From the NCBI GenBank assembly GCA_963761305.1, contig CAVXGK010000002.1, forward strand, positions 1 to 64,000: a DNA stretch of 64,000 nt, read 5' to 3'. The notes under the pieces are model-generated. The model worked only from the letters and a program-made list of their open reading frames with translations, was not told the origin of the DNA and did not search any database. The stretch is from an uncultured Gemmatimonadaceae bacterium (GTDB lineage: Bacteria; Gemmatimonadota; Gemmatimonadetes; Gemmatimonadales; Gemmatimonadaceae). Numbering within the stretch: the first letter of the stretch is position 1; every line of letters starts with the position of its first letter. Positions 1-64,000 of the stretch are shown here, piece by piece. The position numbers were made by a program, and so were the translations under genes.

Positions 1-354
1 AAGACGCAGCTTGTGAACACGACGTCTGCCGAGGTGTCGTCATTGGAAGGGCGGCGTCGGCACTCGTCGAGTACCGGATTCCGGATCCGGCGCCAGTGGC
101 CGCTCGCGCAACGTCTAGACCTCCACGGACACGTCGAATCCCAGCACGTCCGCGTCAGAAAACAGAGCGGCGATGGCGCGCGTCGCGTTACCGATGCCGC
201 ATCCGAAGTCCACAATCGATTGCACATTGCGGCCGCGCAGCGCCTTGGCCATGAGGCGAATCTTGAGGTCTGCGAAGAACTGAACGGTCTGGCCGGAACG
301 GCCGATCGCCTGCTGAACACCGCGTCGTAGGCCGCGCGATCTCGAATCGGCCAT
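1..354 (-). CDS. Class I SAM-dependent methyltransferase, partial (runs off window edge; frameshifted)
   Basis: ORF 115..354 contains SAM-binding motif I 'IVDFGCGIGN' followed by 'VLGFDVS'; frame breaks near both ends. Confidence 0.7.
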
Positions 355-430
355 CGTCGGTCACTCCGGCTCCGCCGCGTGGTGGTGACACGCCGCTGTT
401 ACATTCATCGCGATTCGATCCGGGAGGGGC

Positions 431-2281
431 GTGACGGCACGCATCGCGACTGAAAGCCCGCGGTCCCGCACAGTATGACGCATCGCGCTCGCGGCCGTGA
501 TGGCATTCTCAGCGGCGTACATGACGGCTGTCATCATCCAAGGATGGGTGCGACGACGAGGGGACGCTCGGGCAAAGCGCGCATCGCGTGCTGATCGGTC
601 AACTCCCGCACCGCGACTTCGACGAAGTCTACACCGGTGGGTTGACGTTCCTCATGCGCTGGCCTTTCGCGTGCTTCGCCAGAACCTGGCCGCGCTCCGG
701 AAAGTGCTCTTCGTGGCGATCCTGCTCGTCATGCCGGCCTTCTATTACATCGCCTCGCGACTAGCTCGTCCGGCGTTGGCGGCAGGACTCTCGATCGTCG
801 CCTTGATCGTGAGTTTCATCATATCCGGCGGCGATGCCGTCGTGGTACAACCTGATCTTTGCGGTTACGGCCGTGGCCGCCCTTTTCAGGTTCATCGACA
901 CAGGGCGAGGCGGTGGGTCCTGGCCGCCGGCGTGTGCGCGGGTCTCTCCGTGCTGGCCAAGATCGTCGGAGTATACCTGTGCGCAGCGTTGGCGCTGTTC
1001 GTGGTGTTCCATGCGTTCACCAGACCACACCGGCCGACGCGAGGCCACGCGCGCGGCGGTCGTTCGTCGCAATTGGCTTTTCATTGGCAATCGTAGGGGT
1101 GGCGGCCTTTCCGTTCGCGATCATGTCGGGTCGGCTACGGTGGCCGGAGACACTCACGCTCGCCTCTCCAATCGCTGCGACCTGTGTTGTTGCTGCGCTC
1201 CAAGTCTGGCGCTCGTCCCGACAGCCTGTTTCGGGTGTCTGGCGTTCGCTTTTCGCGACCGAGGGGTTGCTCGCTGTCGGGGCACTCATTCCCGTCGCAC
1301 TCTTCTTGATTCCCTACGTGCGCTCCGGCGCCGCGATGTCGCTGTATCGGGGGGTCGTGGTGCTGCCGCGACTACGATTGCAATGGACTGCGATCGATGG
1401 CCCACCATTGCTGGCTCTCGGCCTTGGTCTGCCGCCGCTGCTTCTTCTTCTATCACGCCGATTCTCTGCGGCTGTCGTAAGTCGACAGGAAGTGTGGACT
1501 TTGCCGCGATCGAGGCCGGCATTGTCGGATGGTCCGCATTCAGCCTCCCTCTCACCGCCCTGTTGTGGAACATGGTGCGAATTCCGCGCCAATGATGGTG
1601 GTCGCGGCGGCGATACTCGCAACTTCCCACGCCGATGCGCCACTGTCGCCGAAGGCACGCGAACGACTTTTCCTGGTCGCGGCTGTCGCTGGATGGTGCG
1701 CGCTGATCCAGTTTCCGGTGGACTCGTATCAGTATTTCCTATACGTATTGCCGCTCTTTATTCTCGCCGCGGCGGCAATCGCGGTCGCTCGAGAGACGCC
1801 GGCGAAGCATTTGGCCGTCGCAACGCTGTTGGCCTTTGGGGTGTTGGGGCTTCTGATGCGGCCGGTGTTCATTCACGGCGGCGGCTCACACGTTGTCCTC
1901 ACCGGAGACGCAACCGCCCTCCTCGACCTTGAACGAGGAGGACTGACGATCCGCCGCGCCGAGCGGGACGAGTACGTCGCACTAGCGGCAGTGATTCGGC
2001 AACACTCGAGGAGCCCGTACATCTATGCCTCGCCTGATGCGCCGGAGGCATACTTTCTTTCAGAGCGAGAAAACCCCACGCGCACCCTTTTCGACTTCTT
2101 CGACGAATCGACCGGGCGTAGCGCTCGAATTCTTGAAGCAATTCGCGATCAAAAGGTGGATGTGATCGTGATCAACAAGACTCCGCGATTCTCGCAACCG
2201 CTGCCCTCCGAACTCCGCGACTCGCTGATCGCACGCTTCCCGAACGCGGTCGACCTGAGACTATTCCAGGTTCGCTGGTAG
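431..2281 (+). CDS. Multi-pass membrane protein, GT-C/ArnT-like glycosyltransferase, split by several frameshifts
   Basis: Consecutive hydrophobic segments in ORFs 497..1096, 834..1595, 859..1932 and 1529..2281; 'P.RDFDEVYTGG'-like loop, 'PSWYNL', 'AGVCAGLSVLAK'; C-terminal soluble part 'YFLSERENPTRTLFDFFD'; GGAGG before GTG 431; start approximate. Confidence 0.6.
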
Positions 2282-3286
2282 CGGCGCAACTCCGACGGCG
2301 GATCTCGAGCGTGGGGCGGCGGTTTCCGACACGTCGCGCGGGTCGCCTATCACCTCGCCGACCACCGCGACAGGGCGCCGCTTGACCTCATCGAAGATGC
2401 GGCCGACGTATTCACCAAGAATGCCTGCCGTCAACAGCTGGACCCCACCGAGGAAGAGAATCGACAGCGCGATTGTTGCGACTCCGGCGCCCGAAGGGAG
2501 CTGTCCGGTGAGCTTCCAAGCCGCGACAACCAAAATGCCAAGGGCTGCGAGCCCGGAAACGGCGAACCCGAGTACCGAGGCCAGGCGGAGTGGAACGTCG
2601 GAGAACGAGACGAGGCCGTCGATCGCCAACCGGACGAGCTTCGGCATCGAATACTTCGGCGATCCGGCGCGCCGCGGGTCCCGGTCCACCTGAACTCCGA
2701 TTTGATAACCACCGATCCACGAACGGAGTCCGCGTACGAAGCGAAGTCGCTCTGGGAGTGCGTTGAGGCGATCGACAAATGGCCGGCTCATGACGCAGAA
2801 ATCGCCCGAGTCGAGGGGGATGTCGATTCGCGCCAGCGCGGCGAGAAGCCGATAGAACACGTGGTACGCAGCCTTCTTGAACACACCCTCGGGTCGCGAG
2901 CGACGGACAGCGTACGCCACGTCCGCGCCTGCCGCGACGCGTGCATCGTGCAGCGCCAATGCGTCCGATGGCCGATCCTGAAAATCGGCATCCATGATGC
3001 ATACGGCGTCGCCCCGGACGTGGACGAGGCCGGTCGAGATCGCGGCCTGGTGGCCAAAGTTCCTGGTCAAGACGATTCCCCGCACACGCCGATCCGCCGC
3101 GGCCAGCTCGCGAATGATCGACCGCGTTCGGTCTCTGCTTCCATCGTCGACGACTAGTATCTCGAACGCCACGCGCGCGTCGTCGAGTGCCGCCGACAGT
3201 TCGGCCACGAGGGTGGCGAGATTCTCCTCCTCGTTGTAGGCGGGCATGACAACACCCAGTTGAGGCTCACGCCCCTTCACGGCCAT
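2261..3286 (-). CDS. Glycosyltransferase family 2, GtrB/ArnC-like (polyprenyl-phosphate sugar synthase) with two C-terminal TM helices
   Basis: 'VVMPAYNEE', 'VDDGSRD', 'RNFGHQAA', 'MDADFQD', 'DSGDF', 'GILGEYVGRIFDEVKRRP'. Confidence 0.92.
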   Translation of the reverse strand: MAVKGREPQLGVVMPAYNEEENLATLVAELSAALDDARVAFEILVVDDGSRDRTRSIIRELAAADRRVRGIVLTRNFGHQAAISTGLVHVRGDAVCIMDADFQDRPSDALALHDARVAAGADVAYAVRRSRPEGVFKKAAYHVFYRLLAALARIDIPLDSGDFCVMSRPFVDRLNALPERLRFVRGLRSWIGGYQIGVQVDRDPRRAGSPKYSMPKLVRLAIDGLVSFSDVPLRLASVLGFAVSGLAALGILVVAAWKLTGQLPSGAGVATIALSILFLGGVQLLTAGILGEYVGRIFDEVKRRPVAVVGEVIGDPRDVSETAAPRSRSAVGVAPLPANLE

Positions 3287-3471
3287 CGAGGTGATGGCTT
3301 CAGGGAACTCAGATGGCGTTTCTCGCATGCGGTTACGTTGGGGAACGGCCACCGCCTGTCACGCGCCCGGCCAACCACCATGTTGCGCATGGCCAACAGC
3401 GCGCCTGCGTATCCATCAACCGCGTAGTGCCAACCGAGAGCTGTCGACGTAACGAAGGTGCATGCCGCCAC
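3277..3471 (-). pseudogene. C-terminal remnant of a PAP2-family phosphatase
   Basis: 'STALGWHYAVDGYAGALLA' closely matches 'SVDLGWHYALDGYLGAAIA' of the intact gene at 3736..4836; N-terminal part absent. Confidence 0.65.
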
Positions 3472-3505
3472 CCCTCCGAGGAAGATCCCGACCCGAATCG
3501 AAAGC

Positions 3506-3739
3506 CTAGAAGCGAAAAGCGAGGCCGATATCGCCGCTGCGACGTGTATGCTCGGCTATGAGCAGTGAGCCGTCGGTCGAGCCGTTGTCGGCGACAAGGA
3601 CCTCACCGTCGCAGAGGGCGGAGAGCAAGCCGTGCTGCGCGTCACGAATGCATTGCTCGAGTGTTTCCGCCTCGTTCAGGCAAGGCATGACAATCGAGAC
3701 CTCGCACGTACCCGCCGGATCGCGAGCGTTGGCCTTCAT
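3506..3739 (-). pseudogene. N-terminal fragment of a GT2 glycosyltransferase (truncated after ~65 aa)
   Basis: 'VSIVMPCLNEAETL...EVLVADNGSTDGS' then unrelated sequence and stop; ATGA overlap with the PAP2 stop codon. Confidence 0.75.
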
Positions 3740-4836
3740 TCGGCTCCGCGACGCGTGACAAAACCGGCGACCCACCAGAGGAGAATGGCGATCGCCGCTC
3801 CGAGGTACCCGTCGAGCGCGTAATGCCAACCCAGGTCTACCGAGGCCGCGAAGACCAAGACGGCTGTGACGGTCATGGCCCACCCCAGCCGGCGGGAAAT
3901 CGTGAAGCCACACAGCGCCATGAGCGTCGCGGTCGCGACGTGGATGCTCGGCATCGCCGAGATACCAGCCCCGAATGCCTCGAGGCGATGACTGTACGCA
4001 TACCACAGGACGTCTTCGCCGCGTACGGAAAGCAGCGGCGATTGCGCGTTGACGGACCGAAGGTAGGCCAACAGACCGGCGTAGGGGTCGCGAGAGCCGG
4101 ACGTCACGGCGTCGAAGTATGCCGGGCCAGCCGACGAGAGGGCGAGCGCCAGCCAGTTGCCGACGACCAGAAATGCCGCCGTAAAGGCAAAGAGGTACCG
4201 GCGGCGCAACGGCGACGGGCGCAGGAATGTTGTCCATGCGAACGCAGCCATCACCAGCGTCGTCCACGCGCGGTGGTAGAACCAATCCAGCGAGACGGTG
4301 ATGTCCGGCCTTCCGAGCAGCGGCTGGAGCCGGCGCCAGAGCGGACGCCCACCATCGAGCTGGCTGTCCCACGCCGACAACGTCGCATCCCACGTGAACG
4401 GATGAAGCGCCGGGATCGCTTGCTTCGCTGCCGAAAACGCCGACAAGAACAGCGACGCCGCGATGAACGTCAGGGCGACTGTCGCGACGTATTCTTTCGT
4501 CAGCAAATCTTGGCGCAAACGGGCCCACGCGCGACCGTACGCAACATGTGCGGGGACGCCCGGCTCCAACAGCCGCCGGCGAAACAACTCGCCCAACAGG
4601 GCCATGCTGCCGAACACCAAGGCGATCCAGAGCATCGCGTCGCACGCGTCGACGACGCCCACCAGCATGGGCCGCGCGGTGAGCCCGCAGATCACCGCGC
4701 TCGTCACGAGTTGTGCTGCAACAACGGCGAGAAACCAGCGTGACTCGAAAATCGCCGCCCGGATCGGCGAGCGGCTTGCCTGCGTGTACGACGCGCGACC
4801 GGGCAGCGATACCAGCGGGGGAGTAACGGACGTCAT
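3736..4836 (-). CDS. PAP2-family (Aur1/IPC-synthase-like, PAP2_3) membrane phosphatase/phosphotransferase
   Basis: 'SSAGPAYF', 'GISAMPSIHVA', 'LGWHYALDG' motifs; multiple TM segments. Confidence 0.88.
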   Translation of the reverse strand: MTSVTPPLVSLPGRASYTQASRSPIRAAIFESRWFLAVVAAQLVTSAVICGLTARPMLVGVVDACDAMLWIALVFGSMALLGELFRRRLLEPGVPAHVAYGRAWARLRQDLLTKEYVATVALTFIAASLFLSAFSAAKQAIPALHPFTWDATLSAWDSQLDGGRPLWRRLQPLLGRPDITVSLDWFYHRAWTTLVMAAFAWTTFLRPSPLRRRYLFAFTAAFLVVGNWLALALSSAGPAYFDAVTSGSRDPYAGLLAYLRSVNAQSPLLSVRGEDVLWYAYSHRLEAFGAGISAMPSIHVATATLMALCGFTISRRLGWAMTVTAVLVFAASVDLGWHYALDGYLGAAIAILLWWVAGFVTRRGAE

Positions 4837-5084
4837 GATGGATCCGACGATATCGGGTTGAAGCTCCGTCCAGCAGGCGGGACGGGCACCGCGGCGCGCC
4901 CGCGTCGCTGGGTCAGGGTGTCACCTCTAAGTATCGGCCGATCCAAATCATGCGACGGGCTCACTCCTGCCACGATGCCGTACCGAGTCAATCCTATTCA
5001 TGCACGAATTCGATCCTCCGTGGCATTCCAACCCACACCCTGTCCACCGCGGCGGCCCTGACCTTGTTCGCCGCCGCATTGCTG

Positions 5085-5510
5085 CCGCTCAGGCGCCCGC
5101 CGTGCGCCAAGACTCGAGCGGCTCGCGCCACCTCGATACGGTCCGCGTAACCTCTCACCACGACAACGCGGTGGGAACCTCGGACGCTGCCAGCGCGGGC
5201 CACATCAATCCGCAGCTCATCGCCGACCGGCCGATGCTGCGTCCCGCCGAGGTGATGCAATACATCCCGGGAATGATCATTACCCAGCACAGCGGCGGCG
5301 GAAAAGCAAACCGGTACTTCCTCCGCGCTTTCAATCTAGATCACGGCGCGGACTTGGAAACGACCCTCGGCGGCAGGTCCGGTCAACGTGCCGTCGCACG
5401 CCCACGGCCAGGGGTATACGGACCTCAACTTCATGTGTATCGGAGCTCGTGGGCTGCATTGACTACTACAACGGGCCCTACGCCGTCCAACGGGACGTGC
5501 GCGACGGCCG
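5085..5510 (+). pseudogene. Degenerate duplicate of the 5' (plug) region of the TonB-dependent receptor at 6807..8887
   Basis: Aligns by eye with 6869..7293; 'SRHLDTVRVTSH.DNAVGTSDAASAG...TQHSGGGKAN.YFLR.FNLDHG.D' then indels and loss of similarity. Confidence 0.85.
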
Positions 5511-5680
5511 TGCCAACGCGAACGTGGTCCCCCGTCAACAGGTACTCAGTCGTGATCAGCTCTCGACAAACCCCTCGAGGAGCGCGGCCGAGCTCGATCG
5601 GGTCGGCACGAGCTAACACCACGACGACCGCCAGTATTTCACGCGAGGCAGTAACCACGCGTTGAAGCGGAAAACTGCTG

Positions 5681-5720
5681 TGGACAATCGATCGGCACAG
5701 GAACTACCATAGGCGCAATG
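5681..5720 (+). promoter_or_regulatory. Putative sigma70 promoter giving a leaderless transcript
   Basis: TGGACA(5681)-N18-TACCAT(5705)-N7-ATG(5718); no Shine-Dalgarno. Confidence 0.45.
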
Positions 5721-6743
5721 ACCCAGAACCGATTCGGTACCCTCGATGGCCTGCGCGGGGTCGCCGCGTTCGCGGTCGTGCTGTACCACTTCGGCACCGC
5801 AACGGGAAATCCATACTTGGCGCCCGCCGGCAAGCTCGCCGTCGACTTCTTTTTTGTGCTCAGCGGCTTTGTGTTGGCCCACGCGTACGGCAGGCGGATA
5901 GCGAACGGCCAGATCGGGCCCCTGGAGTTTTTGAGGCTTCGGTTTCTGCGCCTCTGGCCCACGGCGCTTCTAGGTGCCCTTCTTGGCTTGGCGGTCGCGC
6001 TCGAGACGTCGAGTGGCTCGGCTTTCCGAGCGACTCCGGCTCGGGATCATCGCGGTTTCGGGCCTCGTGCTCATGCCGAACGTCCTCTCGAACTCCCTTG
6101 GCGATGTACACGTTCGAACGCACCGCATTGGTCCCTATTACTACGAACTCGTTGCGAGACTACGTCTATGCGATCGTTGCGCCACTCCTCGACGCGCGGG
6201 GTCTCTCGTTCGTCGTCGTGGCAACCGGTGCGCGTAGTTCGGTGTTCGGGACAATGCGGGGCTCGCCCAGCGGTCAATGGCTGTTTCCGCCGCGCCGTAT
6301 ACTCGGTTCTTCGCCGGCGTGCTCGTGTACAAATTCTGGGAGCGACGGTCTCCGACCGAAAGCCGGCGCATATCGACCTCGTCGAGTCTCTCGTCGCGGT
6401 CTTTTCCGTTTCCTGGGCCGTGCACGTCCCCGCCATCGAGCTCGCACTTGCTCTACGTGGTATTTCCGGCCATCGTATGGCTCGGCGCATCCGCCCGACT
6501 TGCCCGCGGGGGCAAACAGGTACGCGGCGGCAGCAGGGTGAGATGTCGTACCCGCTGTACGCAATCCATTATCCCTTCGTTCTTCTCTTGTCCGAAAGGC
6601 CGTTGCGCGGGAACTTCGCCGCGATGACGATTGGGGCCTTCGCCGTGACCCTACTGCTGTCACTTGTTGCACTATCGGCGCTTTCGCGTTTATACGATCG
6701 GCCTATCAGGTCGCTCGCGCGAAGGGCGCTAGTCGCCCCCTAG
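5718..6743 (+). CDS. Acyltransferase family 3 (OafA-like), internally frameshifted
   Basis: 'LDGLRGVAAFAVVLYH', 'AVDFFFVLSGFVL', 'NAPHWSL', 'GEMSYPLYAIHYP', 'YDRPIR'; middle TM segments lie in other frames. Confidence 0.85.
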   Translation: MTQNRFGTLDGLRGVAAFAVVLYHFGTATGNPYLAPAGKLAVDFFFVLSGFVLAHAYGRRIANGQIGPLEFLRLRFLRLWPTALLGALLGLAVALETSSGSAFRATPARDHRGFGPRAHAERPLELPWRCTRSNAPHWSLLLRTRCETTSMRSLRHSSTRGVSRSSSWQPVRVVRCSGQCGARPAVNGCFRRAVYSVLRRRARVQILGATVSDRKPAHIDLVESLVAVFSVSWAVHVPAIELALALRGISGHRMARRIRPTCPRGQTGTRRQQGEMSYPLYAIHYPFVLLLSERPLRGNFAAMTIGAFAVTLLLSLVALSALSRLYDRPIRSLARRALVAP

Positions 6744-6806
6744 TCGGGACCGATCGCGCCGACCGCAAATCCCGAAATCGTCGAGCGTCGCGTACCTCTG
6801 ACGTCC

Positions 6807-8887
6807 ATGCGGAACCTGCTCAGAATTGCGGTCGTGACCGCTGCCAGCGTCATTCCCGCTAGCGGTTCCCGCTCAGGCGCCCCCCGTGCGTCCTGACTCG
6901 AACGGCTCCCGTCACCTCGACACGGTTCGCGTCACATCTCACTACGACAACGCGGTCGGAACCTCCGACGCTGCCAGCGCGGGCCACATCAACCCGCAGC
7001 TCATCGCCGACCGGCCGATGCTGCGCCCCGCCGAGGTGATGGAGTACATCCCGGGAATGATCGTCACCCAGCACAGCGGCGGCGGAAAAGCAAACCAGTA
7101 CTTCCTCCGCGGCTTCAATCTAGACCACGGCACGGACTTCGAAACGACCCTCGGCGGCATGCCCGTCAACATGCCGTCGCACGCCCACGGCCAGGGGTAC
7201 ACGGACCTCAACTTCATGATCCCGGAGCTCGTGGGCCGCATCGACTACTACAAAGGGCCGTACTACGCCGCCCAAGGCGACTTCGCGACGGCCGGATCGG
7301 CGCAGATCCAGTACGCCGACAAGATCGACCACGCGCGGACCGAGGCCACGGCCGGCAGCGACACCTACGGCCGGGCGCTCACCATCGGGTCGCCGGAAGT
7401 GGGCCCCGGAAGGTTGGTCTACGGTGTTCGAGGCCGACCACATAAACGGGCCGTGGGCCCACCCCGACGACTACAAGAAGCTGATCGGCGTGGCGCGCTA
7501 CACGCAGCCGCTCGCCGGCGGCAAATGGTCGCTCACCGGCATGGCCTACGACGGCACGTGGAACGCCACCGACCAGATCCCCGAGCGCGCCGTGGCCGAC
7601 GGAACGCTCGGCCGATTTTCAGCGGTGGATCCGAGCGACGCGGGGCGATCGCACCGCTACAGCCTGTCGTCCGATTTCCAGACGATGCTGCGCGGCGGCA
7701 CGCTCAACACGACCGCGTACGCCATTCAGTACTCGCTCGACCTCTTCTCCGACTTCACCTACTTCCTGAACGATCCGATCCACGGCGACCAGATCGAGCA
7801 GGCCGACAATCGCACCATCTACGGGTGGAACGGCTCGTGGGCGAAGGTCGGCGAATTCGGCGGGCTGGCGATGACGAACACGTTCGGCTGGGACGTGCGC
7901 GACGATCACGTGTGGCCGTCGGGACTGTACCACACGGAGAAGCAGCAGCGTTTGGCGACGATCGTCCAAGACCACGTCCACGAGACGAGCGGCTCGCTCT
8001 TCTACGAGAATCAGACGCAGTGGAACGACTGGCTCCGCACCATCGCCGGCGCGCGCGTCATGGACTACGCCTTCAACGTCGCCGCCAACGTGCCGGCGAA
8101 CTCCGGCTCCGGCACGTCGGCGATCGGGCTGCCGAAGCTCTCAGTCGTCATCGGGCCGTTCGCCGAGTCGGAGATCTTTGTGAACGCGGGCGAGGGAATC
8201 CACAGCAACGACGTCCGCGGCGCGACCGAGCACGTGGATCCGAACTCGGGCAGCGCTGTCGACCCGGTGACGCCGTTGGTTCGAGGCATCGGCAGCGAGA
8301 TCGGCCTCCGCACGCAGCGCATCCCGCACCTCCAAACTTCGCTCTCGTTCTGGACGCTGCGACTCGGCTCGGAGCTCGTGTACTCGGGCGACGACGGGAC
8401 CACGGTGCCGGGCCGCCCGTCGATGCGCACCGGCGCGGAGCTGTCGAATCACTACACGCCGAATCGCTGGCTGCTGCTCGACCTCGATCTGGCGACGACG
8501 CGCGCTCGCTACACGGACTACGATCCGGTCGGCGAGTACATCCCGGAGGCGCTGCGCGCGACGGTCGCCGCCGGCGTCACGGCGCATGACGTTGGCCGCT
8601 GGACGACGAGTCTCTTCATGCGCTACTTCGGCCCGCGCGCGCTCACCGAAAACGACAGCGTGCAGTCGCCGTCGACGACGCTGTTCAACACGCAGACGTC
8701 GTACCGACTGAGCAAAGACGTTTCGGTGCGATTCGACATCTTCAATCTGTTCAACGCCCAGGCGCCGGACATCACGTACTACTACACGTCACGGCTGCCG
8801 GGCGAGCCGGCGGCGGGGGTGACAGGCCTGCATTTCCACCCAGTGGAAAGCAGGGAAGCCAGGCTCGGGCTCGCGGCGGCGTTCTGA
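6807..8887 (+). CDS. TonB-dependent receptor (His-rich plug), frameshifts near 6865 and 7425
   Basis: Signal-peptide-like 'MRNLLRIAVVTAASVIP'; plug 'QHSGGGKANQYFLRGFNLDHGTDF...SHAHGQGY'; barrel in 7424..8887 with 'FDIFNLFN' and terminal Phe. Confidence 0.9.
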
Positions 8888-8894
8888 TAGCGGC

Positions 8895-9085
8895 GGTGGC
8901 CTGATGGGGATCGCTGCAGGGCCCGGACTCTAGGAGTCACCAACAGCATCGGCAGTCAGTGATAGCGAAATGGTTTTGAAGGTGGCCTGATGGGGATCCC
9001 CGCAGGGGCAGGACTCTAGGAGCCAGCGACAGCATCAGCAATCAGTGACAGCGAGCGGCCTTGCTGATGCTGATGCTGTTGCTGA
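8895..9085. repeat. Two ~74-bp direct repeats (period 86 bp) ending in a CAGCAW/WTGCTG hairpin between convergent receptor genes; possible bidirectional terminator
   Basis: 8895..8968 ~ 8981..9054 (GGTGGCCTGATGGGGATC...GGACTCTAGGAG...ACAGCATC..CA.TCAGTGA.AGCGA); CAGCGACAGCATCAGCAA pairs with TTGCTGATGCTG...TGCTG at 9061..9084. Confidence 0.75.
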
Positions 9086-9088
9086 CGC

Positions 9089-11167
9089 CTACAGTTTTCG
9101 GACCGCGCACCAGACGCATTCAGTGTGCACTCCAGCCGTCAAACGCCTACGGTTGACCTTCATCGAAACGAAGAGCGTCCTCGGCTCGCCCGGCGAGACG
9201 ACTCCGCCGGCCACCAGCTCGGGGTACGCGCGGTCGAAGACGTTGCGGATTCCCGCCTCGAGCTCTCCGCGGCGGAACGTCCAGGCGCCGCTCACGTGGG
9301 CGAGGCCGTAGGAGCCGAGCACGGTGCCGGGTTCGTCGAACGGCGAGTAGGGGCCGACCCAGTTGCCTGCGAGGCGAAGGCGCCAAGGCTGGCCGAGGGG
9401 TGAGACGTCGAGGGCGGCGGTGCCCAGGTACTTGGACGTGTTGTAGACGCGCAGGCCGTTGAGCGTCACGACGTCGCCGTCGTCGGTGACGACGACCGTG
9501 CTGCGATAGCGCGCGTCGTTGAAGGTCCAGTCGCCGCTCAGCGCGGCGGTCTGGTTGGCGAATGGTACGCGCCAGCCGAGCTCGAGGCCCTGGCGGCGGC
9601 TGTTGCCGCCGTTGGTCGTGGCGAGCGTGATCGGATTGAACGTCTGCTCGTTGCTCACGTCCATGCGGAAGAGCGCGGCCGAGGCGCTCGCGCCGGCATG
9701 ATCGAACTTCACGCCGCCCTCGTAGGCCCACGCGGTGATTGGGGCGAGTGTCGGGTCGATGATGAGACCGTCGGTCGACCGAAAACCGCGCGACGTGTTG
9801 ACATAGGCGCTGAACGACGACGAGAGCTTCTCGATGAGACCGAGCTTGGGGGAAAAGACGCCGTGCGTCGCGCTGATCGTGCCGGAGTCTTTGGGTGTCG
9901 AGCTGGTGCCCAGCACGTCGTAGCGCGCCCCGATGTCGGCGCGCAGCCGGTCGGTCAACTCGAGTGAGGATTGGATGAACGGCGCGCCGGAGGTCTGGGC
10001 GCCCATGACGTCCGCCGCGGTCGAATCGCGGCGGCGGGCCGTGGTGAAATAGTTCTCGTAGTTCGATCGGTCCCAGCGGGTCTCGACGCCGGTCGTAATC
10101 TCGGCGCGGTCCAGCGTCCAGGTGATGGCGCTCGTCGCGCCGGCGCCGGCGCGCGAGTCCTCCTCTTCCGATTGGCTCCCCGAGCCCTCGAACTTGCCGC
10201 CGGCGGGCGGAATCGTGAGGAACAACTGCCAGCGGCCTTCCGTCCCGTACACGGTCGTTCGCCACAGGTAGTTCGAGCCCAGAACGCGGAGGCTCACGCG
10301 CTCCTGGGCGTGGCGCTTGTAGCCGCCGTCGGTTGGGTTAGAAACGATATCGTATTCATGACGGGCGAACTCGTCCTCGCTGAGAAACCCCGGCGAATCC
10401 CAGTTCGTGCCATACAGCTCCGCGCCGGCGTCGATCGCGACGTTCGACGAGAGGTCGTGCTCGACGCGCGCGTGTCCTTGCGCGATGTCATAGTGCGAGT
10501 TCGGGCGAAAGCCATTCTCCTGCACATACCGCGCGCCGATCACGCCGCCGCCGCGCGCGCCGTGGTCGAAGCCGGTCATGCCCATCAGGTCCGCTCGGCC
10601 GAACGATCCGCCAGACGCCGTGAGCTCGCTGCCGTCCATCCGGTCGAGCGTGCGCACGTTCACCGTCCCGGCGAGTGCGAAGTTGCCGAACAGCGCGCTC
10701 GTCGGACCGTGGATCACATCGATGTCGCGAATGCCGCCGGGAAAGAGCAGTGAGAAATCGTTATAGCCCTCGGCGTGGCCGTTCACGGGCTCGTTGATCG
10801 GGACACCGTCCACCCAGAGCGCGATATCCGTGGCGTGATCGGAGCTGAATCCGCGTATCGAGACGTCGGACGCGAAACCGGGACCTTGTCCTTGCTGATG
10901 GACCTCGACCCCCGCCGCCTGCCGGAGCAGATCGTACGGCGTCGCAGCGGGCGTGAGATGGATAGTGGTTGCATCGATCGTCGTCGCGTCGACCGGCTGC
11001 GCGCGCTCGGGCGGCGTGGCGACGATCGTGACAGCCTTGAGCCGGGCGACCGAGTCGGCGTGCGTCGTCGGCCGCGACGTATGCGTCGAGTCCTGCGCGG
11101 CGAGCGCCATCGGCGCGCCGAGCGCGGCGCCGAGAAAAATGAACAAGGAAGCGGAAGTGACCCGCAT
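9089..11167 (-). CDS. TonB-dependent receptor
   Basis: Signal peptide; plug 'SIRGFSSDHATDIALWVDGVPINEP..GHAEGY', 'GPTSALFG'; 'GIRNVFDR.Y' near the end; strong RBS GAGGAGG; extreme C-terminus may be frameshifted. Confidence 0.92.
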   Translation of the reverse strand: MRVTSASLFIFLGAALGAPMALAAQDSTHTSRPTTHADSVARLKAVTIVATPPERAQPVDATTIDATTIHLTPAATPYDLLRQAAGVEVHQQGQGPGFASDVSIRGFSSDHATDIALWVDGVPINEPVNGHAEGYNDFSLLFPGGIRDIDVIHGPTSALFGNFALAGTVNVRTLDRMDGSELTASGGSFGRADLMGMTGFDHGARGGGVIGARYVQENGFRPNSHYDIAQGHARVEHDLSSNVAIDAGAELYGTNWDSPGFLSEDEFARHEYDIVSNPTDGGYKRHAQERVSLRVLGSNYLWRTTVYGTEGRWQLFLTIPPAGGKFEGSGSQSEEEDSRAGAGATSAITWTLDRAEITTGVETRWDRSNYENYFTTARRRDSTAADVMGAQTSGAPFIQSSLELTDRLRADIGARYDVLGTSSTPKDSGTISATHGVFSPKLGLIEKLSSSFSAYVNTSRGFRSTDGLIIDPTLAPITAWAYEGGVKFDHAGASASAALFRMDVSNEQTFNPITLATTNGGNSRRQGLELGWRVPFANQTAALSGDWTFNDARYRSTVVVTDDGDVVTLNGLRVYNTSKYLGTAALDVSPLGQPWRLRLAGNWVGPYSPFDEPGTVLGSYGLAHVSGAWTFRRGELEAGIRNVFDRAYPELVAGGVVSPGEPRTLFVSMKVNRRRLTAGVHTECVWCAVRKL

Positions 11168-11264
11168 GAGCTCTCCCTCCTCGATGTGCGATCTGTGATG
11201 GCCGGTCGCGCGTGCGGGGTCGCATGCGCGAGGCGGCCGCGCGAAATACGCGGCAGGCCGCGCC

Positions 11265-11697
11265 TCACGCGAGTTGGCGAGGGCGCGTTGAGATCGGGCG
11301 CTGGGCCGTCAGGCCGTCAGCGCCGAGGGAAGCGGGAGGACCGTTCGCGAAGGGAAGGGAATACGGCCGAGGCGCGGCGACGACGGCGAACATTGGCGTA
11401 CTTCGCGGGCGCTTGCTCGACCGTGGCGACGACTGGCGCGTAGACGTTGGTCGCCGGGACGGCAACGGCGGGGGCGCAACAGCAGGCGCCGAGGCAGGTG
11501 CAGCTGTGCTGTCCGTGATGGTCGGCTGGCGCGCCATGCTGTTGCGGGGCGTGCGCCATGTGCGCCGCCGGCATGGTCGCCATGGCGTGGTGACTGTGCT
11601 CTGGGCACGAGTCGAAGCTCCCCGGATCGAGGAGCGCGGCTTGGAGCCAGATTGCCCAAAGGGCGGTTCCGGCGCGGAGCCACACGGAGCGACGCAT
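11265..11697 (-). CDS. DUF2946-like His/Cys-rich small membrane protein upstream of the TonB receptor (probable frameshift near 11390)
   Basis: N-terminal hydrophobic stretch, 'CPEHSHHAM...HHGQHSCTCLGACCC'; adjacent frame continues 'FAVVAAPRPYSLPFANGPP'; position directly upstream of a TBDR. Confidence 0.65.
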
Positions 11698-11711
11698 AGG
11701 GCAGAATTATA
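11698..11711 (-). promoter_or_regulatory. Consensus -10 box 8 nt upstream of the start codon (leaderless or near-leaderless mRNA)
   Basis: Minus strand TATAAT(11711-11706)-N8-ATG(11697). Confidence 0.5.
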
Positions 11712-11740
11712 CAGTGGTGGTGGCGGCGATCGCACGTAAG

Positions 11741-11865
11741 GAAACGGCGAAAACGGCGAAACGGCGAGGGGATCGCGGCCAGTGACGTTTGGCTTGGCGC
11801 TCTGGCCCCGATCTTGGGCTCGAAATCGGACGTCAGACGTCAGAAAGGGCAGACGTCAGACCAGC
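11741..11865. repeat. Composite intergenic repeat: AACGGCGA x3, GATCGCGGCCA hairpin, GACGTCA heptamers
   Basis: 11741..11771 matches the array tail at 37027..37055; 11771..11781 pairs with 11803..11813; 11818.. GCTCGAAATCGGACGTCAGACGTCAGA matches 13634, 13944 and 51071..51114 (reverse). Confidence 0.75.
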
Positions 11866-11994
11866 TCTCGCTGGGCCGGGGGGCGGGTTCTCGGCGAGGG
11901 CGACAGGCGTCAGAAAGGGCGCTTTTCGGGGGCTTGAACTTCTTTGCGTCGCGTGGCCTTTTCAGTCCGTCTCATCCCAATGCGGAGTTAGTCG

Positions 11995-13581
11995 ATGACG
12001 GGACGTCGGGCGTTCTGGTTTGCCACTCTTGCCGCCGCGTGCCACTGCTTTCCTGGCCGGGGCGAGCTCGGCTCAGCGGGCGCCGAGGCTGATCGTGTTG
12101 ATCACGGTCGACCAGATGCGTGCGGACTATCTCGAGAAGTGGGCGCCGCAGTTCACGGGTGGGCTTGCGCGGCTCACGAAGGGCGGCGCTGTCTTCACTA
12201 ACGCGTTTCAGGATCATGCGAACACGGAGACGGCGCCGGGGCATTCGACGTTGTTGTCGGGGCGTGAGCCGTACGAACCGGGATCGTGTTCAATGCGGAG
12301 GGGGTGCCGGATGCGAATGCGCCGATCATCGGGGGGGGCGGGCCGGGGGCTTCTCCGTTTCGATTTCGCGGCACGGCGCTGATCGACTGGTTGAAGGCGA
12401 AGAATTCGCGATCGCGCGCGCTGTCGGTGTCGCGCAAGGATCGAGGGGCGATTCTGCCGATCGGGCGGGCGAAGGAGTCTGTTTTTTGGTATCAGAGTGA
12501 TGGGCGTTTCTCGACGAGCGCGTACTACGCGGACAAGCTCCCGGACTGGGTGACGAAGTTCAACGCCCGTGAGATTCCGCAGAGCTATGCGGGCAAGGCG
12601 TGGCTGCCGCTGCTCCCGCTGTCCGCGTACCCCGAGCCGGACACGGTGCCGATCGAGGACAACGGCCGCGAGCCGGCGTTCCCGCACGTGCTGTCGAACG
12701 ACTGGGACGCGGCGGCGCGCGATTTCATCGCGTTTCCGTGGATGGACGATCTGACGGTTCAGTTCGCGCTCGACGGCGTGAACGCGATGAACCTGGGGCT
12801 CGGCCAGGCGCCCGATCTGCTCTCCGTGTCGCTCTCGACCACCGACGCCGTCGGCCACCGGTTCGGCATCGCGTCGCGAGAGATGCACGACCAGATCCTG
12901 CGCGTCGACCGGGCGATCGGGGTGCTTATCGATTCACTATATAAGATGCGTGATTCGTCGACGATCGTCTTCGCGCTCACGGCGGACCACGGCGCGACGC
13001 TGCCGCCCGAGCTGGCGCAAGACACCGGCGACGGGCCGAAGCCGATGCGGGTCGATCTCTACCCGCTCGTCGCGGACTTTCAGGCGACCGTCGCCAAGAA
13101 GATGAACACCGACTCGGCGATCGCCTACGAGGACGCGGTGCTGCTGCTCAACCGGTCGCGCCTGTCGCACAACCACGTCAACGCCGATTCACTCGCCCGC
13201 GCGTTCGCCGACGCGGCGAAACACCAACCCGGCGTGTTCCGCGCCGATCTGTTCAAGGACATTCTCTCGGCTGATACAACCAACGATCCGATCGCGCGGC
13301 GGTGGCGACACGCGATCCCGCCGGAGTGGCCGGCGGCCGTGGTCATCACGCTCAATCACGGGAGCGTGTGGGGCAGCACTGGCGGCACGCCCGGCGTGCA
13401 CGGGTCACCGTGGGACGAGGACTGCCATGTGCCGATCGTGTTCTACGGGCCGTGGGTAGCGCCGGGGAGATACGACGAGTTCGTGCGAACGGTGGATATC
13501 GGGGCGACGTTCGCGCAGATCGCCGGGGTTCGACCGACAGAAGATATTGATGGACATGTGCTCGGGCGGGCGATCAAGTGA
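11995..13581 (+). CDS. Alkaline phosphatase superfamily protein (PafA/PhoV-like), frameshifts near 12040 and 12280
   Basis: 'ITVDQMRADYL', 'TETAPGHSTL' (Thr nucleophile), 'SRKDRGAILP', 'SLSTTDAVGHRFG', 'LTADHG', 'HGSPWDED.HVP'. Confidence 0.92.
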
Positions 13582-13590
13582 CGGCGACAC

Positions 13591-14022
13591 TGCTCCCACG
13601 GTAGATCGCGAGCACTGGGGAGGACGGCGCTGCGCTCGAAGTCGGACGTCAGATGTCAGACGTCAGACATCAGTTTCGGCGTTGTGGGGCTACCATCGCG
13701 GCTGGGTGAGGGGTAGCTCCTCAGCAGCCAGATACGAGGAATCCTCTGAGGGTCGACGATCCGGTCGCGGCGGTGAAGCGGGATGCAGCTTCGCTGCAAG
13801 CGTGCGGATGCACGATCGCAGACGCTGTGCCTCAGGTCGGTGACATGGGTCGCGGATTGGCTTTCGTGGTGACCGAGTCGGAATTACGGACAACGGACAA
13901 ATGCTCCCACGCGAGATCGGGAGCATTGGATAGGACGGCCCGCGCTCGAAGTCGGACGTCAGACGTCAGACGTCAGACGTCAGTGTCGGCGTTGGACGGC
14001 TGCGATCGGGGATGATTGAGGA
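13591..14022. repeat. Two ~120-bp direct repeats, each a small hairpin plus (GACGTCA)n array
   Basis: 13591..13712 ~ 13902..14022: TGCTCCCACG..AGATCG.GAGCA...AGGACGGC...CGCTCGAAGTCGGACGTCAGA.GTCAGACGTCAGAC.TCAGT.TCGGCGTTG. Confidence 0.85.
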
Positions 14023-14104
14023 CCAACCGTAGCCGCTGCCGTGAGCGATGCCTCGAGATCAGCTTTTTTTCAAGAACATCCCGTTCGTTGTGCGACGGAC
14101 CTTC

Positions 14105-14147
14105 CCCTCCGCGGCCGTTCTCTGCGTTCTCTGCGCCTCTGCGGTGA
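14105..14147. repeat. Short CTCTGCG-containing 8/9-mer tandem repeat
   Basis: CTCCGCGG..TTCTCTGCGTTCTCTGCGCCTCTGCGGTGA. Confidence 0.6.
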
Positions 14148-14177
14148 GCAGTTCTGTTCTGAGCCCGAATGGCCGAA

Positions 14178-14870
14178 TCAGCATCCCGTGGTCAGAATGG
14201 CTCTCAGCGCGTTTGAGCCGGTGGCGGGCGGGGTGACGATGAGTGTGTAGCTCGTGCCGGCGGTGAGGGCTCTCGTGCCGGCGTTGAGCAGGATGTCGTG
14301 CGAGCCGGTGGGTGTGACGCGAATCAGTCGCGCGCCGGCGGTCACGTTGACGAACGCCGACGCGGTACCGGCGGTCGTGTTCGAGGTGGTGGGCGAGGCG
14401 AGTGATGCGCTCACGCTGGTGACGAAGGCGTCGAAGGCCGGTCCGTCGCTGGTTGCGTTGAGGATGCGAAAGCCGGCGGCGCCGCCGGCGGGGCGAAAGG
14501 CGTTGAGGAGCGCGGCGAAGCTTGCGCCGGGGCCGCCGCCGCCGGGGAAGGCGACAAGCGTGTAGCTCTTGCCGCCGTCGAGCGGCGGGGCGGAGCCGGC
14601 GAGGTTGTCCATCGTGCCGGTCATTGTCACGGTGACCTCGGGCGGCGCCGGGCTGACCTTGGTACAGGTGGAGACGCCGCCGAAGGCGATGTTGCTGCCG
14701 CCGTTCACGACGGTGGCGCCCTGCCAGAAGTCGAGCGCGGCGTCGGTGGCATTTACCAGGCGGACGGTCGCCTGGCCATTCGTGGAATCGATAGGTGACG
14801 TCGAGTGCGGATCGGAGCAGGCGGGAAGGACGACCAGGCCGACCAAGGGGACGAGGATGCGGCTACTCAT
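14178..14870 (-). CDS. DUF4397-domain lipoprotein
   Basis: Lipobox-like 'LVVLPAC'; two repeats 'VRLVNAT...' / 'FRILNATSDGPAFD' each ending '...SYTLV/I'. Confidence 0.78.
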   Translation of the reverse strand: MSSRILVPLVGLVVLPACSDPHSTSPIDSTNGQATVRLVNATDAALDFWQGATVVNGGSNIAFGGVSTCTKVSPAPPEVTVTMTGTMDNLAGSAPPLDGGKSYTLVAFPGGGGPGASFAALLNAFRPAGGAAGFRILNATSDGPAFDAFVTSVSASLASPTTSNTTAGTASAFVNVTAGARLIRVTPTGSHDILLNAGTRALTAGTSYTLIVTPPATGSNALRAILTTGC

Positions 14871-14992
14871 TAGTACTTCTCTGATGACTGCTTGAGCGAT
14901 CGAGCGCCGATTCACGGCGCGGGTTGGGAGTCCCCAATCCCGAGCCGTGAGCCGGCGCTGCAAATGCAGGAGCTTCGGATCTCTCGCGCGTG

Positions 14993-15580
14993 CTATCGGG
15001 GCGGCTTGGACATCGGGGCGTCGCCCTTCTTGAGCGTTTTGGCCAACTCGTTGGCTTTCGACACGTGTTCTTGCAGCGCGCCGGTGGTCGTGTCGAGATC
15101 CTTCTTCAGGTCTTCGTCCTTTACGGCCGTCCTGCCTGAATTGATCGTCGAGATCTCGGCCTGATGATTGGCGATCACCGTTTCCAGGAATGTCTTATCG
15201 AATTCGTCGCCCGCCGGCATCGATTCGAGCGCTGCGAAGCGCCTCGCCAACTGTGGCGTCGTCGCGTCGCCGACGTCGGCTTCGCGCCCGACGTCCGGCT
15301 TGGCGGCGATCTGCTGAAGCGCGGTGGCGTGGGCGGCGTGATCCGTCGCCAGCGCATTGGCGAAGTCGCGAACTGCGGGGTTCTGCGTCTTGCTCGCGGC
15401 GAGCTTCGCGGTCGCCGCCTGGATCGAGTCGATCGTGATGAGGTGGTCGACGAGGCGCTTCTGCGCTGTTGAAACGACTTCACCGCCGGCCGTCGTGACT
15501 TGCGAGGCGGCGGGTGCGGCGAGGGCGCAGGCCGCGGCGGCGGCGAACGCGGCGACCGTCATGCTGGTGGAGCGGGGCAT
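14993..15580 (-). CDS. DUF4142-domain secreted protein
   Basis: Signal peptide; 'AKLAASKTQNPAVRDFANALATDH', 'GDEFDKTFLETVIANHQ', 'LQEHVSKANEL'; RBS GGAGG. Confidence 0.85.
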   Translation of the reverse strand: MPRSTSMTVAAFAAAAACALAAPAASQVTTAGGEVVSTAQKRLVDHLITIDSIQAATAKLAASKTQNPAVRDFANALATDHAAHATALQQIAAKPDVGREADVGDATTPQLARRFAALESMPAGDEFDKTFLETVIANHQAEISTINSGRTAVKDEDLKKDLDTTTGALQEHVSKANELAKTLKKGDAPMSKPPR

Positions 15581-15677
15581 CGGTTCCTCCTGGGATGCGG
15601 GAAATGACCGAGGGCTCCGCGCGTGCAAAACGTGTTCTTGGTGGCGCGATTTTGTGCGGCTTTCGACATCTTTCAAG

Positions 15678-15709
15678 CGGTGGACCGGTGGACCGGTGGA
15701 CCGGTGGAC
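15678..15709. repeat. (CGGTGGAC)x4 tandem octamer in a divergent intergenic region
   Basis: Four exact copies. Confidence 0.9.
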
Positions 15710-15833
15710 CGCAAACGACAGAGATGTCACGTGAAGTTCGTGATGCTCGTCATGTCGAGGCGGCTGGCACACCTAACAATCGACTGCGCTACTCTCGACC
15801 GACGATGGTCACTCTCGCCCTTTTCCCGACTGC

Positions 15834-17016
15834 ATGATTCGCCGCTTCATCGACGTCACCGCGCTCCTGTTGATCGCCGTTCTGGTGTTCGCCTGGCTGC
15901 GCGCCGACAATGCGGTGTCGCGTCCGCGGGCGTCGGCGCCGTTCGACTGGTCCGCTGTCTCGACTCGCGACCTCGACATTGCCTCTGTCTTTCTGACGGC
16001 GAAGTCGCAGGGGGTCGGACGGGCGATGGACAGTCTCTCGGCGCTCACGAAGAAGGATTCGACGCTCGCCGGCGACGGGCACATGATCGCGCACGCGCTC
16101 GGCCGATACGCGATCGCGAACAACGGGCATGATCCGGCGGTGCTGCGCGAGTGCCGGCCGACGTTCGAGGCGGGGTGCTATCACGGCGTGCTCGAGGGGT
16201 TGCTCGCGTCGCAGCAGCATGTCGACCCGCCGGCGATGGCGAAATTGTGCGTTTCATTGGCGCGTCCAGGCGATGCGCGCGAGCTGACGATCGAGTGCGC
16301 GCACGGACTCGGCCACGGGTTCGCCGAGTCGATGGGGTACGACCTGGCGCGGGCGCTCGCTGCGTGCGACGCGTTCGGCGTGGAGGATCTGCGCGGCGAA
16401 TGCCACGACGGCGTGTTCATGGAGAATGCTTTGCGCGGGATCGGGGCGGCGCGAATGAACGTGGGCGACAGCGCTATGTCGGCGCACGACCACATGGCGA
16501 TGGGCACGGGTCCCGTGCCGTCCACCGGCCAGCTTTCGCGTGTCGGACCCCGCATTTCCGTGTGACAGTGTGGCGGGTCCGTATCAGCCGTCGTGCTGGT
16601 CGTATCAGCCGCTGGTGATCGCGCGGCTGCGCGACTACGACGTTGAGAAAACGCTCAAGGACTGCTCGCTCGCGCCGTCAAACTCGGCGTCGAACTGCTA
16701 TCGAGGATTCGGCAAACAGAGCCAGGCCTGGTACGGCTGGAACCGGCCGAAAGTGATCGCGACGTGCAGCGGCGCCGGCGCATTTCAGACCGACTGTTTT
16801 TCGGGCGCGGTGGAAGCGCTTGTCGATCGCGACCTGGGCGCGTCGGGTGCGATCGACTTCTGCGGCGCCGTTCCGGCGGGGGCGCGGACGAAGTGCTTCG
16901 AGGCGGTGGGCGTGCACATCGCGCCGCTCCACGCCGACGACAAGGGCGCCGAGCGTGAGTGCGCGATGGCGGGCCCGCCGGAGTACGTGGACGCGTGCAT
17001 CCACGGCACGCGCTGA
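15834..17016 (+). CDS. Membrane-anchored Cys/His-rich repeat protein of unknown function (frameshift near 16535)
   Basis: N-terminal TM; 'GHMIAHALG', 'GCYHGVLE', 'CAHGLGHG', 'CHDGVFMEN'; 16540..17016 continues with 'CYRGFG', 'CFSGAVE', 'CIHG'. Confidence 0.7.
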
Positions 17017-17030
17017 GTGATTCTCGGGGC

Positions 17031-18010
17031 CTAACGGTCCTCGGGAGTTCCGCGAATCCACGCCGGCCATTGTGCGATGCGCCGCTCGATGAACTGGGGC
17101 AGCCGACCAGAGTTGTCGCGCCGCAGAACCATGATCAGCGCGGGCGCGTAGACGCCGAGGAGGACGAGCGCGTTGGATTCGAAGGGGGGTTGTCCGCCCG
17201 GCCGGTTGAGCGTTTGGAGCGCGATCACCCACGCGACCACGCTGGCGACGCTCAGGACCATCGACTCGCGGCGGGTCCTGGGGACGAGCCAGAGCGGGAG
17301 CTGGTCGGCGAAGTACATGAGTTGCGGCACGCACGCCATCGCCACGAGAAGACGTGCTTCCGGCCGTCGCCAGCGCGCGAGTGCGAGGAGCGCGAGAAAT
17401 CCGCCGGGGAGCAGAATCGGAATCGGGTGCGGCGGCATCGAGTGGAGATTGCGGAGCCATTCCGCCGGCCAGTTCGGCTGGAAGGCCAACGACACGAGCA
17501 GCAGCGCGCCGCCGCCAAGAATGCGGACTTTCGAGGGATCGGCGGCGACAGACGCGAGTCCGACGTTTGGTTTGACGACCGCCAGAAAGCCGAGCGCCGG
17601 GAGGAGGAGCGTGGCGGTGACGAGTGGAGTCCACTGGCCCAAGCCGGCGGCGAGAATGAATCCGGCGCCGAAGAACATCGGGAGTCGCGCCGGCGACGTG
17701 ACGAGGATTCCCCAGGCGAGGAGGGCGCTCGACGCGCCGATGAAGAGCGCGGCGGCTTCGCGGAGTGGCACGAGCGCGAATGGCGCGAGCAGAAACAGGC
17801 TGGGAAACGGATAGAAGAACGGTTCGGACACGACGCGCGTGCGTCGCATGATGGGAAATCCGCCGGCATACGGATCGCGCCCGGCGAGCCAGTTCCGCGC
17901 GTGGAAATGGAATTGCGCGAAGTCGCGCCGTGCGTGAACGGAAAGCCAGCCCACACGGCAACCGCAACGGCGCCGCCGATGGCAACGGCTATGAGAAATG
18001 TTCGTTTCAC
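17031..18010 (-). CDS. Multi-pass membrane protein, GT87/GT-C-like (frameshift near 17950; start uncertain)
   Basis: 'RDFAQF...WLAGRDPY', 'FFYPFPSLFLLAPF', 'GQWTPL', 'KPNVGL'. Confidence 0.62.
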
Positions 18011-18044
18011 GTGTGGGCGACTCGCCGATGGGCTATCGTGTAAC

Positions 18045-19039
18045 ATGGTGAAACCGGACGTCGACGCCATGTCCCCGATGCTGCGCCGAACCCTCGCCGC
18101 GATGCGTCGTTGGATCCGGTTCACGCAGGCTATGCGAGGGGACATATCGTGGCTCGAGCGAATGGTGCGCGCGTCGCTGATGGTCCCGGTCTTCAGTCTT
18201 CTCGTATTGATGCTGCGACTTCGTGCGCTCCGGTGGGGACGCCGCGCGTGGTCGGCACTACGGCCGACGGGGATAGGTTCGTGTGCCGGCCGCCGGACCT
18301 GGTGCAGCTTTACATATGGTTGTTCGGCATCTGGGAACCGGATCTGACGGCGTTCATCGCGAGCCGTCTCGAGACTGGCGATACGTTCGTAGACGTCGGT
18401 GCCAACATCGGTGTGTTTTCGATGCTCGCATCGCGTCGCGTCGGTGCCACGGGCTCGGTCGTGGCGGTCGAGGCATCGCCGCGCGTCTACGGCGAGCTTC
18501 TGACCACATTGGAATTGAACGGCGTTCCCACTAACGTGCGTCCGGTCAACATCGCGGCGGCTGCTTCGCCGGGCGAGGTTACGATCTACTCCGGGCCCGC
18601 CCAGAACACCGGCCTGACGACCACCGTGGCGACGAGGGGGTTCGTTCGCGAGGGGGCGACCGAGGCGCTGCCGCTGGATGAGATTCTCACCGACACCGAA
18701 ATTCGCAACGCGCGTCTGTTGAAGATCGACGTCGAGGGTGGGGAGCCGGAGGTGATCGCCGGCATGGCCCGTTTCCTCGAACTTTGCCGGCCTGACACGG
18801 AGATTCTGATCGAACTCTCGCCACATTGGTGGACGCCGGGGACGCCGGCTCCCTCCGCCGTTCTCGAGCCGCTGTTTCGGGCCGGATTCAACGCCTACGA
18901 GATCGAGAACAACTACTGGCCGTGGCGGTATGTCTGGCCGCTTCGTGTTCAACGCCCGCGACGGATTCGCTGGAATCTGGACACGCGCATCGAGCGAGTA
19001 GACCTGGTCTTGTCTCGCCTGGATCGAGAGGCGCTGTGA
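18045..19039 (+). CDS. FkbM family methyltransferase (N-terminal frameshift)
   Basis: 'FGIWEP', 'FVDVGANIG', 'VAVEASP', 'LKIDVEGGE'. Confidence 0.9.
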
Positions 19040-20676
19040 TGACGGCACCGAACGTGACGCGCGATGGCGCGAGCTGGGCGGAGGAGTGGCGGCAGGCGCT
19101 CGGGTCGCACTGGCGACTGCAACTCTGGGTGATCGCGGCGCTGTTGTTCGCCACGGGTTTTTCGCTGCCCTTCGCGGACCCCGACATGTCGATGCACCTG
19201 GCGACGGGAGAGTGGATCGCGCGCCATCACGCCGTTCCATTCATCGAGCCCTTTGCCTGGACACGTCCCGGTGCGCCGTTCTTTGCGTATTCGTGGTTGA
19301 TTGAACTCATCTACTACCTCTTGATGGTTCACGTGGGCCCGATGGGGCTCGGCGCGCTGCAAGGTTTCCTCTATCTGGGGCTCGGCGCGGCGATGCTGGT
19401 GCTGGGTCGTGTGGCGAGAGTGGAATCCGTGGGTGATCATCCTCATGGCGCTGTCGAACCTGATGGTCGCGCTGGGAGCGACTCCATACGTCCGCCCGCA
19501 ATGCATTCTTCTGATCGTACTTCCGCTGTGCTGGGCGTTGGTGTACCACTCGATAGAAGCGCCGCGCCTCGCGCCCATTCTGGCGGCGCTTCTTGGCGAT
19601 CAGCGCGCTCGCGGCAACACGCACCTGCTGTTTCCGTTGACGCTGGCGCCGTGCGTGGCGTTGCTGGACGATCCTCCCGCCGATCGAAAGCGACTGATCG
19701 CCGTGCCGCGCGGCCATTTGCGCCGGCTGGCTCTTCTCGCCTTACGCTTTGCTCTCGTCCCGATGTTCAAGCTGTATTTCGCGAAGAACGCCGTGCTCGG
19801 GCCTCCTAGTGGGATCGCCGAGTACAAGCCTGGCTTCCAGGTGCTGATGACTGCGGGAACGGACCCGTCGTCATCGCTGCGTTGTTGACAGTGGCGCCGT
19901 GGTTCGTCGTGCCGCGTCTCAACGCCAAGGCCCGCTTTCTTCACGGTGTGTTATGGCTCGCCGGACTTCTGATGTTTGCGCTCGCCGTTCGCTCGTTGAT
20001 CGTTTGGTGGGTCGTTTCGCTGCCGCTCATGGCGATGCTGTTCTCGTTTCTTCCGGCACCGACGCTGCCGGTCGTCCGGACGGCGCAACGAGCGATCGTA
20101 CTGGTGATCTTCGCCATCGTCGCCGCCGCGGGCCTCGAGACGTGGCTGAATCCCGGACTGCGGGCCGGCAACGCGACGCAGCGTTTCCTCCCCTCGATGA
20201 CCGCGGGGGCAACGGAGCCCCTGTTCCGCTGGCTCGAGTGCAACACAAGAGACTCAGTCCGCGGCCGCCTGGTGACGACGTTCAACTACGGCGGGTACGT
20301 GCCCTGGCGGCTTCCCAGACTCTCGGAGTCGATCGACGGCCGGACGTTTTTCCCTGACTCCGTGGCGCGCGCCGAGGCGTATTTCACTCCAACGGCACGC
20401 GATTTCCCGCTGCAGCCTTGGCGCAGCGCGGATTTGGCGATTCTTCCCGTCAAGCTTCCGGTCGCGCCCATCCTCGACACGGCTGCGGGGTGGCGCAAAA
20501 TCGCGATCACGAATCAGATCAGCGGCCCTTCGGCGATGATCGGGCTCTGGGTGACCGAGCGATGGTGGGCTGAAGCGGGAACAAGCCCATTGCCGCACTC
20601 GCTTCTTCCCGTGATGCACTCCTTGGAGCCGCGGGCTGCGCAGTGCGCGCAGTTGGTGCCGCACGCGGCGAACTAG
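19039..20676 (+). CDS. Multi-pass GT-C-like membrane protein, several frameshifts
   Basis: After TM1: 'DPDMSMHLATGEWIARHH.VP..EPFAWT.PG.PF.AYSWL.E'; later 'VRPQ', 'NTHL', 'IAEYKP', 'FNYGGYVPW...IDGRT.F'. Confidence 0.65.
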
Positions 20677-21463
20677 GAGACGGACGCTTCCGACGGTCTG
20701 GCGGGTGTCGCGTCGGGCAGCGCGATGTGCGGCTGATCGTAGATGCCGCGCGCCGCATTGGCCCGAATGCGAAGCACGTCGACGGCCATGCGCAATCCGT
20801 CTCGAACGACGTGCACTTTCGACCCGGGCTGGTGGGTCCAGTTGACGGGCACCTCGGCGACGCGGTATCCAGCGCGGCGCGCCATCAGCAAAACCTCAAC
20901 GTCGAAGCTGTAGCCGCTCATTCGCATGCGCGAAAAGAGGTCATGCGCCGCCGCAGCATCGAAGAGTTTGAATCCGCATTGAGTATCGTTGAATCCGCGG
21001 ATGGCATACAGCCGCACTACGGCGTGAAACAGACGGCCGGCGACTCGCCGATACACACGCGCTTCGACCTTGGTGACGTCGTCTCGGATCGCGCGCGAGC
21101 CGATTGCTATGCGGCTGCCGAGGCGATGTGATCCTCGAGGCGCAAAAGCTCGGTGAACGGCGTGGCGCCATCGGCATCCGCGAAGAGCACCAGCCGCCCG
21201 GAGGAATTGACGATGCCGGTGCGGACGGCGAATCCCTTTCCGCGATTTTGCGGCAAGCGAATGAGACGGAAGCGACTGTCCGTCGCTTCGATCTGGCGCA
21301 CCACCTTGCTCGTTTCGTCCGTGGAACCGTCGTCGACGACGATGACCTCGGCCGGTCGGCGATCGGTGTCGAGGAAGGCCTGCAGGTCGCGCAGCGTTCG
21401 CGGCAGGCGACCCGCTTCGTTAAAAGCCGGAATCACCACCGAGAGAGCGAGTGTCTCACGCAT
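20673..21463 (-). CDS. Dolichyl/polyprenyl-phosphate beta-glucosyltransferase-like GT2 (frameshift near 21110)
   Basis: 'SVVIPAFNEAGRL', 'VDDGSTD', 'NRGKGFAVRTG', 'FADADGATP', 'DTQCGFKLF', 'FDVEVL', 'EVPVNW.HQPGSK'. Confidence 0.9.
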
Positions 21464-22099
21464 TGCCGGCCCCGAGTGCTTGTCCACTTCAGCTAGGATC
21501 GCCCAATTGAGGCATCAAGGCAAACGACCGCAACAAAACAACATTGGAGTGCATGGTAGTTATGAATTGTTGTCGAGCTGACTCAGCGGTTGTTGGATTT
21601 GCGCGACAGCGCTCGCTACGCTAGCGTCATCGTCAAGAGCTAGATCGTGCTCGACGGTCCGTCTGCGTGGACCGACAGGATCGGCAAAGGCATGACGTCG
21701 GTGGGATGGTCTCGCTTAAGATAAGTGCTGCTCTTCATGAGGTTTCCGAGGCTGTAGCGCCTCACAAATGGTCGAGTCTGCCATGAAGCAAGGTCGACAT
21801 TTTCTGGCTTTTCGGCGTGGCGGTCCCAGCGTTGCAGATGCGAGGGCGTCTCGACGAACCTGACCAAAGCGTAAGTGACGGATGCAAGGCTTGCGCGGTC
21901 GTGGACGCTTGCTCAATGTTCGCCGCGCTCTTTTCTACCTCAGATCGCCCCGGAAAGCGTTGGGAACCATAGATGTGCGTTGCGTGCTGCGAAGGTGATT
22001 CATCGTGTCGCTGTCGCAGGGTGATGCGCCCATGAGGGCAGTCTCTCTCTCCTACGTTAACGCAAGTCGAGACTTCAAATGACGCCAACGGGACGAAGC

Positions 22100-22265
22100 A
22101 TGATCGACACCGCAAGACGAATTTGTAAAACGCGAGGACGGTGCTGCGCTGATCGAATACGGCATGCTGGTGATGCTGATCGCGCTGTTGTGCATCGTCG
22201 CATTAAAGACTATCGGAAGCAAAGTCTCCAACGGTTTCAACTCCGCGAACTCACTGCTTCCGTAG
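22100..22265 (+). CDS. flp: Flp pilin copy 1 (one extra base near 22121; absent from the ORF track)
   Basis: MIDTARR-(+1)-FVKREDG|AALIEYGMLVMLIALLCIVALKTIGSKVSNGFNSANSLLP*; G|xxxxEY Flp motif. Confidence 0.8.
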
Positions 22266-22359
22266 AGTGCAGCGCCGCGTTTGAGGTGGCAGCAGGTCAA
22301 GAGTGTGCTGGTCGCGCAGTCGCAGGTCGCTCGTCCCTTTACCCTCATCTGGAGCGTTC

Positions 22360-22533
22360 ATGAACCGCCTCACCGCCATCGCCCGTAACTTCGTCAAAGA
22401 CGAAGACGGCGCGGCCCTCCTCGAGTACGGCATGCTCGTGCTGCTCATCGCCGTCCTTTGCATCGTGGCCGTCAAGACCATCGGCAGCAAGATCAGCAAC
22501 GGCTTCAACTCGGTGAACACGAACCTCCCGTAG
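22360..22533 (+). CDS. flp: Flp family type IVc (Tad) pilin
   Basis: 'FVKDEDG|AALLEYGMLVLLIAV', GGAG RBS at 22351. Confidence 0.95.
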   Translation: MNRLTAIARNFVKDEDGAALLEYGMLVLLIAVLCIVAVKTIGSKISNGFNSVNTNLP

Positions 22534-22562
22534 TCGGAGGCGGTGCACCGAAGGAAGTTCGC

Positions 22563-23090
22563 GTGTTCGCGGGTCCCGCACCGGTTGTCGCCCGGAGCGT
22601 AGTGCTGATTGGCCTCCTGGCGGCGGCTTGTGTGTCGGACCTGCGGACGCGGCTCATCCCGAACCGAATCGTGGTTGCCACCATCGCGGCCGGATTGCTC
22701 TTCGCGGCGGTTACAAACCGCGGTTTTACAGGTCTAACACACGCGGGGGCGGGGTTACTGACCGGCTTTGTCGTGTGGTTTCCGTTTTATCTGCTGCGAA
22801 TGCTGGGTGCCGGCGACGTGAAGTTGTTCGCGGCGTCCGCGACGTTCCTTGGTGCCCGCGGCGCAATTGAAGGGGCGCTGTACACCGCGCTCTTCGGAGG
22901 CGCGTTGGCGTTGTTCTACATGCTTGCGAGCTCCGGCTGGGCCTTGACGTTGATTCGAGTCGGACAAGGCGTGCAGCACCCGGCGATGCTACGAAACTCG
23001 CCCGCCGGGAGTCGTCGAATGCCGTACGCGCTGGCTATATCGCTAGGGGTGTTGGTCGCCCTGTGGTGGCCGGGGCACTTGATCAATTGA
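22563..23090 (+). CDS. cpaA: Prepilin peptidase A24 (CpaA/TadV)
   Basis: 'SDLRTRLIPN', 'LGAGDVKL', 'MPYALAI'. Confidence 0.92.
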   Translation: MFAGPAPVVARSVVLIGLLAAACVSDLRTRLIPNRIVVATIAAGLLFAAVTNRGFTGLTHAGAGLLTGFVVWFPFYLLRMLGAGDVKLFAASATFLGARGAIEGALYTALFGGALALFYMLASSGWALTLIRVGQGVQHPAMLRNSPAGSRRMPYALAISLGVLVALWWPGHLIN

Positions 23091-23098
23091 GGTGGGAG

Positions 23099-23560
23099 AT
23101 GGGTACGCGACCACGGAACGTGCTGAGATCGGAAGACGGCAGCGTCATTCTCGAAACCGCGATGATGATGACCGTGATCCTGATCCTCACCTTCGGCATG
23201 GTGGACTTCGGGCGCGTCATGTACACGTCGAACAGCCTGATTTCCGCAGCCCGGGAGGGCGCGCGGTTCGGCGCGGTCCTGAATCATCCGGGCGTTTCGG
23301 CGACGGGAATTGCCAGTATCGACAGCGTGGTGAAAGCCCGGTTCAACCAGTACACCTTCGGTGGCACCAATCTCACGAATACAAACATCGACATCGACAC
23401 GTCGACCACGTCGCCGCCGACCTATGTGAAGGTCTCGATCAAATACAAGTTCACGTGGATTTCGCCGGTCGCCGCAGTGGCCGGTATCATCGCGCATCAC
23501 AGCGTTAGCTACACCGATTCGCTGCACGCACAGGCGACGTACCGATACGAGAACCAATAA
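23099..23560 (+). CDS. tadE: TadE family pseudopilin
   Basis: 'EDG|SVILETA', 'GMVDFGR', 'AAREGARFG'. Confidence 0.9.
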   Translation: MGTRPRNVLRSEDGSVILETAMMMTVILILTFGMVDFGRVMYTSNSLISAAREGARFGAVLNHPGVSATGIASIDSVVKARFNQYTFGGTNLTNTNIDIDTSTTSPPTYVKVSIKYKFTWISPVAAVAGIIAHHSVSYTDSLHAQATYRYENQ

Positions 23561-23593
23561 CGAGTAGCAAATCCTTTTTTCGGACGCATTCCC

Positions 23594-24568
23594 ATGGCTG
23601 AGCGACGTTACACGACAATTTTCGGGGCAGCGCTGGTCACCGCTGCCCTGGCCACGTTCGGGATCTACCGAGTGCTTCAGGCCTCGAAAGCCCAGAACCG
23701 CGTCATCACGCGGCCGGTCGTCATCGCGTTCAAGGATGTCCCCGAAGGCAACAAGATCGATCGGGCGAGCATCACCGTCGCCGAGTGGCCGATCAACACC
23801 GTTCCCGCCGGCGCATTCACGTCCATCGACTCGGTGGTGAATCGAGTCACCCGCATCGACGTGTTCCGTGGCGAAGTGATCGTGCCTGGCCGCCTTGCGC
23901 CGGATGGCACGAGCTCGGGACTACAGGTCAAGATCACGCCAGGCAAGCGCGCCGTTGCCATCAAGATCGACGACGTCTCCGGCCTGAATGGCATGGTTCA
24001 GCCGAACAGCCGGGTGGACGTGCTGGTCACGACTCGCGACCCGTCGACGCAAAAGGAAGTCGCGAAGACATTCATGTCCAACATGCGGGTGCTGTCCGTC
24101 GGCACCTTGACGGCGACTGGTCCCGACAATCGCCCGATTCAGGCGGCCACGGTGAGTCTCGAGGTCACGCCTGCCGAGGCCGAGCGCTTGGCCATCGCGA
24201 CGGGCACGGGGCGCATCCAGCTCTCGCTCCGCGGCTATGGCGACCCGGATTCCATCCGCACGACTGGCGCCAATTCCGAGGACGTGCTCGCGCAGCTTCG
24301 GACGGCGCCAGTGGCCAAAATCGACCCGACTCCCGTGCGACGCTCGACGGCTCCGGCGCGGCGACCTGCGCCGGTGCAACAGGCCGGCGCGCCGCCGGTG
24401 GTTGCTGCTCAGCCGCCGGCCACCGGCGAAGTCGCGCCGAAACTGAATACACTCGACACCAACGTCGTCCAGATCTTCAAGGCCGACAAACAGGACACTC
24501 GCAAGTTCGTCAGTAAGACGGACTCCGCGCGCGCCGATTCAGTCAGGCGGAGCAAGCCTCCGCTCTGA
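23594..24568 (+). CDS. cpaB: Flp pilus assembly protein CpaB/RcpC
   Basis: SAF-like region, 'GKRAVAI', 'GMVQPNSRVDVL', 'VSLEVTPAEAERL', 'IQLSLR'. Confidence 0.93.
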   Translation: MAERRYTTIFGAALVTAALATFGIYRVLQASKAQNRVITRPVVIAFKDVPEGNKIDRASITVAEWPINTVPAGAFTSIDSVVNRVTRIDVFRGEVIVPGRLAPDGTSSGLQVKITPGKRAVAIKIDDVSGLNGMVQPNSRVDVLVTTRDPSTQKEVAKTFMSNMRVLSVGTLTATGPDNRPIQAATVSLEVTPAEAERLAIATGTGRIQLSLRGYGDPDSIRTTGANSEDVLAQLRTAPVAKIDPTPVRRSTAPARRPAPVQQAGAPPVVAAQPPATGEVAPKLNTLDTNVVQIFKADKQDTRKFVSKTDSARADSVRRSKPPL

Positions 24569-24588
24569 TCCCTCCCGCCCATCGTCAC

Positions 24589-25764
24589 GTGAAACCTTTC
24601 CGTCAAAGCCACACCCCGCCTTTTCTCGTCCTCGCCGCATTCGCCTCCCTCCTCGTTGCGCCGGTTGCCGGCGCCCAGGCGCCGGACGACACGATCACAC
24701 GCATCGACCTCCCCGCCGGGCGATCCTATCCGATCACCACGGTGGATCCGATCGCGCGTGTCTCGGTGGCGACGCCGGACATTGCCGACGCGGTCGTCGT
24801 CGACGAGCGCAACCTCGTCATCAACGCCAAGGCGATGGGCGAGACCGACATCATCATGTGGATCACCAACGAGCCGCGCCGCCACTACCGCGTCTCGGTT
24901 CGGTCGGCGTCGGACCGCAAGGCCGTGTTGCTCAGCGTCCGAATCGCCGAGGTGCGCAAGGACGATTTCAACTCGCTGGGCGTGAACCTGCTGTACCGCG
25001 ATCCGGGCGGTCACGCGCGAGTCGGAACGGGCATCTTCAACACCGACAACTCGATCGATCCGGTGACGGGCAAGGTCACGCTGGCCGACGCCACGACCAA
25101 GTTCGCCACGCTGCTCACCGATTTTGGAACCAACAGCCTGCTTTCGTTCATCGACGCGCAGGCCATTCTCGGGCATGCGAAGATCCTCGCCGAGCCGAAT
25201 CTGCTGGCGGGCAACCACGACACGGCCAGCTTCCTGGCCGGCGGCGAAGTCCCGATCCCGATCGCGCAGCCGGGCGCCGGCGGAGTGGCTCCAACAATCA
25301 CGATTCAGTACCGCGAATTCGGCATTCGTCTCACATTCATTCCGGAGATCGTGAGCGACAGCCTGGTGAAGCTGAACGTTCACCCGGAAGTGTCGAGCCT
25401 GGATTTCACCAACGCGGTGGAGATCTCGGGCTTCCGGATTCCCGCACTCCGAACGCGCCGCATCGCCACCACGGTCGACGTCCGGCGCGATCAGTCGCTC
25501 GTGTTGTCCGGGCTCATGGACGACGAACGCACGCTCACGCGCACCGGCGTTCCGCTGCTCTCTTCGATTCCGATCCTCGGGGCGCTGTTCGGCAACTCGA
25601 CGTGGGAGACGAATCAGACGGAGCTCGTCATCATCGTCACGCCGACGATCGTGAATCCGAACAACCCGCCGGCGAGCCGCGTCGTACGGATGCTTCCGGA
25701 TACGACGCTGCCGGCGCGCGACGCGCTCGAGAAGCGGCTCCCGCCGCCTCCCATCAAGCCGTAG
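24589..25764 (+). CDS. cpaC: Secretin CpaC/RcpA
   Basis: 'RVSVATPDIAD', 'LAEPNL', 'ASFLAGGEVPIP', 'YREFGIRLTFIP', 'GVPLLSSIPILGALF', 'ELVIIVTP'. Confidence 0.93.
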   Translation: MKPFRQSHTPPFLVLAAFASLLVAPVAGAQAPDDTITRIDLPAGRSYPITTVDPIARVSVATPDIADAVVVDERNLVINAKAMGETDIIMWITNEPRRHYRVSVRSASDRKAVLLSVRIAEVRKDDFNSLGVNLLYRDPGGHARVGTGIFNTDNSIDPVTGKVTLADATTKFATLLTDFGTNSLLSFIDAQAILGHAKILAEPNLLAGNHDTASFLAGGEVPIPIAQPGAGGVAPTITIQYREFGIRLTFIPEIVSDSLVKLNVHPEVSSLDFTNAVEISGFRIPALRTRRIATTVDVRRDQSLVLSGLMDDERTLTRTGVPLLSSIPILGALFGNSTWETNQTELVIIVTPTIVNPNNPPASRVVRMLPDTTLPARDALEKRLPPPPIKP

Positions 25765-25780
25765 GCGGGAGCGAATCGAC

Positions 25781-26977
25781 GTGGCGACGCAACGAAACGT
25801 TCTCATCATCGGCGACGCAGCCGGTCCGCCGAAGAGCGCCGCCGACGTGCTGCATCGGTTCGGCTTCGTCCGAATCGACGACTCTCCGACGCTCAACGAG
25901 GCAACGCCTCGATTGCGCGCCGAGCATTACGATCTCGTAATCGCGCCGATCGACAAACTCTCCAACGTCGAGATGACGTTGCTCGAGCGCGAGATCCGGC
26001 GCGAGAACTCGATGCTGATCGGCACGGCGCCCAAGGCCGACGCGGAGCTCATCCTCACCGGGATGCGCGCCGGCGTTCAGGAATTCCTTGTCACACCGCC
26101 AGATCCGACCGATTTCGCCGCGGCCCTCGACCGACTGGTGCGGCGGGCCGGAACCGAGGTGCAACGCGGCCTGGTCATGGCCGTCTTCAGCGCCAAGGGC
26201 GGACTCGGCACGACGAGCGTGGCGGTCAACCTCGCGTACGGACTCGCGGCCAACCATCCCACGCGGCGGGCGGCGCTGGCCGACTTTGTGGTGGGCGGCG
26301 GCGACATTCGCGTGTTTCTCAACCTGAAGCCGGCGTACGACCTGGGCGACCTGGTCACGAAGATGGACCGGATCGATCAGGACCTGTTGATGTCGGTGCT
26401 GTCGGCCACGGACGGCGGCGTGTGGGTGCTGCCGGCGTCGGAGCGGGCCGAGGTCGCGGAGATGCTCGACGCCGCGTCGTCGCAGGCGATCATCAACCAT
26501 CTGCGCGCGCATTTCAACGTGGTGATCGACTGCGAGCACCACATGAGCGAGCGGACGCTGGCCGCGTTCGACGCCGCGGACCGCATCGTCCTGGTGACGC
26601 AACTGACGATTCCCGCGCTCAGCAGTACCAAGCGGACGCTGGAACTGTGCGAGCGGTTGGGGTATCCCGAGTCCAAGATTTTCGTGGTAGTGAACCGGCA
26701 CCACTCGGGCGACATCGTCGCCGTGGGTGACGCCAAGGAAGTGCTCAAGCGAGACGTATTCTGGCGGATCCCGAACGACTATCGGGCCTTCACTGACGCG
26801 CTCACGCGCGGCAAGCCGATACTCGACAAGGATGCGTCCACGCCGCTCGCCAAATCGTTTCTGCAGCTCGCGGCAAAGCTGGGCGGGTCGTCTCAGGCGC
26901 CAGAAGCAGACACAAACGGCGCCGACGCGGGCGGATCGCGCTTCGGCCGACTCTTGCGCATGGGGAGAAAGAACTGA
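25781..26977 (+). CDS. cpaE: CpaE/TadZ (atypical receiver + MinD-like ATPase)
   Basis: 'MRAGVQEFL', deviant Walker A '[16 protein letters not shown]', 'IPNDY'. Confidence 0.92.
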
Positions 26978-28545
26978 TGGCTAGCCTTCGCGATCGCCTG
27001 ATGGGGCGCGGTCAGCCTCCGAAACCGGGCTTGGGTGGCAAGCCAGGCGAGTCGCCGGACGGTACGCCATCCGGCGGCACGCCCGGTACGCCGTCCGGAT
27101 CGCAAAACACGCCGACCGGGCCGATCCGCACGGGCCCGATTACGGCGGCCATCACCGGGGCGCTCACTGGTTCCTCGACGCGGCCCACGTCGCGCACCAC
27201 GCAGCAGACGTCGCGCACCGCGCCGACGACGGGCCGCACTACCGCGGGCCGCACGTTCGGGTCGCGCACCGAATCGCCCGTTCTCAGCCCGGTCGACCAG
27301 CTCAAGGTCGACCTGCACCGCCGGCTGATCGAGCGCCTGGACCTCGAAGCGCTGGAGAAGATCAACGACGAGGGCGTGCTGATCCAGCAGATTCGAAACG
27401 CCGTCGTCGAGTTCCTGCGCAGCGAAAAGGCGCCGCTCAGCCAGACCGAGCGCGAAGAAGTCATCGAGCAGATCGTGTACGAGGTCACCGGACTCGGACC
27501 GATCGAGCCGCTGTTCCGCGATCCGTCGATCACCGACATTCTGGTGAACGGCCCCAAGGACGTGTACGTCGAGCGCAAAGGCAAGCTGGCCCGCGTGCCG
27601 ACGAGCTTCCGCAACAACGCGCACCTGATCGCGATCATCGACCGCATCGTGAGCCGCGTGGGCCGGCGCGTGGACGAGTCGTCGCCGATGGTGGACGCGC
27701 GTTTGCCGGACGGCTCGCGCGTGAACGCGATCATTCCGCCCCTGGCCATCGACGGGCCGGTGCTGTCGATCCGCCGATTCGGCACGCAGATCACGATCGA
27801 CCAGCTACTGGAGCTGGGCGCGCTGACGAGCGAAATGGTGTATCTGCTGGCCGGATGCGTGCAGGCCCGTTTGAACATTCTCATCTCGGGCGGTACCGGC
27901 TCGGGCAAAACGACGTTGCTCAACGCGCTGAGCTCGTTCATTCCGGCGAGCGAGCGTATCGTGACGATCGAGGACGCCGCCGAGCTGCGGCTCCAGCAGG
28001 AGCACGTGGTGCGTCTGGAGACGCGGCCGCCGAACGCCGAGGGGCGCGGCGAGGTGCTGGCGCGCGACCTGGTGAAGAACGCGCTGCGCATGCGTCCCGA
28101 CCGCATCATCGTCGGCGAGGTGCGCGGAACCGAGGCGCTGGACATGCTTCAGGCGATGAACACGGGCCACGAGGGCTCGCTCACGACCATCCACGCCAAC
28201 TCGCCACGCGACGCGATGGCGCGGCTGGAGACGATGATCCAGTTCGTCGGGACGTCGCTGCCGAGCAAGGCGATGCGCGAGCAGATCTCGTCGGCGCTGG
28301 ACCTGATCATCCAGGTGTCGCGTCTCTCGGACGGCACGCGCCGGGTGACGAGCGTGACCGAGGTGACGACGATGGAAGGCGAAGTCATCTCGGCGCAGGA
28401 GATTTTCCGGTTCCGCCGGCAGGGCGTTACGAACGACGGCGGGGTTGTCGGCCGGTTCGAGGCGTCGGGAATTCGGCCGGGCTTCACCGATCGGCTCCGT
28501 GTGGCGGGGGTCGATCTGCCGTCCAACCTGTTTGCTGCCGGGTGA
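26977..28545 (+). CDS. cpaF: CpaF/TadA pilus assembly ATPase with long low-complexity N-terminus
   Basis: '[12 protein letters not shown]', '[10 protein letters not shown]', 'TIEDAAEL', '[15 protein letters not shown]', 'AMNTGHEGS'. Confidence 0.97.
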
Positions 28546-28553
28546 GCTGAGCC

Positions 28554-29507
28554 ATGCAGGGTCTCGTTCTCCTTCTCGTCTTCTTCGGCACGGCGATGCT
28601 CGTGCTGGGGACATACGCGGTCATCAACCGGCGCCGGCTGAACGCCTCCGCGATGCTGCGCGACCGCATGGGCGACGACGCGCCGGTGGGGACGCCGACG
28701 GCGAACATTCTGCGCGACTTGCGCCGGAGCAGCCTGCCGGCGCTGGACCGGCTGCTCGATTCGATGTCGGTGTCGGAAGCGCTGGACTACGAGCTGCGGC
28801 GGGCCGGCGCGAGCTGGTCGGTGGGCGAGTTCGTGCTGGGGAGCGCGATCGCGGCCTCGTTCCTCCTTCTGATCGGGGAGCAATGGGGACTCTTCACGGC
28901 ATGGATCGGCGCATTGGTCGGTGCCGTGGCGCCATTCATCGTCGTGCGCCACATGCAGAAACGCCGGGCCAAGAAATTCGAGGAACAATTGCCCGACGCG
29001 ATCGACATGATCGTGAACGCGATGCGGGCCGGTTTCTCGTTCCAGGCGGCGCTCAAGTTCTGCGGCGATGAGATCGCCGCGCCGCTCGGTGATGAGTTCA
29101 CGCGCATGTACGACGAGCAGCGGCTGGGTTCCGACATGCGTCATGCTCTCCTGGGAATGCAGGAGCGCGTGGGGACGCTCGACGCCAAGATGCTCGTTAC
29201 GTCGCTCCTCATTCAGCGCGAGACGGGCGGCAATCTGAGCGAGGTGCTGGGTGGGCTGGCCACGCTGATTCGCGACCGCGGTTCTCTACGCGGCCAGATC
29301 GACACGCTCACCGCCGAGCCGAAGTTCACGGGACGCGTGCTCGCGCTGCTCCCGGTTGTTGCCTTTTTTGCGTTGTCGTATCTCAATCGCGACATGATGC
29401 TTCCCATGCTGACCACGTCGACCGGCCGATTGCTGCTCTTGTATGCGGCCGCATCGATCGGGTTGGGATACTTCGTGTTGATGAAAATCGCGGACATCGA
29501 CATCTGA
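28554..29507 (+). CDS. tadB: TadB (T2SS F-family) platform protein
   Basis: 'FEEQLPDAID', 'AMRAG', 'IQRETGGNLSEVL', 'TLTAE'. Confidence 0.93.
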   Translation: MQGLVLLLVFFGTAMLVLGTYAVINRRRLNASAMLRDRMGDDAPVGTPTANILRDLRRSSLPALDRLLDSMSVSEALDYELRRAGASWSVGEFVLGSAIAASFLLLIGEQWGLFTAWIGALVGAVAPFIVVRHMQKRRAKKFEEQLPDAIDMIVNAMRAGFSFQAALKFCGDEIAAPLGDEFTRMYDEQRLGSDMRHALLGMQERVGTLDAKMLVTSLLIQRETGGNLSEVLGGLATLIRDRGSLRGQIDTLTAEPKFTGRVLALLPVVAFFALSYLNRDMMLPMLTTSTGRLLLLYAAASIGLGYFVLMKIADIDI

Positions 29508-29517
29508 TGGGTGCCCT

Positions 29518-30450
29518 GTGAACCTTTCGTCGCTGTTTTTGGTGGTTCTGGTGATGCTGTTGGTGACCGCCGTGGTCGTCGCCATCGGCGCGTACCAGGC
29601 GAATGCTCGCCGGGCGATCGCACTCGCGCGCGCGGGTGGCGGCGGCGCCGGCGCGGTCGACGTGGTCCCCCTCATCACGCTTCCGGACGACAGCAGCAGC
29701 ATGGCGATGCGGGTAGGGAAGGTGGCCGAGCGGTGGCTGCCGGAGGGCGCCGTCTCACTCGATGTTTCCAGTCAGCTCATCCAGGCTGGATTCGAGTCAC
29801 CGGCGGCGCCGGTGTTATACACCGTCATCCGTCTGGTCTCAGCGCTCATCATTCCCGGCGCGATGTTCGCGTGGGGTCCGCACGACTCGAGCTTCATGGT
29901 GCTCTTGAGCGGGACGATCGGCATTGCCCTCGGGCTCATCGGCCCGCCGGCGATGCTGGAGAGAATTCGGCGGTTGCGACAGGAGCGGATCATCCACTCG
30001 ATTCCCGACACGCTGGACTTGCTGCTCGTTTGTGTGGAGGCCGGCGTCAGCCTCGACGCGGCTTTGCTCCGTGTCGGTCGCGAGATGGTGCTGCTCCATC
30101 CGGAGCTGGCCAACGAACTGCTGACGATGAATCGGCGGATGAATGCCGGCATGCGGCGTGAAGAGGCGCTCCATGGTCTCTACGAGCGCACCGGCGTCGA
30201 GGAGCTTCGCGCGCTCGGGACGAACATGATTCAGAGCGAACGGTGGGGCACGTCGATCGCCAAGGTACTACGCGTCTACTCGGAGTCGATGCGGAGGAAA
30301 CGTCGTCAGGCGGCCGAGAAGAAGGCGGCCGTCGCGGCGACGAAGATGGTCTTTCCGTTGGCCTTGTTCATTCTTCCCGCGTTGTTCGCGGTCATCGGCG
30401 GCCCGGCGATTCTCTCCATCGGGCCGGTCTTCCAGGCGTTGGGCCAGTAA
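29518..30450 (+). CDS. tadC: TadC platform protein
   Basis: 'IPDTLDLLLVCVEAGVSLDAAL', 'IQSERWGTSIA', 'AEKKAA...KMVFPL'. Confidence 0.93.
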   Translation: MNLSSLFLVVLVMLLVTAVVVAIGAYQANARRAIALARAGGGGAGAVDVVPLITLPDDSSSMAMRVGKVAERWLPEGAVSLDVSSQLIQAGFESPAAPVLYTVIRLVSALIIPGAMFAWGPHDSSFMVLLSGTIGIALGLIGPPAMLERIRRLRQERIIHSIPDTLDLLLVCVEAGVSLDAALLRVGREMVLLHPELANELLTMNRRMNAGMRREEALHGLYERTGVEELRALGTNMIQSERWGTSIAKVLRVYSESMRRKRRQAAEKKAAVAATKMVFPLALFILPALFAVIGGPAILSIGPVFQALGQ

Positions 30451-30465
30451 GGATCGGGGGCGATC

Positions 30466-31590
30466 ATGCAAAGGCTCGAAATCGAGTTATCAAATCGAAG
30501 GGGATTCACGCTCATTCTGGGGGTCTTGTTGATCACGGTGATCCTCGGCACGGCGGCGTTCGCCGTCGACGCGGGTCATGAGAACTTGAACCGGGCGCAG
30601 GTACACGCCGCCGCGGACGCCGCGGCATTGGCGGGGATGGAGAAGTACGCCGCTACGGTTGACGCGTCGAGTGCGCTCGCGGAGGCACAGCTCTACGCGT
30701 CGAAGTTCAAGGCGGACAACGCGGCGCTCAGCTTGCAGTCCGCGGACTTTGCGCTTGGCCACTGCTCGGCGCCGTGCTCGCCATCGACGTTCGTTGCCGG
30801 CGCGCCTGACTCGGTGGCGAAGGCGACGATCCGCGACACCACGCACTATGCGTTCGCACCGGTGTTCAGAGTCTTCGGGCTCGACATCCAGAGCCACCTC
30901 ACGTCCGCGACGTCGATCGCGGTCGGTCAGTCGAGGAAGGAGGTCACCAAGTCGACCTGCGTAGCCCCGATCGTGATGCCTGTGTCGGCGCTTTTCCACG
31001 AGATCGGAGACGACACAAACGGGAATACCGATACCCTTACCGCCTCAGACATCGCGAAGCTCTCGGGGACCTCCTCCAATCCGATTACTCTGCCGGTGCA
31101 AAACGGGACCAAGGTCAACACGTTGGACAGCGTGTTCTATCAAGCTCAATTCCCTCCCACGATGACGGCGGACAGCATCCAGCACGGAGGACAGTCGAAC
31201 AGCGCATCGTTCTATCGCAACGCGATTACGTGCACCGGTGGGGTGGCTCCGGTTGGCGTCGGGGACTGGCTCGGTGCCGTTAACGGTGTCAAAGCGAACG
31301 CCACACAGTCGGGTCTCGACAACGCGGACGGCGGGACGCTTCCGGTGACAGTCGAAGTAGTGCTCGCGGATTTTATCGGATCACCGAAGGACAAGTTCGG
31401 GGCGACGGTCGCGGGCTGCCCGTGTTTGCATGTCGGATACGTCGGCGCGTTCACGTTCACCGCGACCGGCAACAAGTCCGTGACCGGGTACTTCACCACG
31501 CTTAGTCCGCTAGCCGGTGGCGTCGTGCAGTCTGACACGTCGCATTCGGCTCCGCTGGGGCAGATTTCCAAGATTCGGCTGATTTATTGA
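30466..31590 (+). CDS. tadG: TadG-like pilus-associated protein/adhesin
   Basis: 'NRRG|FTLIL...AFAVDAG...QVHAAADAAALAG' N-terminus; Cys pairs; ends 'IRLIY'. Confidence 0.8.
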   Translation: MQRLEIELSNRRGFTLILGVLLITVILGTAAFAVDAGHENLNRAQVHAAADAAALAGMEKYAATVDASSALAEAQLYASKFKADNAALSLQSADFALGHCSAPCSPSTFVAGAPDSVAKATIRDTTHYAFAPVFRVFGLDIQSHLTSATSIAVGQSRKEVTKSTCVAPIVMPVSALFHEIGDDTNGNTDTLTASDIAKLSGTSSNPITLPVQNGTKVNTLDSVFYQAQFPPTMTADSIQHGGQSNSASFYRNAITCTGGVAPVGVGDWLGAVNGVKANATQSGLDNADGGTLPVTVEVVLADFIGSPKDKFGATVAGCPCLHVGYVGAFTFTATGNKSVTGYFTTLSPLAGGVVQSDTSHSAPLGQISKIRLIY

Positions 31591-31633
31591 TCGGCTGTCG
31601 CTTTCTGTAGGATGTGTCTGAGGTTCCAACTGA

Positions 31634-33409
31634 TTGGCCTCGCTCGTGACCCAACCCTCGGAAGAATCGCAGGACCTAATCGCTTGCCCGTCGTGTGACA
31701 GCCCCGCCGACCCGCGCGCCGTGGTGTGCGCGGTCTGCGGCGCCGTGCTCGCGAGCGGCATCGAGAGCGATCAGGCCGCGGACCTGCTCAAGCGGCTCCG
31801 CGACGCCCTGCAGGGTCGTTACGTGCTCGGCACCGCCATCGGTCTCGGCCGCGGCGGCATCACCATTCGCGCACGCCGTCAAGCGGGGGCAAACCGTGAC
31901 GTCGCGATCAAGATCGCCTGGGACGATCCGGTCGCGCGCCGAGACCTGGTGCGCGAAACGGACCTCGCGTCGCAGGTCGTTCATCCCAACGTCCTGCCGA
32001 TGGCGCGGCTCGACGTCGCGCCACCGCTCGTCGCCGTCGAGATGCCCCTCGTGGAGGGTGGAACACTCGGCGATCTGATCGACAGCGGCAAACCCGTGCC
32101 ATACCAGCGCGTGATCGAGATCGTGCGCGGCATCGGCGCCGCGCTCGACGAGGCCCACGACCACGGCGTCGTGCACGGCGCGCTGCGCCCGGAAAACGTC
32201 CACCTCGACCGGGACGGCAACGCGCTCATCTCCGGGTTCATGCTCGGGCAGTTCCCGAGTGGAGACCGCGACGCGCCGCTTCCCAACTCGATCGGCTCGC
32301 CGGCGTACACCGCGTTCGAGCAGCGGCACAACCTTCACACGATCGACGGGCGCGCCGACCAGTTCTCGCTTGCGGTGATCGCGTACGAGCTGCTCTGCGG
32401 CCGTCGCACGTGGCGCATTCCCGCCGACGGCGTGCTCGAGATCGACGCCATCGAGATCATGCCGCACCGCGCCATTGCGCCGGCCGTTCCGCTCAGCGCA
32501 GGCGCGGCGATCAAGCGCGCGACCTGGAAGGATCCGGACTACCGGTACGACAGCATCAACGACTTCATCGCCGGGCTCACCGGAACCGTGCTTCAAGGGA
32601 CCCCCGCCGAGCAACTCGCGAAGGTGGACCACGGCGGCGACATCAAGCGTCGCTCGCCGGTATGGATCCTCGCGCCCCTTGGCATTTTGGTGTTCCTCGC
32701 CGGTGGGTTTCGGCCCGACATTCGAAAGACGGCGACGCGCTGGTGGCATCTTGCATTCACCGACAACACCATGTTCGTGCCGGGCGGCAACTACTCCGAC
32801 GGGCCGGCGATCGATCCGAGCTCGCCGCCGACCATGCCCAGTCCGGCGACCACAAGGCGCCCTGACACGACGCAGTCGTCGCGGGGGAACACGCGGATCG
32901 GCGTCGAGACGCCGCTTGGGCCAGCCGCGCCGCTGGGCCCCGATCGCCAGTTCAACCCTTATCCCAACAGCCCGAACTCCGGGGGCGGAAACGAGGCTCC
33001 CTCGAATACGCGCCGAGTGGACGACGGGTCAAAAGATGCGGGCACGCGCACGCCCGATTCCAAGACGTCCAAACCCGGAGCGGAGCACGTCTCGCTCGAG
33101 GCGGGCGCGATCGGATCGGCCCCAGGTGCCAGTTCGGGGCGCGGCGGCGCGGCGCTGGCCGGCGACACGGTATCGCCCAACGTCGCCGGCTTCGTCGCCG
33201 TGTCGGTCGAGAGTGGGCTCGCGACCGTTTTCGTCGACGGCCTGTTGCGCGGGAGAGCGCCGCTTGTCCTGAAGGCGGCGGCCGGGAAGCACGTGGTGAC
33301 CGTGAAAGGCACCGGCAAGTACGCGCCTTCGTCTATCTCGGTCACGGTCACGCCGCACGACACGATTCGCGCTGTGTTTGCAACGAGCGCCGGTCCGCCG
33401 AAAGAGTGA
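31634..33409 (+). CDS. Zinc-ribbon + Hanks-type Ser/Thr kinase-like domain (probable pseudokinase) + TM + PEGA domain
   Basis: 'CPSC...CAVC', 'DVAIK', 'HPNVL', 'HGALRPENV', 'GSPAYTAFEQ', 'ADQFSLAVIAYELLCG'; TM; 'ATVFVDG...GRAPL...GKHVVTV'. Confidence 0.85.
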   Translation: MASLVTQPSEESQDLIACPSCDSPADPRAVVCAVCGAVLASGIESDQAADLLKRLRDALQGRYVLGTAIGLGRGGITIRARRQAGANRDVAIKIAWDDPVARRDLVRETDLASQVVHPNVLPMARLDVAPPLVAVEMPLVEGGTLGDLIDSGKPVPYQRVIEIVRGIGAALDEAHDHGVVHGALRPENVHLDRDGNALISGFMLGQFPSGDRDAPLPNSIGSPAYTAFEQRHNLHTIDGRADQFSLAVIAYELLCGRRTWRIPADGVLEIDAIEIMPHRAIAPAVPLSAGAAIKRATWKDPDYRYDSINDFIAGLTGTVLQGTPAEQLAKVDHGGDIKRRSPVWILAPLGILVFLAGGFRPDIRKTATRWWHLAFTDNTMFVPGGNYSDGPAIDPSSPPTMPSPATTRRPDTTQSSRGNTRIGVETPLGPAAPLGPDRQFNPYPNSPNSGGGNEAPSNTRRVDDGSKDAGTRTPDSKTSKPGAEHVSLEAGAIGSAPGASSGRGGAALAGDTVSPNVAGFVAVSVESGLATVFVDGLLRGRAPLVLKAAAGKHVVTVKGTGKYAPSSISVTVTPHDTIRAVFATSAGPPKE

Positions 33410-34926
33410 TGCGCACCCGAGCGCCGCTTCTCGCGGCTCTCGCCATCGCGGCGGGCCTTCCGTTCGCCGCAGTGGCCCAGCGGATCTCTCCGCTGCCCAA
33501 GCCCTGCCGTGTGCCGGGCGCCGAGGCCGCGAACGTCCTTCCGCAGCGGATCCGCTCATCGCTGGCCGTGTCGGTTTTCTCATCTGACTCCACCGACCCG
33601 GCGGGGGAGCTGGCGGGCGGAATCGCCGACGCCATCGCCAATCGGCTCGGCACGTCGGTCCCCCGAATCCTCGTGATAGGTCGCCGCGCCCAGCACCGGC
33701 TCGTCGTTACCGACTCGATTTCCGCGCGCGCGATGGCCGAAAGCCTCGGCACGACGTACGTGCTCGCGGGCCGCGTGACCGAGGGACTTCGCGGGCGCAC
33801 CGTGGCGTTCACCTTGTACAACGGCGCGACGGGGCGCGCGCTGATGTATCGCACGCTGCCGCACGATTCCGCCCACGTGATGCTCGTGGAGCAGAACGTC
33901 TCGCGGCAGGTGGCGACGCAGATTCTGGGGAAACTCAACCCGGGCGAACAACGAGCCCTCGACCGGGTGCCACGGGTCAACGGGAACGCTTACGACGCGT
34001 ACGTGCGTGGACAGGGCGCGCGCGACGTGTGGGCGTTTGGCCGGGCGGCTGGATACTTCCGCGACGCGGCGCGGCTCGACAGGTCATTCAGCGCCGCCTT
34101 CGCCGATCTGGCGCTCGCCGACGTCGAGATACTGCTGCGCGGACTCAGCTCGACCGCGGCGACGGACGTCGCTCTCGAGGCGCGCAACGCGGCGAGCCAC
34201 GCCGTCGCGCTCGACTCGATGTCGAGCCTGTCGTGGCGCGCCGAAGGGGCGGCGCGCCTGGTCGACGGGAAATCCAGCGCGCTGTGGCGGCGGGCCTACG
34301 AGCGCGCGATCGTGCTCGACCCTCGCGACCCGGCGGTACTCGAGGAGTACGGACTCGCCCTCGTCCGCACGGGTGATCGCGAAGCCGGCCGCCCGCTGCT
34401 GGAGCGCGCGCTCGTTTACGAACCGGGGCGAGCGCAGCCGATGGCGGCGCTTGCCAGCCTCGCGATCTCCGATCACCGTGATGGCAGCGCGTGCACCCTG
34501 CTCAACCAGGCAATCGTGGGCGACGTGCTCTTCGCGCCCGCGTGGGCGCAACGGGCGGTGGTTCGCGCGCAGCATGGGGATCTGCGCTTCGCGTGGGCCG
34601 ACGCCGAGACCGCGACGCAGCTCGGAGAAAGCCACCTCGGCGAGAGCGCTGGCGCGATGGTCGATTTACTGGCGCGCGATACGTCGCGTGCTCGCGACCG
34701 ACTTTATATCGAGTGGAGCCAGGTGAAGGCCGCCGGCGCGGTGGGAGTGACCGATGGCACGGCAATCGCGCGTGCGATGATCGCCGCGGGGCAATCTACC
34801 CGCGCGCTTGACGTTCTCGAGCTGGCGAGGCCGCGGGGACTGTGGTTCGTTACCGCGTTGCGCGATCCAGCCTTCGACACCCTTCGCGGCGATAAGCGTT
34901 TTCTCGCTCTGACGACGAAGCAATGA
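33406..34926 (+). CDS. Secreted TolB_N-like + TPR repeat protein
   Basis: Signal peptide; 'LAGGIADAIANRL', 'LGTTYVLAGRV', 'AYDAYVRG', 'AARLDRSFSAAFADLA', 'DPAFDTLRGDKRF'. Confidence 0.75.
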   Translation: MMRTRAPLLAALAIAAGLPFAAVAQRISPLPKPCRVPGAEAANVLPQRIRSSLAVSVFSSDSTDPAGELAGGIADAIANRLGTSVPRILVIGRRAQHRLVVTDSISARAMAESLGTTYVLAGRVTEGLRGRTVAFTLYNGATGRALMYRTLPHDSAHVMLVEQNVSRQVATQILGKLNPGEQRALDRVPRVNGNAYDAYVRGQGARDVWAFGRAAGYFRDAARLDRSFSAAFADLALADVEILLRGLSSTAATDVALEARNAASHAVALDSMSSLSWRAEGAARLVDGKSSALWRRAYERAIVLDPRDPAVLEEYGLALVRTGDREAGRPLLERALVYEPGRAQPMAALASLAISDHRDGSACTLLNQAIVGDVLFAPAWAQRAVVRAQHGDLRFAWADAETATQLGESHLGESAGAMVDLLARDTSRARDRLYIEWSQVKAAGAVGVTDGTAIARAMIAAGQSTRALDVLELARPRGLWFVTALRDPAFDTLRGDKRFLALTTKQ

Positions 34927-36056
34927 CCGGTCTGCGGATCGATCGGGAGAGGGTTCGGCTCTACGGAATCGGACTCGCCCTGATCGGTCTCACGCAGATG
35001 CGGTTCGTGGCGAGCGTCGGGCACTACTGGGATTGGGTCGACTTCTACATCGCCGGCGCGATGGCCGGGACGCGCGCGCTGCTCGACCCCGCGGCTCATG
35101 CCGCCTGGGGAGCGGCCCATGGCCTCCCCGTGACATCGTTCGCGTACATGCCGGGCTTTGCCTGGCTCCTCGTGCCGACGTCTCACCTGACGATCGCGTT
35201 GGGTTTTGCGGTCAATGCCGTACTGATGTCGCTCTGCGCGCTTGTCGCGTCGAGGCTTGCGTCGCGCGTCTACGGTCTCGACGCCGGAGACGCGCTCTAC
35301 ATGACCATCGGTTGGGCCCCGGTGACGGCAGCAATCGTGACCGGACAAAACAGCCCTCTTGGTCTACTCCTTTCGCTCGTGGCGATCGACGGCCTGCAGC
35401 GGGGCAGCGCTCTCCGAACGGGCCTGGGTGTTGGGGCGCTGTGCTACAAACCAACATACGCGCTGCCGTTCGCCATTCTGCTTCTCATATATCGAAAGTG
35501 GAAGGCGATCGGGGTCGTGGCGGCGTGCGGCGTGGTATGGTACGTACTCAGCGCGAGCGCGGCAGGCGGGGACTGGCTGTGGCCAAGGCCGTATCTCCAG
35601 TCGCTGGCCGGCTACGTCGGGCCGGATTTCGCCTACAACCGCTTCAAGTCGGTGAGCGTTCCGGGGCTGCTGATGCTGGCCGGCGTCTCAGCCAGCGTGG
35701 CCTTTGGGATCGGGATGGTTGGTCTCGTCTCGGCGCTGGGGTGGCTCAGGGCGCGGAAGGTCGAGCTGCTTTCGGCCGCAAGTCTTGCGGGAGTCATTGG
35801 CGTGGCGACGAGCGGGCACGCGTGGCCGTACGATGCGGCGCTCGCGTTGCCGGCGCTGTGGTGGGTCGCGGCGAAGGTCGACGAGCCGGCGAGGACTCGG
35901 GCGATCGTGGTTGCGTACGTGGTTGCGCCGTTGTGGATGGCGGCGCATACACTCCGATTCGACCCGCTGGCGATTGTCGTTGTTGGAGGGGCGGGGGCGC
36001 TTGTGGTGCGAACGGCGAAACTAACAAAGAGCGAAACAAACAAAGGGCGAAGCTAA
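34923..36056 (+). CDS. Glycosyltransferase family 87 (DUF2029)-like membrane protein
   Basis: 'DWVDFYIAG', 'FAYMPGFAWL', 'TGQNSPL', 'YKPTYA', 'HAWPYD'; last ~15 codons derive from the repeat array. Confidence 0.82.
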   Translation: MTGLRIDRERVRLYGIGLALIGLTQMRFVASVGHYWDWVDFYIAGAMAGTRALLDPAAHAAWGAAHGLPVTSFAYMPGFAWLLVPTSHLTIALGFAVNAVLMSLCALVASRLASRVYGLDAGDALYMTIGWAPVTAAIVTGQNSPLGLLLSLVAIDGLQRGSALRTGLGVGALCYKPTYALPFAILLLIYRKWKAIGVVAACGVVWYVLSASAAGGDWLWPRPYLQSLAGYVGPDFAYNRFKSVSVPGLLMLAGVSASVAFGIGMVGLVSALGWLRARKVELLSAASLAGVIGVATSGHAWPYDAALALPALWWVAAKVDEPARTRAIVVAYVVAPLWMAAHTLRFDPLAIVVVGGAGALVVRTAKLTKSETNKGRS

Positions 36057-36172
36057 CAAAGAGCGAAGCTAACAAAGGGCGAAGCTAACAAAGGGCGAAG
36101 CTAACAAAGGGCGAAGCTAACAAAGGGCGAAGGTGACGAACGGCGAAGGTGACGAACGGCGAAAAAGGCGAG
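36009..36172 (+). repeat. 16-bp tandem array A
   Basis: 7 units of CTAACAAAG(G/A)GCGAA(G/A) type (36021..36132) then 2 GTGACGAACGGCGAA(G/A) (36133..36164). Confidence 0.95.
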
Positions 36173-36297
36173 ATGACGTGGCCCCCAAGACTGGCCCGGA
36201 AATGATGTCAGTCCAGTGATTGACGCTCGCGCGTTGGCGCAGCGGAAGCTGTCCGATCTCGAGGGGCAGCGGGAGGTGGTGCGACACATCTGTGTCC

Positions 36298-36720
36298 CTA
36301 GGCTGGCACCGGAGTGCCCTTGGCCCACGCCCACGCGGCTATGCGCCAACTGTCTTCATGCTTCCGAAGTGCAAGCGTAAAGGTCGCGTCCGACTGAGTA
36401 ATCTGCTTGCCCAATAGCTTGAACGTCATGCTCGCGGGAACCACCACATACGCACTGTCGCCGGTAACGTTGGCATGCAACGGGGTGCCGATCGTGACCA
36501 AGTAGTCGGTCGCGCCTTCGTGTTCGGCTGCCGCCAATACGTCCCTGTACCAATCCTCACACGCCGTGGGACCGTGCCACACATGTGGCGCCAGACCATC
36601 GAGGATAGATGCGGGAACAGCGAAACACGCCGCCATTGCCCGAGCGTCACCTTTGTTGAACGCGTCGATGTACTGGCGCACTACAGTTACGGGATCGCTT
36701 GTTGGTGCAGCCCGTGCCAT
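36298..36720 (-). CDS. NTF2/SnoaL-like domain protein
   Basis: 'VVRQYIDAFNKGDARAMAACF', 'VTGDSAYVVVP', 'FTLALRK...SWRIAAWAW'; RBS GGAGA. Confidence 0.85.
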   Translation of the reverse strand: MARAAPTSDPVTVVRQYIDAFNKGDARAMAACFAVPASILDGLAPHVWHGPTACEDWYRDVLAAAEHEGATDYLVTIGTPLHANVTGDSAYVVVPASMTFKLLGKQITQSDATFTLALRKHEDSWRIAAWAWAKGTPVPA

Positions 36721-36924
36721 GTGAGTTTCTCCCAAGGCTTCGCCAAAGCTCGGTCCATCTCAGGACGCGCATTCAAGTTGTGCGCGTCGCGCGCGCAGAC
36801 ACCGAGACACGGTACGAAGACGACAGTCAGTCGGTGATTAGCGTCGTGAAGGTGCAACGTTGAGGAGTTCTTTGACAAACTCGTCCGGGGTCCGATCGCC
36901 GAGGCCGCTGTTAGCGCGCGACGA

Positions 36925-37055
36925 CTAACAAAGGGCGAAACTAACAAAGGGCGAAACTAACAAAGGGCGAAGCTAACAAAGGGCGAAGCTAACAAAGGGC
37001 GAAGCTAACAAAGGGCGAAGGTGACGAACGGCGAAACGGCGAAAACGGCGAGGGG
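36925..37055 (+). repeat. 16-bp tandem array B, abutting the 3' end of the four-helix-bundle gene
   Basis: 6 x CTAACAAAGGGCGAA(A/G) (36925..37020), GTGACGAACGGCGAAA, then CGGCGAAAACGGCGAGGGG. Confidence 0.95.
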
Positions 37056-37060
37056 TTCGA

Positions 37061-37396
37061 CTAGTACTTCAAGCCGTTGATCATCCGAACGATCGTGATG
37101 CCGCGGTTTGAGAGGCGGTGGTAGTCGGCACGGGTAAGTTCGCCCAGACGATACGACTTCCGAATCCATCCGATTGTCTCCTCGCACTCACAGCGGGCGA
37201 TTCGGTAGACGCGCATCCGATCGGCGCCCGGGCCACGGCCGTAGCCCTCGATCAGGTTTGAACTGATCGATCCGGCGGAGCGAATAACTTGCCCTGAATA
37301 CGTCTTTCGGCCGGCGCGCCGACCGAAGCGGCGATTTACGTCCACGGCGTAATCCTCGGCTGCATCGATCACGCGCAGCGTCCGTTTCGGTGGCAT
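37061..37396 (-). CDS. Four-helix-bundle protein (23S rRNA intervening-sequence protein/IVP-like family)
   Basis: 111 aa; 'LRVIDAA', 'GQVIRSAGSISSNLIEGYGR', 'YRIARCECEET', 'IVRMINGL' fit the family pattern Q..R.A.SI..NI.EG..R...IA.GS..E. Confidence 0.85.
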   Translation of the reverse strand: MPPKRTLRVIDAAEDYAVDVNRRFGRRAGRKTYSGQVIRSAGSISSNLIEGYGRGPGADRMRVYRIARCECEETIGWIRKSYRLGELTRADYHRLSNRGITIVRMINGLKY

Positions 37397-37539
37397 GGGC
37401 GACACCGTAACGCCGCTCTCGGGGCCAACCACCATCCCGCCGTTGCCGCCGGAACCAATCCGTTGCCGAATTCCTTCTGCCGAAGGAGAGGTCACGGCCG
37501 GGCTGAGAAAGGTCTGAATCGCCCCTCTGGCCGTTCTCG

Positions 37540-37685
37540 CCCCTCTCGAAGTTCGTTACCTTCGCTCTTCGTTAGCCTCGCCGTTTGGCGTCTTCGCCGT
37601 TCGTTCGTTTCGCTCTTCGTTAGCTTCGCCGTTTGGCATCCTCGCCGTTTGGCATCTTCGCCCTTCGTTCCCTTCGCCGTTCGCC
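37540..37685 (-). repeat. 16-bp tandem array C, inverted relative to A/B, more degenerate
   Basis: Reverse complement gives ~8 units, e.g. CTAACGAAGAGCGAAG, ATGCCAAACGGCGAAG, ending ...CGAGAGGGG towards the four-helix gene. Confidence 0.9.
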
Positions 37686-37688
37686 TAC

Positions 37689-39344
37689 ATGGTCAAGCCG
37701 ATCATTCTCGCCGTCGACGATGATCCCGAAGTGCTGAACGCGGTCGATCGCGATCTTCGCGCGCACTTTCGCGCGGACTATCGGGTCATCAAGGTCGCGT
37801 CCGGCCGCCTGGCGATGGAGACGACGACGCAGCTCAAGCAGCGGGGGTCGCCGATCGCGCTCTTTCTCGTCGACGAGCGCATGCCCGAGATGAGCGGGAC
37901 GCAGTTTCTGGCCGAGGCGATCAAGCTGTATCCGGACGCGCGCAAGGTGTTGCTGACGGCGTACGCCGATACCGAGACGGCGATCCTCGCAATTAATAAG
38001 ATTGGGCTTGATCATTATTTACTGAAACCGTGGGAACCGCCGGCCGAGCGGTTGTATCCGATCCTCGACGACTTGTTGACGGACTGGAAGGCGAGGACGC
38101 GGCCGCTGTTCGACGGGTTGCGCGTCGCCGGCACGGGGCTCTCGCCGTCGAGCTATGCACTCAAGGATTTTCTCGCCGGCAACCAGGTGCCGTACCAGTG
38201 GGTCGACCTCGATGCGGATCCCGCGGCGCGCGCGCTGGTCGAGGCGATGCCGGGCGGATTGAAGCGGCTTCCGGTCGTCTTCTTTCCCGACGGAGCGTCG
38301 ATGGTCCAGCCGACGACGCTCCAGCTGGCCGAGAAGCTCGGCATGCAGACGCACGCGAAGTCGAAGCAGTACGACCTCGTCGTCGTCGGCGGCGGGCCGG
38401 CGGGATTGGCCGCGGCCGTGTACGGCGCGTCGGAGGGGCTGCGCACGATTCTGGTCGAGCGCTATGCGACCGGCGGACAGGCGGGCACCAGCTCGCAGAT
38501 CGAGAACTACCTCGGGTTCCCGAGCGGCGTGAGCGGCGCGGATCTCGCGCGCCGAGCCACGACACAGGCGAAGCGATTCGGGGCCGAGGTGCTCACGGCG
38601 CAGGACGTCGGGTCGATCGAGCGGAACGATCCGTATCGCGTGGTGAAGCTGTCCGACGGTTCTGTGTTGCAGAGCAAGACGGTTGTCATCGCGTCGGGGA
38701 TGGAAGTGCGGCGGCTCGACGTGCCGGGGATCGAGGCGCTCGTCGGCTGCGGCGTTTTCTACGGCGCCGCGCTCACCGAAGCGGCGACGTACCGCGACCG
38801 CGACGTGTTCGTCATCGGCGGCGCGAACTCGGCGGGGCAGGGCGCGATGTTTTTCTCGCGCTACGCGCGGCGCGTGACGATGCTCGTGCGCGGCGAATCG
38901 CTGACCGCCAGCATGTCGCAGTATCTCATCGACCGCATCGCGGACACCAAGAACGTCGAAGTGCTAACGCGAGCAGCGGTGTGCGGGGTGCGGGGAACTG
39001 AGAGGCTCGAGGCGATCACGATCTCCGATCTCAAGACCGGTGCGACGCGCGAGATGCCGGCCGACGCGCTGTTCATCTTCATCGGCACGTCGCCGCGCAC
39101 CGAGGTGGTCGCGGGACTGGTGCAGCGCGACGCGCAGGGATTCATCCTCACGGGACGCGACCTGATGGTCGACGGCCAGCGTCCGCCGGGGTGGACGCGC
39201 GACCCGTATCTCTTCGAGACGAGCGTGCCGGGCATCTTCGCCGCCGGCGACGCGCGGCGCGGCTCGGGAAAACGCGTCGCCGCGGCCGTGGGCGAGGGAT
39301 CGGCGACGGTGAGCATGGTCCACGAATACCTGGAGACTGTGTGA
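37689..39344 (+). CDS. Response-regulator receiver fused to thioredoxin-reductase-like FAD oxidoreductase
   Basis: 'ILAVDDD', 'DERMPEMSG', 'LLTAYAD', 'KPW'; 'GGGPAGLAAA', 'GGQAGTSSQIENYLGFP', 'IGGANSAGQ', 'FAAGD...KRVAAAVGEG'. Confidence 0.93.
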   Translation: MVKPIILAVDDDPEVLNAVDRDLRAHFRADYRVIKVASGRLAMETTTQLKQRGSPIALFLVDERMPEMSGTQFLAEAIKLYPDARKVLLTAYADTETAILAINKIGLDHYLLKPWEPPAERLYPILDDLLTDWKARTRPLFDGLRVAGTGLSPSSYALKDFLAGNQVPYQWVDLDADPAARALVEAMPGGLKRLPVVFFPDGASMVQPTTLQLAEKLGMQTHAKSKQYDLVVVGGGPAGLAAAVYGASEGLRTILVERYATGGQAGTSSQIENYLGFPSGVSGADLARRATTQAKRFGAEVLTAQDVGSIERNDPYRVVKLSDGSVLQSKTVVIASGMEVRRLDVPGIEALVGCGVFYGAALTEAATYRDRDVFVIGGANSAGQGAMFFSRYARRVTMLVRGESLTASMSQYLIDRIADTKNVEVLTRAAVCGVRGTERLEAITISDLKTGATREMPADALFIFIGTSPRTEVVAGLVQRDAQGFILTGRDLMVDGQRPPGWTRDPYLFETSVPGIFAAGDARRGSGKRVAAAVGEGSATVSMVHEYLETV

Positions 39345-40774
39345 TGGGCGACACGCCTGCGGAAATCGTCGAGCGGCTCGTCGCGCACCGCACACTGGGG
39401 GGCGCGCCGCGCGCGGAGCTCGAGTGGCTGGCCACGCACGGCACCATGCGGCGCTACGGAACGGGGGACATCCTCGTCCCGCCCGGTGCGACGTCCACCG
39501 AGATGGTGATCATCTTCGTGGGCGACGGGTCGATCAGCGTCGAACGAGCGGGGGAAAAAAAGAAGTTCCTCGAGTGGCACGCCGGCGACGTCACCGGCCT
39601 GCTTCCATATTCTCGAATGAAGCGGCCGCCGGGGCTGACGACGACGGAGTCGTCAATCGAGGGGCTCGTCATTCACCGGGATCTGTTCCCCGAGCTGACG
39701 CGCGAATGTCCGTGGGTCACGGAGACGCTCGTGCACATCATGCTCGATCGCGCGCGGCAGTTTTCGGCCAACGACTGGCAGATCGACAAGCTCGCGTCGC
39801 TGGGACGCCTCTCGGCGGGACTGGCGCACGAGCTCAACAACCCGGCGTCGGCGATCGCGCGCAGCGCGCGAACGCTGGTCGAGAACCTGGCGCAGTCGCA
39901 AGCGGCGGCGCGAGAACTGGGGGCGGCCAACCTCCGCGATCGCGACATCGCGCTGATCGACGCCATGCGCGACGGCCAGGCGTTTCCGCGAGCGACCGGC
40001 ATCTTCTCGGCGATCGAGCGCGCCGATCACGAAGAGGAAGTGGTCGAATGGCTCGAAGCCAAGGGCGCCGATCCGGCGACGGCGCAGAGCCTGAGCGAGA
40101 ATGGCGTTCCCGTGGCGGCGCTCGACGATCTGGCGAGCGCGATCCCGGAAGAGTCGCTGGATGCCGCGCTCCGGTCGGTGGCGTCGGGCATCACGACGCG
40201 CTTGCTCGCCGAGGACATCGAGCGCGCCGCGACGCGGATTCACGAGCTGGTCGGCGCGATCAAGCGCTTCACCTACATGGATCGCGCGACGGTGCGAGAA
40301 CCGGCCAACATCGCGCAGGGGATCTCGGACACGATCGCCGTGCTGGCGTCGAAGGCGAAGTCAAAATCGGCCTCGATCAAGCTCGACATCCCCGCCGATC
40401 TGCCGAAGGTCGGCGCGTACGGAGGCGAGTTGAATCAGGTATGGTCGAACCTGATCGAGAACGCGCTCGATGCGCTGGGGCAGGGCGGCGAGGTGTCGGT
40501 CACGGCGCGGGCGGAGGGGGACACGGTCATGGTGCGGATCGTCGACAATGGGTCGGGGATTCCGGCGGATGTCCTGCCTAGCATCTTCGATCCGTTCTTT
40601 ACTACGAAGCCGATGGGGCAGGGGACGGGGCTGGGGCTGGACATCAGTCGGCGGATCGTGTTATCGCATGAAGGGACGATTGAGGTCGAGTCTAAGGCGG
40701 GGAGGACGGAGTTTAGGATTTCATTACCAACGGCGAAGATAACAAAGGGCGAAGATGACAAAGGGCGAGGATAA
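39344..40774 (+). CDS. Cyclic-nucleotide-binding-domain histidine kinase
   Basis: N-terminal cNMP-like fold; 'AGLAHELNNP', 'LNQVWSNLIENALDA', 'DNGSGI', 'FDPFFTTK', 'GTGLGL'; C-terminus derives from array D. Confidence 0.93.
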   Translation: MGDTPAEIVERLVAHRTLGGAPRAELEWLATHGTMRRYGTGDILVPPGATSTEMVIIFVGDGSISVERAGEKKKFLEWHAGDVTGLLPYSRMKRPPGLTTTESSIEGLVIHRDLFPELTRECPWVTETLVHIMLDRARQFSANDWQIDKLASLGRLSAGLAHELNNPASAIARSARTLVENLAQSQAAARELGAANLRDRDIALIDAMRDGQAFPRATGIFSAIERADHEEEVVEWLEAKGADPATAQSLSENGVPVAALDDLASAIPEESLDAALRSVASGITTRLLAEDIERAATRIHELVGAIKRFTYMDRATVREPANIAQGISDTIAVLASKAKSKSASIKLDIPADLPKVGAYGGELNQVWSNLIENALDALGQGGEVSVTARAEGDTVMVRIVDNGSGIPADVLPSIFDPFFTTKPMGQGTGLGLDISRRIVLSHEGTIEVESKAGRTEFRISLPTAKITKGEDDKGRG

Positions 40775-40937
40775 CAAAGGGCGAAGATAACAAAGGGCGA
40801 AGATAACAAAGAGCGAGGATAACAAAGGGCGAAGATAACAAAGGGCGAGGATAACAAAGAGCGAGGATAACAGAGGGCGAAACTGCCAAAGGGCGAAGCT
40901 AACAAAGAGCGAAGGTGACGAACGGCGAGAACGGCGT
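40727..40937 (+). repeat. 16-bp tandem array D
   Basis: 12 units 40739..40930, mostly ATAACAAAG(G/A)GCGA(A/G)G, ending CTAACAAAGAGCGAAG-GTGACGAACGGCGAGA-ACGGCG. Confidence 0.95.
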
Positions 40938-40960
40938 AAGGCGCCCCGTCGCCTCTGGAT

Positions 40961-40996
40961 TCGCAGTCCTCGCAGTCCTCGCAGTCCTCGCAGTCT
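40961..40996. repeat. (TCGCAGTCC)x4 nonamer between arrays D and E
   Basis: Three exact copies plus TCGCAGTCT. Confidence 0.9.
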
Positions 40997-40997
40997 T

Positions 40998-41075
40998 GGC
41001 TGTTCTCGGAGTTTGTCACCTTCGCTGTTCGTTAGTTTCGGAGTTTGTCACTTTCGGGGTTTGTTACCTTCGCTT
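40998..41075 (-). repeat. 16-bp tandem array E, inverted partner of D
   Basis: Reverse complement: GTAACAAACCCCGAAA GTGACAAACTCCGAAA CTAACGAACAGCGAAG GTGACAAACTCCGAGA ACAGCC. Confidence 0.85.
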
Positions 41076-41087
41076 TTAGTCAGGGCT

Positions 41088-42617
41088 ATGTCGACAATGT
41101 CTCGTCAGTCCCCCGCAGACCTGTCTCCCGATGAGTTCCGGGCCGCCGGCAAGGCGTTGGTCGACCGGCTCGCCGATTTTCTGGCCACGATTCGAGATCA
41201 GCCCGTCGCGCCGAATACGACTCCTGCGTCGGTGCGCGATCGAATCGCCGGGCTCGATCCGGTTCCGCTGAAGGGCTCCCCCGCTGGCGAGGTTCTCGCG
41301 CATGCGTCGGACGTGATGCTGTCCGGGTCGACGCTGAACGGGCATCCGCGGTTCTTTGGGTACATCACGTCTTCGGCGTCGCCGATCGGGGCGCTGGCCG
41401 ATCTGCTGGCGGCGGCCGTGAATCCGAATTGTGGCGCGTGGGCGCTGTCTCCGATCGCCACCGAGATCGAGAAGCAAACGATTCGCTGGGTCGCGGAGCT
41501 GATCGGTTATCCGACGGACTGCGGTGGCATTCTGGTGAGCGGCGGCAACGTGGCGAATCTCGCGTGCTTCGTGGCCGCCACGCGTGCGCAGTCGTCGTCC
41601 GATCTGCGCGCGCACGGCGTGTCGGGCTCGGAACGGCTGCTCGTGTACGCGTCGGCCGAGGTGCACACGTGGCTGGAGAAGGCCCTCGACATCTGCGGGC
41701 TGGGTCTCGACTCGCTGCGCTCGATTCCGGTCGACCACACGCGCGCGATGAACACCGAGGCGTTGCGCGAGCAGATCGAGCGCGATCGTCGCGACGGGCT
41801 GCGGCCGGCGATCGTCGTCGGCACGGCGGGGTCGGTAAGCACGGGCGCGATCGATCCGCTGCGCGAGATCGCCGCGATCGCCAAAGAGAACGATCTATGG
41901 TTCCACGTCGACGGCGCGTACGGCGCGCCGGCGGCGATTCTTCGCGATGCGCCGATCGAGTTGCGCGCCATGGCGCTGGCCGATTCGCTGGCCGTGGATC
42001 CGCACAAATGGCTGTACGCTCCGCTCGAGGCGGGGTGTGCGCTCGTGAGACGCCCCGCGGCGCTGCACGACGCGTTCGCTTTCCATCCCCCGTACTACAC
42101 GTTCGAGGGCGACGTCCAGGATCCTCCGACCAACTTCCATGAGTGGGGACCGCAGAACTCGCGCGGGTTCCGGGCGCTCAAGGTCTGGACGACCATCCAG
42201 CAGGTGGGGCGGGAAGGGTATGAGCGGATGATCGGCGACGACATCACGCTGTCGATGCTCATGCACCGGCTGGCCGACGAGCACGAGGAGCTCGAGCCGC
42301 TCACGCAATCGCTCAGTATCAGCACGTTTCGTTACGTCCCGGCGGATCTGGCCGGCCGGTCCGACGCCGCCGAGTACCTCAATGAACTGAACAGCACGCT
42401 GCTGGCGCGGATTCAGGCGGATGGGACGGCCTATCTGTCCAACGCGGTCATCGAGGGGGTCTTTGCGTTGCGTGCGTGCATCGTGAACTTTCGGACGACA
42501 GAAGAGGACGTGCGGCGGACGCTCGCGACGGTGGTGACACTCGGCCGCGCGGCGGACGACGCGTTGCGTCCGGCTGGCCTGCGGGCTCCCATCCGCTCGG
42601 CCGGCGTCGCCCGATAG
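41088..42617 (+). CDS. Group II PLP-dependent (aromatic L-amino-acid-type) decarboxylase
   Basis: 'HPRFFGYI', 'SGGNVAN', 'TAGSVSTGAIDPL', 'FHVDGAYG', 'DPHKWLY' (PLP lysine), 'SRGFRALKVW'. Confidence 0.93.
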   Translation: MSTMSRQSPADLSPDEFRAAGKALVDRLADFLATIRDQPVAPNTTPASVRDRIAGLDPVPLKGSPAGEVLAHASDVMLSGSTLNGHPRFFGYITSSASPIGALADLLAAAVNPNCGAWALSPIATEIEKQTIRWVAELIGYPTDCGGILVSGGNVANLACFVAATRAQSSSDLRAHGVSGSERLLVYASAEVHTWLEKALDICGLGLDSLRSIPVDHTRAMNTEALREQIERDRRDGLRPAIVVGTAGSVSTGAIDPLREIAAIAKENDLWFHVDGAYGAPAAILRDAPIELRAMALADSLAVDPHKWLYAPLEAGCALVRRPAALHDAFAFHPPYYTFEGDVQDPPTNFHEWGPQNSRGFRALKVWTTIQQVGREGYERMIGDDITLSMLMHRLADEHEELEPLTQSLSISTFRYVPADLAGRSDAAEYLNELNSTLLARIQADGTAYLSNAVIEGVFALRACIVNFRTTEEDVRRTLATVVTLGRAADDALRPAGLRAPIRSAGVAR

Positions 42618-42622
42618 CGGGC

Positions 42623-42650
42623 GCGCTCCAATCCGAACACATTGGAGCGC
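42623..42650 (+). terminator. Perfect 10-bp inverted repeat just after the decarboxylase stop (terminator-like or operator)
   Basis: GCGCTCCAAT-N8-ATTGGAGCGC, followed by TT only. Confidence 0.45.
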
Positions 42651-42792
42651 TTGCACGTAATACATTCGTGAGTCGGCAGTAAGGCGCTTCGCGGCTTCGC
42701 TGTCGACCACCACGAATATCACGAATCGCAGGCTCGAGCGGCCCCCACCCGCCGGCTCGGCATAACCGTTTGTTTTGCCTCTAAACGCTCTA

Positions 42793-44386
42793 ATGATCGG
42801 ACCGCGCCCATTCGGCCGCCGCGCACCGTCGTGGTACATCATCCTCGCGCTCGCCGGGATTTCGGCGACCGCTTGTAGCAAGAAGCAGGGACCGCAGCAG
42901 CGACCAGTCGCCATGGTCGGCGTGATTCCAGCGCGCCGCGCGACTGTTCCATACATCATCGAATCGAACGGCATCGTCACGCCGCTCCAGACGGTGACGG
43001 TGCTGACTCAGGTCGACGGCATCATCCAGTCGGTGGACTTCCGGGAAGGCCAGGAAGTTCGCGTCGGACAGCCGCTCTTCCATATCGATCCGCGGCAATA
43101 CCAGAACGCATACGACCAGGCGCTCGCCATGCTCGCGCGCGACAGCGCGACGTGGGAGAACGCCAAGGCCAACTCGGATCGCTACAAGCAACTGCTCGAC
43201 GCGCGCGTCATCACGTTCCTCGAGACCGAGGCGCAGGTGACCGGCGAAGCGAGCGCGCGCGCCACGTTGCAGGGCGACCACGCGAACATCGCGCAGGCGA
43301 AGCTCAATCTCGACAACACGATCATTCGCGCGCCGATCGCCGGCCGAACGGGCAACCTGCTGGTGAAGCTGGGGAACCTTGTGCGATCGGGCGGCACGAC
43401 GCCGCTCGTGGTGATCAACCAGGTGCGGCCGATCCTCGTGCGATTCGCGATTCCGTCGGCGCAGCTGCCGCTGGTCGTGCAGTACGGCGCGAACGGTGGT
43501 CTGCCCGTCGAGGCGCTGCCGGGCGGTGTGGCACCGCCGACACCTTCGATCGACTCGCTCGCTGCCGCCTCCATGAACCCGGTGGGCGATCCGCCAGGCC
43601 AAGACGGGGGGGGCGGCTCAGCCAGCGCGGGCGGCAGCGGCGGCAGCGGCGGGGGACGCCATAGAGGTGGCGGCGCGGGCGGGGGTGCCTCGGGCGGCCC
43701 GCCGGGTAGCGCGGGCGGTCCTCCGAGCGCGGGAACGGATGGAGCGGGTCCCGGCGCAGTGCCGCAGGGGCATGGGTCCGGGTCGCCGATGCAAGGCGGA
43801 GCCGGAGCCGGGGGCGGGGGCGGGGCCTACTCCGGATCGCAGGGCGTTGGTGCGCTCTCGGCGGCCGGACCAACCACGCCCGTTGGCGAGCGCATGACCG
43901 GCAAACTCTCGTTCATCGACAACGCGATCGATACGTCGACGCAGACCGTGCAGCTCAAGGCGACGTTCGACAACGCAAACGGGCATCTCTGGGCGGGACA
44001 GTTCACGGCGACGTCGCTGCATCTGTTCGACGAAGACAACGCGCTCGTCGTGCCGTCGCAAGCGGTGGTGAGCGGCCAGCGCGGCATGTACGTCTACGTC
44101 GTCGATCAGAGCGACACGGCGCGCCAGCGCGGCGGTGATCGTCGAGCGCACCCAGGACGGCCTCTCGATCATCTCGAATGGAATTCACGAAGGCGATCGC
44201 GTGGTGACCGACGGCCAAATGCGACTCACGCCGGACGCGCCGGTTCGCGTACGCGGACCGAACGACGTTGCCGGCGGCGCGACTGGCAGCCGTCGCGGGC
44301 GTGGCGGCAGAGGTGGTGGTCGCCGCGGCGGTGGCGGCGCATCCGGCGGAGCCGCCGACAGCACGGCAGCGAAACGCGGCGGGTGA
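42793..44386 (+). CDS. RND efflux periplasmic adaptor (MdtA-like) lipoprotein with Gly-rich insertion; frameshift near 44128
   Basis: 'ISATAC' lipobox; 'QVDGIIQSVDFREGQEV..GQPLFHIDPR', 'IRAPIAGRTG', 'GKLSFIDNAID..TQTVQLKATFDN', 'GDRVVTDGQ' in 44135..44386. Confidence 0.9.
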
Positions 44387-44390
44387 ACGC

Positions 44391-47300
44391 GTGAGCCTCA
44401 CGAGCTTATTCGTGCGGCGGCCGGTCATGACGACGTTGCTCATGATCGGCATCCTGGTGTTCGGCCTCGTGTCGTACCGCAAGTTGCCGGTGAGCGATCT
44501 GCCCACCGTCGACTACCCGACGCTCAACGTCAACGCGAACCTGCCGGGCGCGAGCCCCGAGACGATGGCGGCCACGGTCGCCACGCCGCTCGAAAAGGCC
44601 TTCTCGGCCATCGCCGGCATCGACGAGATCACGTCGAGCTCGAGCCTCGGCGGCACGAACATCACGCTCCAGTTCTCGCTCGACCGCGACGTCGAAGCGG
44701 CGGCGCAGGACGTGAACGCGGCGATCGGCAAGACGCTGCCGTTTCTGCCGTCGACGATTCTCCCGCCGAACTACCACAAGCAAAACCCGGCCGCCGCGCC
44801 GATCCTGAACATCGCGCTCACGTCGAACGTGATGCCGATGACGCAGGTCGACGAGTACGCCGAGACGACGATCGCGCAGCGGTTGTCGATGGTGGAAGGC
44901 GTGGCGCAGGTGGGCGTGTACGGGTCGGCGAAGTACGCGGTGCGCGTGCAGCTCGACCCCGGTGAGCTGGCCACGAAGAACATCGGCGTGTCGCAAGTCG
45001 CGACGGCGATCCGCAACAACAACGTCATGCTGCCGACGGGCGTGCTCTACGGCAAGGAGAACACGCTCACCATCATGGCGACGGGGCAGCTGAACAACGC
45101 GGCCGATTTCCGGCAGCTCATCATCGCCTACAAGAACGGCGCGGCGGTGCGGCTCGGCGACGTCGCCAACGTGCTCGACGACATCCAGAACAACAAGAAC
45201 GTGAGTTGGTTCGACAACGAGCGGTCCGTGAACCTGATGGTCATGCGGCAGCCCGGAACCAACACGGTGGAGGTCGCGCAGCGGGTGAAGGACGCGCTGG
45301 CCGAGATCGAGCGGGGACTCCCCGCGACGCTCAAGGTCCGCACGCAGTACGACCGGTCGATCTCGATCAACAACGCCGTCGCCGACGTGAAGTTCTCGCT
45401 GGTGATCGCGCTGGTGCTCGTGGTGCTGGTGATCTTCTTCTTCCTGCGCAGCGTCGTGGCCACGATCATCCCGAGCCTCACGTTGCCGATGTCGATCATC
45501 GGCACGTTCTCGGTGATGCAGATGCTCGACTTCAGCGTCGACAACCTGTCGCTGATGGCGCTCACGCTCGCCGTGGGCTTCGTGGTGGACGACGCGATCG
45601 TGATGCTCGAGAACATCGTGCGGCACCTGGAGATGGGGAAAACGCCGATGCAAGCCGCGCTCGACGGCGCGGCCGAGGTGGGCTTCACGATTCTGTCGAT
45701 GACGCTGTCGCTGGCCGCGGTGTTCATCCCGCTGATGTTCATGGGCGGCATCATCGGCCGCCTGTTCCGCGAGTTCGCGATCACGATCAGCGTGGCGATC
45801 CTTGTATCGGGGCTCGTGTCGCTGACACTGACGCCGATGCTCTGCAGCCGGCTGCTCCAGTCGGATCACGGCGAGGTGAAGCACGGCAGTTGGTTCGGGT
45901 GGACGGAGAACCTCTTCAACGCGTCGCTGCGCGGCTACGAACGCAGCCTCGAGTGGGTGATGCGCCACCGTCCGGTGACGCTCGTGTTCTCGGCGATCAT
46001 TCTCGCCGCGACGGGGCTGCTCTGGACGGTCATTCCGAAGGGCCTCTTCCCGCCGGACGACACGGGCTCCATCAGCGCGACGGCGGAAGCGGCGCAGGGC
46101 ACGTCGTTCATCGAGATGCTGCGCTACACCCAGCTCGCGTCGGCGCGGCTGGCCAAGGACACGAACGTCGCGTCGTACACGGCGAACATCGGGAGCTTCG
46201 GCGGCTCGTCGAACCAGGCGCAGTTCAACATCACGCTCAAGCCGGCGGGCCAACGCCCGTCGGCCGACGACATGGTGCACGAGCTGACGCGCCAGATGGC
46301 GGGCATCCCGGGACTTCAGATCTTCGTCACGAACCCACCGGCGATCCGCATCGGCGGACGCGGGTCGAAGTCGTCGTATCAGTACACGCTGCGCGGTCCG
46401 GATATCACCACGCTTTACGACGAAGCCAACAAGCTGATGACGCGGCTGCAGGACGACCCGCTGCTCAACAGCGTGACGTCGGACCTGCTCAACCGCAGCC
46501 CGATCCTGCGCGTGCACATCGACCGCGAGCGCGCGCTGACACTCGGGGTGTCGCCGAGCGCGATCGAGAACGCGCTGGCGAACGCGTATAATCAGCAACA
46601 AGTGTCGACGATCTTCACGCCGACGAACGAGTACTGGGTGGTGATGGAGACCGTGCCGAGCGCCCAGCTCGACGCGTCGGCGCTGGAGCACTTCTTCGTG
46701 CCGGGGACGAACGGCGCGCAGGTTCCGCTCACCGACGTCGCGTACTTCGAGACGACGACGGGTCCGTTGAGCGTCGCGCACTCCGGGCAGATGGCGTCGG
46801 TGACGATCTCGTTCAATCTCGCGCCGGGCGTGGCGCTGGGCGCGGCAACGGACGAGGTGAATCGCATCGCGCGCCAGTCGCTGCCGGCGACGATCACGGG
46901 CGGCTTCGCGGGCACCGCGCAGGCGTTCCAGGATTCGCAGCGCGGCATGGGGCTGCTGCTGCTGATCACGGTGTTCATCATCTACATCATTCTCGGGATT
47001 CTGTACGAGAGCTTCATCCACCCGGTCACGATTCTCACCGGGTTGCCGTTCGCGGCGTTCGGCGCGCTGTTCGCGCTGTATCTGGCGCACGTCGAGCTCG
47101 GCGTGTACGGCTACGTGGGCATCATCATGCTGATCGGGATCGTGAAGAAGAACGCGATCATGATGATCGACTTCGCGATCGAGCGGGAACGGAACGAACA
47201 CGTGTCGCCGGCCAAGGCGATCGTCGAGGCGGCCAGCGTGCGATTCCGGCCGATCATGATGACGACGGTGTCGGCGATCGCCGGCACGCTGCCGATCGCG

Positions 47301-47504
47301 ATCGGCGTCGGCGCCAGCGCCGCGTCACGCCGCCCGTTGGGCGTGGCGGTCGTGGGCGGGTTGGCATTCTCGCAGGTGGTCACGTTGTACGTGACGCCCG
47401 TTTTCTATACGTACTTCGATGAGTTGCAGGCCTGGTTGGGTCGGAGAGCGCGACAAGCCGTCGGCGACGTCGCGCCCGAACCGCTCCCGGCGGCGGGCGA
47501 CTAA
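44391..47504 (+). CDS. RND efflux permease (MdtB/MdtC-like) 1
   Basis: 'FVRRPVMTTL', 'LPVSDLPTVDYP', 'GFVVDDAIVMLENI', 'GIVKKNAIMM', 'RFRPIMMTT'. Confidence 0.95.
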   Translation: MSLTSLFVRRPVMTTLLMIGILVFGLVSYRKLPVSDLPTVDYPTLNVNANLPGASPETMAATVATPLEKAFSAIAGIDEITSSSSLGGTNITLQFSLDRDVEAAAQDVNAAIGKTLPFLPSTILPPNYHKQNPAAAPILNIALTSNVMPMTQVDEYAETTIAQRLSMVEGVAQVGVYGSAKYAVRVQLDPGELATKNIGVSQVATAIRNNNVMLPTGVLYGKENTLTIMATGQLNNAADFRQLIIAYKNGAAVRLGDVANVLDDIQNNKNVSWFDNERSVNLMVMRQPGTNTVEVAQRVKDALAEIERGLPATLKVRTQYDRSISINNAVADVKFSLVIALVLVVLVIFFFLRSVVATIIPSLTLPMSIIGTFSVMQMLDFSVDNLSLMALTLAVGFVVDDAIVMLENIVRHLEMGKTPMQAALDGAAEVGFTILSMTLSLAAVFIPLMFMGGIIGRLFREFAITISVAILVSGLVSLTLTPMLCSRLLQSDHGEVKHGSWFGWTENLFNASLRGYERSLEWVMRHRPVTLVFSAIILAATGLLWTVIPKGLFPPDDTGSISATAEAAQGTSFIEMLRYTQLASARLAKDTNVASYTANIGSFGGSSNQAQFNITLKPAGQRPSADDMVHELTRQMAGIPGLQIFVTNPPAIRIGGRGSKSSYQYTLRGPDITTLYDEANKLMTRLQDDPLLNSVTSDLLNRSPILRVHIDRERALTLGVSPSAIENALANAYNQQQVSTIFTPTNEYWVVMETVPSAQLDASALEHFFVPGTNGAQVPLTDVAYFETTTGPLSVAHSGQMASVTISFNLAPGVALGAATDEVNRIARQSLPATITGGFAGTAQAFQDSQRGMGLLLLITVFIIYIILGILYESFIHPVTILTGLPFAAFGALFALYLAHVELGVYGYVGIIMLIGIVKKNAIMMIDFAIERERNEHVSPAKAIVEAASVRFRPIMMTTVSAIAGTLPIAIGVGASAASRRPLGVAVVGGLAFSQVVTLYVTPVFYTYFDELQAWLGRRARQAVGDVAPEPLPAAGD

Positions 47505-47507
47505 AAG

Positions 47508-47760
47508 CAACGGAACGGTTTTTTTGGGACAGCCGCTCGGGAAGCTTCCGGGTTGAGGGGTGAATCGTTTCGACCGGTGGCATCCCGAGCGTCAGTTCCA
47601 AAAAGCATTCCTCCCGGCTCGTTGCGAACGGAGCGAACCCGATCGAGGGACCATCCGCGTCATCTGCGTCAATCTGCGTTCATCCGCGTTGAGTAGTTGC
47701 AGTTGGCAGTTGCAGTTGCAATTGGCCGTTGGCAGTTGCAGTTGGCAATTGGAGTTGTAG
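47508..47760. repeat. Structured intergenic insert: long hairpin, ATCYGCGTY nonamers, CAGTTG(G) repeats
   Basis: TTTTTGGGAC..CGCTCGGGA pairs with TCCCGAGCG..GTTCCAAAAA (47521..47604); ATCCGCGTC ATCTGCGTCA ATCTGCGTTC ATCCGCGTT (47653..47690); AGTTGC/AGTTGGC run 47695..47757. Confidence 0.8.
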
Positions 47761-47788
47761 TGAATGACTTACCCTATCGAGTAGTTCG

Positions 47789-50700
47789 ATGAATTTCACG
47801 ACGTTGTTCATTAAACGGCCGGTAATGACCACGCTGGTCATGGTCGGCATTCTCGTCTTCGGCATCGTCGCGTACCGGCAGTTGGCGGTGAGCGATCTGC
47901 CGAACGTCGACTTTCCGACGATCACGGTCAGCGCCTCGTTGCCGGGCACCAGCCCGCAGACGATGGCTGCGACGGTGGCGACGCCGCTCGAGAAGCAGTT
48001 CTCGACGATCGCCGGCATCGACAACATGACGTCGACGTCGAGCCTCGGGACGACGCAGATCGTCATCCAGTTCGCGCTCGACCGGAACATCGACGCGGCC
48101 GCGCAGGACGTGAACGCGGCGATCGCGCAGACGAGTCGCCAACTGCCGCAGGGCATCATCCCGCCGTCGTACCAGAAGACGAACCCGGCGGACGCGCCAA
48201 TTTTGACATTGGCGCTCACATCGAACGAAGTCCCGCTCTCGACGCTCGACGAATACGGCGAGACGACGCTGGCGCAGCGGCTCTCTATGGTTGGAGGGGT
48301 CGCGCAAGTTCTGGTGTACGGCACGCAGAAGTACGCCGTCCGCATCCAGCTCGACCCGGGGCAGCTCGCCTCGCGCAGCATCGCGCTCGAGGACATCGCG
48401 ACGGCGATCACGAGTCAGAACGTCAATCTGCCGACCGGCGTGCTCTGGGGCCCGCGCACGGCGCTCACGGTACAGGCGACGGGCCAGCTCGACAACGCGA
48501 GCGAATTCTCCGACATGATCGTCGCCTATCGGAACGGTGCGCCGGTGCACCTCAACGAGATCGGCAAGATCACCGACGACGTTCAGAACAACAAAACCGC
48601 CAGCTGGTACAACGGCGAGCGGTCGATCGTGCTGGCCATTCAGCGCCAACCGGGCACGAACACGGTAGACGTCGCGAACAAGGTGAAAACGGCGCTCGGC
48701 AAACTTTCAGCGGAGATTCCGCCGGCCGTCCACGTCGACACGCTCTACGACCGCTCGGCCACGATCAAGGCGTCGGTCGACGACGTGACGTTCACGCTCG
48801 AGCTGACGCTCGGCCTCGTCGTGCTGGTGATCTTCCTGTTCCTGCGGAACTGGTCGGCGACGATCATCCCGAGCCTCGCGCTGCCGATGTCGATCATCGG
48901 CACGTTCTCGGTGATGTACCTGTTGCACTACAGTCTCGACAACCTGTCGCTCATGGCGCTCACGCTCGCCGTGGGCTTCGTGGTCGACGACGCGATCGTG
49001 ATGCTCGAGAACATCGTCCGCCATCTCGAGATGGGAAAAGATCGGATGACGGCGGCGATCGAGGGGGCGGCGGAAGTCGGCTTCACGATCCTCTCGATGA
49101 CGTTCTCGCTGGCCGCGGTCTTCATCCCCTTCCTGTTCATGGGGGGGATCATCGGCAAGCTGTTCCACGAGTTCGCGGTCACGATCGGCGTGGCGATCCT
49201 TGTGTCGGGCTTCGTGTCGCTGACGCTCACGCCGATGTTGTCGAGCCGATTCCTCAAGTCGGATCACGGCAAGGAACACGGCGCGCTCTACAAGATGAGC
49301 GAGCGCTTCTTCGACGCGTGGCTCGGACTCTACGAGCGCACGCTCGCCTGGGTCATGGAACGGCGGCCGCTCACGTTGGCGTTTTCGTTCGTCATTCTCG
49401 TGGCGACGGCGTACCTCTTCTGGTCGACGCCCAAGGGACTGTTCCCGACGGACGACACCGGACAGCTGCTCGCGACGACCGAAGCTTCCGAGGGCGTGTC
49501 GTACGACGCGCTGGTGCAGCACCAGCAGGAAGTCGCGGCGGCGGTGACGAAGGATCCCGACGTGCTGTCGGTGACGTCGTCGGTCGGCACGACGGCGGCG
49601 GCGAACCAGGGGCAGCTCACGATCGACCTCAAGCCGATCGACCAGCGCAAACGCAGCGCCGACCAGATCGCGCGCGACCTCACGAAGTCGGTGGCGAGCG
49701 TCCCTGACATCAACACGTTCATCCAGAATCCGCCGGCGATCTCGATCGGCGGTCTGGCGTCGAAGAGCTTGTACCAGTACACGCTCCAGAGCGGCGACAT
49801 GAACGCGCTCAACACGTCGGCGCGCCAGATGGAAACGCGCATGCGGAGTCTGCCCGGGCTCATCGACGTGACGAGCGACCTGCTGATCGAGAATCCGCAG
49901 GTCACGGTCGACATCAACCGCGAGGCCGCCGGGGAGCTCGGCGTGTCGGCGAGTGAGATCGAGAACACGCTCTACGACGCGTTCGGCCAGCGCCAGGTGT
50001 CCACGATCTATACGTCGACGAACGAGTATTGGGTGGTGATGGAGCTGTTGCCCGAGTACCAGCAGGACGCCGACGCGCTGGGAAAGCTGTGGGTTCGCTC
50101 GACGCGCGGGCCGCTCGTTCCGCTCAGCACCGTGGCGGCGTTCCGCTATTCGGTGGGTCCGGTCACCGTGAACCACTCGGGACAGCTGCCGTCGGTAACG
50201 GTCTCGTTCAACCTCGCGCCGGGCACGTCACTCGGCACGGCGCTCAAGGAAATCCAGCAGACCGCGGCCGACGTGCTGCCCAACACGGTGGCGGCGAGCT
50301 TCTCGGGGATCGCCGAAGCGTTCGTGACGACGCAGCAGGGCCTCGTGATGCTGATGCTGCTGGCGATTTTCGTCATCTACGTGATTCTGGGCGTGCTCTA
50401 CGAGAGCTTCATCCATCCGATCACGATTCTCACCGGCCTGCCGTTCGCCGCGTTCGGCGCGCTGGTGACGCTGATTCTCGTCGGGCTCGATCTCGACATC
50501 TATGGATTCGTCGGGATCATCATGCTCATCGGTATCGTCGAGAAGAACGCGATCATGATGATCGACTTCGCGATCGAGGCGCAGCGCGAGAAGAAGCGCA
50601 CGCCGGCCGAGGCGATTCTCGAGGCGGCGAGCGTACGGTTCCGGCCGATCATGATGACGACGATGGCGGCGCTCATGGGCGCCGTACCGATCGCGGTCGG

Positions 50701-50902
50701 GTGGGGCGCGGGTGCGTCGACGCGGCGGCCGCTCGGCGTCGCGGTGGTTGGTGGACTGGCGTTCTCGCAGCTCGTGACGTTGTACGTCACGCCCGTGTTC
50801 TATACGTACCTCGACGAGTGGCAACAGTGGTTCTCGCGGAAGAAGGCGAAGAGCGAGGCGGGGCAGATCGTGGGGGCGCCGGAGCCGGCTACGGGCGACT
50901 GA
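47789..50902 (+). CDS. RND efflux permease (MdtB/MdtC-like) 2, paralogue of 44391..47504
   Basis: Same motifs; 'GFVVDDAIVMLENI', 'GIVEKNAIMM', 'RFRPIMMTT'. Confidence 0.95.
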   Translation: MNFTTLFIKRPVMTTLVMVGILVFGIVAYRQLAVSDLPNVDFPTITVSASLPGTSPQTMAATVATPLEKQFSTIAGIDNMTSTSSLGTTQIVIQFALDRNIDAAAQDVNAAIAQTSRQLPQGIIPPSYQKTNPADAPILTLALTSNEVPLSTLDEYGETTLAQRLSMVGGVAQVLVYGTQKYAVRIQLDPGQLASRSIALEDIATAITSQNVNLPTGVLWGPRTALTVQATGQLDNASEFSDMIVAYRNGAPVHLNEIGKITDDVQNNKTASWYNGERSIVLAIQRQPGTNTVDVANKVKTALGKLSAEIPPAVHVDTLYDRSATIKASVDDVTFTLELTLGLVVLVIFLFLRNWSATIIPSLALPMSIIGTFSVMYLLHYSLDNLSLMALTLAVGFVVDDAIVMLENIVRHLEMGKDRMTAAIEGAAEVGFTILSMTFSLAAVFIPFLFMGGIIGKLFHEFAVTIGVAILVSGFVSLTLTPMLSSRFLKSDHGKEHGALYKMSERFFDAWLGLYERTLAWVMERRPLTLAFSFVILVATAYLFWSTPKGLFPTDDTGQLLATTEASEGVSYDALVQHQQEVAAAVTKDPDVLSVTSSVGTTAAANQGQLTIDLKPIDQRKRSADQIARDLTKSVASVPDINTFIQNPPAISIGGLASKSLYQYTLQSGDMNALNTSARQMETRMRSLPGLIDVTSDLLIENPQVTVDINREAAGELGVSASEIENTLYDAFGQRQVSTIYTSTNEYWVVMELLPEYQQDADALGKLWVRSTRGPLVPLSTVAAFRYSVGPVTVNHSGQLPSVTVSFNLAPGTSLGTALKEIQQTAADVLPNTVAASFSGIAEAFVTTQQGLVMLMLLAIFVIYVILGVLYESFIHPITILTGLPFAAFGALVTLILVGLDLDIYGFVGIIMLIGIVEKNAIMMIDFAIEAQREKKRTPAEAILEAASVRFRPIMMTTMAALMGAVPIAVGWGAGASTRRPLGVAVVGGLAFSQLVTLYVTPVFYTYLDEWQQWFSRKKAKSEAGQIVGAPEPATGD

Positions 50903-50911
50903 GACTTACAA

Positions 50912-51175
50912 AAACGGCGATTGGGTCGCGGCCACTCTGAGGTTTGTCTCGCCGGTTCGACGTCGCGGTGCGCGCTCGACGTCTGACGTCAGATTTCAGA
51001 CGTCAGACGTCAGACCCTGCGGTTGGCCGGTGAGTCTTCGCGTCAGGGCGGAATCGGACCGCGTCGCGCCGGGTCTGACGTCTGATATCAGACCTCTGAC
51101 GTCCGACTTCGAGCCTGCAGCCGTACCATCCACTCCAAGACAGACCTCAGAGTGGCCGCGATCCGACCGTCGTTT
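50912..51175. repeat. Nested inverted-repeat element (~265 bp): outer 38-bp arms, inner 44-bp GACGTCA arms
   Basis: 50912..50949 vs 51138..51175 (33/38 Watson-Crick); 50974..51017 vs 51071..51114 (37/44). Confidence 0.9.
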
Positions 51176-51242
51176 CGCGGTCGAGTCATCCTCCTGACAG
51201 GTTCCCCGAATAGCATTCGCTCGAATACGTTCAGGGGCCACC

Positions 51243-51638
51243 ATGAAGTGGACATCGATCCTCGCGCCGCTTGCCGCGACGCTCATCGCCGCGCCAGGAG
51301 CGCGCGCGCAGGCTGCATACAAGCGCGACATCCCCGACTCGCTCGCGGCCAAGGCCAAGATCACCGAGTCGGCCGCCGCGGCGACCGCGCTCAAGCGATT
51401 CCCGAAGGGCGCGATCCAGAGCGTCGAGCTCGAGCGCGAAGACGGACATCTTCAGTACTCGTACGACGTCGCGACACCGGGGAAGTCCGGGATCGATGAA
51501 GTCAACGTCGACGCGCTCACCGGGAAAATCATCGGCGTCGAACACGAGACGCCGGAGCAGATGAAAAAGGAAGCGGCCGAAGAGGCGAACGAAGCCAAGG
51601 CCAAGGCCGCGAAGGCGAAGAAGCCGGCCGCCCCGTGA
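51243..51638 (+). CDS. PepSY-domain secreted protein
   Basis: Signal peptide; 'AKITESAAAATAL...G.IQSVELEREDG.LQYSYDV...EVNVDALTGKII'. Confidence 0.9.
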   Translation: MKWTSILAPLAATLIAAPGARAQAAYKRDIPDSLAAKAKITESAAAATALKRFPKGAIQSVELEREDGHLQYSYDVATPGKSGIDEVNVDALTGKIIGVEHETPEQMKKEAAEEANEAKAKAAKAKKPAAP

Positions 51639-51651
51639 TGCGCTGCCGCTG

Positions 51652-52320
51652 ATGCGGATTCTGCTTGTCGAGGACGATCCGCAGCTCTCGTCCGTGATAG
51701 AGACCGGACTCGAAGAACACGGCTTTCAGGTGGCGCGCGAGAGCACCGCCGACGCCGGCCGCTCGCGCGCGGTCCTCGGCGCGTTCGACGTCATCATCCT
51801 CGACGTCATGCTGCCCGGCGGCAACGGGTTCGAGCTATGCCAGGCGTTGCGCGAGCGCGGCGTCGGCACGCCGGTGCTCATGCTCACCGCGCGCGACACG
51901 GTGGACGATCGCGTGCAGGGACTCGACTCGGGCGCCGACGACTATCTGACCAAGCCGTTCGCGTTTCGCGAGCTGGTGGCGCGCCTGCGCGCGTTGGCGC
52001 GGCGGCCGCCGACGCCACTCCCCGAGCGAACGTCGATCGCCGATCTCGAGATCGACCTCGGCGCGCATCGCGTGCGGCGCGGCGGGCGCAGCATCGAGCT
52101 CACCGCGAAGGAGTTCGCGCTGCTCGAGTTTCTCGTTCGGCACCGCGATCAGGTCGTGGACCGTGCGGCGATCACCGCGCACGTCTGGGACGAAAACCAC
52201 GATCCGTTCACCAACGTGCTGGAGGTCCTCGTCCGACGACTGCGCCGCAAGATCGACGACGGCTTCGACCTCAAGCTCATTCACACGTTGCGCGGCGCCG
52301 GGTACCGGTTGGGCGTCTGA
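51652..52320 (+). CDS. OmpR-family response regulator (CusR/CzcR-like)
   Basis: 'MRILLVEDD', 'LDVMLPG', 'LMLTARD', 'GADDYLTKPF', 'LIHTLRGAGY'. Confidence 0.95.
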   Translation: MRILLVEDDPQLSSVIETGLEEHGFQVARESTADAGRSRAVLGAFDVIILDVMLPGGNGFELCQALRERGVGTPVLMLTARDTVDDRVQGLDSGADDYLTKPFAFRELVARLRALARRPPTPLPERTSIADLEIDLGAHRVRRGGRSIELTAKEFALLEFLVRHRDQVVDRAAITAHVWDENHDPFTNVLEVLVRRLRRKIDDGFDLKLIHTLRGAGYRLGV

Positions 52321-52904
52321 TTCTCGGCGTTCTCGGTGCTCAGCCGCTGGGTCGCTTGAATGCCCTCCTCGAAACCCTCGATCATCTGCGGGATGAAAGC
52401 GCGGATGTCATCGGGCCGCCGGCTGGTGACCAGACCCATGTCGCTGACCACGTCACGATCCACCCAGTCCGCGCCCGCGTTGCGCAGGTCTGTCTGCAGC
52501 GACGGGTAGGACGTCATGGTGCGATTTCGCACGACGTTCGCCTCGATGAGGAGCCACGGCGCATGGCACATCGCGGCCACCGGCTTGCCCGTCTCGAAGA
52601 AACGTCGCACGAACTGCACGGCCTGCACGTCCTGCCGCAGGCGATCCGAGCAGATCAGGCCCCCGGGCAGATAGAGCGCCTCGAAGTCGTCCGGGCTGGC
52701 TTTGGCGAGCGGGATGTCGATCGGGATGTCGTCACCCCAATTGTCCCGCGTCCAACTGCGGATCTTGTCCTCGTTCGGTGAAACGACCAGTGTCTTGGCG
52801 CCGGCTTTGTCGAGCGCGTTCCGCGGGTCGATCAGCTCGGACAGCTCGACGCCGTCCGTCGCCAGGATCGCGATGCGCTTGCCGATGAGATCGTTGCGAG
52901 CCAT
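52281..52904 (-). CDS. DJ-1/PfpI family protein (type 1 glutamine amidotransferase-like)
   Basis: 'GKRIAILATDGVELSEL', 'ALYLPGG', 'KPVAAMCHAPW', 'TSRRPDDI.AF'. Confidence 0.92.
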   Translation of the reverse strand: MARNDLIGKRIAILATDGVELSELIDPRNALDKAGAKTLVVSPNEDKIRSWTRDNWGDDIPIDIPLAKASPDDFEALYLPGGLICSDRLRQDVQAVQFVRRFFETGKPVAAMCHAPWLLIEANVVRNRTMTSYPSLQTDLRNAGADWVDRDVVSDMGLVTSRRPDDIRAFIPQMIEGFEEGIQATQRLSTENAENQTPNRYPAPRNV

Positions 52905-52955
52905 GGGTCATAGTTCCACGAAAGAGACGCACATCCTCCGCGCAAACCGTAGACC

Positions 52956-54314
52956 GTGAATCGCTCCGTCTATCGAACTGTGCCGGTTCCGCAGACGCTT
53001 CGGCGTCTGCGGCTCCGACTCACGATCTGGTACGCGGTCACCTTCCTGATCATCCTGGCGCTGCTGGGCATCGGGATGTTCGCGACGATCACGTCGCGGT
53101 TCGATCGGGACCTCGATTCGTCGCTTGTCGACGCGACGAAGCAGCTCTCGCTCCTCGCGAGCCAGCGCGGCGTGTCGGCCGCGGTCGACCAGCTCCGCAT
53201 TCCCGATCGTACGCTCGCGATCGCCGACAGCACGGGCGTCTCCGTGGCGGGTGGTGCGCTCGAGCCCTGGCTTCGCGCGCTGGCCCAATCGACGGCGCGC
53301 ACTGGCGTGGGGGGCGGGAGCGGCGGGGGAGGCCAAGCGGCGAATCATGGCGAGGACGATCGCATCCTGCGAGCGAACGCGACGCCGTTCCGGCTGGCCG
53401 ACGGTCGCGAGTACGTCGCCGTCGCCGTGGCCGACGAGATCGAGCTCGAGGATCGCTACACGGCGCTCATCGCCGAGTTCGCCGCGGCCGGACTGATCGC
53501 GGCGATCCTCGTGGCAATCGGCGGCTGGATCGTGGCGGGTCAATCGGCGGCGCCGATCGAGGGCTCGATCGAGCAGATGCGTCGTTTCATGGCCGACGCC
53601 GCGCACGAACTGCGCACGCCGCTCACCATCGTGCGGAGCCGGGCGGAAGTCGCGCTCCAACGCCCGCGTTCGTCCGACGAGTACGCCGAAGCGCTGCGCG
53701 GAATCGAGCGTGAATCGATTCGACTGGGACGCATCGTCGAGGATCTGCTCACGCTCGCGCGTGCCGACGCCGGCCAGCGTCCCATCGCGAGAGAGCGCGT
53801 CTTTCTCGACGACGTCGCGCTCGACGCGGCCGAAGCAGCTCGCGTGATCGCCGAGCGCAAATCGGTACGGCTCGAGGTGCTCGACTTCGAGGAGGCACCA
53901 GTCGTCGGCGACGCGTCGCTCCTGAGGCAGCTCGGACTCATCCTGCTCGACAACGCGATCAAGTTCACGCCGCCGGGTGGATCGGTGCGGGTGTCGGTAC
54001 GAACGACGCCGAACGGCGCGCCGGCGCTCGTGGTGTCGGACACCGGCGTCGGAATCGGCGCCGACGAGCTACCGCGGATCTTCGAGCGGTTCTATCGCGG
54101 GGATCCGTCGCGAACGCGCGCCGACACGAGCGGCGGTCCAACCGAAGGGGCGGGGCTCGGCCTCTCGATCGCTCAATGGATCGCGGAGGAACACCGGGCG
54201 GTCATTCTCGTTGCGTCGACGCCGGGATCGGGAACCGAGGTGACGGTTCAGTTTCCCGCGGGCGAAGGCGCGCTGGATCGAGGGATGATCACCGACGCGA
54301 GCGCGGCGCTGTAA
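52956..54314 (+). CDS. Two-TM sensor histidine kinase
   Basis: 'LRLRLTIWY', 'FMADAAHELRTPL', 'LLDNAIKFT', 'DTGVGI', 'FERFYR', 'GAGLGLSI'. Confidence 0.93.
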   Translation: MNRSVYRTVPVPQTLRRLRLRLTIWYAVTFLIILALLGIGMFATITSRFDRDLDSSLVDATKQLSLLASQRGVSAAVDQLRIPDRTLAIADSTGVSVAGGALEPWLRALAQSTARTGVGGGSGGGGQAANHGEDDRILRANATPFRLADGREYVAVAVADEIELEDRYTALIAEFAAAGLIAAILVAIGGWIVAGQSAAPIEGSIEQMRRFMADAAHELRTPLTIVRSRAEVALQRPRSSDEYAEALRGIERESIRLGRIVEDLLTLARADAGQRPIARERVFLDDVALDAAEAARVIAERKSVRLEVLDFEEAPVVGDASLLRQLGLILLDNAIKFTPPGGSVRVSVRTTPNGAPALVVSDTGVGIGADELPRIFERFYRGDPSRTRADTSGGPTEGAGLGLSIAQWIAEEHRAVILVASTPGSGTEVTVQFPAGEGALDRGMITDASAAL

Positions 54315-54377
54315 TTGTTGTGACAGGTTCGCCCCGCTAGCATCCAGCGTACCCGACCACACGCCCTCCCAGAGGCC

Positions 54378-55583
54378 ATGCGTCTTCTGATTGCGACAGT
54401 GGCGCTCGGCGCGACCCTGGGTGTGGCCGCGCGTGCGCCTGGGCAACAAGTCAGTCTCACGCGCGCGCAGGCGGTACAAGGCGCGCTCGAGCGTGGTACG
54501 CGCGTCGCCGTCGCGGCAGCCGACACGGCGGTCGCCGCGGCCCAGGTCGTCGTCGCGCGCGTCTATCCCGACCCGTCGCTCACGGCGACGTACAGCAAGG
54601 CCGTTCCGACGCAGCACTATTCGGTCGACGTACCGCTCGATTTTCCAGGGCTTCGCCAGCCGCGGATCCAGTCCGCCGAACTCGAGCTCGACGCCGCGCG
54701 GCTGCGGTTTCGTCTCGCGCGTGCGACGGTCGCTCTCGACGCGGATACGACGTACACGCGCGCCGTCGCTTCGCGCGAACGGCTCGTCCTCTCGCGGCGC
54801 AATGCGCTCGACAGCGACAGCCTCCTCCACATGGTCGACCGGCGACGCGCGGCCGGCGACGCGAGCGACATGGACGTGGAGCTGGCGCGGGTCAACGCGG
54901 GTCAACAGGAAAATGCCGCGGCGAGCGATTCGCTGACGCTGATCTCGGCGCTCCTCGATCTCCAAGCGACGCTGGGCATCAGGAGCGAAAATCTCGAAGT
55001 CGTGGCGGTCGACTCGCTTGGCATCCCACCCGAGGCGGCGGTCCCCGCCGGGAGCACGCTCGGCGAAGGGGCGGCGTCGCGCGCTCTCGAAGCGGCGATC
55101 GCGACGACGCGTTTTCAGCATCGGTCGTTCTTCCCGACGCCATCGCTCTCGTTCGGATTCGAGTACGGCGATCACGACCAGCCGGGGCTTTTGCCGACAC
55201 TGGGGATCGGCATCGGGATTCCGATCTTCAACCGAAATCGCGGACAGATCCGCGTCGCCGAGGCCGAGCAGTTTCGGGCGCAAGCCGAGCTCGCGTTGGC
55301 ACAGGTCGAAGCACGCAATCAGATCGCGCACGCCAGGCGGGAACGTGAAAACGCGCTGTCGAAGGTCGTGCGCGACCGTTCGGTGATCGCGAGCGCGGAC
55401 CGTGTCGCGGCCATGTCCCTCGTCGCGTATCGAGAAGGCGCCGCGTCGCTGCCCAACGTGCTCGAGGCACAGCGAGCGGCGCGCGACATCCGCGGCTTGT
55501 ACATCGACGACCTGGCGGCCGCCTGGATCGCGACGGCCCAACTGCGCGTGCTGGCACTCACCCCCACCAGTCAGTCGCCATGA
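54378..55583 (+). CDS. TolC/CzcC-family outer-membrane efflux protein
   Basis: Signal peptide; 'YPDPSL', 'IPIFNRNRGQI', 'AYREGAASL..VLEAQR'. Confidence 0.88.
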   Translation: MRLLIATVALGATLGVAARAPGQQVSLTRAQAVQGALERGTRVAVAAADTAVAAAQVVVARVYPDPSLTATYSKAVPTQHYSVDVPLDFPGLRQPRIQSAELELDAARLRFRLARATVALDADTTYTRAVASRERLVLSRRNALDSDSLLHMVDRRRAAGDASDMDVELARVNAGQQENAAASDSLTLISALLDLQATLGIRSENLEVVAVDSLGIPPEAAVPAGSTLGEGAASRALEAAIATTRFQHRSFFPTPSLSFGFEYGDHDQPGLLPTLGIGIGIPIFNRNRGQIRVAEAEQFRAQAELALAQVEARNQIAHARRERENALSKVVRDRSVIASADRVAAMSLVAYREGAASLPNVLEAQRAARDIRGLYIDDLAAAWIATAQLRVLALTPTSQSP

Positions 55584-56686
55584 ATCGTCGATCTCGGACG
55601 GCGTCCGTCGTCGGGCGCGCGTCATTGATGCTCGCCATGCTGGTCGCGGGCGCGTGCAAGGCAAAGGAAGGAGGCGATTCCGAGACCGAAGCGAAGCCGG
55701 TCGTCGCCGCCCAGACGATCGTCGTCACGCCGCAGCCGTTCACCGAGACGCTCGGCGCCATCGGCAGCGTCACGCCGCGTCCGGGACACGTCTCCACGCT
55801 GAGCGCGCCGGCGCAAGGGCGCGTGGCAAAGGTCGACGTGTCGACAGGCCAGGCGGTTCACGCAGACGAGCCGCTGGTCGAGATGGACCAACAGAACTTC
55901 GAGGCGGCGCGGCAGAGCGCCGACGCGGCACTCGTCGCGGCCGAACAGGAAGCGGCCCGGCAGCAACTCTTGGCCGACTCCGGCATCGTCCCGCGCAAGG
56001 ATGCTCAAACAGCGAAAGCCGAGGCGGCCAAGGCGCGGGCCGACGCGATGGCGGCGAGGCGCGCCGAGCAACTGGCGACGATTCGTTCGCCGATCAGCGG
56101 CGTCGTCACGCGCGTCTCGACGACGATCGGCGCGTCGGTGGATCCCTCGCAGCCGCTCGTCGAGGTGTCGGATCCGCTGGCCGTCGACGTATTGCTCAGC
56201 GTGACGCCGACGGACGCCGCGCGCGTTCGGTCGGGGATGCGCGTCGCGCTGAGCGCGGGACAGGCCAGCGGCGGCGAGCCGCTCGGTTCAGGCGACGTCG
56301 CGGAGGTTCCGGGCACGGTCGATACGACCACTCGCAGTGTTCAAGTTCGTGTTCGGGCGTCGTCGACACGACGGGCGCTGCGGATCGGTGAAACCGTTTT
56401 CGGGTCGATCGCCATCGTCACCCGTCCGCGCTCCATCGTCATACCGTCGGACGCCCTCGTGCCCGAGGGGGACACGTTCAAGGTGTTCGTCGTCGACAGC
56501 GCCGGCATCGCGCACGAGCACGAAGTGAAGATCGGCGGCCGAACCGCCAACGGAGTCGAGATTCTCGAGGGAGTGTCGGCCGGCGATCGGATCGTGACGT
56601 TCGGCGCCTACGGCATGGAAGACAGCGCCAAGGTCGTTCCGTTGAACGCGGGGAAGGCCAAGCCAGACTCGGCGGATAAGCCGTGA
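55580..56686 (+). CDS. RND periplasmic adaptor subunit (lipoprotein)
   Basis: 'LVAGAC' lipobox; 'GRVAKVDVSTGQAV', 'IRSPISGVV', 'VDTTTRSV', 'VEILEGVSAGDRIV'. Confidence 0.9.
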   Translation: MNRRSRTASVVGRASLMLAMLVAGACKAKEGGDSETEAKPVVAAQTIVVTPQPFTETLGAIGSVTPRPGHVSTLSAPAQGRVAKVDVSTGQAVHADEPLVEMDQQNFEAARQSADAALVAAEQEAARQQLLADSGIVPRKDAQTAKAEAAKARADAMAARRAEQLATIRSPISGVVTRVSTTIGASVDPSQPLVEVSDPLAVDVLLSVTPTDAARVRSGMRVALSAGQASGGEPLGSGDVAEVPGTVDTTTRSVQVRVRASSTRRALRIGETVFGSIAIVTRPRSIVIPSDALVPEGDTFKVFVVDSAGIAHEHEVKIGGRTANGVEILEGVSAGDRIVTFGAYGMEDSAKVVPLNAGKAKPDSADKP

Positions 56687-59600
56687 CGGCGGGGGAAAAC
56701 AAGGGGTCGCTGTTCGGCCTGCTCGCGCAGCAGCGCCGATTCATCTACATGGCGACGCTGGTGCTGAGCGCGGCCGGCGTGTGGGTCGCGTACCGGCTGC
56801 CGTCGGCGATCTATCCGGAGCTCGTGTTTTCGCGCATCACGATCGTGGCCGAGGGGACGTCGCTCGGCGCGCGGCAGGTCCTGTTCAGCGTGACGCGCCC
56901 GATCGAAGAGGCGATCAGCATCGTGCCGGGCGTGATTCGCGTGCAGTCGCGATCGATCCGCTCCGGCAGCGAGACGAACGTCACGTTCAGTGCCTCGACC
57001 GACATGGTCTACGCGCTGCAGCAGGTCCAGGCACGCGTGAATCAAATCCGCGGGGATCTTCCCGCGGGGCTCGACATCGAAGTGGAGCGGCTGACGCCGT
57101 CGCTCTTTCCTATTCTCTCGTACAACCTCGAGGGCGGCGACCCGCCGACGCTGTACGACATCGCGCGATATCAGATCAAGCCGCTCATCTCGCGGGTGCC
57201 CGGCGTCGGCCGGGTGGACGTGATGGCGAGCGACGCCCGCGAGATCGAGGTCATCGCCGATCCGGCGCGACTCGCCGCGCAGCAGCTCACGTACGCGGAC
57301 CTCGCGGCGGCGATCCAGGCCTCGACGACCGTCGAAGCGGTCGGGAGGATGCCGCAAGACTATCGGCAGTACCTCATCGTGACGACGACCGAGGCGCACT
57401 CGATCGACGACGTTGCGAACATCGTGGTGAGCAAAGGGCTACGCGTCGGCGATTTGGCGACGGTGCGTTCGGGCACCGAGGACCACACCCGCGTGATCGC
57501 CGGCGACGGGCGACCGGCGGCGCTGCTGAACATCACGCGACAGATCGGTGGCAACACGCTCGAGATCGCCGACAGCGTCGCCCTGATCGCGGCATCGTTG
57601 CGCAAGACGCTGCCGCCGGGATTGATCCTCAAGCCGGTGTACGACCAGGCTTCACTCGTCCGCGAAGCCGTGACGTCGGTGCGCGACGCGATGCTCATCG
57701 GCGCCGGGCTCGCCGTGATCATCCTGCTGCTCTTTCTTCGGCACGCGCGCATCACCGCGATCAGCGCCTCGTCGATTCCGATCACGATGGCCGTGACGGT
57801 CTTCGTGATGTCGCTCATCGGGCAGACGTTCAACCTGATGACGCTCGGCGCGATGGCGATCGCGATCGGTCTGGTGATCGACGACGCCGTGGTCATCACC
57901 GAGAACATCGTCCGGCACTCGCACATCAACCGCGACCGACAAGCGGCGATTCGCGACGCCGTCCAGGAACTGATCTGGCCGGTCACGACCTCGACGATCA
58001 CGACGGTCGTCGTCTTTCTGCCCCTCGGGCTACTCACGGGGGTCGAAGGCCAGTTCTTCCACGCGCTGTCGATCACGTTGACGATCGCGGTGCTCGTGTC
58101 GCTCCTCGTGGCGCTGACGATCATCCCGCTGCTCAGCGAGCAGTTTTTGCGCGAAAAGGACGTCGAAGCCGCGGCCGGGCATTCGACCGACCCATCGGGG
58201 ACCCGCAGGGGCATCGGGGCTCGCATCGGCGGCTGGCTCGACTCGCTCACGCACGGGTACGAACGCGCCTTGGGGGCATCGCTCCGGCATGCGCGCTGGA
58301 TGCTCCTCATCGCGCTGGCGTTGGTCGGCGCCGGCGTGGTCGTCCACGCGTACGTGCCGACGGGATTCCTTCCCGAGATCGACGAGGGCGCGTTCGTGTT
58401 CGATTACTACGCGCCCGGCGGAACGGCGCTCGACGAGACCGACCGCCAGCTTCACATCGTCGAGAAGATCTTCGCCGAGACGCCGGAAATCACGGGCACG
58501 TCGCGGCGGCTCGGCGCGGAGCTCGGTCTGTTCGCCACGCTGCAGAATCGCGGCGACCTGGTCGCCCGGCTCAAACCGGAGAGTGAACGCGACCGTTCGA
58601 CGGCGGAGGTGATCGACGCGGTGCGCCCGAAGATCCAGGCTGCCGTGCCGCGGCTCCGCATCGAGTTCGTGCAGATTCTGTCGGACGTGATCAACGATCT
58701 CGCCGGCGCGGCACGGCCGGTGGAAATCAAGATGTTCGGGGCCGATCTCAACGCGCTCGAGGCGTACGCCAAGTCGCTCGAGCCCAAGCTCTCGAAGGTC
58801 GAGGGACTCGAAGATTTCTTCAGCGGCGTGAGCGAGCCGAGCGCCGAAATGGAAATGACGATCAACAATGCCGAAGCCAATCGAGCCGGCTTGACGCCCG
58901 CTCAGGTCGCCGACGAAGCCAGCGGCGCGCTGCTCGGTGAGCCGGCGGGAGAAATCCGCCTGGACGATCGGTCGGTGGGCATTCGCGTTCGCGCCCCGGA
59001 TTCAGTGCGATACGACTCGAGGCTGCTCGGATCGATTCCGATCTTCTCGGCGCAGACGCACGGGTCGGTGCCGCTCGGGACACTGGCGAGCTTCCAGCCG
59101 ACGGAGACGCGCTCGGAGCTGCTGCGCGAGAATCAGCAGCAGCTCCTCATCGCGACGTCGGATCTCGGGGAGCGCTCGCTCGGCGAAGTGATGTCGGACG
59201 TACGCGAAATCCTCGCGGCGAATCCGCCGCCGCGGGGCATTCGCGTGGAGTTGGGAGGGCAGTACGCCGGGCAACAAGCGGCGTTCAAGGCATTGCTGCT
59301 CGTGCTGGCGCTCGCGGCAGCGAGCGTGATCGCGGTGATGGTGATTCAGTTCCAGTCGTTCATCGAACCGCTGGTGATTCTACTCGCCGCGCCGCTCTCG
59401 TTCGTCGGCGCGATGACGTTGCTGCTCGTCACCGGAACGCCGCTCAACGTGTCGTCGTTCATGGGATTGATCCTGCTGGTCGGTCTGATCGTGAAGAACG
59501 GCATCATCCTGCTCGACTTCACGGGGCATCTCATGCGCAACGAAAACATGGCGCTCGAGCAGGCGGTGCGAGAGGCGGCGAGAATCCGATTGCGGCCGAT

Positions 59601-59811
59601 TCTGATGACGACGCTGTGCACGCTGTTCGGTCTTCTGCCGCTCGCGCTCGGGATCGGGGCAGGGAGCGATCTCCAACGTCCGTTGGCGCTCGCGGTGATC
59701 GGCGGACTGGCGTTGTCGACGCCGATCACGTTGTTCGTCGTCCCGAGCCTCCTGGTCGCGATTCGAGGGCGCGAGTATCGCCGAAGCGGCGAAGCGCTGA
59801 GATCCGGGTGA
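56683..59811 (+). CDS. RND efflux permease (CzcA/CusA-like subgroup)
   Basis: 'LPSAIYPE', 'VTRPIEEA', 'GLVIDDAVVITENI', 'FLPEIDEG', 'GLIVKNGIIL', 'RLRPILMTT', 'QRPLALAVIGGL'. Confidence 0.93.
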   Translation: MTAGENKGSLFGLLAQQRRFIYMATLVLSAAGVWVAYRLPSAIYPELVFSRITIVAEGTSLGARQVLFSVTRPIEEAISIVPGVIRVQSRSIRSGSETNVTFSASTDMVYALQQVQARVNQIRGDLPAGLDIEVERLTPSLFPILSYNLEGGDPPTLYDIARYQIKPLISRVPGVGRVDVMASDAREIEVIADPARLAAQQLTYADLAAAIQASTTVEAVGRMPQDYRQYLIVTTTEAHSIDDVANIVVSKGLRVGDLATVRSGTEDHTRVIAGDGRPAALLNITRQIGGNTLEIADSVALIAASLRKTLPPGLILKPVYDQASLVREAVTSVRDAMLIGAGLAVIILLLFLRHARITAISASSIPITMAVTVFVMSLIGQTFNLMTLGAMAIAIGLVIDDAVVITENIVRHSHINRDRQAAIRDAVQELIWPVTTSTITTVVVFLPLGLLTGVEGQFFHALSITLTIAVLVSLLVALTIIPLLSEQFLREKDVEAAAGHSTDPSGTRRGIGARIGGWLDSLTHGYERALGASLRHARWMLLIALALVGAGVVVHAYVPTGFLPEIDEGAFVFDYYAPGGTALDETDRQLHIVEKIFAETPEITGTSRRLGAELGLFATLQNRGDLVARLKPESERDRSTAEVIDAVRPKIQAAVPRLRIEFVQILSDVINDLAGAARPVEIKMFGADLNALEAYAKSLEPKLSKVEGLEDFFSGVSEPSAEMEMTINNAEANRAGLTPAQVADEASGALLGEPAGEIRLDDRSVGIRVRAPDSVRYDSRLLGSIPIFSAQTHGSVPLGTLASFQPTETRSELLRENQQQLLIATSDLGERSLGEVMSDVREILAANPPPRGIRVELGGQYAGQQAAFKALLLVLALAAASVIAVMVIQFQSFIEPLVILLAAPLSFVGAMTLLLVTGTPLNVSSFMGLILLVGLIVKNGIILLDFTGHLMRNENMALEQAVREAARIRLRPILMTTLCTLFGLLPLALGIGAGSDLQRPLALAVIGGLALSTPITLFVVPSLLVAIRGREYRRSGEALRSG

Positions 59812-59848
59812 CGACTACCGCTGATCTGGCCCACGGGCATCAACGATT

Positions 59849-60013
59849 GGAATACGGACACAAACGGATTCGGACTGACACAAACGGAGAGAGCAAACGC
59901 ATTTGAAAGGATGTTTGGGCCGTCCGCGGTACGCGTGGGCGGCCCTCAGTCGTTCAACAAGCTCTTTGTCCTCTCCGTTTTGTGTCCGTTTCATCCGTTT
60001 GTGTCTGTATTCC
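59849..60013. repeat. ~165-bp palindromic element built from ACAAACGGA-type nonamers, between convergent genes
   Basis: GGAATACGGACACAAACGGAT...GACACAAACGGAGAG (59849..59897) vs reverse complement of 59965..60013; inner GGGCCGTCC/GGGCGGCCC stem. Confidence 0.85.
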
Positions 60014-60086
60014 CCCCGTTACGGCCAGACTTTGCGATCAGACTCCCGGCGGTGCCAAGAACCGATGTCCGGATCCTCGAGCGGCG

Positions 60087-61985
60087 TCAACGAGAGCCGT
60101 TCTGCGCTCGACGAAGCGCTCGAGTCGCTTGTCGCTTGACCCACGCTCGGCCGATCGGCGGCGCTTCGGTGACCAGCGCGGCATCGAGGCGCACGCGATG
60201 TGCGTCGAGCAGATCGGATCGCGTGATGATGCCGACGAGTTGGCGTGGCGCGGCGCGTGACACGACAGCCAGGCGGCCGACCCTCTCGTGCACCATGTGG
60301 TCGGCTGCCTCTCGCAACGTATTCTCCTCGAAGGCGACGGCCGCCGGGCGTCGCACCAGCGTGCGAACCGGCGCTGTCTCGTCGGCACTCGGATCGAGCA
60401 AATCGCGTCGCGTGACGACGCCGATCAACGTGCCGTCGTTCGCGACAACCGGAAAGCCGTGGTGGCTGGTGCCTTCGCCGCGCGTCGAGAGCCAGTCGAG
60501 GACGTCGGTGACCGCCGTGTTCTCGTTGATCGTCACCACGTCGCGGGTCGCGGCGTCGGCGACCGACACGCGATCGAGGAAGTCGGCGCTGTACTCCGTG
60601 CGCACCGGTGTGCCGCGGCGCGCCAGCTTTTCGGTCATGATGGAGCTGCGCATCAACAGCAGCGAGACGAGATATGCCGTGCTGCATCCGGCGAGCAGCG
60701 GAAGAAGACCCATCGGCTGACGCGTCGTCTCGAACGCGAACACGACCGACGCGAGCAACGCGTGCGACGCGCCGGCGAAAATCGAGGCCATGCCGACGAG
60801 CGCCGCGACGTGTGGGTCGACGCCGAGCGACGGCGCGAGCGCGACCGCCGCGGCGCCGAACAGCGCGCCGATCCCGCCGCCGATGGTGAACAACGGCGCG
60901 AGCGTTCCCCCCGACGTGCCGCTGCCGAGGAACACGGACCACGACACGAACTTGAGCGTGATCAGCATGACGAGCGACAAGCCGAGGACTTCGCCGCTGA
61001 GGATGTGATCGATGTTGTCGTAGCCAACGCCGAGCGTTCGTTGATCGACCAGGCCGATCAATCCGACGACGACCGCGCCGATCGCGGGCCACCACATCCA
61101 GTGGATCGGCAGCTCCTCGTACAAGTCTTCGAGTCGATACACGACGCGCGTCACGAAGACCGAGACGAGGCCGATGGTCGCGCCAAGCAACACGTAGACG
61201 CTGAGGGCGGGCAACGACGGGGGAAGTACCGTGGGCATCGTGAACGCCGGCGCCGGACCCGAGTAAGCGACTCGCACTCCGGTCGCCACAACCGACGCCA
61301 GCGCCACGGGCACGAGCGAACGAGGCCTGTACTCGAACAACAGAAGCTCGACGGCGAGGAGCACAGCCGACACGGGACACCCGAAGATCGCCGCCATTCC
61401 GGCCGCGGCGCCGGCGGCGAGCAACGTCTTGCGTTCGTCTGCCGTGACGTGAATCAGCTGTCCGACGAGTGAGCCGAGCGCGCCGCCGGTCGCGATGATC
61501 GGACCTTCGGCGCCGAACGGCCCACCGGTGCCGATCGCCACCGCCGCCGACAGCGGTTTGAGAAACATGATCTTGGGCGAGATGCGGCTGCCCGCGAGCA
61601 GCACGCGCTCCATCACTTCCGGAATGCCGTGGCCGCGAATCGCCGCCGCGCCATAGCGCGCCATGACGCCCACGATGATTCCGCCGACGATCGGAACGAA
61701 AACCGACCAGACGCCCCAGCGCTCGGTCGACGGCGGGCTGAATGCGCCAGAGAGCCGACCGAAATACGCGAGGTTGGTGATGAACCCGATGAGGTGCGTG
61801 AGGATCGCGGCGATCAACGCGCCGGCTGCGCCGACGCCTGCCGCCAACGCGCAAATCACGATGACGCGTCGATCGACCGGAGCGTAGGTTGGCGGTCCCT
61901 GGACGCTGGCGAGCGCGGGTATGAGCGACGGTGCGACAGGGATGCCCCCGGCGGGGTTCAGCTCGCTCGTCTCATTGGCACCCAT
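60087..61985 (-). CDS. ClC-family chloride channel/transporter with two CBS domains
   Basis: 'GHGIPE', 'GGPFGAEGP', 'GAAAGMAAIFG.P', 'SGGTLAP'; CBS 'GFPVV...LIGVVTRRDL', 'LVGIITRSDLL'; TATACT-N7-ATG upstream. Confidence 0.92.
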   Translation of the reverse strand: MGANETSELNPAGGIPVAPSLIPALASVQGPPTYAPVDRRVIVICALAAGVGAAGALIAAILTHLIGFITNLAYFGRLSGAFSPPSTERWGVWSVFVPIVGGIIVGVMARYGAAAIRGHGIPEVMERVLLAGSRISPKIMFLKPLSAAVAIGTGGPFGAEGPIIATGGALGSLVGQLIHVTADERKTLLAAGAAAGMAAIFGCPVSAVLLAVELLLFEYRPRSLVPVALASVVATGVRVAYSGPAPAFTMPTVLPPSLPALSVYVLLGATIGLVSVFVTRVVYRLEDLYEELPIHWMWWPAIGAVVVGLIGLVDQRTLGVGYDNIDHILSGEVLGLSLVMLITLKFVSWSVFLGSGTSGGTLAPLFTIGGGIGALFGAAAVALAPSLGVDPHVAALVGMASIFAGASHALLASVVFAFETTRQPMGLLPLLAGCSTAYLVSLLLMRSSIMTEKLARRGTPVRTEYSADFLDRVSVADAATRDVVTINENTAVTDVLDWLSTRGEGTSHHGFPVVANDGTLIGVVTRRDLLDPSADETAPVRTLVRRPAAVAFEENTLREAADHMVHERVGRLAVVSRAAPRQLVGIITRSDLLDAHRVRLDAALVTEAPPIGRAWVKRQATRALRRAQNGSR

Positions 61986-62020
61986 GATTCGTAGTATAAC
62001 GGCACGAACGGAGAAGGGCA

Positions 62021-63109
62021 CTATCGCGCGATGAGATCGGAGGTGACGTCGGCGAGCGTGGCGCAACCGGCCAACGCCATCGACAGGTCGATCTCGGCGC
62101 GGATCCGCTGGAGCACGGCGCGGACGCCGTTCTCGCCGTCGAGCGTGAGGCCCCACAGAATGGGACGGCCGATCATCACGGCGCGCGCGCCGAGGGCGAT
62201 GGCCTTGAGGACGTCGGTGCCGCGCCGCGCGCCACCGTCGACGTAGACCTCGCAGTCGTTTCCGCGACGGGCGACCGCATCGACGACGGCGGGAAGCATC
62301 GTGATGCCCGCCGGCACGCTGTCGAGCTGGCGTCCGCCGTGGTTCGAGACGACGATCGCTGCCGCCCCGTGGTCGACCGCGAGCATGGCATCGTCGGCGG
62401 CGAGCACGCCCTTGACCACGACGGGCAAGGGCGAGATCGAGCGCAACCACTCGACGTCCTTCCACGTTAGCGCGGGATCCCACTGCGCGGAGATGTACTG
62501 CGCGAGCGACGATCCCGGGCCCGCGCCGCGGCGATGCATCTCCGTGTGCGACTCGGGAAAATTTGCCAGCTCGAGATGCGCCGGCATCCGAAGGTTGTTG
62601 CGAAGATCGCGTTCGCGCGGACCGGCGAGCGGCGTGTCCACCGTAAGGCACAGCGCCGAATAGCCGGCCGCCGCGGCGCGCTCGACGAGACCGCGGGTGA
62701 TGCCTTTGTCTTTGTAGACGTACAGCTGAAACCAGCGCGGGCCGCCGGATGCTTTCGCGATCGACTCGAGGCTGACGTTCGACACGGTGCTCGCGCAGAA
62801 GAGCGTCTGTTCGGCGGCGGTTGCGCGCGCCGTCGCGGACTCGGCTTCGGCGTGACACAGACCCTGGAAACCCATCGGGGGAACGACGACGGGCATCGAG
62901 ATCGGCGTGCCGAGCACGGTGGTGGCCATGGAACGGTCCGCCACGCCGCGCAGCATGCGCGGCAGCAACTGAAAACGCGACCAGGCGGCGCGATTCTCGG
63001 CGAGCGTCCACTCGTCGGCCGCACCACCGGCGATGTAGTCGAAAAGCATCGGGTCGAGGCGCTCGCGCGCTTTGGCCTCGAGCTCGTCGAGGTTGAGGAC
63101 GTTCAGCAT
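62021..63109 (-). CDS. FMN-dependent alpha-hydroxy-acid oxidase
   Basis: 'DYIAGGAADE', 'WFQLY', 'LTVDTP', 'VVKGV', 'SNHGGRQLD', 'DGGARRGTDVLKA'. Confidence 0.95.
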   Translation of the reverse strand: MLNVLNLDELEAKARERLDPMLFDYIAGGAADEWTLAENRAAWSRFQLLPRMLRGVADRSMATTVLGTPISMPVVVPPMGFQGLCHAEAESATARATAAEQTLFCASTVSNVSLESIAKASGGPRWFQLYVYKDKGITRGLVERAAAAGYSALCLTVDTPLAGPRERDLRNNLRMPAHLELANFPESHTEMHRRGAGPGSSLAQYISAQWDPALTWKDVEWLRSISPLPVVVKGVLAADDAMLAVDHGAAAIVVSNHGGRQLDSVPAGITMLPAVVDAVARRGNDCEVYVDGGARRGTDVLKAIALGARAVMIGRPILWGLTLDGENGVRAVLQRIRAEIDLSMALAGCATLADVTSDLIAR

Positions 63110-63185
63110 CGATTCTCCGCTAGAGGCTGTCTAAGTTTCACGGTCTTCGCCGCGGTGTCCACCCGCCGGGATTCGTCTCCAATCG

Positions 63186-64000
63186 ATGCTCGACGTCGTC
63201 ACCCAGTGGGTAGCGCACTACGGCGTCGCGATCGTCGCGGCGTTTCTGTTCATCGAGAGCACCGGCATTCCGGTGCCGGGTGAAACGGCGTTGGTGACCG
63301 CGGCGGCACTCGCCGGCCGCGGGACGTTGTCGATTTTCGCCGTCGTGATCGCGGCGTGCATCGGCACCTTCGTCGGCGGACAGACGGGCTATTGGATCGG
63401 CGCGAAGGAAGGCCGTTCGCTGATCGCGCGCTACGGCCGCTGGATCAAGCTCACCCCCGAGCGCATGCAGCGCACGGAAATCGTCTTCGCGCGCCACGGC
63501 GGCAAGACGGTTCTGCTCGGACGCTTCGTCGCGTTCATGCGGAGCTTCATCGGCATCTTCGCCGGCATCGTCGGCATGCCGGCGGGCAGCTTCGCCGCGT
63601 ACAACGCGGCGGGCGGCGTTCTCTGGGTGCTTTCGTTCAGCGCGTTGGGCTACGCGTTCGGGCGCAATCTGCCGCGGCTCGTCCGGTACATCGGTCGCGT
63701 GAGCCTTGTCGTCGCGACTCTGGTCGCGCTCATCGTCGGCGTCGTGTACGCCTGGAAATGGTTCCAGCGAAACCGAACCAAGGTCGTCGCATCGCTCGAT
63801 CACACCTTCGCGCGCGCCGCGACCAACCCGCGTGTGAGCCGGTGGCGCGGGAATCATCCGCGCGCGTGGCGATACACGTCGGGCAACTTCGCGCGCAGCG
63901 AGTATCTCGCGATTCACCTGGTGGTGGGCTTTCTCGTCAGCCTCACGGTGATCGGCATCTTCGCGTCGATCACCGAAGGACTGGTGGACACGTCGCCGCT
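63186..64000 (+). CDS. DedA family membrane protein, probably DedA-PAP2 fusion; runs off the window (not in ORF track)
   Basis: MLDVVTQWVAHYGVAIVAAFLFIESTGIPVPGET...GYWIG...HGGKTVLLGRFVAFMRS...AG...YNAAGG. Confidence 0.88.
   Translation, partial: MLDVVTQWVAHYGVAIVAAFLFIESTGIPVPGETALVTAAALAGRGTLSIFAVVIAACIGTFVGGQTGYWIGAKEGRSLIARYGRWIKLTPERMQRTEIVFARHGGKTVLLGRFVAFMRSFIGIFAGIVGMPAGSFAAYNAAGGVLWVLSFSALGYAFGRNLPRLVRYIGRVSLVVATLVALIVGVVYAWKWFQRNRTKVVASLDHTFARAATNPRVSRWRGNHPRAWRYTSGNFARSEYLAIHLVVGFLVSLTVIGIFASITEGLVDTSP

Follow-up and report, generated by a model that had tools for sequence, protein, structure and literature searches.

MITEs are short, non-autonomous elements with inverted repeats, and the STRR sequences of cyanobacteria form short tandem arrays in intergenic DNA. 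In RAYT/REPIN systems, each class of repeats is accompanied by a mostly vertically inherited gene, and the repeats are found as inverted doublets in extragenic space (cited passages of PMC3337134 and PMC3686654). The abundance of these repeats is tied to the cognate gene (same passages; RAREFAN). The rRNA intervening sequence (IVS) of Coxiella harbors an ORF of the S23p family in a 28-bp stem that is cut by RNase III, and tandem heptamers are located upstream of this ORF (cited passages of PMC4990558). Avd, a protein of the DGR systems, is grouped with PF05635 in CDD cd16375 (cited passages of PMC10053308).

The window, i.e., the whole analyzed stretch of 64,000 nucleotides from an uncultured Gemmatimonadaceae bacterium, contains a cassette that was compared with these systems. 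As in RAYT/REPIN systems, its four-helix gene lies between copies of a cognate repeat, which also occurs scattered through the genome as inverted doublets. Unlike the HUH/Y1 tyrosine transposase of a RAYT, the encoded protein is a 111-aa helical bundle in which no HUH motif was found. Unlike the REPIN palindromes, the units are non-palindromic, purine-rich tandem 16-mers with the purine-rich arm first. RAYT/REPIN systems differ, furthermore, in that the old sites of the four-helix repeat appear to be rewritten in place, and whole cassettes can be duplicated. With the rRNA IVSs of Coxiella and Leptospira, the cassette shares the protein family and the position within stem-forming terminal inverted repeats, but it lies between protein genes, usually antisense to the host gene, its arms are arrays of 130-165 bp and it has gene-less relatives genome-wide. 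Its ORF is under purifying selection, whereas that of Coxiella is described as decaying (cited passages of PMC4990558). Compared with MITEs, neither a transposase partner nor, by eye at four paired ends, a target-site duplication was seen for the four-helix elements. No paper linking STRRs to the four-helix family was found, and the literature covered, outside which most subscription journals lay, contained no description of a four-helix gene that is enclosed by inverted tandem arrays and located elsewhere than in rRNA. This gene-plus-repeat organization is probably undescribed in print.

Layout of the cassette and its protein

The first-pass annotation had described a lone 111-aa four-helix-bundle gene inside inward-facing 16-bp arrays, and this layout was borne out (Table 1). 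The gene extends from an ATG at 37396 to a TAG at 37061-37063. Array B (7.1 copies, 92% matches) ends ...ACGGCGAGGGG, exactly 5 bp from this stop codon, and array C is, as had been read, the repeat family of B reversed, with its GAGGGG end also facing inward. Array C is looser than B (69% matches); its inner end lies 122 bp from the four-helix ATG, and the REC-TrxB start codon (ATG) follows 5 bp beyond its outer end. Alignment of B with the reverse complement of C gave a score of 102, compared to 37 at most for 600 random sites of the same geometry. The B-C span was predicted to fold with -364 kcal/mol (z of -6.4; 20 shuffles), and arm B by itself folds weakly (-16.8 kcal/mol over 133 nt). With scores of 164-210, arm B was more similar to dispersed copies than to its partner C (102), a pattern that plain gene conversion could also produce.

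Table 1. Features of the cassette and related elements in the window.
Feature	Position	Strand	Description
Host flank, GT87 glycosyltransferase gene	34923..36056	+	head-on to four-helix gene
Arm A	36009..36164	+	second complete left arm, polarity as B
SnoaL-like segment between arms A and B	36165..36923	-	gene 36298-36720
Arm B	36924..37055	+	purine-rich 16-bp tandem array, unit GGCGAARCTAACAAAG, inner motif ..GGCGAGGGG
Four-helix-bundle gene, PF05635 23S_rRNA_IVP / TIGR02436	37061..37396	-	111 aa, pI 10.5
Leader, arm C to ATG	37397..37518	-	-10-like hexamer 37404-37409, 7 nt before ATG
Arm C	37519..37683	-	inverted, more degenerate array, 16-bp family of B
Host flank, receiver domain-thioredoxin reductase (REC-TrxB) gene	37689..39344	+	
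Gene-less element of the cassette's 16-mer family	40732..41072	.	arms D, E
Solo fragment, inner-end motif of 16-mer family	11741..11771	+	

The hexamer in the leader, read by eye, may represent the four-helix gene's own leaderless promoter. TAnnnT hexamers are placed similarly ahead of several orthologues and paralogues. On the left side, the last codons and the stop codon of the GT87 gene fall inside arm A. The SnoaL segment between arms A and B is absent from six syntenic relatives and shares 92% nt identity with a non-syntenic locus of relative G002. For the host genes on either side, no relative comes nearly as close, which suggests a recent transfer of the segment into the left arm. The gene-less element downstream sits between a histidine kinase gene and a decarboxylase gene; its arm D extends over about 40732-40935 (+) and its arm E over about 41006-41072 (-).

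In agreement with the first-pass annotation, 39 + 5 window proteins yielded no match to families of transposases, integrases or RTs, in a scan that omitted five called genes and six gaps of more than 500 bp. No Rfam match was obtained within 33000-43000. The cassette was also considered as a DGR and this was rejected, since a linked reverse transcriptase was not found: unlike in a DGR, the scanned window proteins include no RT family, and the single RT of the genome (C1:821 kb) is encoded on another contig than the cassette. A search of genome contigs for related loci yielded one weak match, and no contig of four DNA runs spanned the stretch. A joint of 36173 to 37571 in contigs of these runs, which seemingly skips the cassette, was rejected as an excision because it carries the spacer of another gene-less element (C2:2977 kb).

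The protein was confirmed as a PF05635 member by profile search, with 58.1 bits against a cut-off of 33.8, and it matched TIGR02436 with 60.2 bits against a cut-off of 24. The predicted model comprises four helices (pLDDT of 93.6), and its nearest fold was 2RLD (Z of 18.5, rmsd of 1.5, 108 aligned), while Xcc0516 (2GSC) matched with a Z of 16.7. The Avd structure 8UB8 shares the four-helix fold (Z of 13.8, rmsd of 2.0, 104 aligned, 9% identity), at the same level as unrelated bundles, with a pectin methylesterase inhibitor reaching a Z of 13.4. Avd was absent among the sequence matches of the protein. By likeness to the five-chain entries 2RLD and 2GSC and to the protein described in the cited passages of PMC4990558, the four-helix protein probably forms a homopentamer. 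It is basic (23 K+R, 11 D+E) and contains the motif RxxxSxxxNxxEG. The dN/dS values of 0.08-0.47 for 21 orthologue pairs point to purifying selection on the gene; the six pairs that involve the genome of the window were near synonymous saturation. The ESM Atlas clusters closest to the protein are mostly from Gemmatimonadota.

Repeat units and protein clades

Below, the genome holding the window is denoted G000 (contigs C1 and C2), its relatives are numbered from G001 onward and loci are numbered with the prefix L. PF05635 matches were present in 39 of 41 genomes, with up to 13 per genome. The best listed matches and the nine own loci of G000 were combined to a set of 125 loci, which are thus selected and not randomly drawn; eight of them were left out due to short flanks or a frameshift, and 117 were scored. 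Inverted arms, called at an inverted-repeat score of at least 40, were found at 102 of the 117 loci (87%), compared to 10 of 117 in the direct-repeat control and none of 600 random sites. The score was below 40 at 15 loci, one of them a G000 paralogue.

The first-pass annotation had raised the pairing of paralogue clades with particular repeat units, and such pairing was observed. Where proteins from different genomes shared 70% identity or more (74 pairs), the arm 7-mer overlap was 0.36, but it was 0.025 for distant paralogues within one genome (158 pairs). Arm similarity and protein identity were correlated with a Mantel r of 0.51, which was reached by 0 of 999 permutations. Arm sequence thus tracks the protein clade rather than the genome, although co-inheritance by itself can yield a pairing of this kind. 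In a quick tree of the four-helix proteins, the 26-row clade that includes the cassette protein (SH-aLRT of 100) had mostly 16-, 17- or 25-nt periods with a common core, and the remaining clades had mostly periods of 7 or 8 nt.

As in RAYT/REPIN systems, the abundance of the repeat was tied to the gene. A clade-wide three-unit pattern was matched by 17 of the 19 genomes that have the clade gene, as compared to 4 of 12 without it (Fisher p of 0.002, with kin genomes not independent), and the other eight of these 12 had zero matches. The four genomes with the pattern in which no clade gene was found comprise two with single matches and two, G003 and G042, with clear but orphan arrays, for which the clade gene was not found in fragmented assemblies (93% and 84% complete). 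Conversely, G012 and G023 possess the clade gene and the pattern was unmatched.

Within G000, ten PF05635 matches corresponded to nine loci. Inverted arms of seven repeat families were found at eight of these loci, with units of 7 (two loci), 8, 13, 16, 16 and 32 nt and one longer compound unit, and one locus was armless. The cassette's 16-mer family formed 32 array clusters, of which only those of the window adjoin a four-helix gene, and its arrays gave seven inward pairs and no outward pair. Eight repeat-family scans, two of which overlap, yielded 28 inward pairs and again none outward, and in a de novo scan 50 tandem inverted pairs were detected, the purine-rich arm being first in 45. The spacers of gene-less pairs were short and mostly unrelated, except that two pairs of the second 16-mer family have a common spacer. 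Two cassettes of the 7-mer family share 96% identity over 659 nt, with an outer inverted motif at their ends, and their flanks are unrelated; this sister cassette was duplicated whole. Inspection by eye of the ends of four paired 7-mer elements revealed no target-site duplication.

Y1_Tnp (PF01797), and hence RAYT, had no match in G000 (93% complete). RT-templated synthesis of the repeat was considered and given low weight, as RT was matched in no more than 9 of the 41 genomes, with G005, G015, G017 and G019 not among them.

Other elements of this kind were recorded in the window. At 50915-51170, a gene-less element belonging to the 7-mer (GTCAGAC-type) family has outer terminal inverted repeats of ~20 bp, and its cognate four-helix cassettes are located at C2:78.3 kb and C1:30.9 kb. 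Solo 7-mer arms occur at 11814-11861, 13631-13673 and 13944-13983, the latter two as direct repeats ~310 bp apart, and a solo arm of the 8-mer family at 15678-15711. Two 86-bp units at 8895-9085 are similar to the arms that flank the C1:1106.7 kb paralogue, while the arrays that follow an RND gene (47652-47761), with CATCTGCGT-like and AGTTGC units, were matched to no four-helix paralogue. The complete Tad/Flp pilus cluster at 22303-31590, followed by a Ser/Thr kinase gene, is ordinary. Elsewhere, an armless pair of long-branch four-helix genes (G000 C2:2381411 and L133 of G020) possibly represents a domesticated form. Four of the six GxxExxY genes L207-L212, whose product is a predicted nuclease, lie in short inverted repeats of their own and thus parallel the pairing of gene and repeat in the cassettes. 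Small HTH_37 genes (L215:248-481 and L219:1212-1634) are bracketed by a palindromic repeat that was seen at some four loci of G000, one of which encloses a cupin gene instead.

Age of the locus and apparent rewriting of old sites

An orthologue (56-67% aa identity) was found at the GT87-TrxB junction in six of six close relatives. In G001, the junction is occupied by an unrelated paralogue (30%) in opposite orientation. An empty site, sought as proposed by the first-pass annotation, was not found in any of the six syntenic relatives. Thus, the cassette is an old, vertically inherited master copy and not a fresh insertion. The interpretation of the first-pass annotation held in part: clade-unit pairing, dispersed gene-less copies and co-occurrence support the RAYT/REPIN-like organization, while the fixation of the cassette in six of six relatives, a finding of the kind it had listed as refuting, speaks against a freely hopping element. 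Among 96 locus pairs that were at least 70% identical, 64 had both flanks in common and 27 had no common flank.

The unit variant, found in both arms, was particular to each genome or to a few genomes together. The variant of the G000 cassette was matched 61 times within G000 and not once in the 40 relatives, and the cassette variants of the relatives were dispersed mainly within their own genomes. The variant of G005, G017 and G022 was present in those three and in G024, an exception in that G024 has dispersed copies of a variant that is missing from its cassette. A third variant peaked in G015 (75 matches), G019 (26) and G024 (10), and four further genomes had 3-6 matches.

Five gene-less sites of G000 were compared with up to five relatives, which at ~80% nt identity are too distant for element ends at 16-mer sites to be resolved. 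Arrays were also present in the alignable relatives at sites S1, S2 and S7, site S3 was empty or nearly so in four of four relatives (20-62 bp vs. 387 bp), and site S6 was mixed across relatives. At six of six tested sites, the D/E element included, the G000 arrays matched their own cassette best. They shared 0.18-0.36 of their 10-mers with it, but at most 0.08 with the orthologous site of relatives (5 sites). The own cassette was the best match in 11 of 16 scorable site-by-genome cases, and the misses were mostly to closely related variants. At S7, in a single example read by eye, the host gene ends in codons for W-A-K-L in G000, in repeat register, and for W-E-L-L in four relatives. In a single example read by eye, at S6, a -10-like box is kept inside the arm. 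It looks as if old sites were overwritten in place, besides the seeding of new ones.

The seemingly empty kinase-decarboxylase junctions of G017, G022 and G024 may be collapsed remnants instead of sites that predate an insertion, and were therefore not counted as proof of insertion. One and the same junction can carry unrelated four-helix cassettes depending on the genome, and repeat families of different kinds were seen nested or paired with one another (L086 vs. L096, L111 and L116; L058; L057), which points to insertion hot spots.

Possible explanations and significance

The best reading is a RAYT/REPIN-like gene-plus-cognate-repeat system that would be built on a non-HUH protein. Its master cassette would be the four-helix gene amid mirror-image arrays, with gene-less hairpins dispersed genome-wide. 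The four-helix protein likely recognizes its own repeat in the form of a single-stranded hairpin; once bound, it would recruit host recombination or repair enzymes. These enzymes would then copy and rewrite the arms, probably as DNA and not as RNA. The gene itself would be inherited mostly vertically, like that of a RAYT, with the arm family refreshed and seeded at gene ends. Cognate-hairpin binding by the protein, with copying and rewriting of the arms as DNA by host enzymes, is given a probability of about 0.5.

After merging loci with common flanks, placement was assessed for 51 cassette sites with a strand caller that was correct in 296 of 300 tests and undecided in four. A host gene was head-on to the 3' end of the four-helix gene at 42 of 51 sites (expected 42%, p of 6e-9). 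Divergent-gene settings were rare, with 3 of 51 cassettes and 1 of 18 gene-less pairs compared to 28% of spacers. This orientation bias fits either selection against promoter disturbance or a role of read-through RNA. The latter is part of an explanation in which the cassettes are the mRNA counterpart of rRNA intervening sequences: RNase III would remove a read-through hairpin, the protein would bind RNA, and slippage and RecA conversion would passively homogenize the arrays. The Coxiella IVS, with the same ORF family, an RNase III-cut stem and tandem heptamers (cited passages of PMC4990558), agrees with it, as do the strong RNA fold of the B-C span, the rarity of divergent settings and the head-on host genes, which also fit an RNA-level role. 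Such an explanation is nevertheless unlikely. The four-helix gene was antisense to the host gene in 20 of 26 co-directional sites, so that the host transcript mostly would not encode it, and 22 of 51 sites were convergent, with no operon to rejoin. Alone, it would also leave the seeding of new sites, the whole-cassette copies and the co-occurrence of repeat and gene unexplained.

The protein could also act more directly. That its oligomer is an unrecognized strand-transfer or nicking enzyme for its own repeat would be compatible with its gene being the sole one inside the cassette, with the absence of RAYT from G000 and the sporadic RT, and with the conservation of Q36, R39, S43, N47, E50, G51 and E73 in 79-98% of 117 aligned family proteins. 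These residues may be packing contacts, however, and an enzymatic role is improbable given that no HUH motif was found in the 111-aa protein, no Tyr is conserved across the 117 proteins and the closest folds include no enzyme. It is more doubtful still that the protein serves as specificity adaptor for a nuclease encoded elsewhere, e.g., by GxxExxY PD-(D/E)XK genes. G000 has six PF13366 matches (L207-L212), four of them with inverted-repeat scores of 30-55, and the fold relative Avd is an accessory protein (cited passages of PMC10053308), but the GxxExxY repeats and the four-helix arms are different families and no linkage of the two kinds of genes was seen. At the far end, a functional link might be absent altogether, the cassettes hitch-hiking and their arrays evolving by slippage and conversion whatever the protein. 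The mostly vertical inheritance, the orphan arrays of G003 and G042 and the persistence of the armless paralogue type in G000 and G020 would be in line with this, but it is very improbable in view of arms at 87% of loci across many clades and with unrelated units (0 of 600 controls), purifying selection on the gene and the complete lack of matches in 8 of the 12 genomes that have no clade gene.

The RAYT/REPIN-like reading on a non-HUH protein may be extended, tentatively and with somewhat less than even odds, to an undescribed class of selfish elements. PF05635 oligomers would read their own repeat, seed hairpins and overwrite old ones, even into neighboring codons and promoters, without an HUH transposase or RT, and those of them that inserted into rRNA genes would be what is known as rRNA intervening sequences. 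PF05635 is a widespread family with solved structures and no known function, for which a cognate-repeat role represents a testable job, and the seven protein-repeat pairs in G000 open specificity to a simple cross-binding matrix. If true, this reading would account for a large class of intergenic tandem arrays, rRNA intervening sequences would join a wider family of elements, and repeats would spread without a recognized transposase or RT.

Follow-up and report, generated by a model that had tools for sequence, protein, structure and literature searches.

C-poor, G-rich codons at gene ends that run up to purine-rich hairpin arrays in a Gemmatimonadaceae genome

RESULTS

Genes, Arrays, and C-poor Patches in the Window

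The window is the whole stretch of DNA that was analysed, 64,000 nucleotides of contig CAVXGK010000002.1 from an uncultured Gemmatimonadaceae bacterium (assembly GCA_963761305.1). The host is a soil bacterium. The stretch contains genes interspersed with tandem arrays, and several of the genes carry patches that are poor in C at third codon positions (C3). The features are as follows.

12289..12558, plus strand: C3-poor patch in a phosphodiesterase-family gene (Pfam); z -3.5 to -4.7 (lowest -4.66)
13399..13578, plus strand: C3-poor 3' end of the same phosphodiesterase-family gene; z -3.0 to -4.1
34923..36056, plus strand: GT87-family membrane glycosyltransferase gene (Pfam), whose ORF extends 43 nt into array A
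36014..36163, plus strand: array A, purine-rich arm (TRF; 16-nt unit x 9.4)
36298..36735, minus strand: SnoaL-like gene (Pfam), inside an insertion separating arrays A and B
36924..37037, plus strand: array B, second purine-rich arm (TRF)
37061..37495, minus strand: PF05635 gene (23S rRNA intervening-sequence protein) in the B-C loop (Pfam E 2.6e-15)
37519..37683, plus strand: array C, pyrimidine-rich arm (TRF; purine fraction 0.26)
37689..39344, plus strand: receiver/thioredoxin-reductase fusion gene, containing the C3-poor patch 37902..38111
39344..40774, plus strand: histidine kinase gene (ORF and translation; HATPase_c at residues 363-464, Pfam)
40430..40731, plus strand: C3-poor, G3/T3-rich 3' end of the kinase gene, strongest at 40544-40753
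40732..40914, plus strand: array D, purine-rich arm (TRF; 16-nt unit x 11.4; purine fraction 0.80)
40961..40995, plus strand: 9-nt repeat, 3.9 copies, in the D-E loop (TRF)
41006..41072, plus strand: array E, pyrimidine-rich arm pairing with D (TRF; RNA fold)
41097..42617, plus strand: PLP-dependent decarboxylase gene (Pfam), with a C3-poor, T3-rich zone at 41160-41520

The arrays are organised in pairs of one purine-rich and one pyrimidine-rich arm with a loop between them, and each pair folds to a hairpin of 100-200 nt, which is the design of an rRNA intervening sequence (IVS). The predicted RNA fold of D and E (40725-41085) reaches -128.3 kcal/mol with a z of -4.77, and none of 100 shuffles was equally stable. 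Array units are 7-32 nt long and the arm pairs mostly lack an ORF; some loops hold a PF05635 gene, and eight of the nine PF05635 loci in the genome lie between inverted arrays. The A/B insertion that carries the SnoaL-like gene was not seen in six relatives by synteny and intergenic alignments. Rfam gave no match in 33000-44000, and a promoter and terminator scan returned no signal beyond shuffled expectation.

Array D supplies the last 14 codons of the histidine kinase gene. In 25-codon windows kinase C3 is 0.28-0.60 over most of the gene (about 0.40) and 0.04-0.20 from 40586 onward, where G3 is 0.48-0.68 and T3 0.12-0.24; the genome means are 0.448 for C3, 0.395 for G3, and 0.087 for T3. Within the final 60 codons kinase C3 drops from about 0.40 to 0.04-0.16. 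Scored with amino-acid content corrected against 66,151 40-codon windows drawn from every called gene, the stretch 40544-40753 has z values of -4.1 to -5.1 (lowest -5.06; percentile 0.0001-0.0009), and its GC skew in 150-nt windows is 0.29-0.31. The protein motifs are intact despite the codon shift, with HATPase_c spanning residues 363-464. The loss of synonymous C toward array D described in the sequence-only reading is borne out.

The 3' end of the GT87 gene is C3-poor at 35706-36035 (z -2.6 to -4.3), with 35886-36005 at z -4.28 (percentile 0.0006). The patch 37902..38111 on the plus strand (z -3.3 to -4.3) lies 230-430 nt from array C without contact, and the decarboxylase zone (z -2.1 to -4.0) peaks at 41310-41459 with z -4.0. 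In the phosphodiesterase-family gene, the patch 12289..12558 sits about 100 codons inside the likely full gene, downstream of a likely frameshift and about 400-700 nt from the nearest array, while the 3' patch reaches z -4.1 at 13459-13578 and ends 60 nt before a heptamer array (13641-13673, TRF). All six stretches for which the sequence-only reading had claimed the same drift rank in the lowest 0.01-0.6% of the 66,151 windows after amino-acid correction. One of them, 41090..41300, does hold a depleted zone but has its maximum slightly 3', at 41310-41459, and the placing of the drift beside arrays holds in general but not for 37902-38111 and 12289-12558, neither of which touches an array.

GC skew is 0.23-0.32 in five patches, and TA skew is 0.33 at 35860-36010 and 0.01-0.04 in the kinase end. 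Searches of four patches against the genome with blastn returned only self matches and paralogues of at most 72%, i.e. the patches are unique sequence and not duplicates. Genome-wide there are 134 extreme patches, most of them far from any array; many are 3' ends without an array within 1 kb, with a cluster at C1 1.744-1.789 Mb.

C3 Depletion at Gene Ends beside Purine-rich Arms

Genes were called with our own ORF and codon-score caller (87% coding), and only those of at least 150 codons were taken. The set of 16-nt arrays comprised 41 of 49 TRF arrays. Eight were left out: four without skew, located beyond C2 3.36 Mb, two in which at least 50% was coding, and two with a purine fraction of 0.4-0.6. 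At 3' ends adjoining a purine arm (n = 18, genes of the window excluded), observed/expected C3 per 20 codons, counted from the 3' end, is 0.63, 0.77, 0.87, 0.91, and 1.04, compared with 0.90, 0.95, 0.96, 0.98, and 0.98 at control 3' ends; the corresponding G3 ratios at the 18 ends are 1.18, 1.17, 1.17, 1.05, and 0.94. In the last 60 codons these ends differ from expectation by -0.098 per codon in C3 (p 1.9e-4) and by +0.062 in G3 (p 5.7e-4); the T3 excess at array-side ends is not significant (p 0.13). A z of -3 or less over these codons is found at 6 of 23 array-side ends versus 110 of 3168 control ends (Fisher p 1.2e-4), and the difference in mean z is still significant without the window genes (p 3.3e-4).

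The depletion thus fades with distance from the array over 60-80 codons, a graded zone of about 180-240 nt, and this genome-wide trend at 3' ends beside purine arms upholds the link between arrays and codon shift that had been proposed from a handful of stretches. No effect was found at 5' ends behind the pyrimidine arm (n = 15), where mean z is -0.08 versus 0.03 in controls.

In 20 of 23 cases the arm adjoining a gene's 3' end is the purine-rich one when read on the coding strand of that gene. The depleted strand is the coding, non-template strand, for genes on the minus strand as well, where it is the minus strand that lacks C; this corrects the earlier description of a plus-strand effect. 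As to what the biased strand follows, it goes with the gene and the array arm, and convergent pairs are depleted on both sides, each gene on its own coding strand (7 of 8 ends). Across two bins, C at position 3 is 0.295 versus 0.423 in controls, and G1, C1, and position-2 composition are the same as in controls; since positions 1 and 2 are normal, the frames are correct and the shift is synonymous. Non-coding DNA on the outer side of purine arms (n = 670) is likewise low in C and rich in purines, with frequencies of A.213, C.243, G.375, and T.169 against.182/.318/.318/.182 in the intergenic reference. GC skew in this genome is weak, about +/-0.04 at most per 50 kb; it tracks gene orientation and reveals neither an origin nor a terminus.

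A general rule by which flanks mimic array skew was rejected, as 182 gene ends beside all array families gave a Spearman coefficient of 0.02-0.11 at 3' ends, and 5' ends beside intergenic arrays of all families gave no robust trend. Flank and array skew are concordant only beside arrays of at least 80 nt. In addition, the last 20 codons carry a short-range excess of G3 over C3 that is independent of the orientation of the neighbouring array. The preference for C-poor, G-rich codons over the final 60-80 codons of genes that lead up to a long purine-rich array is real and linked to the array.

Orthologues with and without Arrays

The 3'-end skew is common to related species. Of 77 related kinase loci, 70 passed filters. 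Array-bearing kinase orthologues have depleted 3' ends, whereas one array-free orthologue has normal C-ending codons and about 60 array-free kinase homologues have no 3' C3 dip; in lineages in which the array is reduced to a single-unit relic, moderate depletion persists. At the GT87 3' end, z is -5.3 to -6.5 in four array-bearing relatives, although the sequence of the array unit has turned over. The patch 37902..38111 was seen in all array-bearing relatives and is missing from 17 array-free orthologues, which are from other genera and have a GC3 of at least 0.84, and the array-free decarboxylase orthologue L028 has normal C3. At three junctions orthologues without arrays are also without patches. 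Contigs of four soil DNA runs yielded only short pieces of 90-99% likeness and do not enter these results.

Codon Classes and Substitutions

At four-fold sites near arrays, C is 0.24-0.34, G 0.54-0.58, and T 0.04-0.09, with T at 0.09/0.05/0.05 versus 0.08/0.07/0.07 in controls, i.e. there is no gain of T, and C plus T drops from 0.48 to about 0.35. The lost C is mainly replaced by G. The shift to T- and G-ending codons given in the sequence-only reading therefore stands for G, the main gain; for T it stands only at two-fold C/T sites and fails at four-fold sites. Arg AGR codons, which reflect a C-to-A change, are three-fold up near arrays (13/77 versus 6% in controls, p 4e-4), Leu TTR codons are not raised (13/90 versus 2343/17316, i.e. 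14%, p 0.76), and Gly GGC falls to 38% from 54% (p 0.003). These codon classes point to avoidance of C and against deamination.

Lineage-specific third-position changes were polarised in the kinase gene, comparing the last 80 codons with the remainder in the array-bearing lineages G000 and G015; the counts come from this one gene by parsimony over four lineages and are blurred by multiple hits because synonymous divergence is about 40%. Near the array C was lost at 18 of 46 sites versus 86 of 250 in the rest of the gene (p 0.61), and gained at 2 of 70 versus 59 of 319 (p 4e-4). As C loss per site is not raised and gains are near absent, the kinase skew arises from missing gains. The array-free lineage L028 has the reverse pattern at the kinase end (17/41 gains, 2/20 losses), a hint that the skew relaxes once an array is lost. 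Since divergence the ratio of C losses to gains there is 11:1 in G000 (six C>T and five C>G against one gain) and 7:1 in G015, and the inferred common kinase end was already C-poor, with 20-23 ancestral C per about 58 sites versus 45% elsewhere in the gene. Synonymous codon identity of G000 to the others is 0.60 overall and 0.66/0.58/0.44 in the last three windows; along the kinase this identity is flat, with no conservation and no clear acceleration, and only in G000 does it dip modestly, within the final 40 codons. The sequence-only reading had attributed the drift to a locally raised C-to-T and C-to-G rate through deamination, fork stalling, or nicking. The array link in that interpretation holds and its mutational cause is not supported: four-fold T and Leu TTR do not rise, Arg AGR does, C losses in the kinase are no faster near the array, synonymous divergence is not clearly raised, and the depleted strand goes with gene and arm, on both sides of convergent pairs.

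Pairing between Flank and Arm

In 16 of 20 loci the predicted duplex between flank and arm is weaker than it is once the flank has been recoded to the codon usage of the genome (-48.9 versus -52.1 kcal/mol, p 0.004). The difference is small (about 6%) and fully explained by composition, as permuting the same codons among equal amino acids gave -49.1 versus -48.9 (p 0.65), and no position-specific avoidance of arm-complementary words in the flanks was found beyond composition. An extension of the stem by the flanks was rejected, cognate flanks pairing no better than non-cognate ones in 12 array pairs by duplex energy (-78.9 versus -79.2, p 0.58) or by cofold (p 0.45); an 801-nt minimum free energy fold drew 49 flank-to-flank pairs. 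G-quadruplex motifs were likewise dismissed as a general feature, being present at 1 of 20 array-adjacent ends (the kinase) versus 0.4% of controls. Runs of G are commoner at array-adjacent ends (5.05 versus 3.08 per 240 nt), as expected from composition.

DISCUSSION

Possible Causes of the C-poor Run-up

What has been observed is the pattern itself, together with its array link, its asymmetry, and the signatures in substitutions and codon classes. The explanation that we favour, tentatively and with somewhat less than an even chance, is that the C-poor run-up before the first hairpin arm is kept by selection on the transcript and is not a mutation scar. We infer that the agent is selection acting on RNA folding or on Rho access. 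The purine arm is transcribed first, 60-1700 nt ahead of its partner, and would stay unpaired in the meantime. During this gap upstream mRNA rich in C could base-pair with the G-rich arm, or could recruit Rho. Selection would then disfavour C wherever codon choice is free, to the benefit of G at codons with four options, of T where only C or T is allowed, and of AGR codons in the case of Arg. A gene behind the second arm would be expected to face no such pressure, since the hairpin would have closed by then.

Such selection is consistent with the genome-wide 3' gradient, the asymmetry with 5' ends, the confinement to synonymous sites, the codon classes, the few C gains in the kinase, the conservation across species, the C-poor non-coding flanks, and the weaker flank:arm duplex. 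Against it, the drop in pairing energy is small and composition alone explains it, and U, which is up at two-fold sites, can still pair with A and G of the arm. The model does not account for the patches off arrays (37902-38111, much of 41160-41520, which lies behind the second arm, and 12289-12558), and most of the 134 extreme patches are far from arrays; flank skew does not track array skew at 3' ends across all families, and the substitution counts have the narrow base given above.

We rank selection above strand-biased mutation anchored at the arrays, which we consider rather unlikely, whereby RNA:DNA hybrids or stalled polymerases would leave the coding strand exposed, or repaired in an error-prone manner, and deplete it of C. 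Hybrids of purine-rich RNA with pyrimidine-rich DNA have unusual stability, and C-to-T changes are elevated on the non-transcribed strand, which here is the depleted one; the effect is array-associated and declines with distance, the outer flanks are C-poor in coding and non-coding DNA alike, and the C>T and C>G losses in G000 far outnumber the single gain. Mutation of this kind is difficult to reconcile with four-fold sites at which T is not raised while C plus T falls, with unchanged Leu CTN-to-TTR alongside a three-fold rise in Arg CGN-to-AGR, and with a kinase skew made by missing gains at an ordinary rate of C loss; kinase synonymous identity is flat save for the modest dip in G000, and replication skew is negligible genome-wide. 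A lasting bias of mutation against changes to C could nevertheless take the place of selection.

The off-array patches invite the view that a process independent of arrays makes short coding islands of intense skew, with which arrays merely share sites such as gene ends and recombination-prone junctions. The many 3' ends without an array within 1 kb, the cluster on C1, patches at this locus 230-700 nt from arrays, and the orientation-independent G3 excess in the last 20 codons all favour it, and GRINS offer a precedent for intense third-position skews whose cause is unknown (PMC8256042, seen in part). Yet the patches are unique and not duplicated, they are strongly enriched beside arrays of 16-nt units (Fisher 1.2e-4), and they are absent from array-free orthologues at three junctions, and we regard this view as unlikely. 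Less probable again is reversed causality, in which cassettes or arrays settle or expand beside gene ends that are already G-rich and C-poor. An ancestrally C-poor kinase end and the moderate depletion retained in single-unit-relic lineages are in line with it, but C loss continued after divergence in both G000 and G015, a 16-nt seed needs no graded flank of 200 nt, and the roughly 60 array-free kinase homologues have no intrinsic 3' dip. That the patches are an artefact of misassembly, a wrong frame, or a hidden antisense gene setting third positions is close to refuted: the assembly comes from a metagenome and probably contains one or more 1-nt frameshifts, and each patch is overlapped by long antisense ORFs, but in-frame protein alignments to relatives extend to the gene ends, positions 1 and 2 have normal composition, independently assembled relatives have the same pattern, and none of four antisense ORFs over the patches matched a Pfam family.

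Relation to Known Systems

Cytosine deamination of single-stranded DNA produces strand asymmetry, seen as replication GC/TA skew and as transcription-associated C-to-T changes on the non-transcribed strand. The skew described here resembles it in having G over C and some T over A on one strand, here the non-template strand, mostly at synonymous sites. It differs in that it extends about 200 nt from its anchor, the first arm of a hairpin array, and not across a chromosome or gene, and in that C gives way to G and not T at four-fold sites, with neither Leu CTN-to-TTR nor the rate of C loss raised. Selection at synonymous sites against mRNA structure is also established, e.g. for weak folding around start codons, and codon choice would here too be set by pairing to be avoided, with an effect that is local and graded; the known examples involve translation initiation at the 5' end of the gene itself, whereas here a neighbouring non-coding hairpin would constrain the 3' end of the upstream gene.

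GRINS, as described in the part of the 2021 source consulted, are regions of over 500 bp with a duplicate of over 80% identity, show a link to gene conversion, and have mean absolute GC and TA skews that are both above 0.15 and correlated (PMC8256042). The present patches share with them an intense skew at third codon positions of functional coding sequence in which the protein is kept, with C depleted at position 3 and positions 1 and 2 at control level. Unlike GRINS as so described, they are shorter than 500 bp (120-330 nt), unique in the genome (paralogues at most 72%), and located at gene ends by arrays. GC skew is 0.23-0.32 in five of them, and most seem to lack a TA skew. The cassette itself recalls, as context only, the ORF-bearing 23S rRNA intervening sequence of Coxiella burnetii with its S23p gene, in that a PF05635 gene lies between complementary inverted arms; the stem of the rRNA IVS is an RNase III cleavage site (PMC4990558, seen in part). 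Unlike the 23S rRNA IVS, this cassette lies between protein-coding genes (the GT87 gene and the response-regulator fusion gene), in a region (33000-44000) where Rfam gave no match; its arms are tandem arrays, and most arm pairs lack an ORF; the part of that source consulted makes no mention of a codon effect on neighbours (PMC4990558). No description of codon skew beside such arrays was found in the open-access literature searched.

Implications

Silent sites widely serve as a neutral yardstick, and here a repeat neighbour is tied to a strong, graded, and conserved bias over up to 80 codons. Should the bias stem from selection on co-transcriptional RNA folding or on Rho access, the influence of hairpin cassettes on host coding sequence reaches far outside their own borders; if the cause is mutational, the arrays mark sites at which the two DNA strands are handled unequally. 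With about 20 junctions in the genome, whose presence or absence varies among relatives, the system is a natural replicated one for mutation versus selection at silent sites. It is conceivable, if doubtful, that an IVS-cassette-type hairpin dictates the synonymous codons of its upstream neighbour, the purine arm barring C from a zone of about 200 nt that takes in the last 60-80 codons. The arm would in this way remain free, or Rho be kept away, for as long as the partner arm has yet to be made. If true, IVS-type control of a neighbour's codons would be a new silent-site constraint that host genes owe to an RNA element, mobile or structural.

Array locus and hairpin cassettes

The window covers the opening 64 kb of C2, one of the 2 contigs of the source genome (5.2 Mb, 66% GC), and between 35.9 and 41.1 kb it contains five arrays of 16-nt units, identified with Tandem Repeats Finder and interleaved with genes as follows.

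Genes and arrays at the locus
34923..36056, GT87 glycosyltransferase gene
36014-36163, array A, 75-80% purine on the + strand
36298..36735, minus strand, SnoaL-like gene
36924-37037, array B, 75-80% purine on the + strand
37061..37495, minus strand, PF05635 "23S rRNA intervening-sequence protein" gene
37519-37683, array C, pyrimidine-rich complement on the + strand
37689..39344, receiver/thioredoxin-reductase fusion gene
39344..40774, histidine kinase gene
40732-40914, array D, 75-80% purine on the + strand
41006-41072, array E, pyrimidine-rich complement on the + strand
41097..42617, PLP decarboxylase gene

Arrays D and E together form a single long predicted hairpin (RNA MFE of -128.3 kcal/mol, z -4.77; none of 100 shuffles is as stable). 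The fusion gene joins a response-regulator receiver, a weak glutaredoxin-like stretch and a thioredoxin-reductase-type flavoprotein, and it is kept together with the neighbouring kinase in 47 of the 151 Gemmatimonadaceae-family genomes searched. The segment 36166-36920, between arrays A and B and carrying the SnoaL-like gene, is an extra insert in this genome alone; in its relatives the PF05635 gene lies directly behind the first array.

PF05635 matches ten places in the genome, and at 8 of 9 loci inverted tandem arrays stand on both sides of the gene, their periods being 7, 8, 13, 16 or 32 nt; at 36924-37683 the gene sits inside the loop that joins a purine-rich array to a pyrimidine-rich one. 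The layout is like that described for ORF-bearing 23S rRNA intervening sequences, whose stem is cut by RNase III in Coxiella (PMC4990558), but the present cassettes have protein genes on either side, and the majority of arm pairs enclose no gene. Two copies of an element of ~60 nt (13626-13690 and 13936-14000) each contain a same-orientation heptamer array of a family that also flanks two PF05635 genes (window contig, 78536; the other contig, C1, 31056).

Synteny of the region extends to six relatives, all of which have arrays around the PF05635 gene. In their oriented intergenic regions (L021-L026) the unit sequences at the same junction differ between species while each species' two arms remain complementary, which would imply that arrays turn over fast and their arms co-evolve.

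A silent deficit of C

Third codon positions genome-wide are 0.448 C, 0.395 G, 0.087 T and 0.070 A, whereas from 40586 to its stop the kinase has only 0.04-0.20 of codons ending in C (C3) and 0.48-0.68 ending in G (G3). Because amino-acid content restricts the possible third bases, each 40-codon window was scored by its observed C3 less that expected for its amino acids under genome codon usage, and compared with the 66,151 windows of the whole set of called genes. The lowest score at the kinase end is z -5.06, and the six C-poor places picked out by a sequence-only reading all fall in the lowest 0.01-0.6% of windows. Codon positions 1 and 2 are of normal composition, so the genes are read in the correct frame and the change is synonymous; antisense ORFs overlapping the patches match no Pfam family. 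That reading had assigned the depletion to the + strand; the depletion itself is borne out, but in genes of the minus strand it lies on that strand, and the assignment thus merely mirrors gene orientation within the window.

Four GGGG runs, spaced 2 bases from one another, encode the kinase's Gly-rich ATP-lid motif (40612-40640) and make a canonical G-quadruplex motif on its coding strand; of 20 gene ends adjacent to arrays, this is the only one with such a motif. A phosphodiesterase-family gene with an apparent start near 11996 is seemingly interrupted by a 1-nt frameshift within a short run of G (12270-12285), which is due to a misassembly or marks a pseudogene, and its called ORF starts behind the frameshift at 12286.

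Codon shift and arrays across the genome

Of 49 catalogued arrays of period 16, the 41 skewed intergenic ones were retained. Their usual order is purine arm, spacer, pyrimidine arm: the arm adjoining a gene 3' end is rich in purines on the coding strand of that gene at 20 of 23 ends, and that adjoining a 5' end is pyrimidine-rich at 14 of 15. Over the last 60 codons, C3 averages 0.333 at 3' ends within 120 nt of an array and 0.419 at the 3168 control ends (p 6e-5); removing the two window genes brings the array-adjacent value to 0.352 (p 5.6e-4). This supports genome-wide the tie between arrays and codon usage that had been noticed by eye. Corrected for amino acids, observed/expected C3 per 20 codons runs 0.63, 0.77, 0.87, 0.91, 1.04 at array-adjacent ends (n=18, window genes out) against 0.90, 0.95, 0.96, 0.98, 0.98 at control ends, and scores of z <= -3 occur at 6/23 array-adjacent ends versus 110/3168 controls (Fisher 1.2e-4). 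The effect is absent from 5' ends behind a pyrimidine arm (mean z -0.08 versus 0.03).

Genome-wide there are 134 extreme C3-poor patches. About 20 of them cluster at 1,744,000-1,790,000 of C1 among many short genes; this stretch is probably foreign, an island whose codon usage differs. Whatever the orientation or family of the adjoining array, the final 20 codons of a gene beside it show an excess of G3. The genome also holds 143 arrays of period 21 and 140 octamer arrays (GGTGGACN type), and 3' ends adjacent to the octamers show only a short-range (<=20 codons) shift of G3 over C3.

A third-position skew is shared with GRINS as they are described (PMC8256042), but those are duplicated regions of >500 bp, whereas the present patches are short and unique. 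Replication and transcription skews have the same direction, G over C, but differ in scale, anchor and substitution pattern.

Orthologues with and without arrays

The GT87 3' end is depleted in all four scorable relatives (z -5.3 to -6.5). The kinase/decarboxylase junction differs among species, with arrays in the source genome (G000) and relatives G015, G019 and G005, a single-unit relic only in G017, G022 and G024, and a plain spacer of 150 nt in lineage L028. In three array-free regions (L002-L004) one purine-type unit is kept just behind the kinase stop, two also having one complementary unit, and these look like a putative collapsed array pair.

We scored 70 of 77 related kinase loci. Observed/expected C3 counts in the last 60 codons are 9/27.8, 13/29.2, 17/26.6, 13/27.3 and 10/31.3 at array loci and 20/27.9, 16/27.1, 18/28.7, 29/28.8 and 22/28.8 at array-free loci, the ratio in L028 being 0.97; in array-free homologues at <=60% identity this value is near that of the gene's own remainder. 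The shared Gly-rich motif is written with GGC, CTC and ATC codons in L028 and with GGG, CTG and ATT in G000. At the 5' end of the decarboxylase, lineages with arrays or relics have a zone poor in C3 and rich in T3; in L028 this zone is normal. Within the receiver gene a patch scores z -4.3, -3.6 and -2.8 in three array-bearing loci and -1.4 to +2.4 in 17 array-free orthologues (other genera, GC3 >= 0.84), a contrast confounded with phylogeny as one clade versus the rest.

Mutation or selection

The sequence-only reading had proposed a locally raised C-to-T/C-to-G mutation rate around the arrays, and several results speak against such a simple cytosine-damage halo, which is weakened. At four-fold sites of array-adjacent ends C falls to 0.24-0.34 and it is G, not T, that replaces it (up to 0.54-0.58); a T rise is absent and the T3 excess is not significant. 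Leu CTN-to-TTR, a synonymous transition, is unchanged (13/90 versus 14%, p 0.76), while Arg AGR, requiring C-to-A, is three-fold up (13/77 versus 6%, p 4e-4) and Gly GGC is down (38% versus 54%, p 0.003). A halo predicts a raised rate of C loss, a filter against C missing gains. With kinase third-position changes polarised over four roughly equidistant lineages, C loss in the last 80 codons of the two array-bearing lineages is not faster than elsewhere in the gene (18/46 versus 86/250, p 0.61), and C gains are nearly missing (2/70 versus 59/319, p 4e-4); array-free L028 has the opposite pattern (gains 17/41, losses 2/20). Synonymous identity along the kinase is flat. These counts, from one gene by parsimony at high divergence, are suggestive rather than decisive, and strand-biased mutation appears an unlikely cause.

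We tentatively take as the most likely cause selection that disfavours C in the part of the transcript preceding the first hairpin arm. Outside the purine arms, non-coding flanks are likewise C-poor and G-rich, which, with an effect only ahead of the arm transcribed first, favours a selected run-up. Modest support comes from predicted flank:arm duplexes, which are weaker than with flanks recoded to genome usage at 16/20 loci (p 0.004), though no weaker than with the same codons permuted (p 0.65). Specific pairing of the two outer flanks with each other is unsupported. Selection on the run-up does not account for the patches found at a distance from arrays, for the 134 extreme ones across the genome or for the orientation-independent G3 excess. 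A process making skew islands independently of arrays seems improbable, and a preference in insertion more improbable still.

Under selection on the run-up, the purine arm, transcribed first and G-rich, would be exposed until its partner is made, and a C-poor stretch ahead of it may prevent the upstream mRNA from pairing with this arm, or prevent Rho loading, during that interval.
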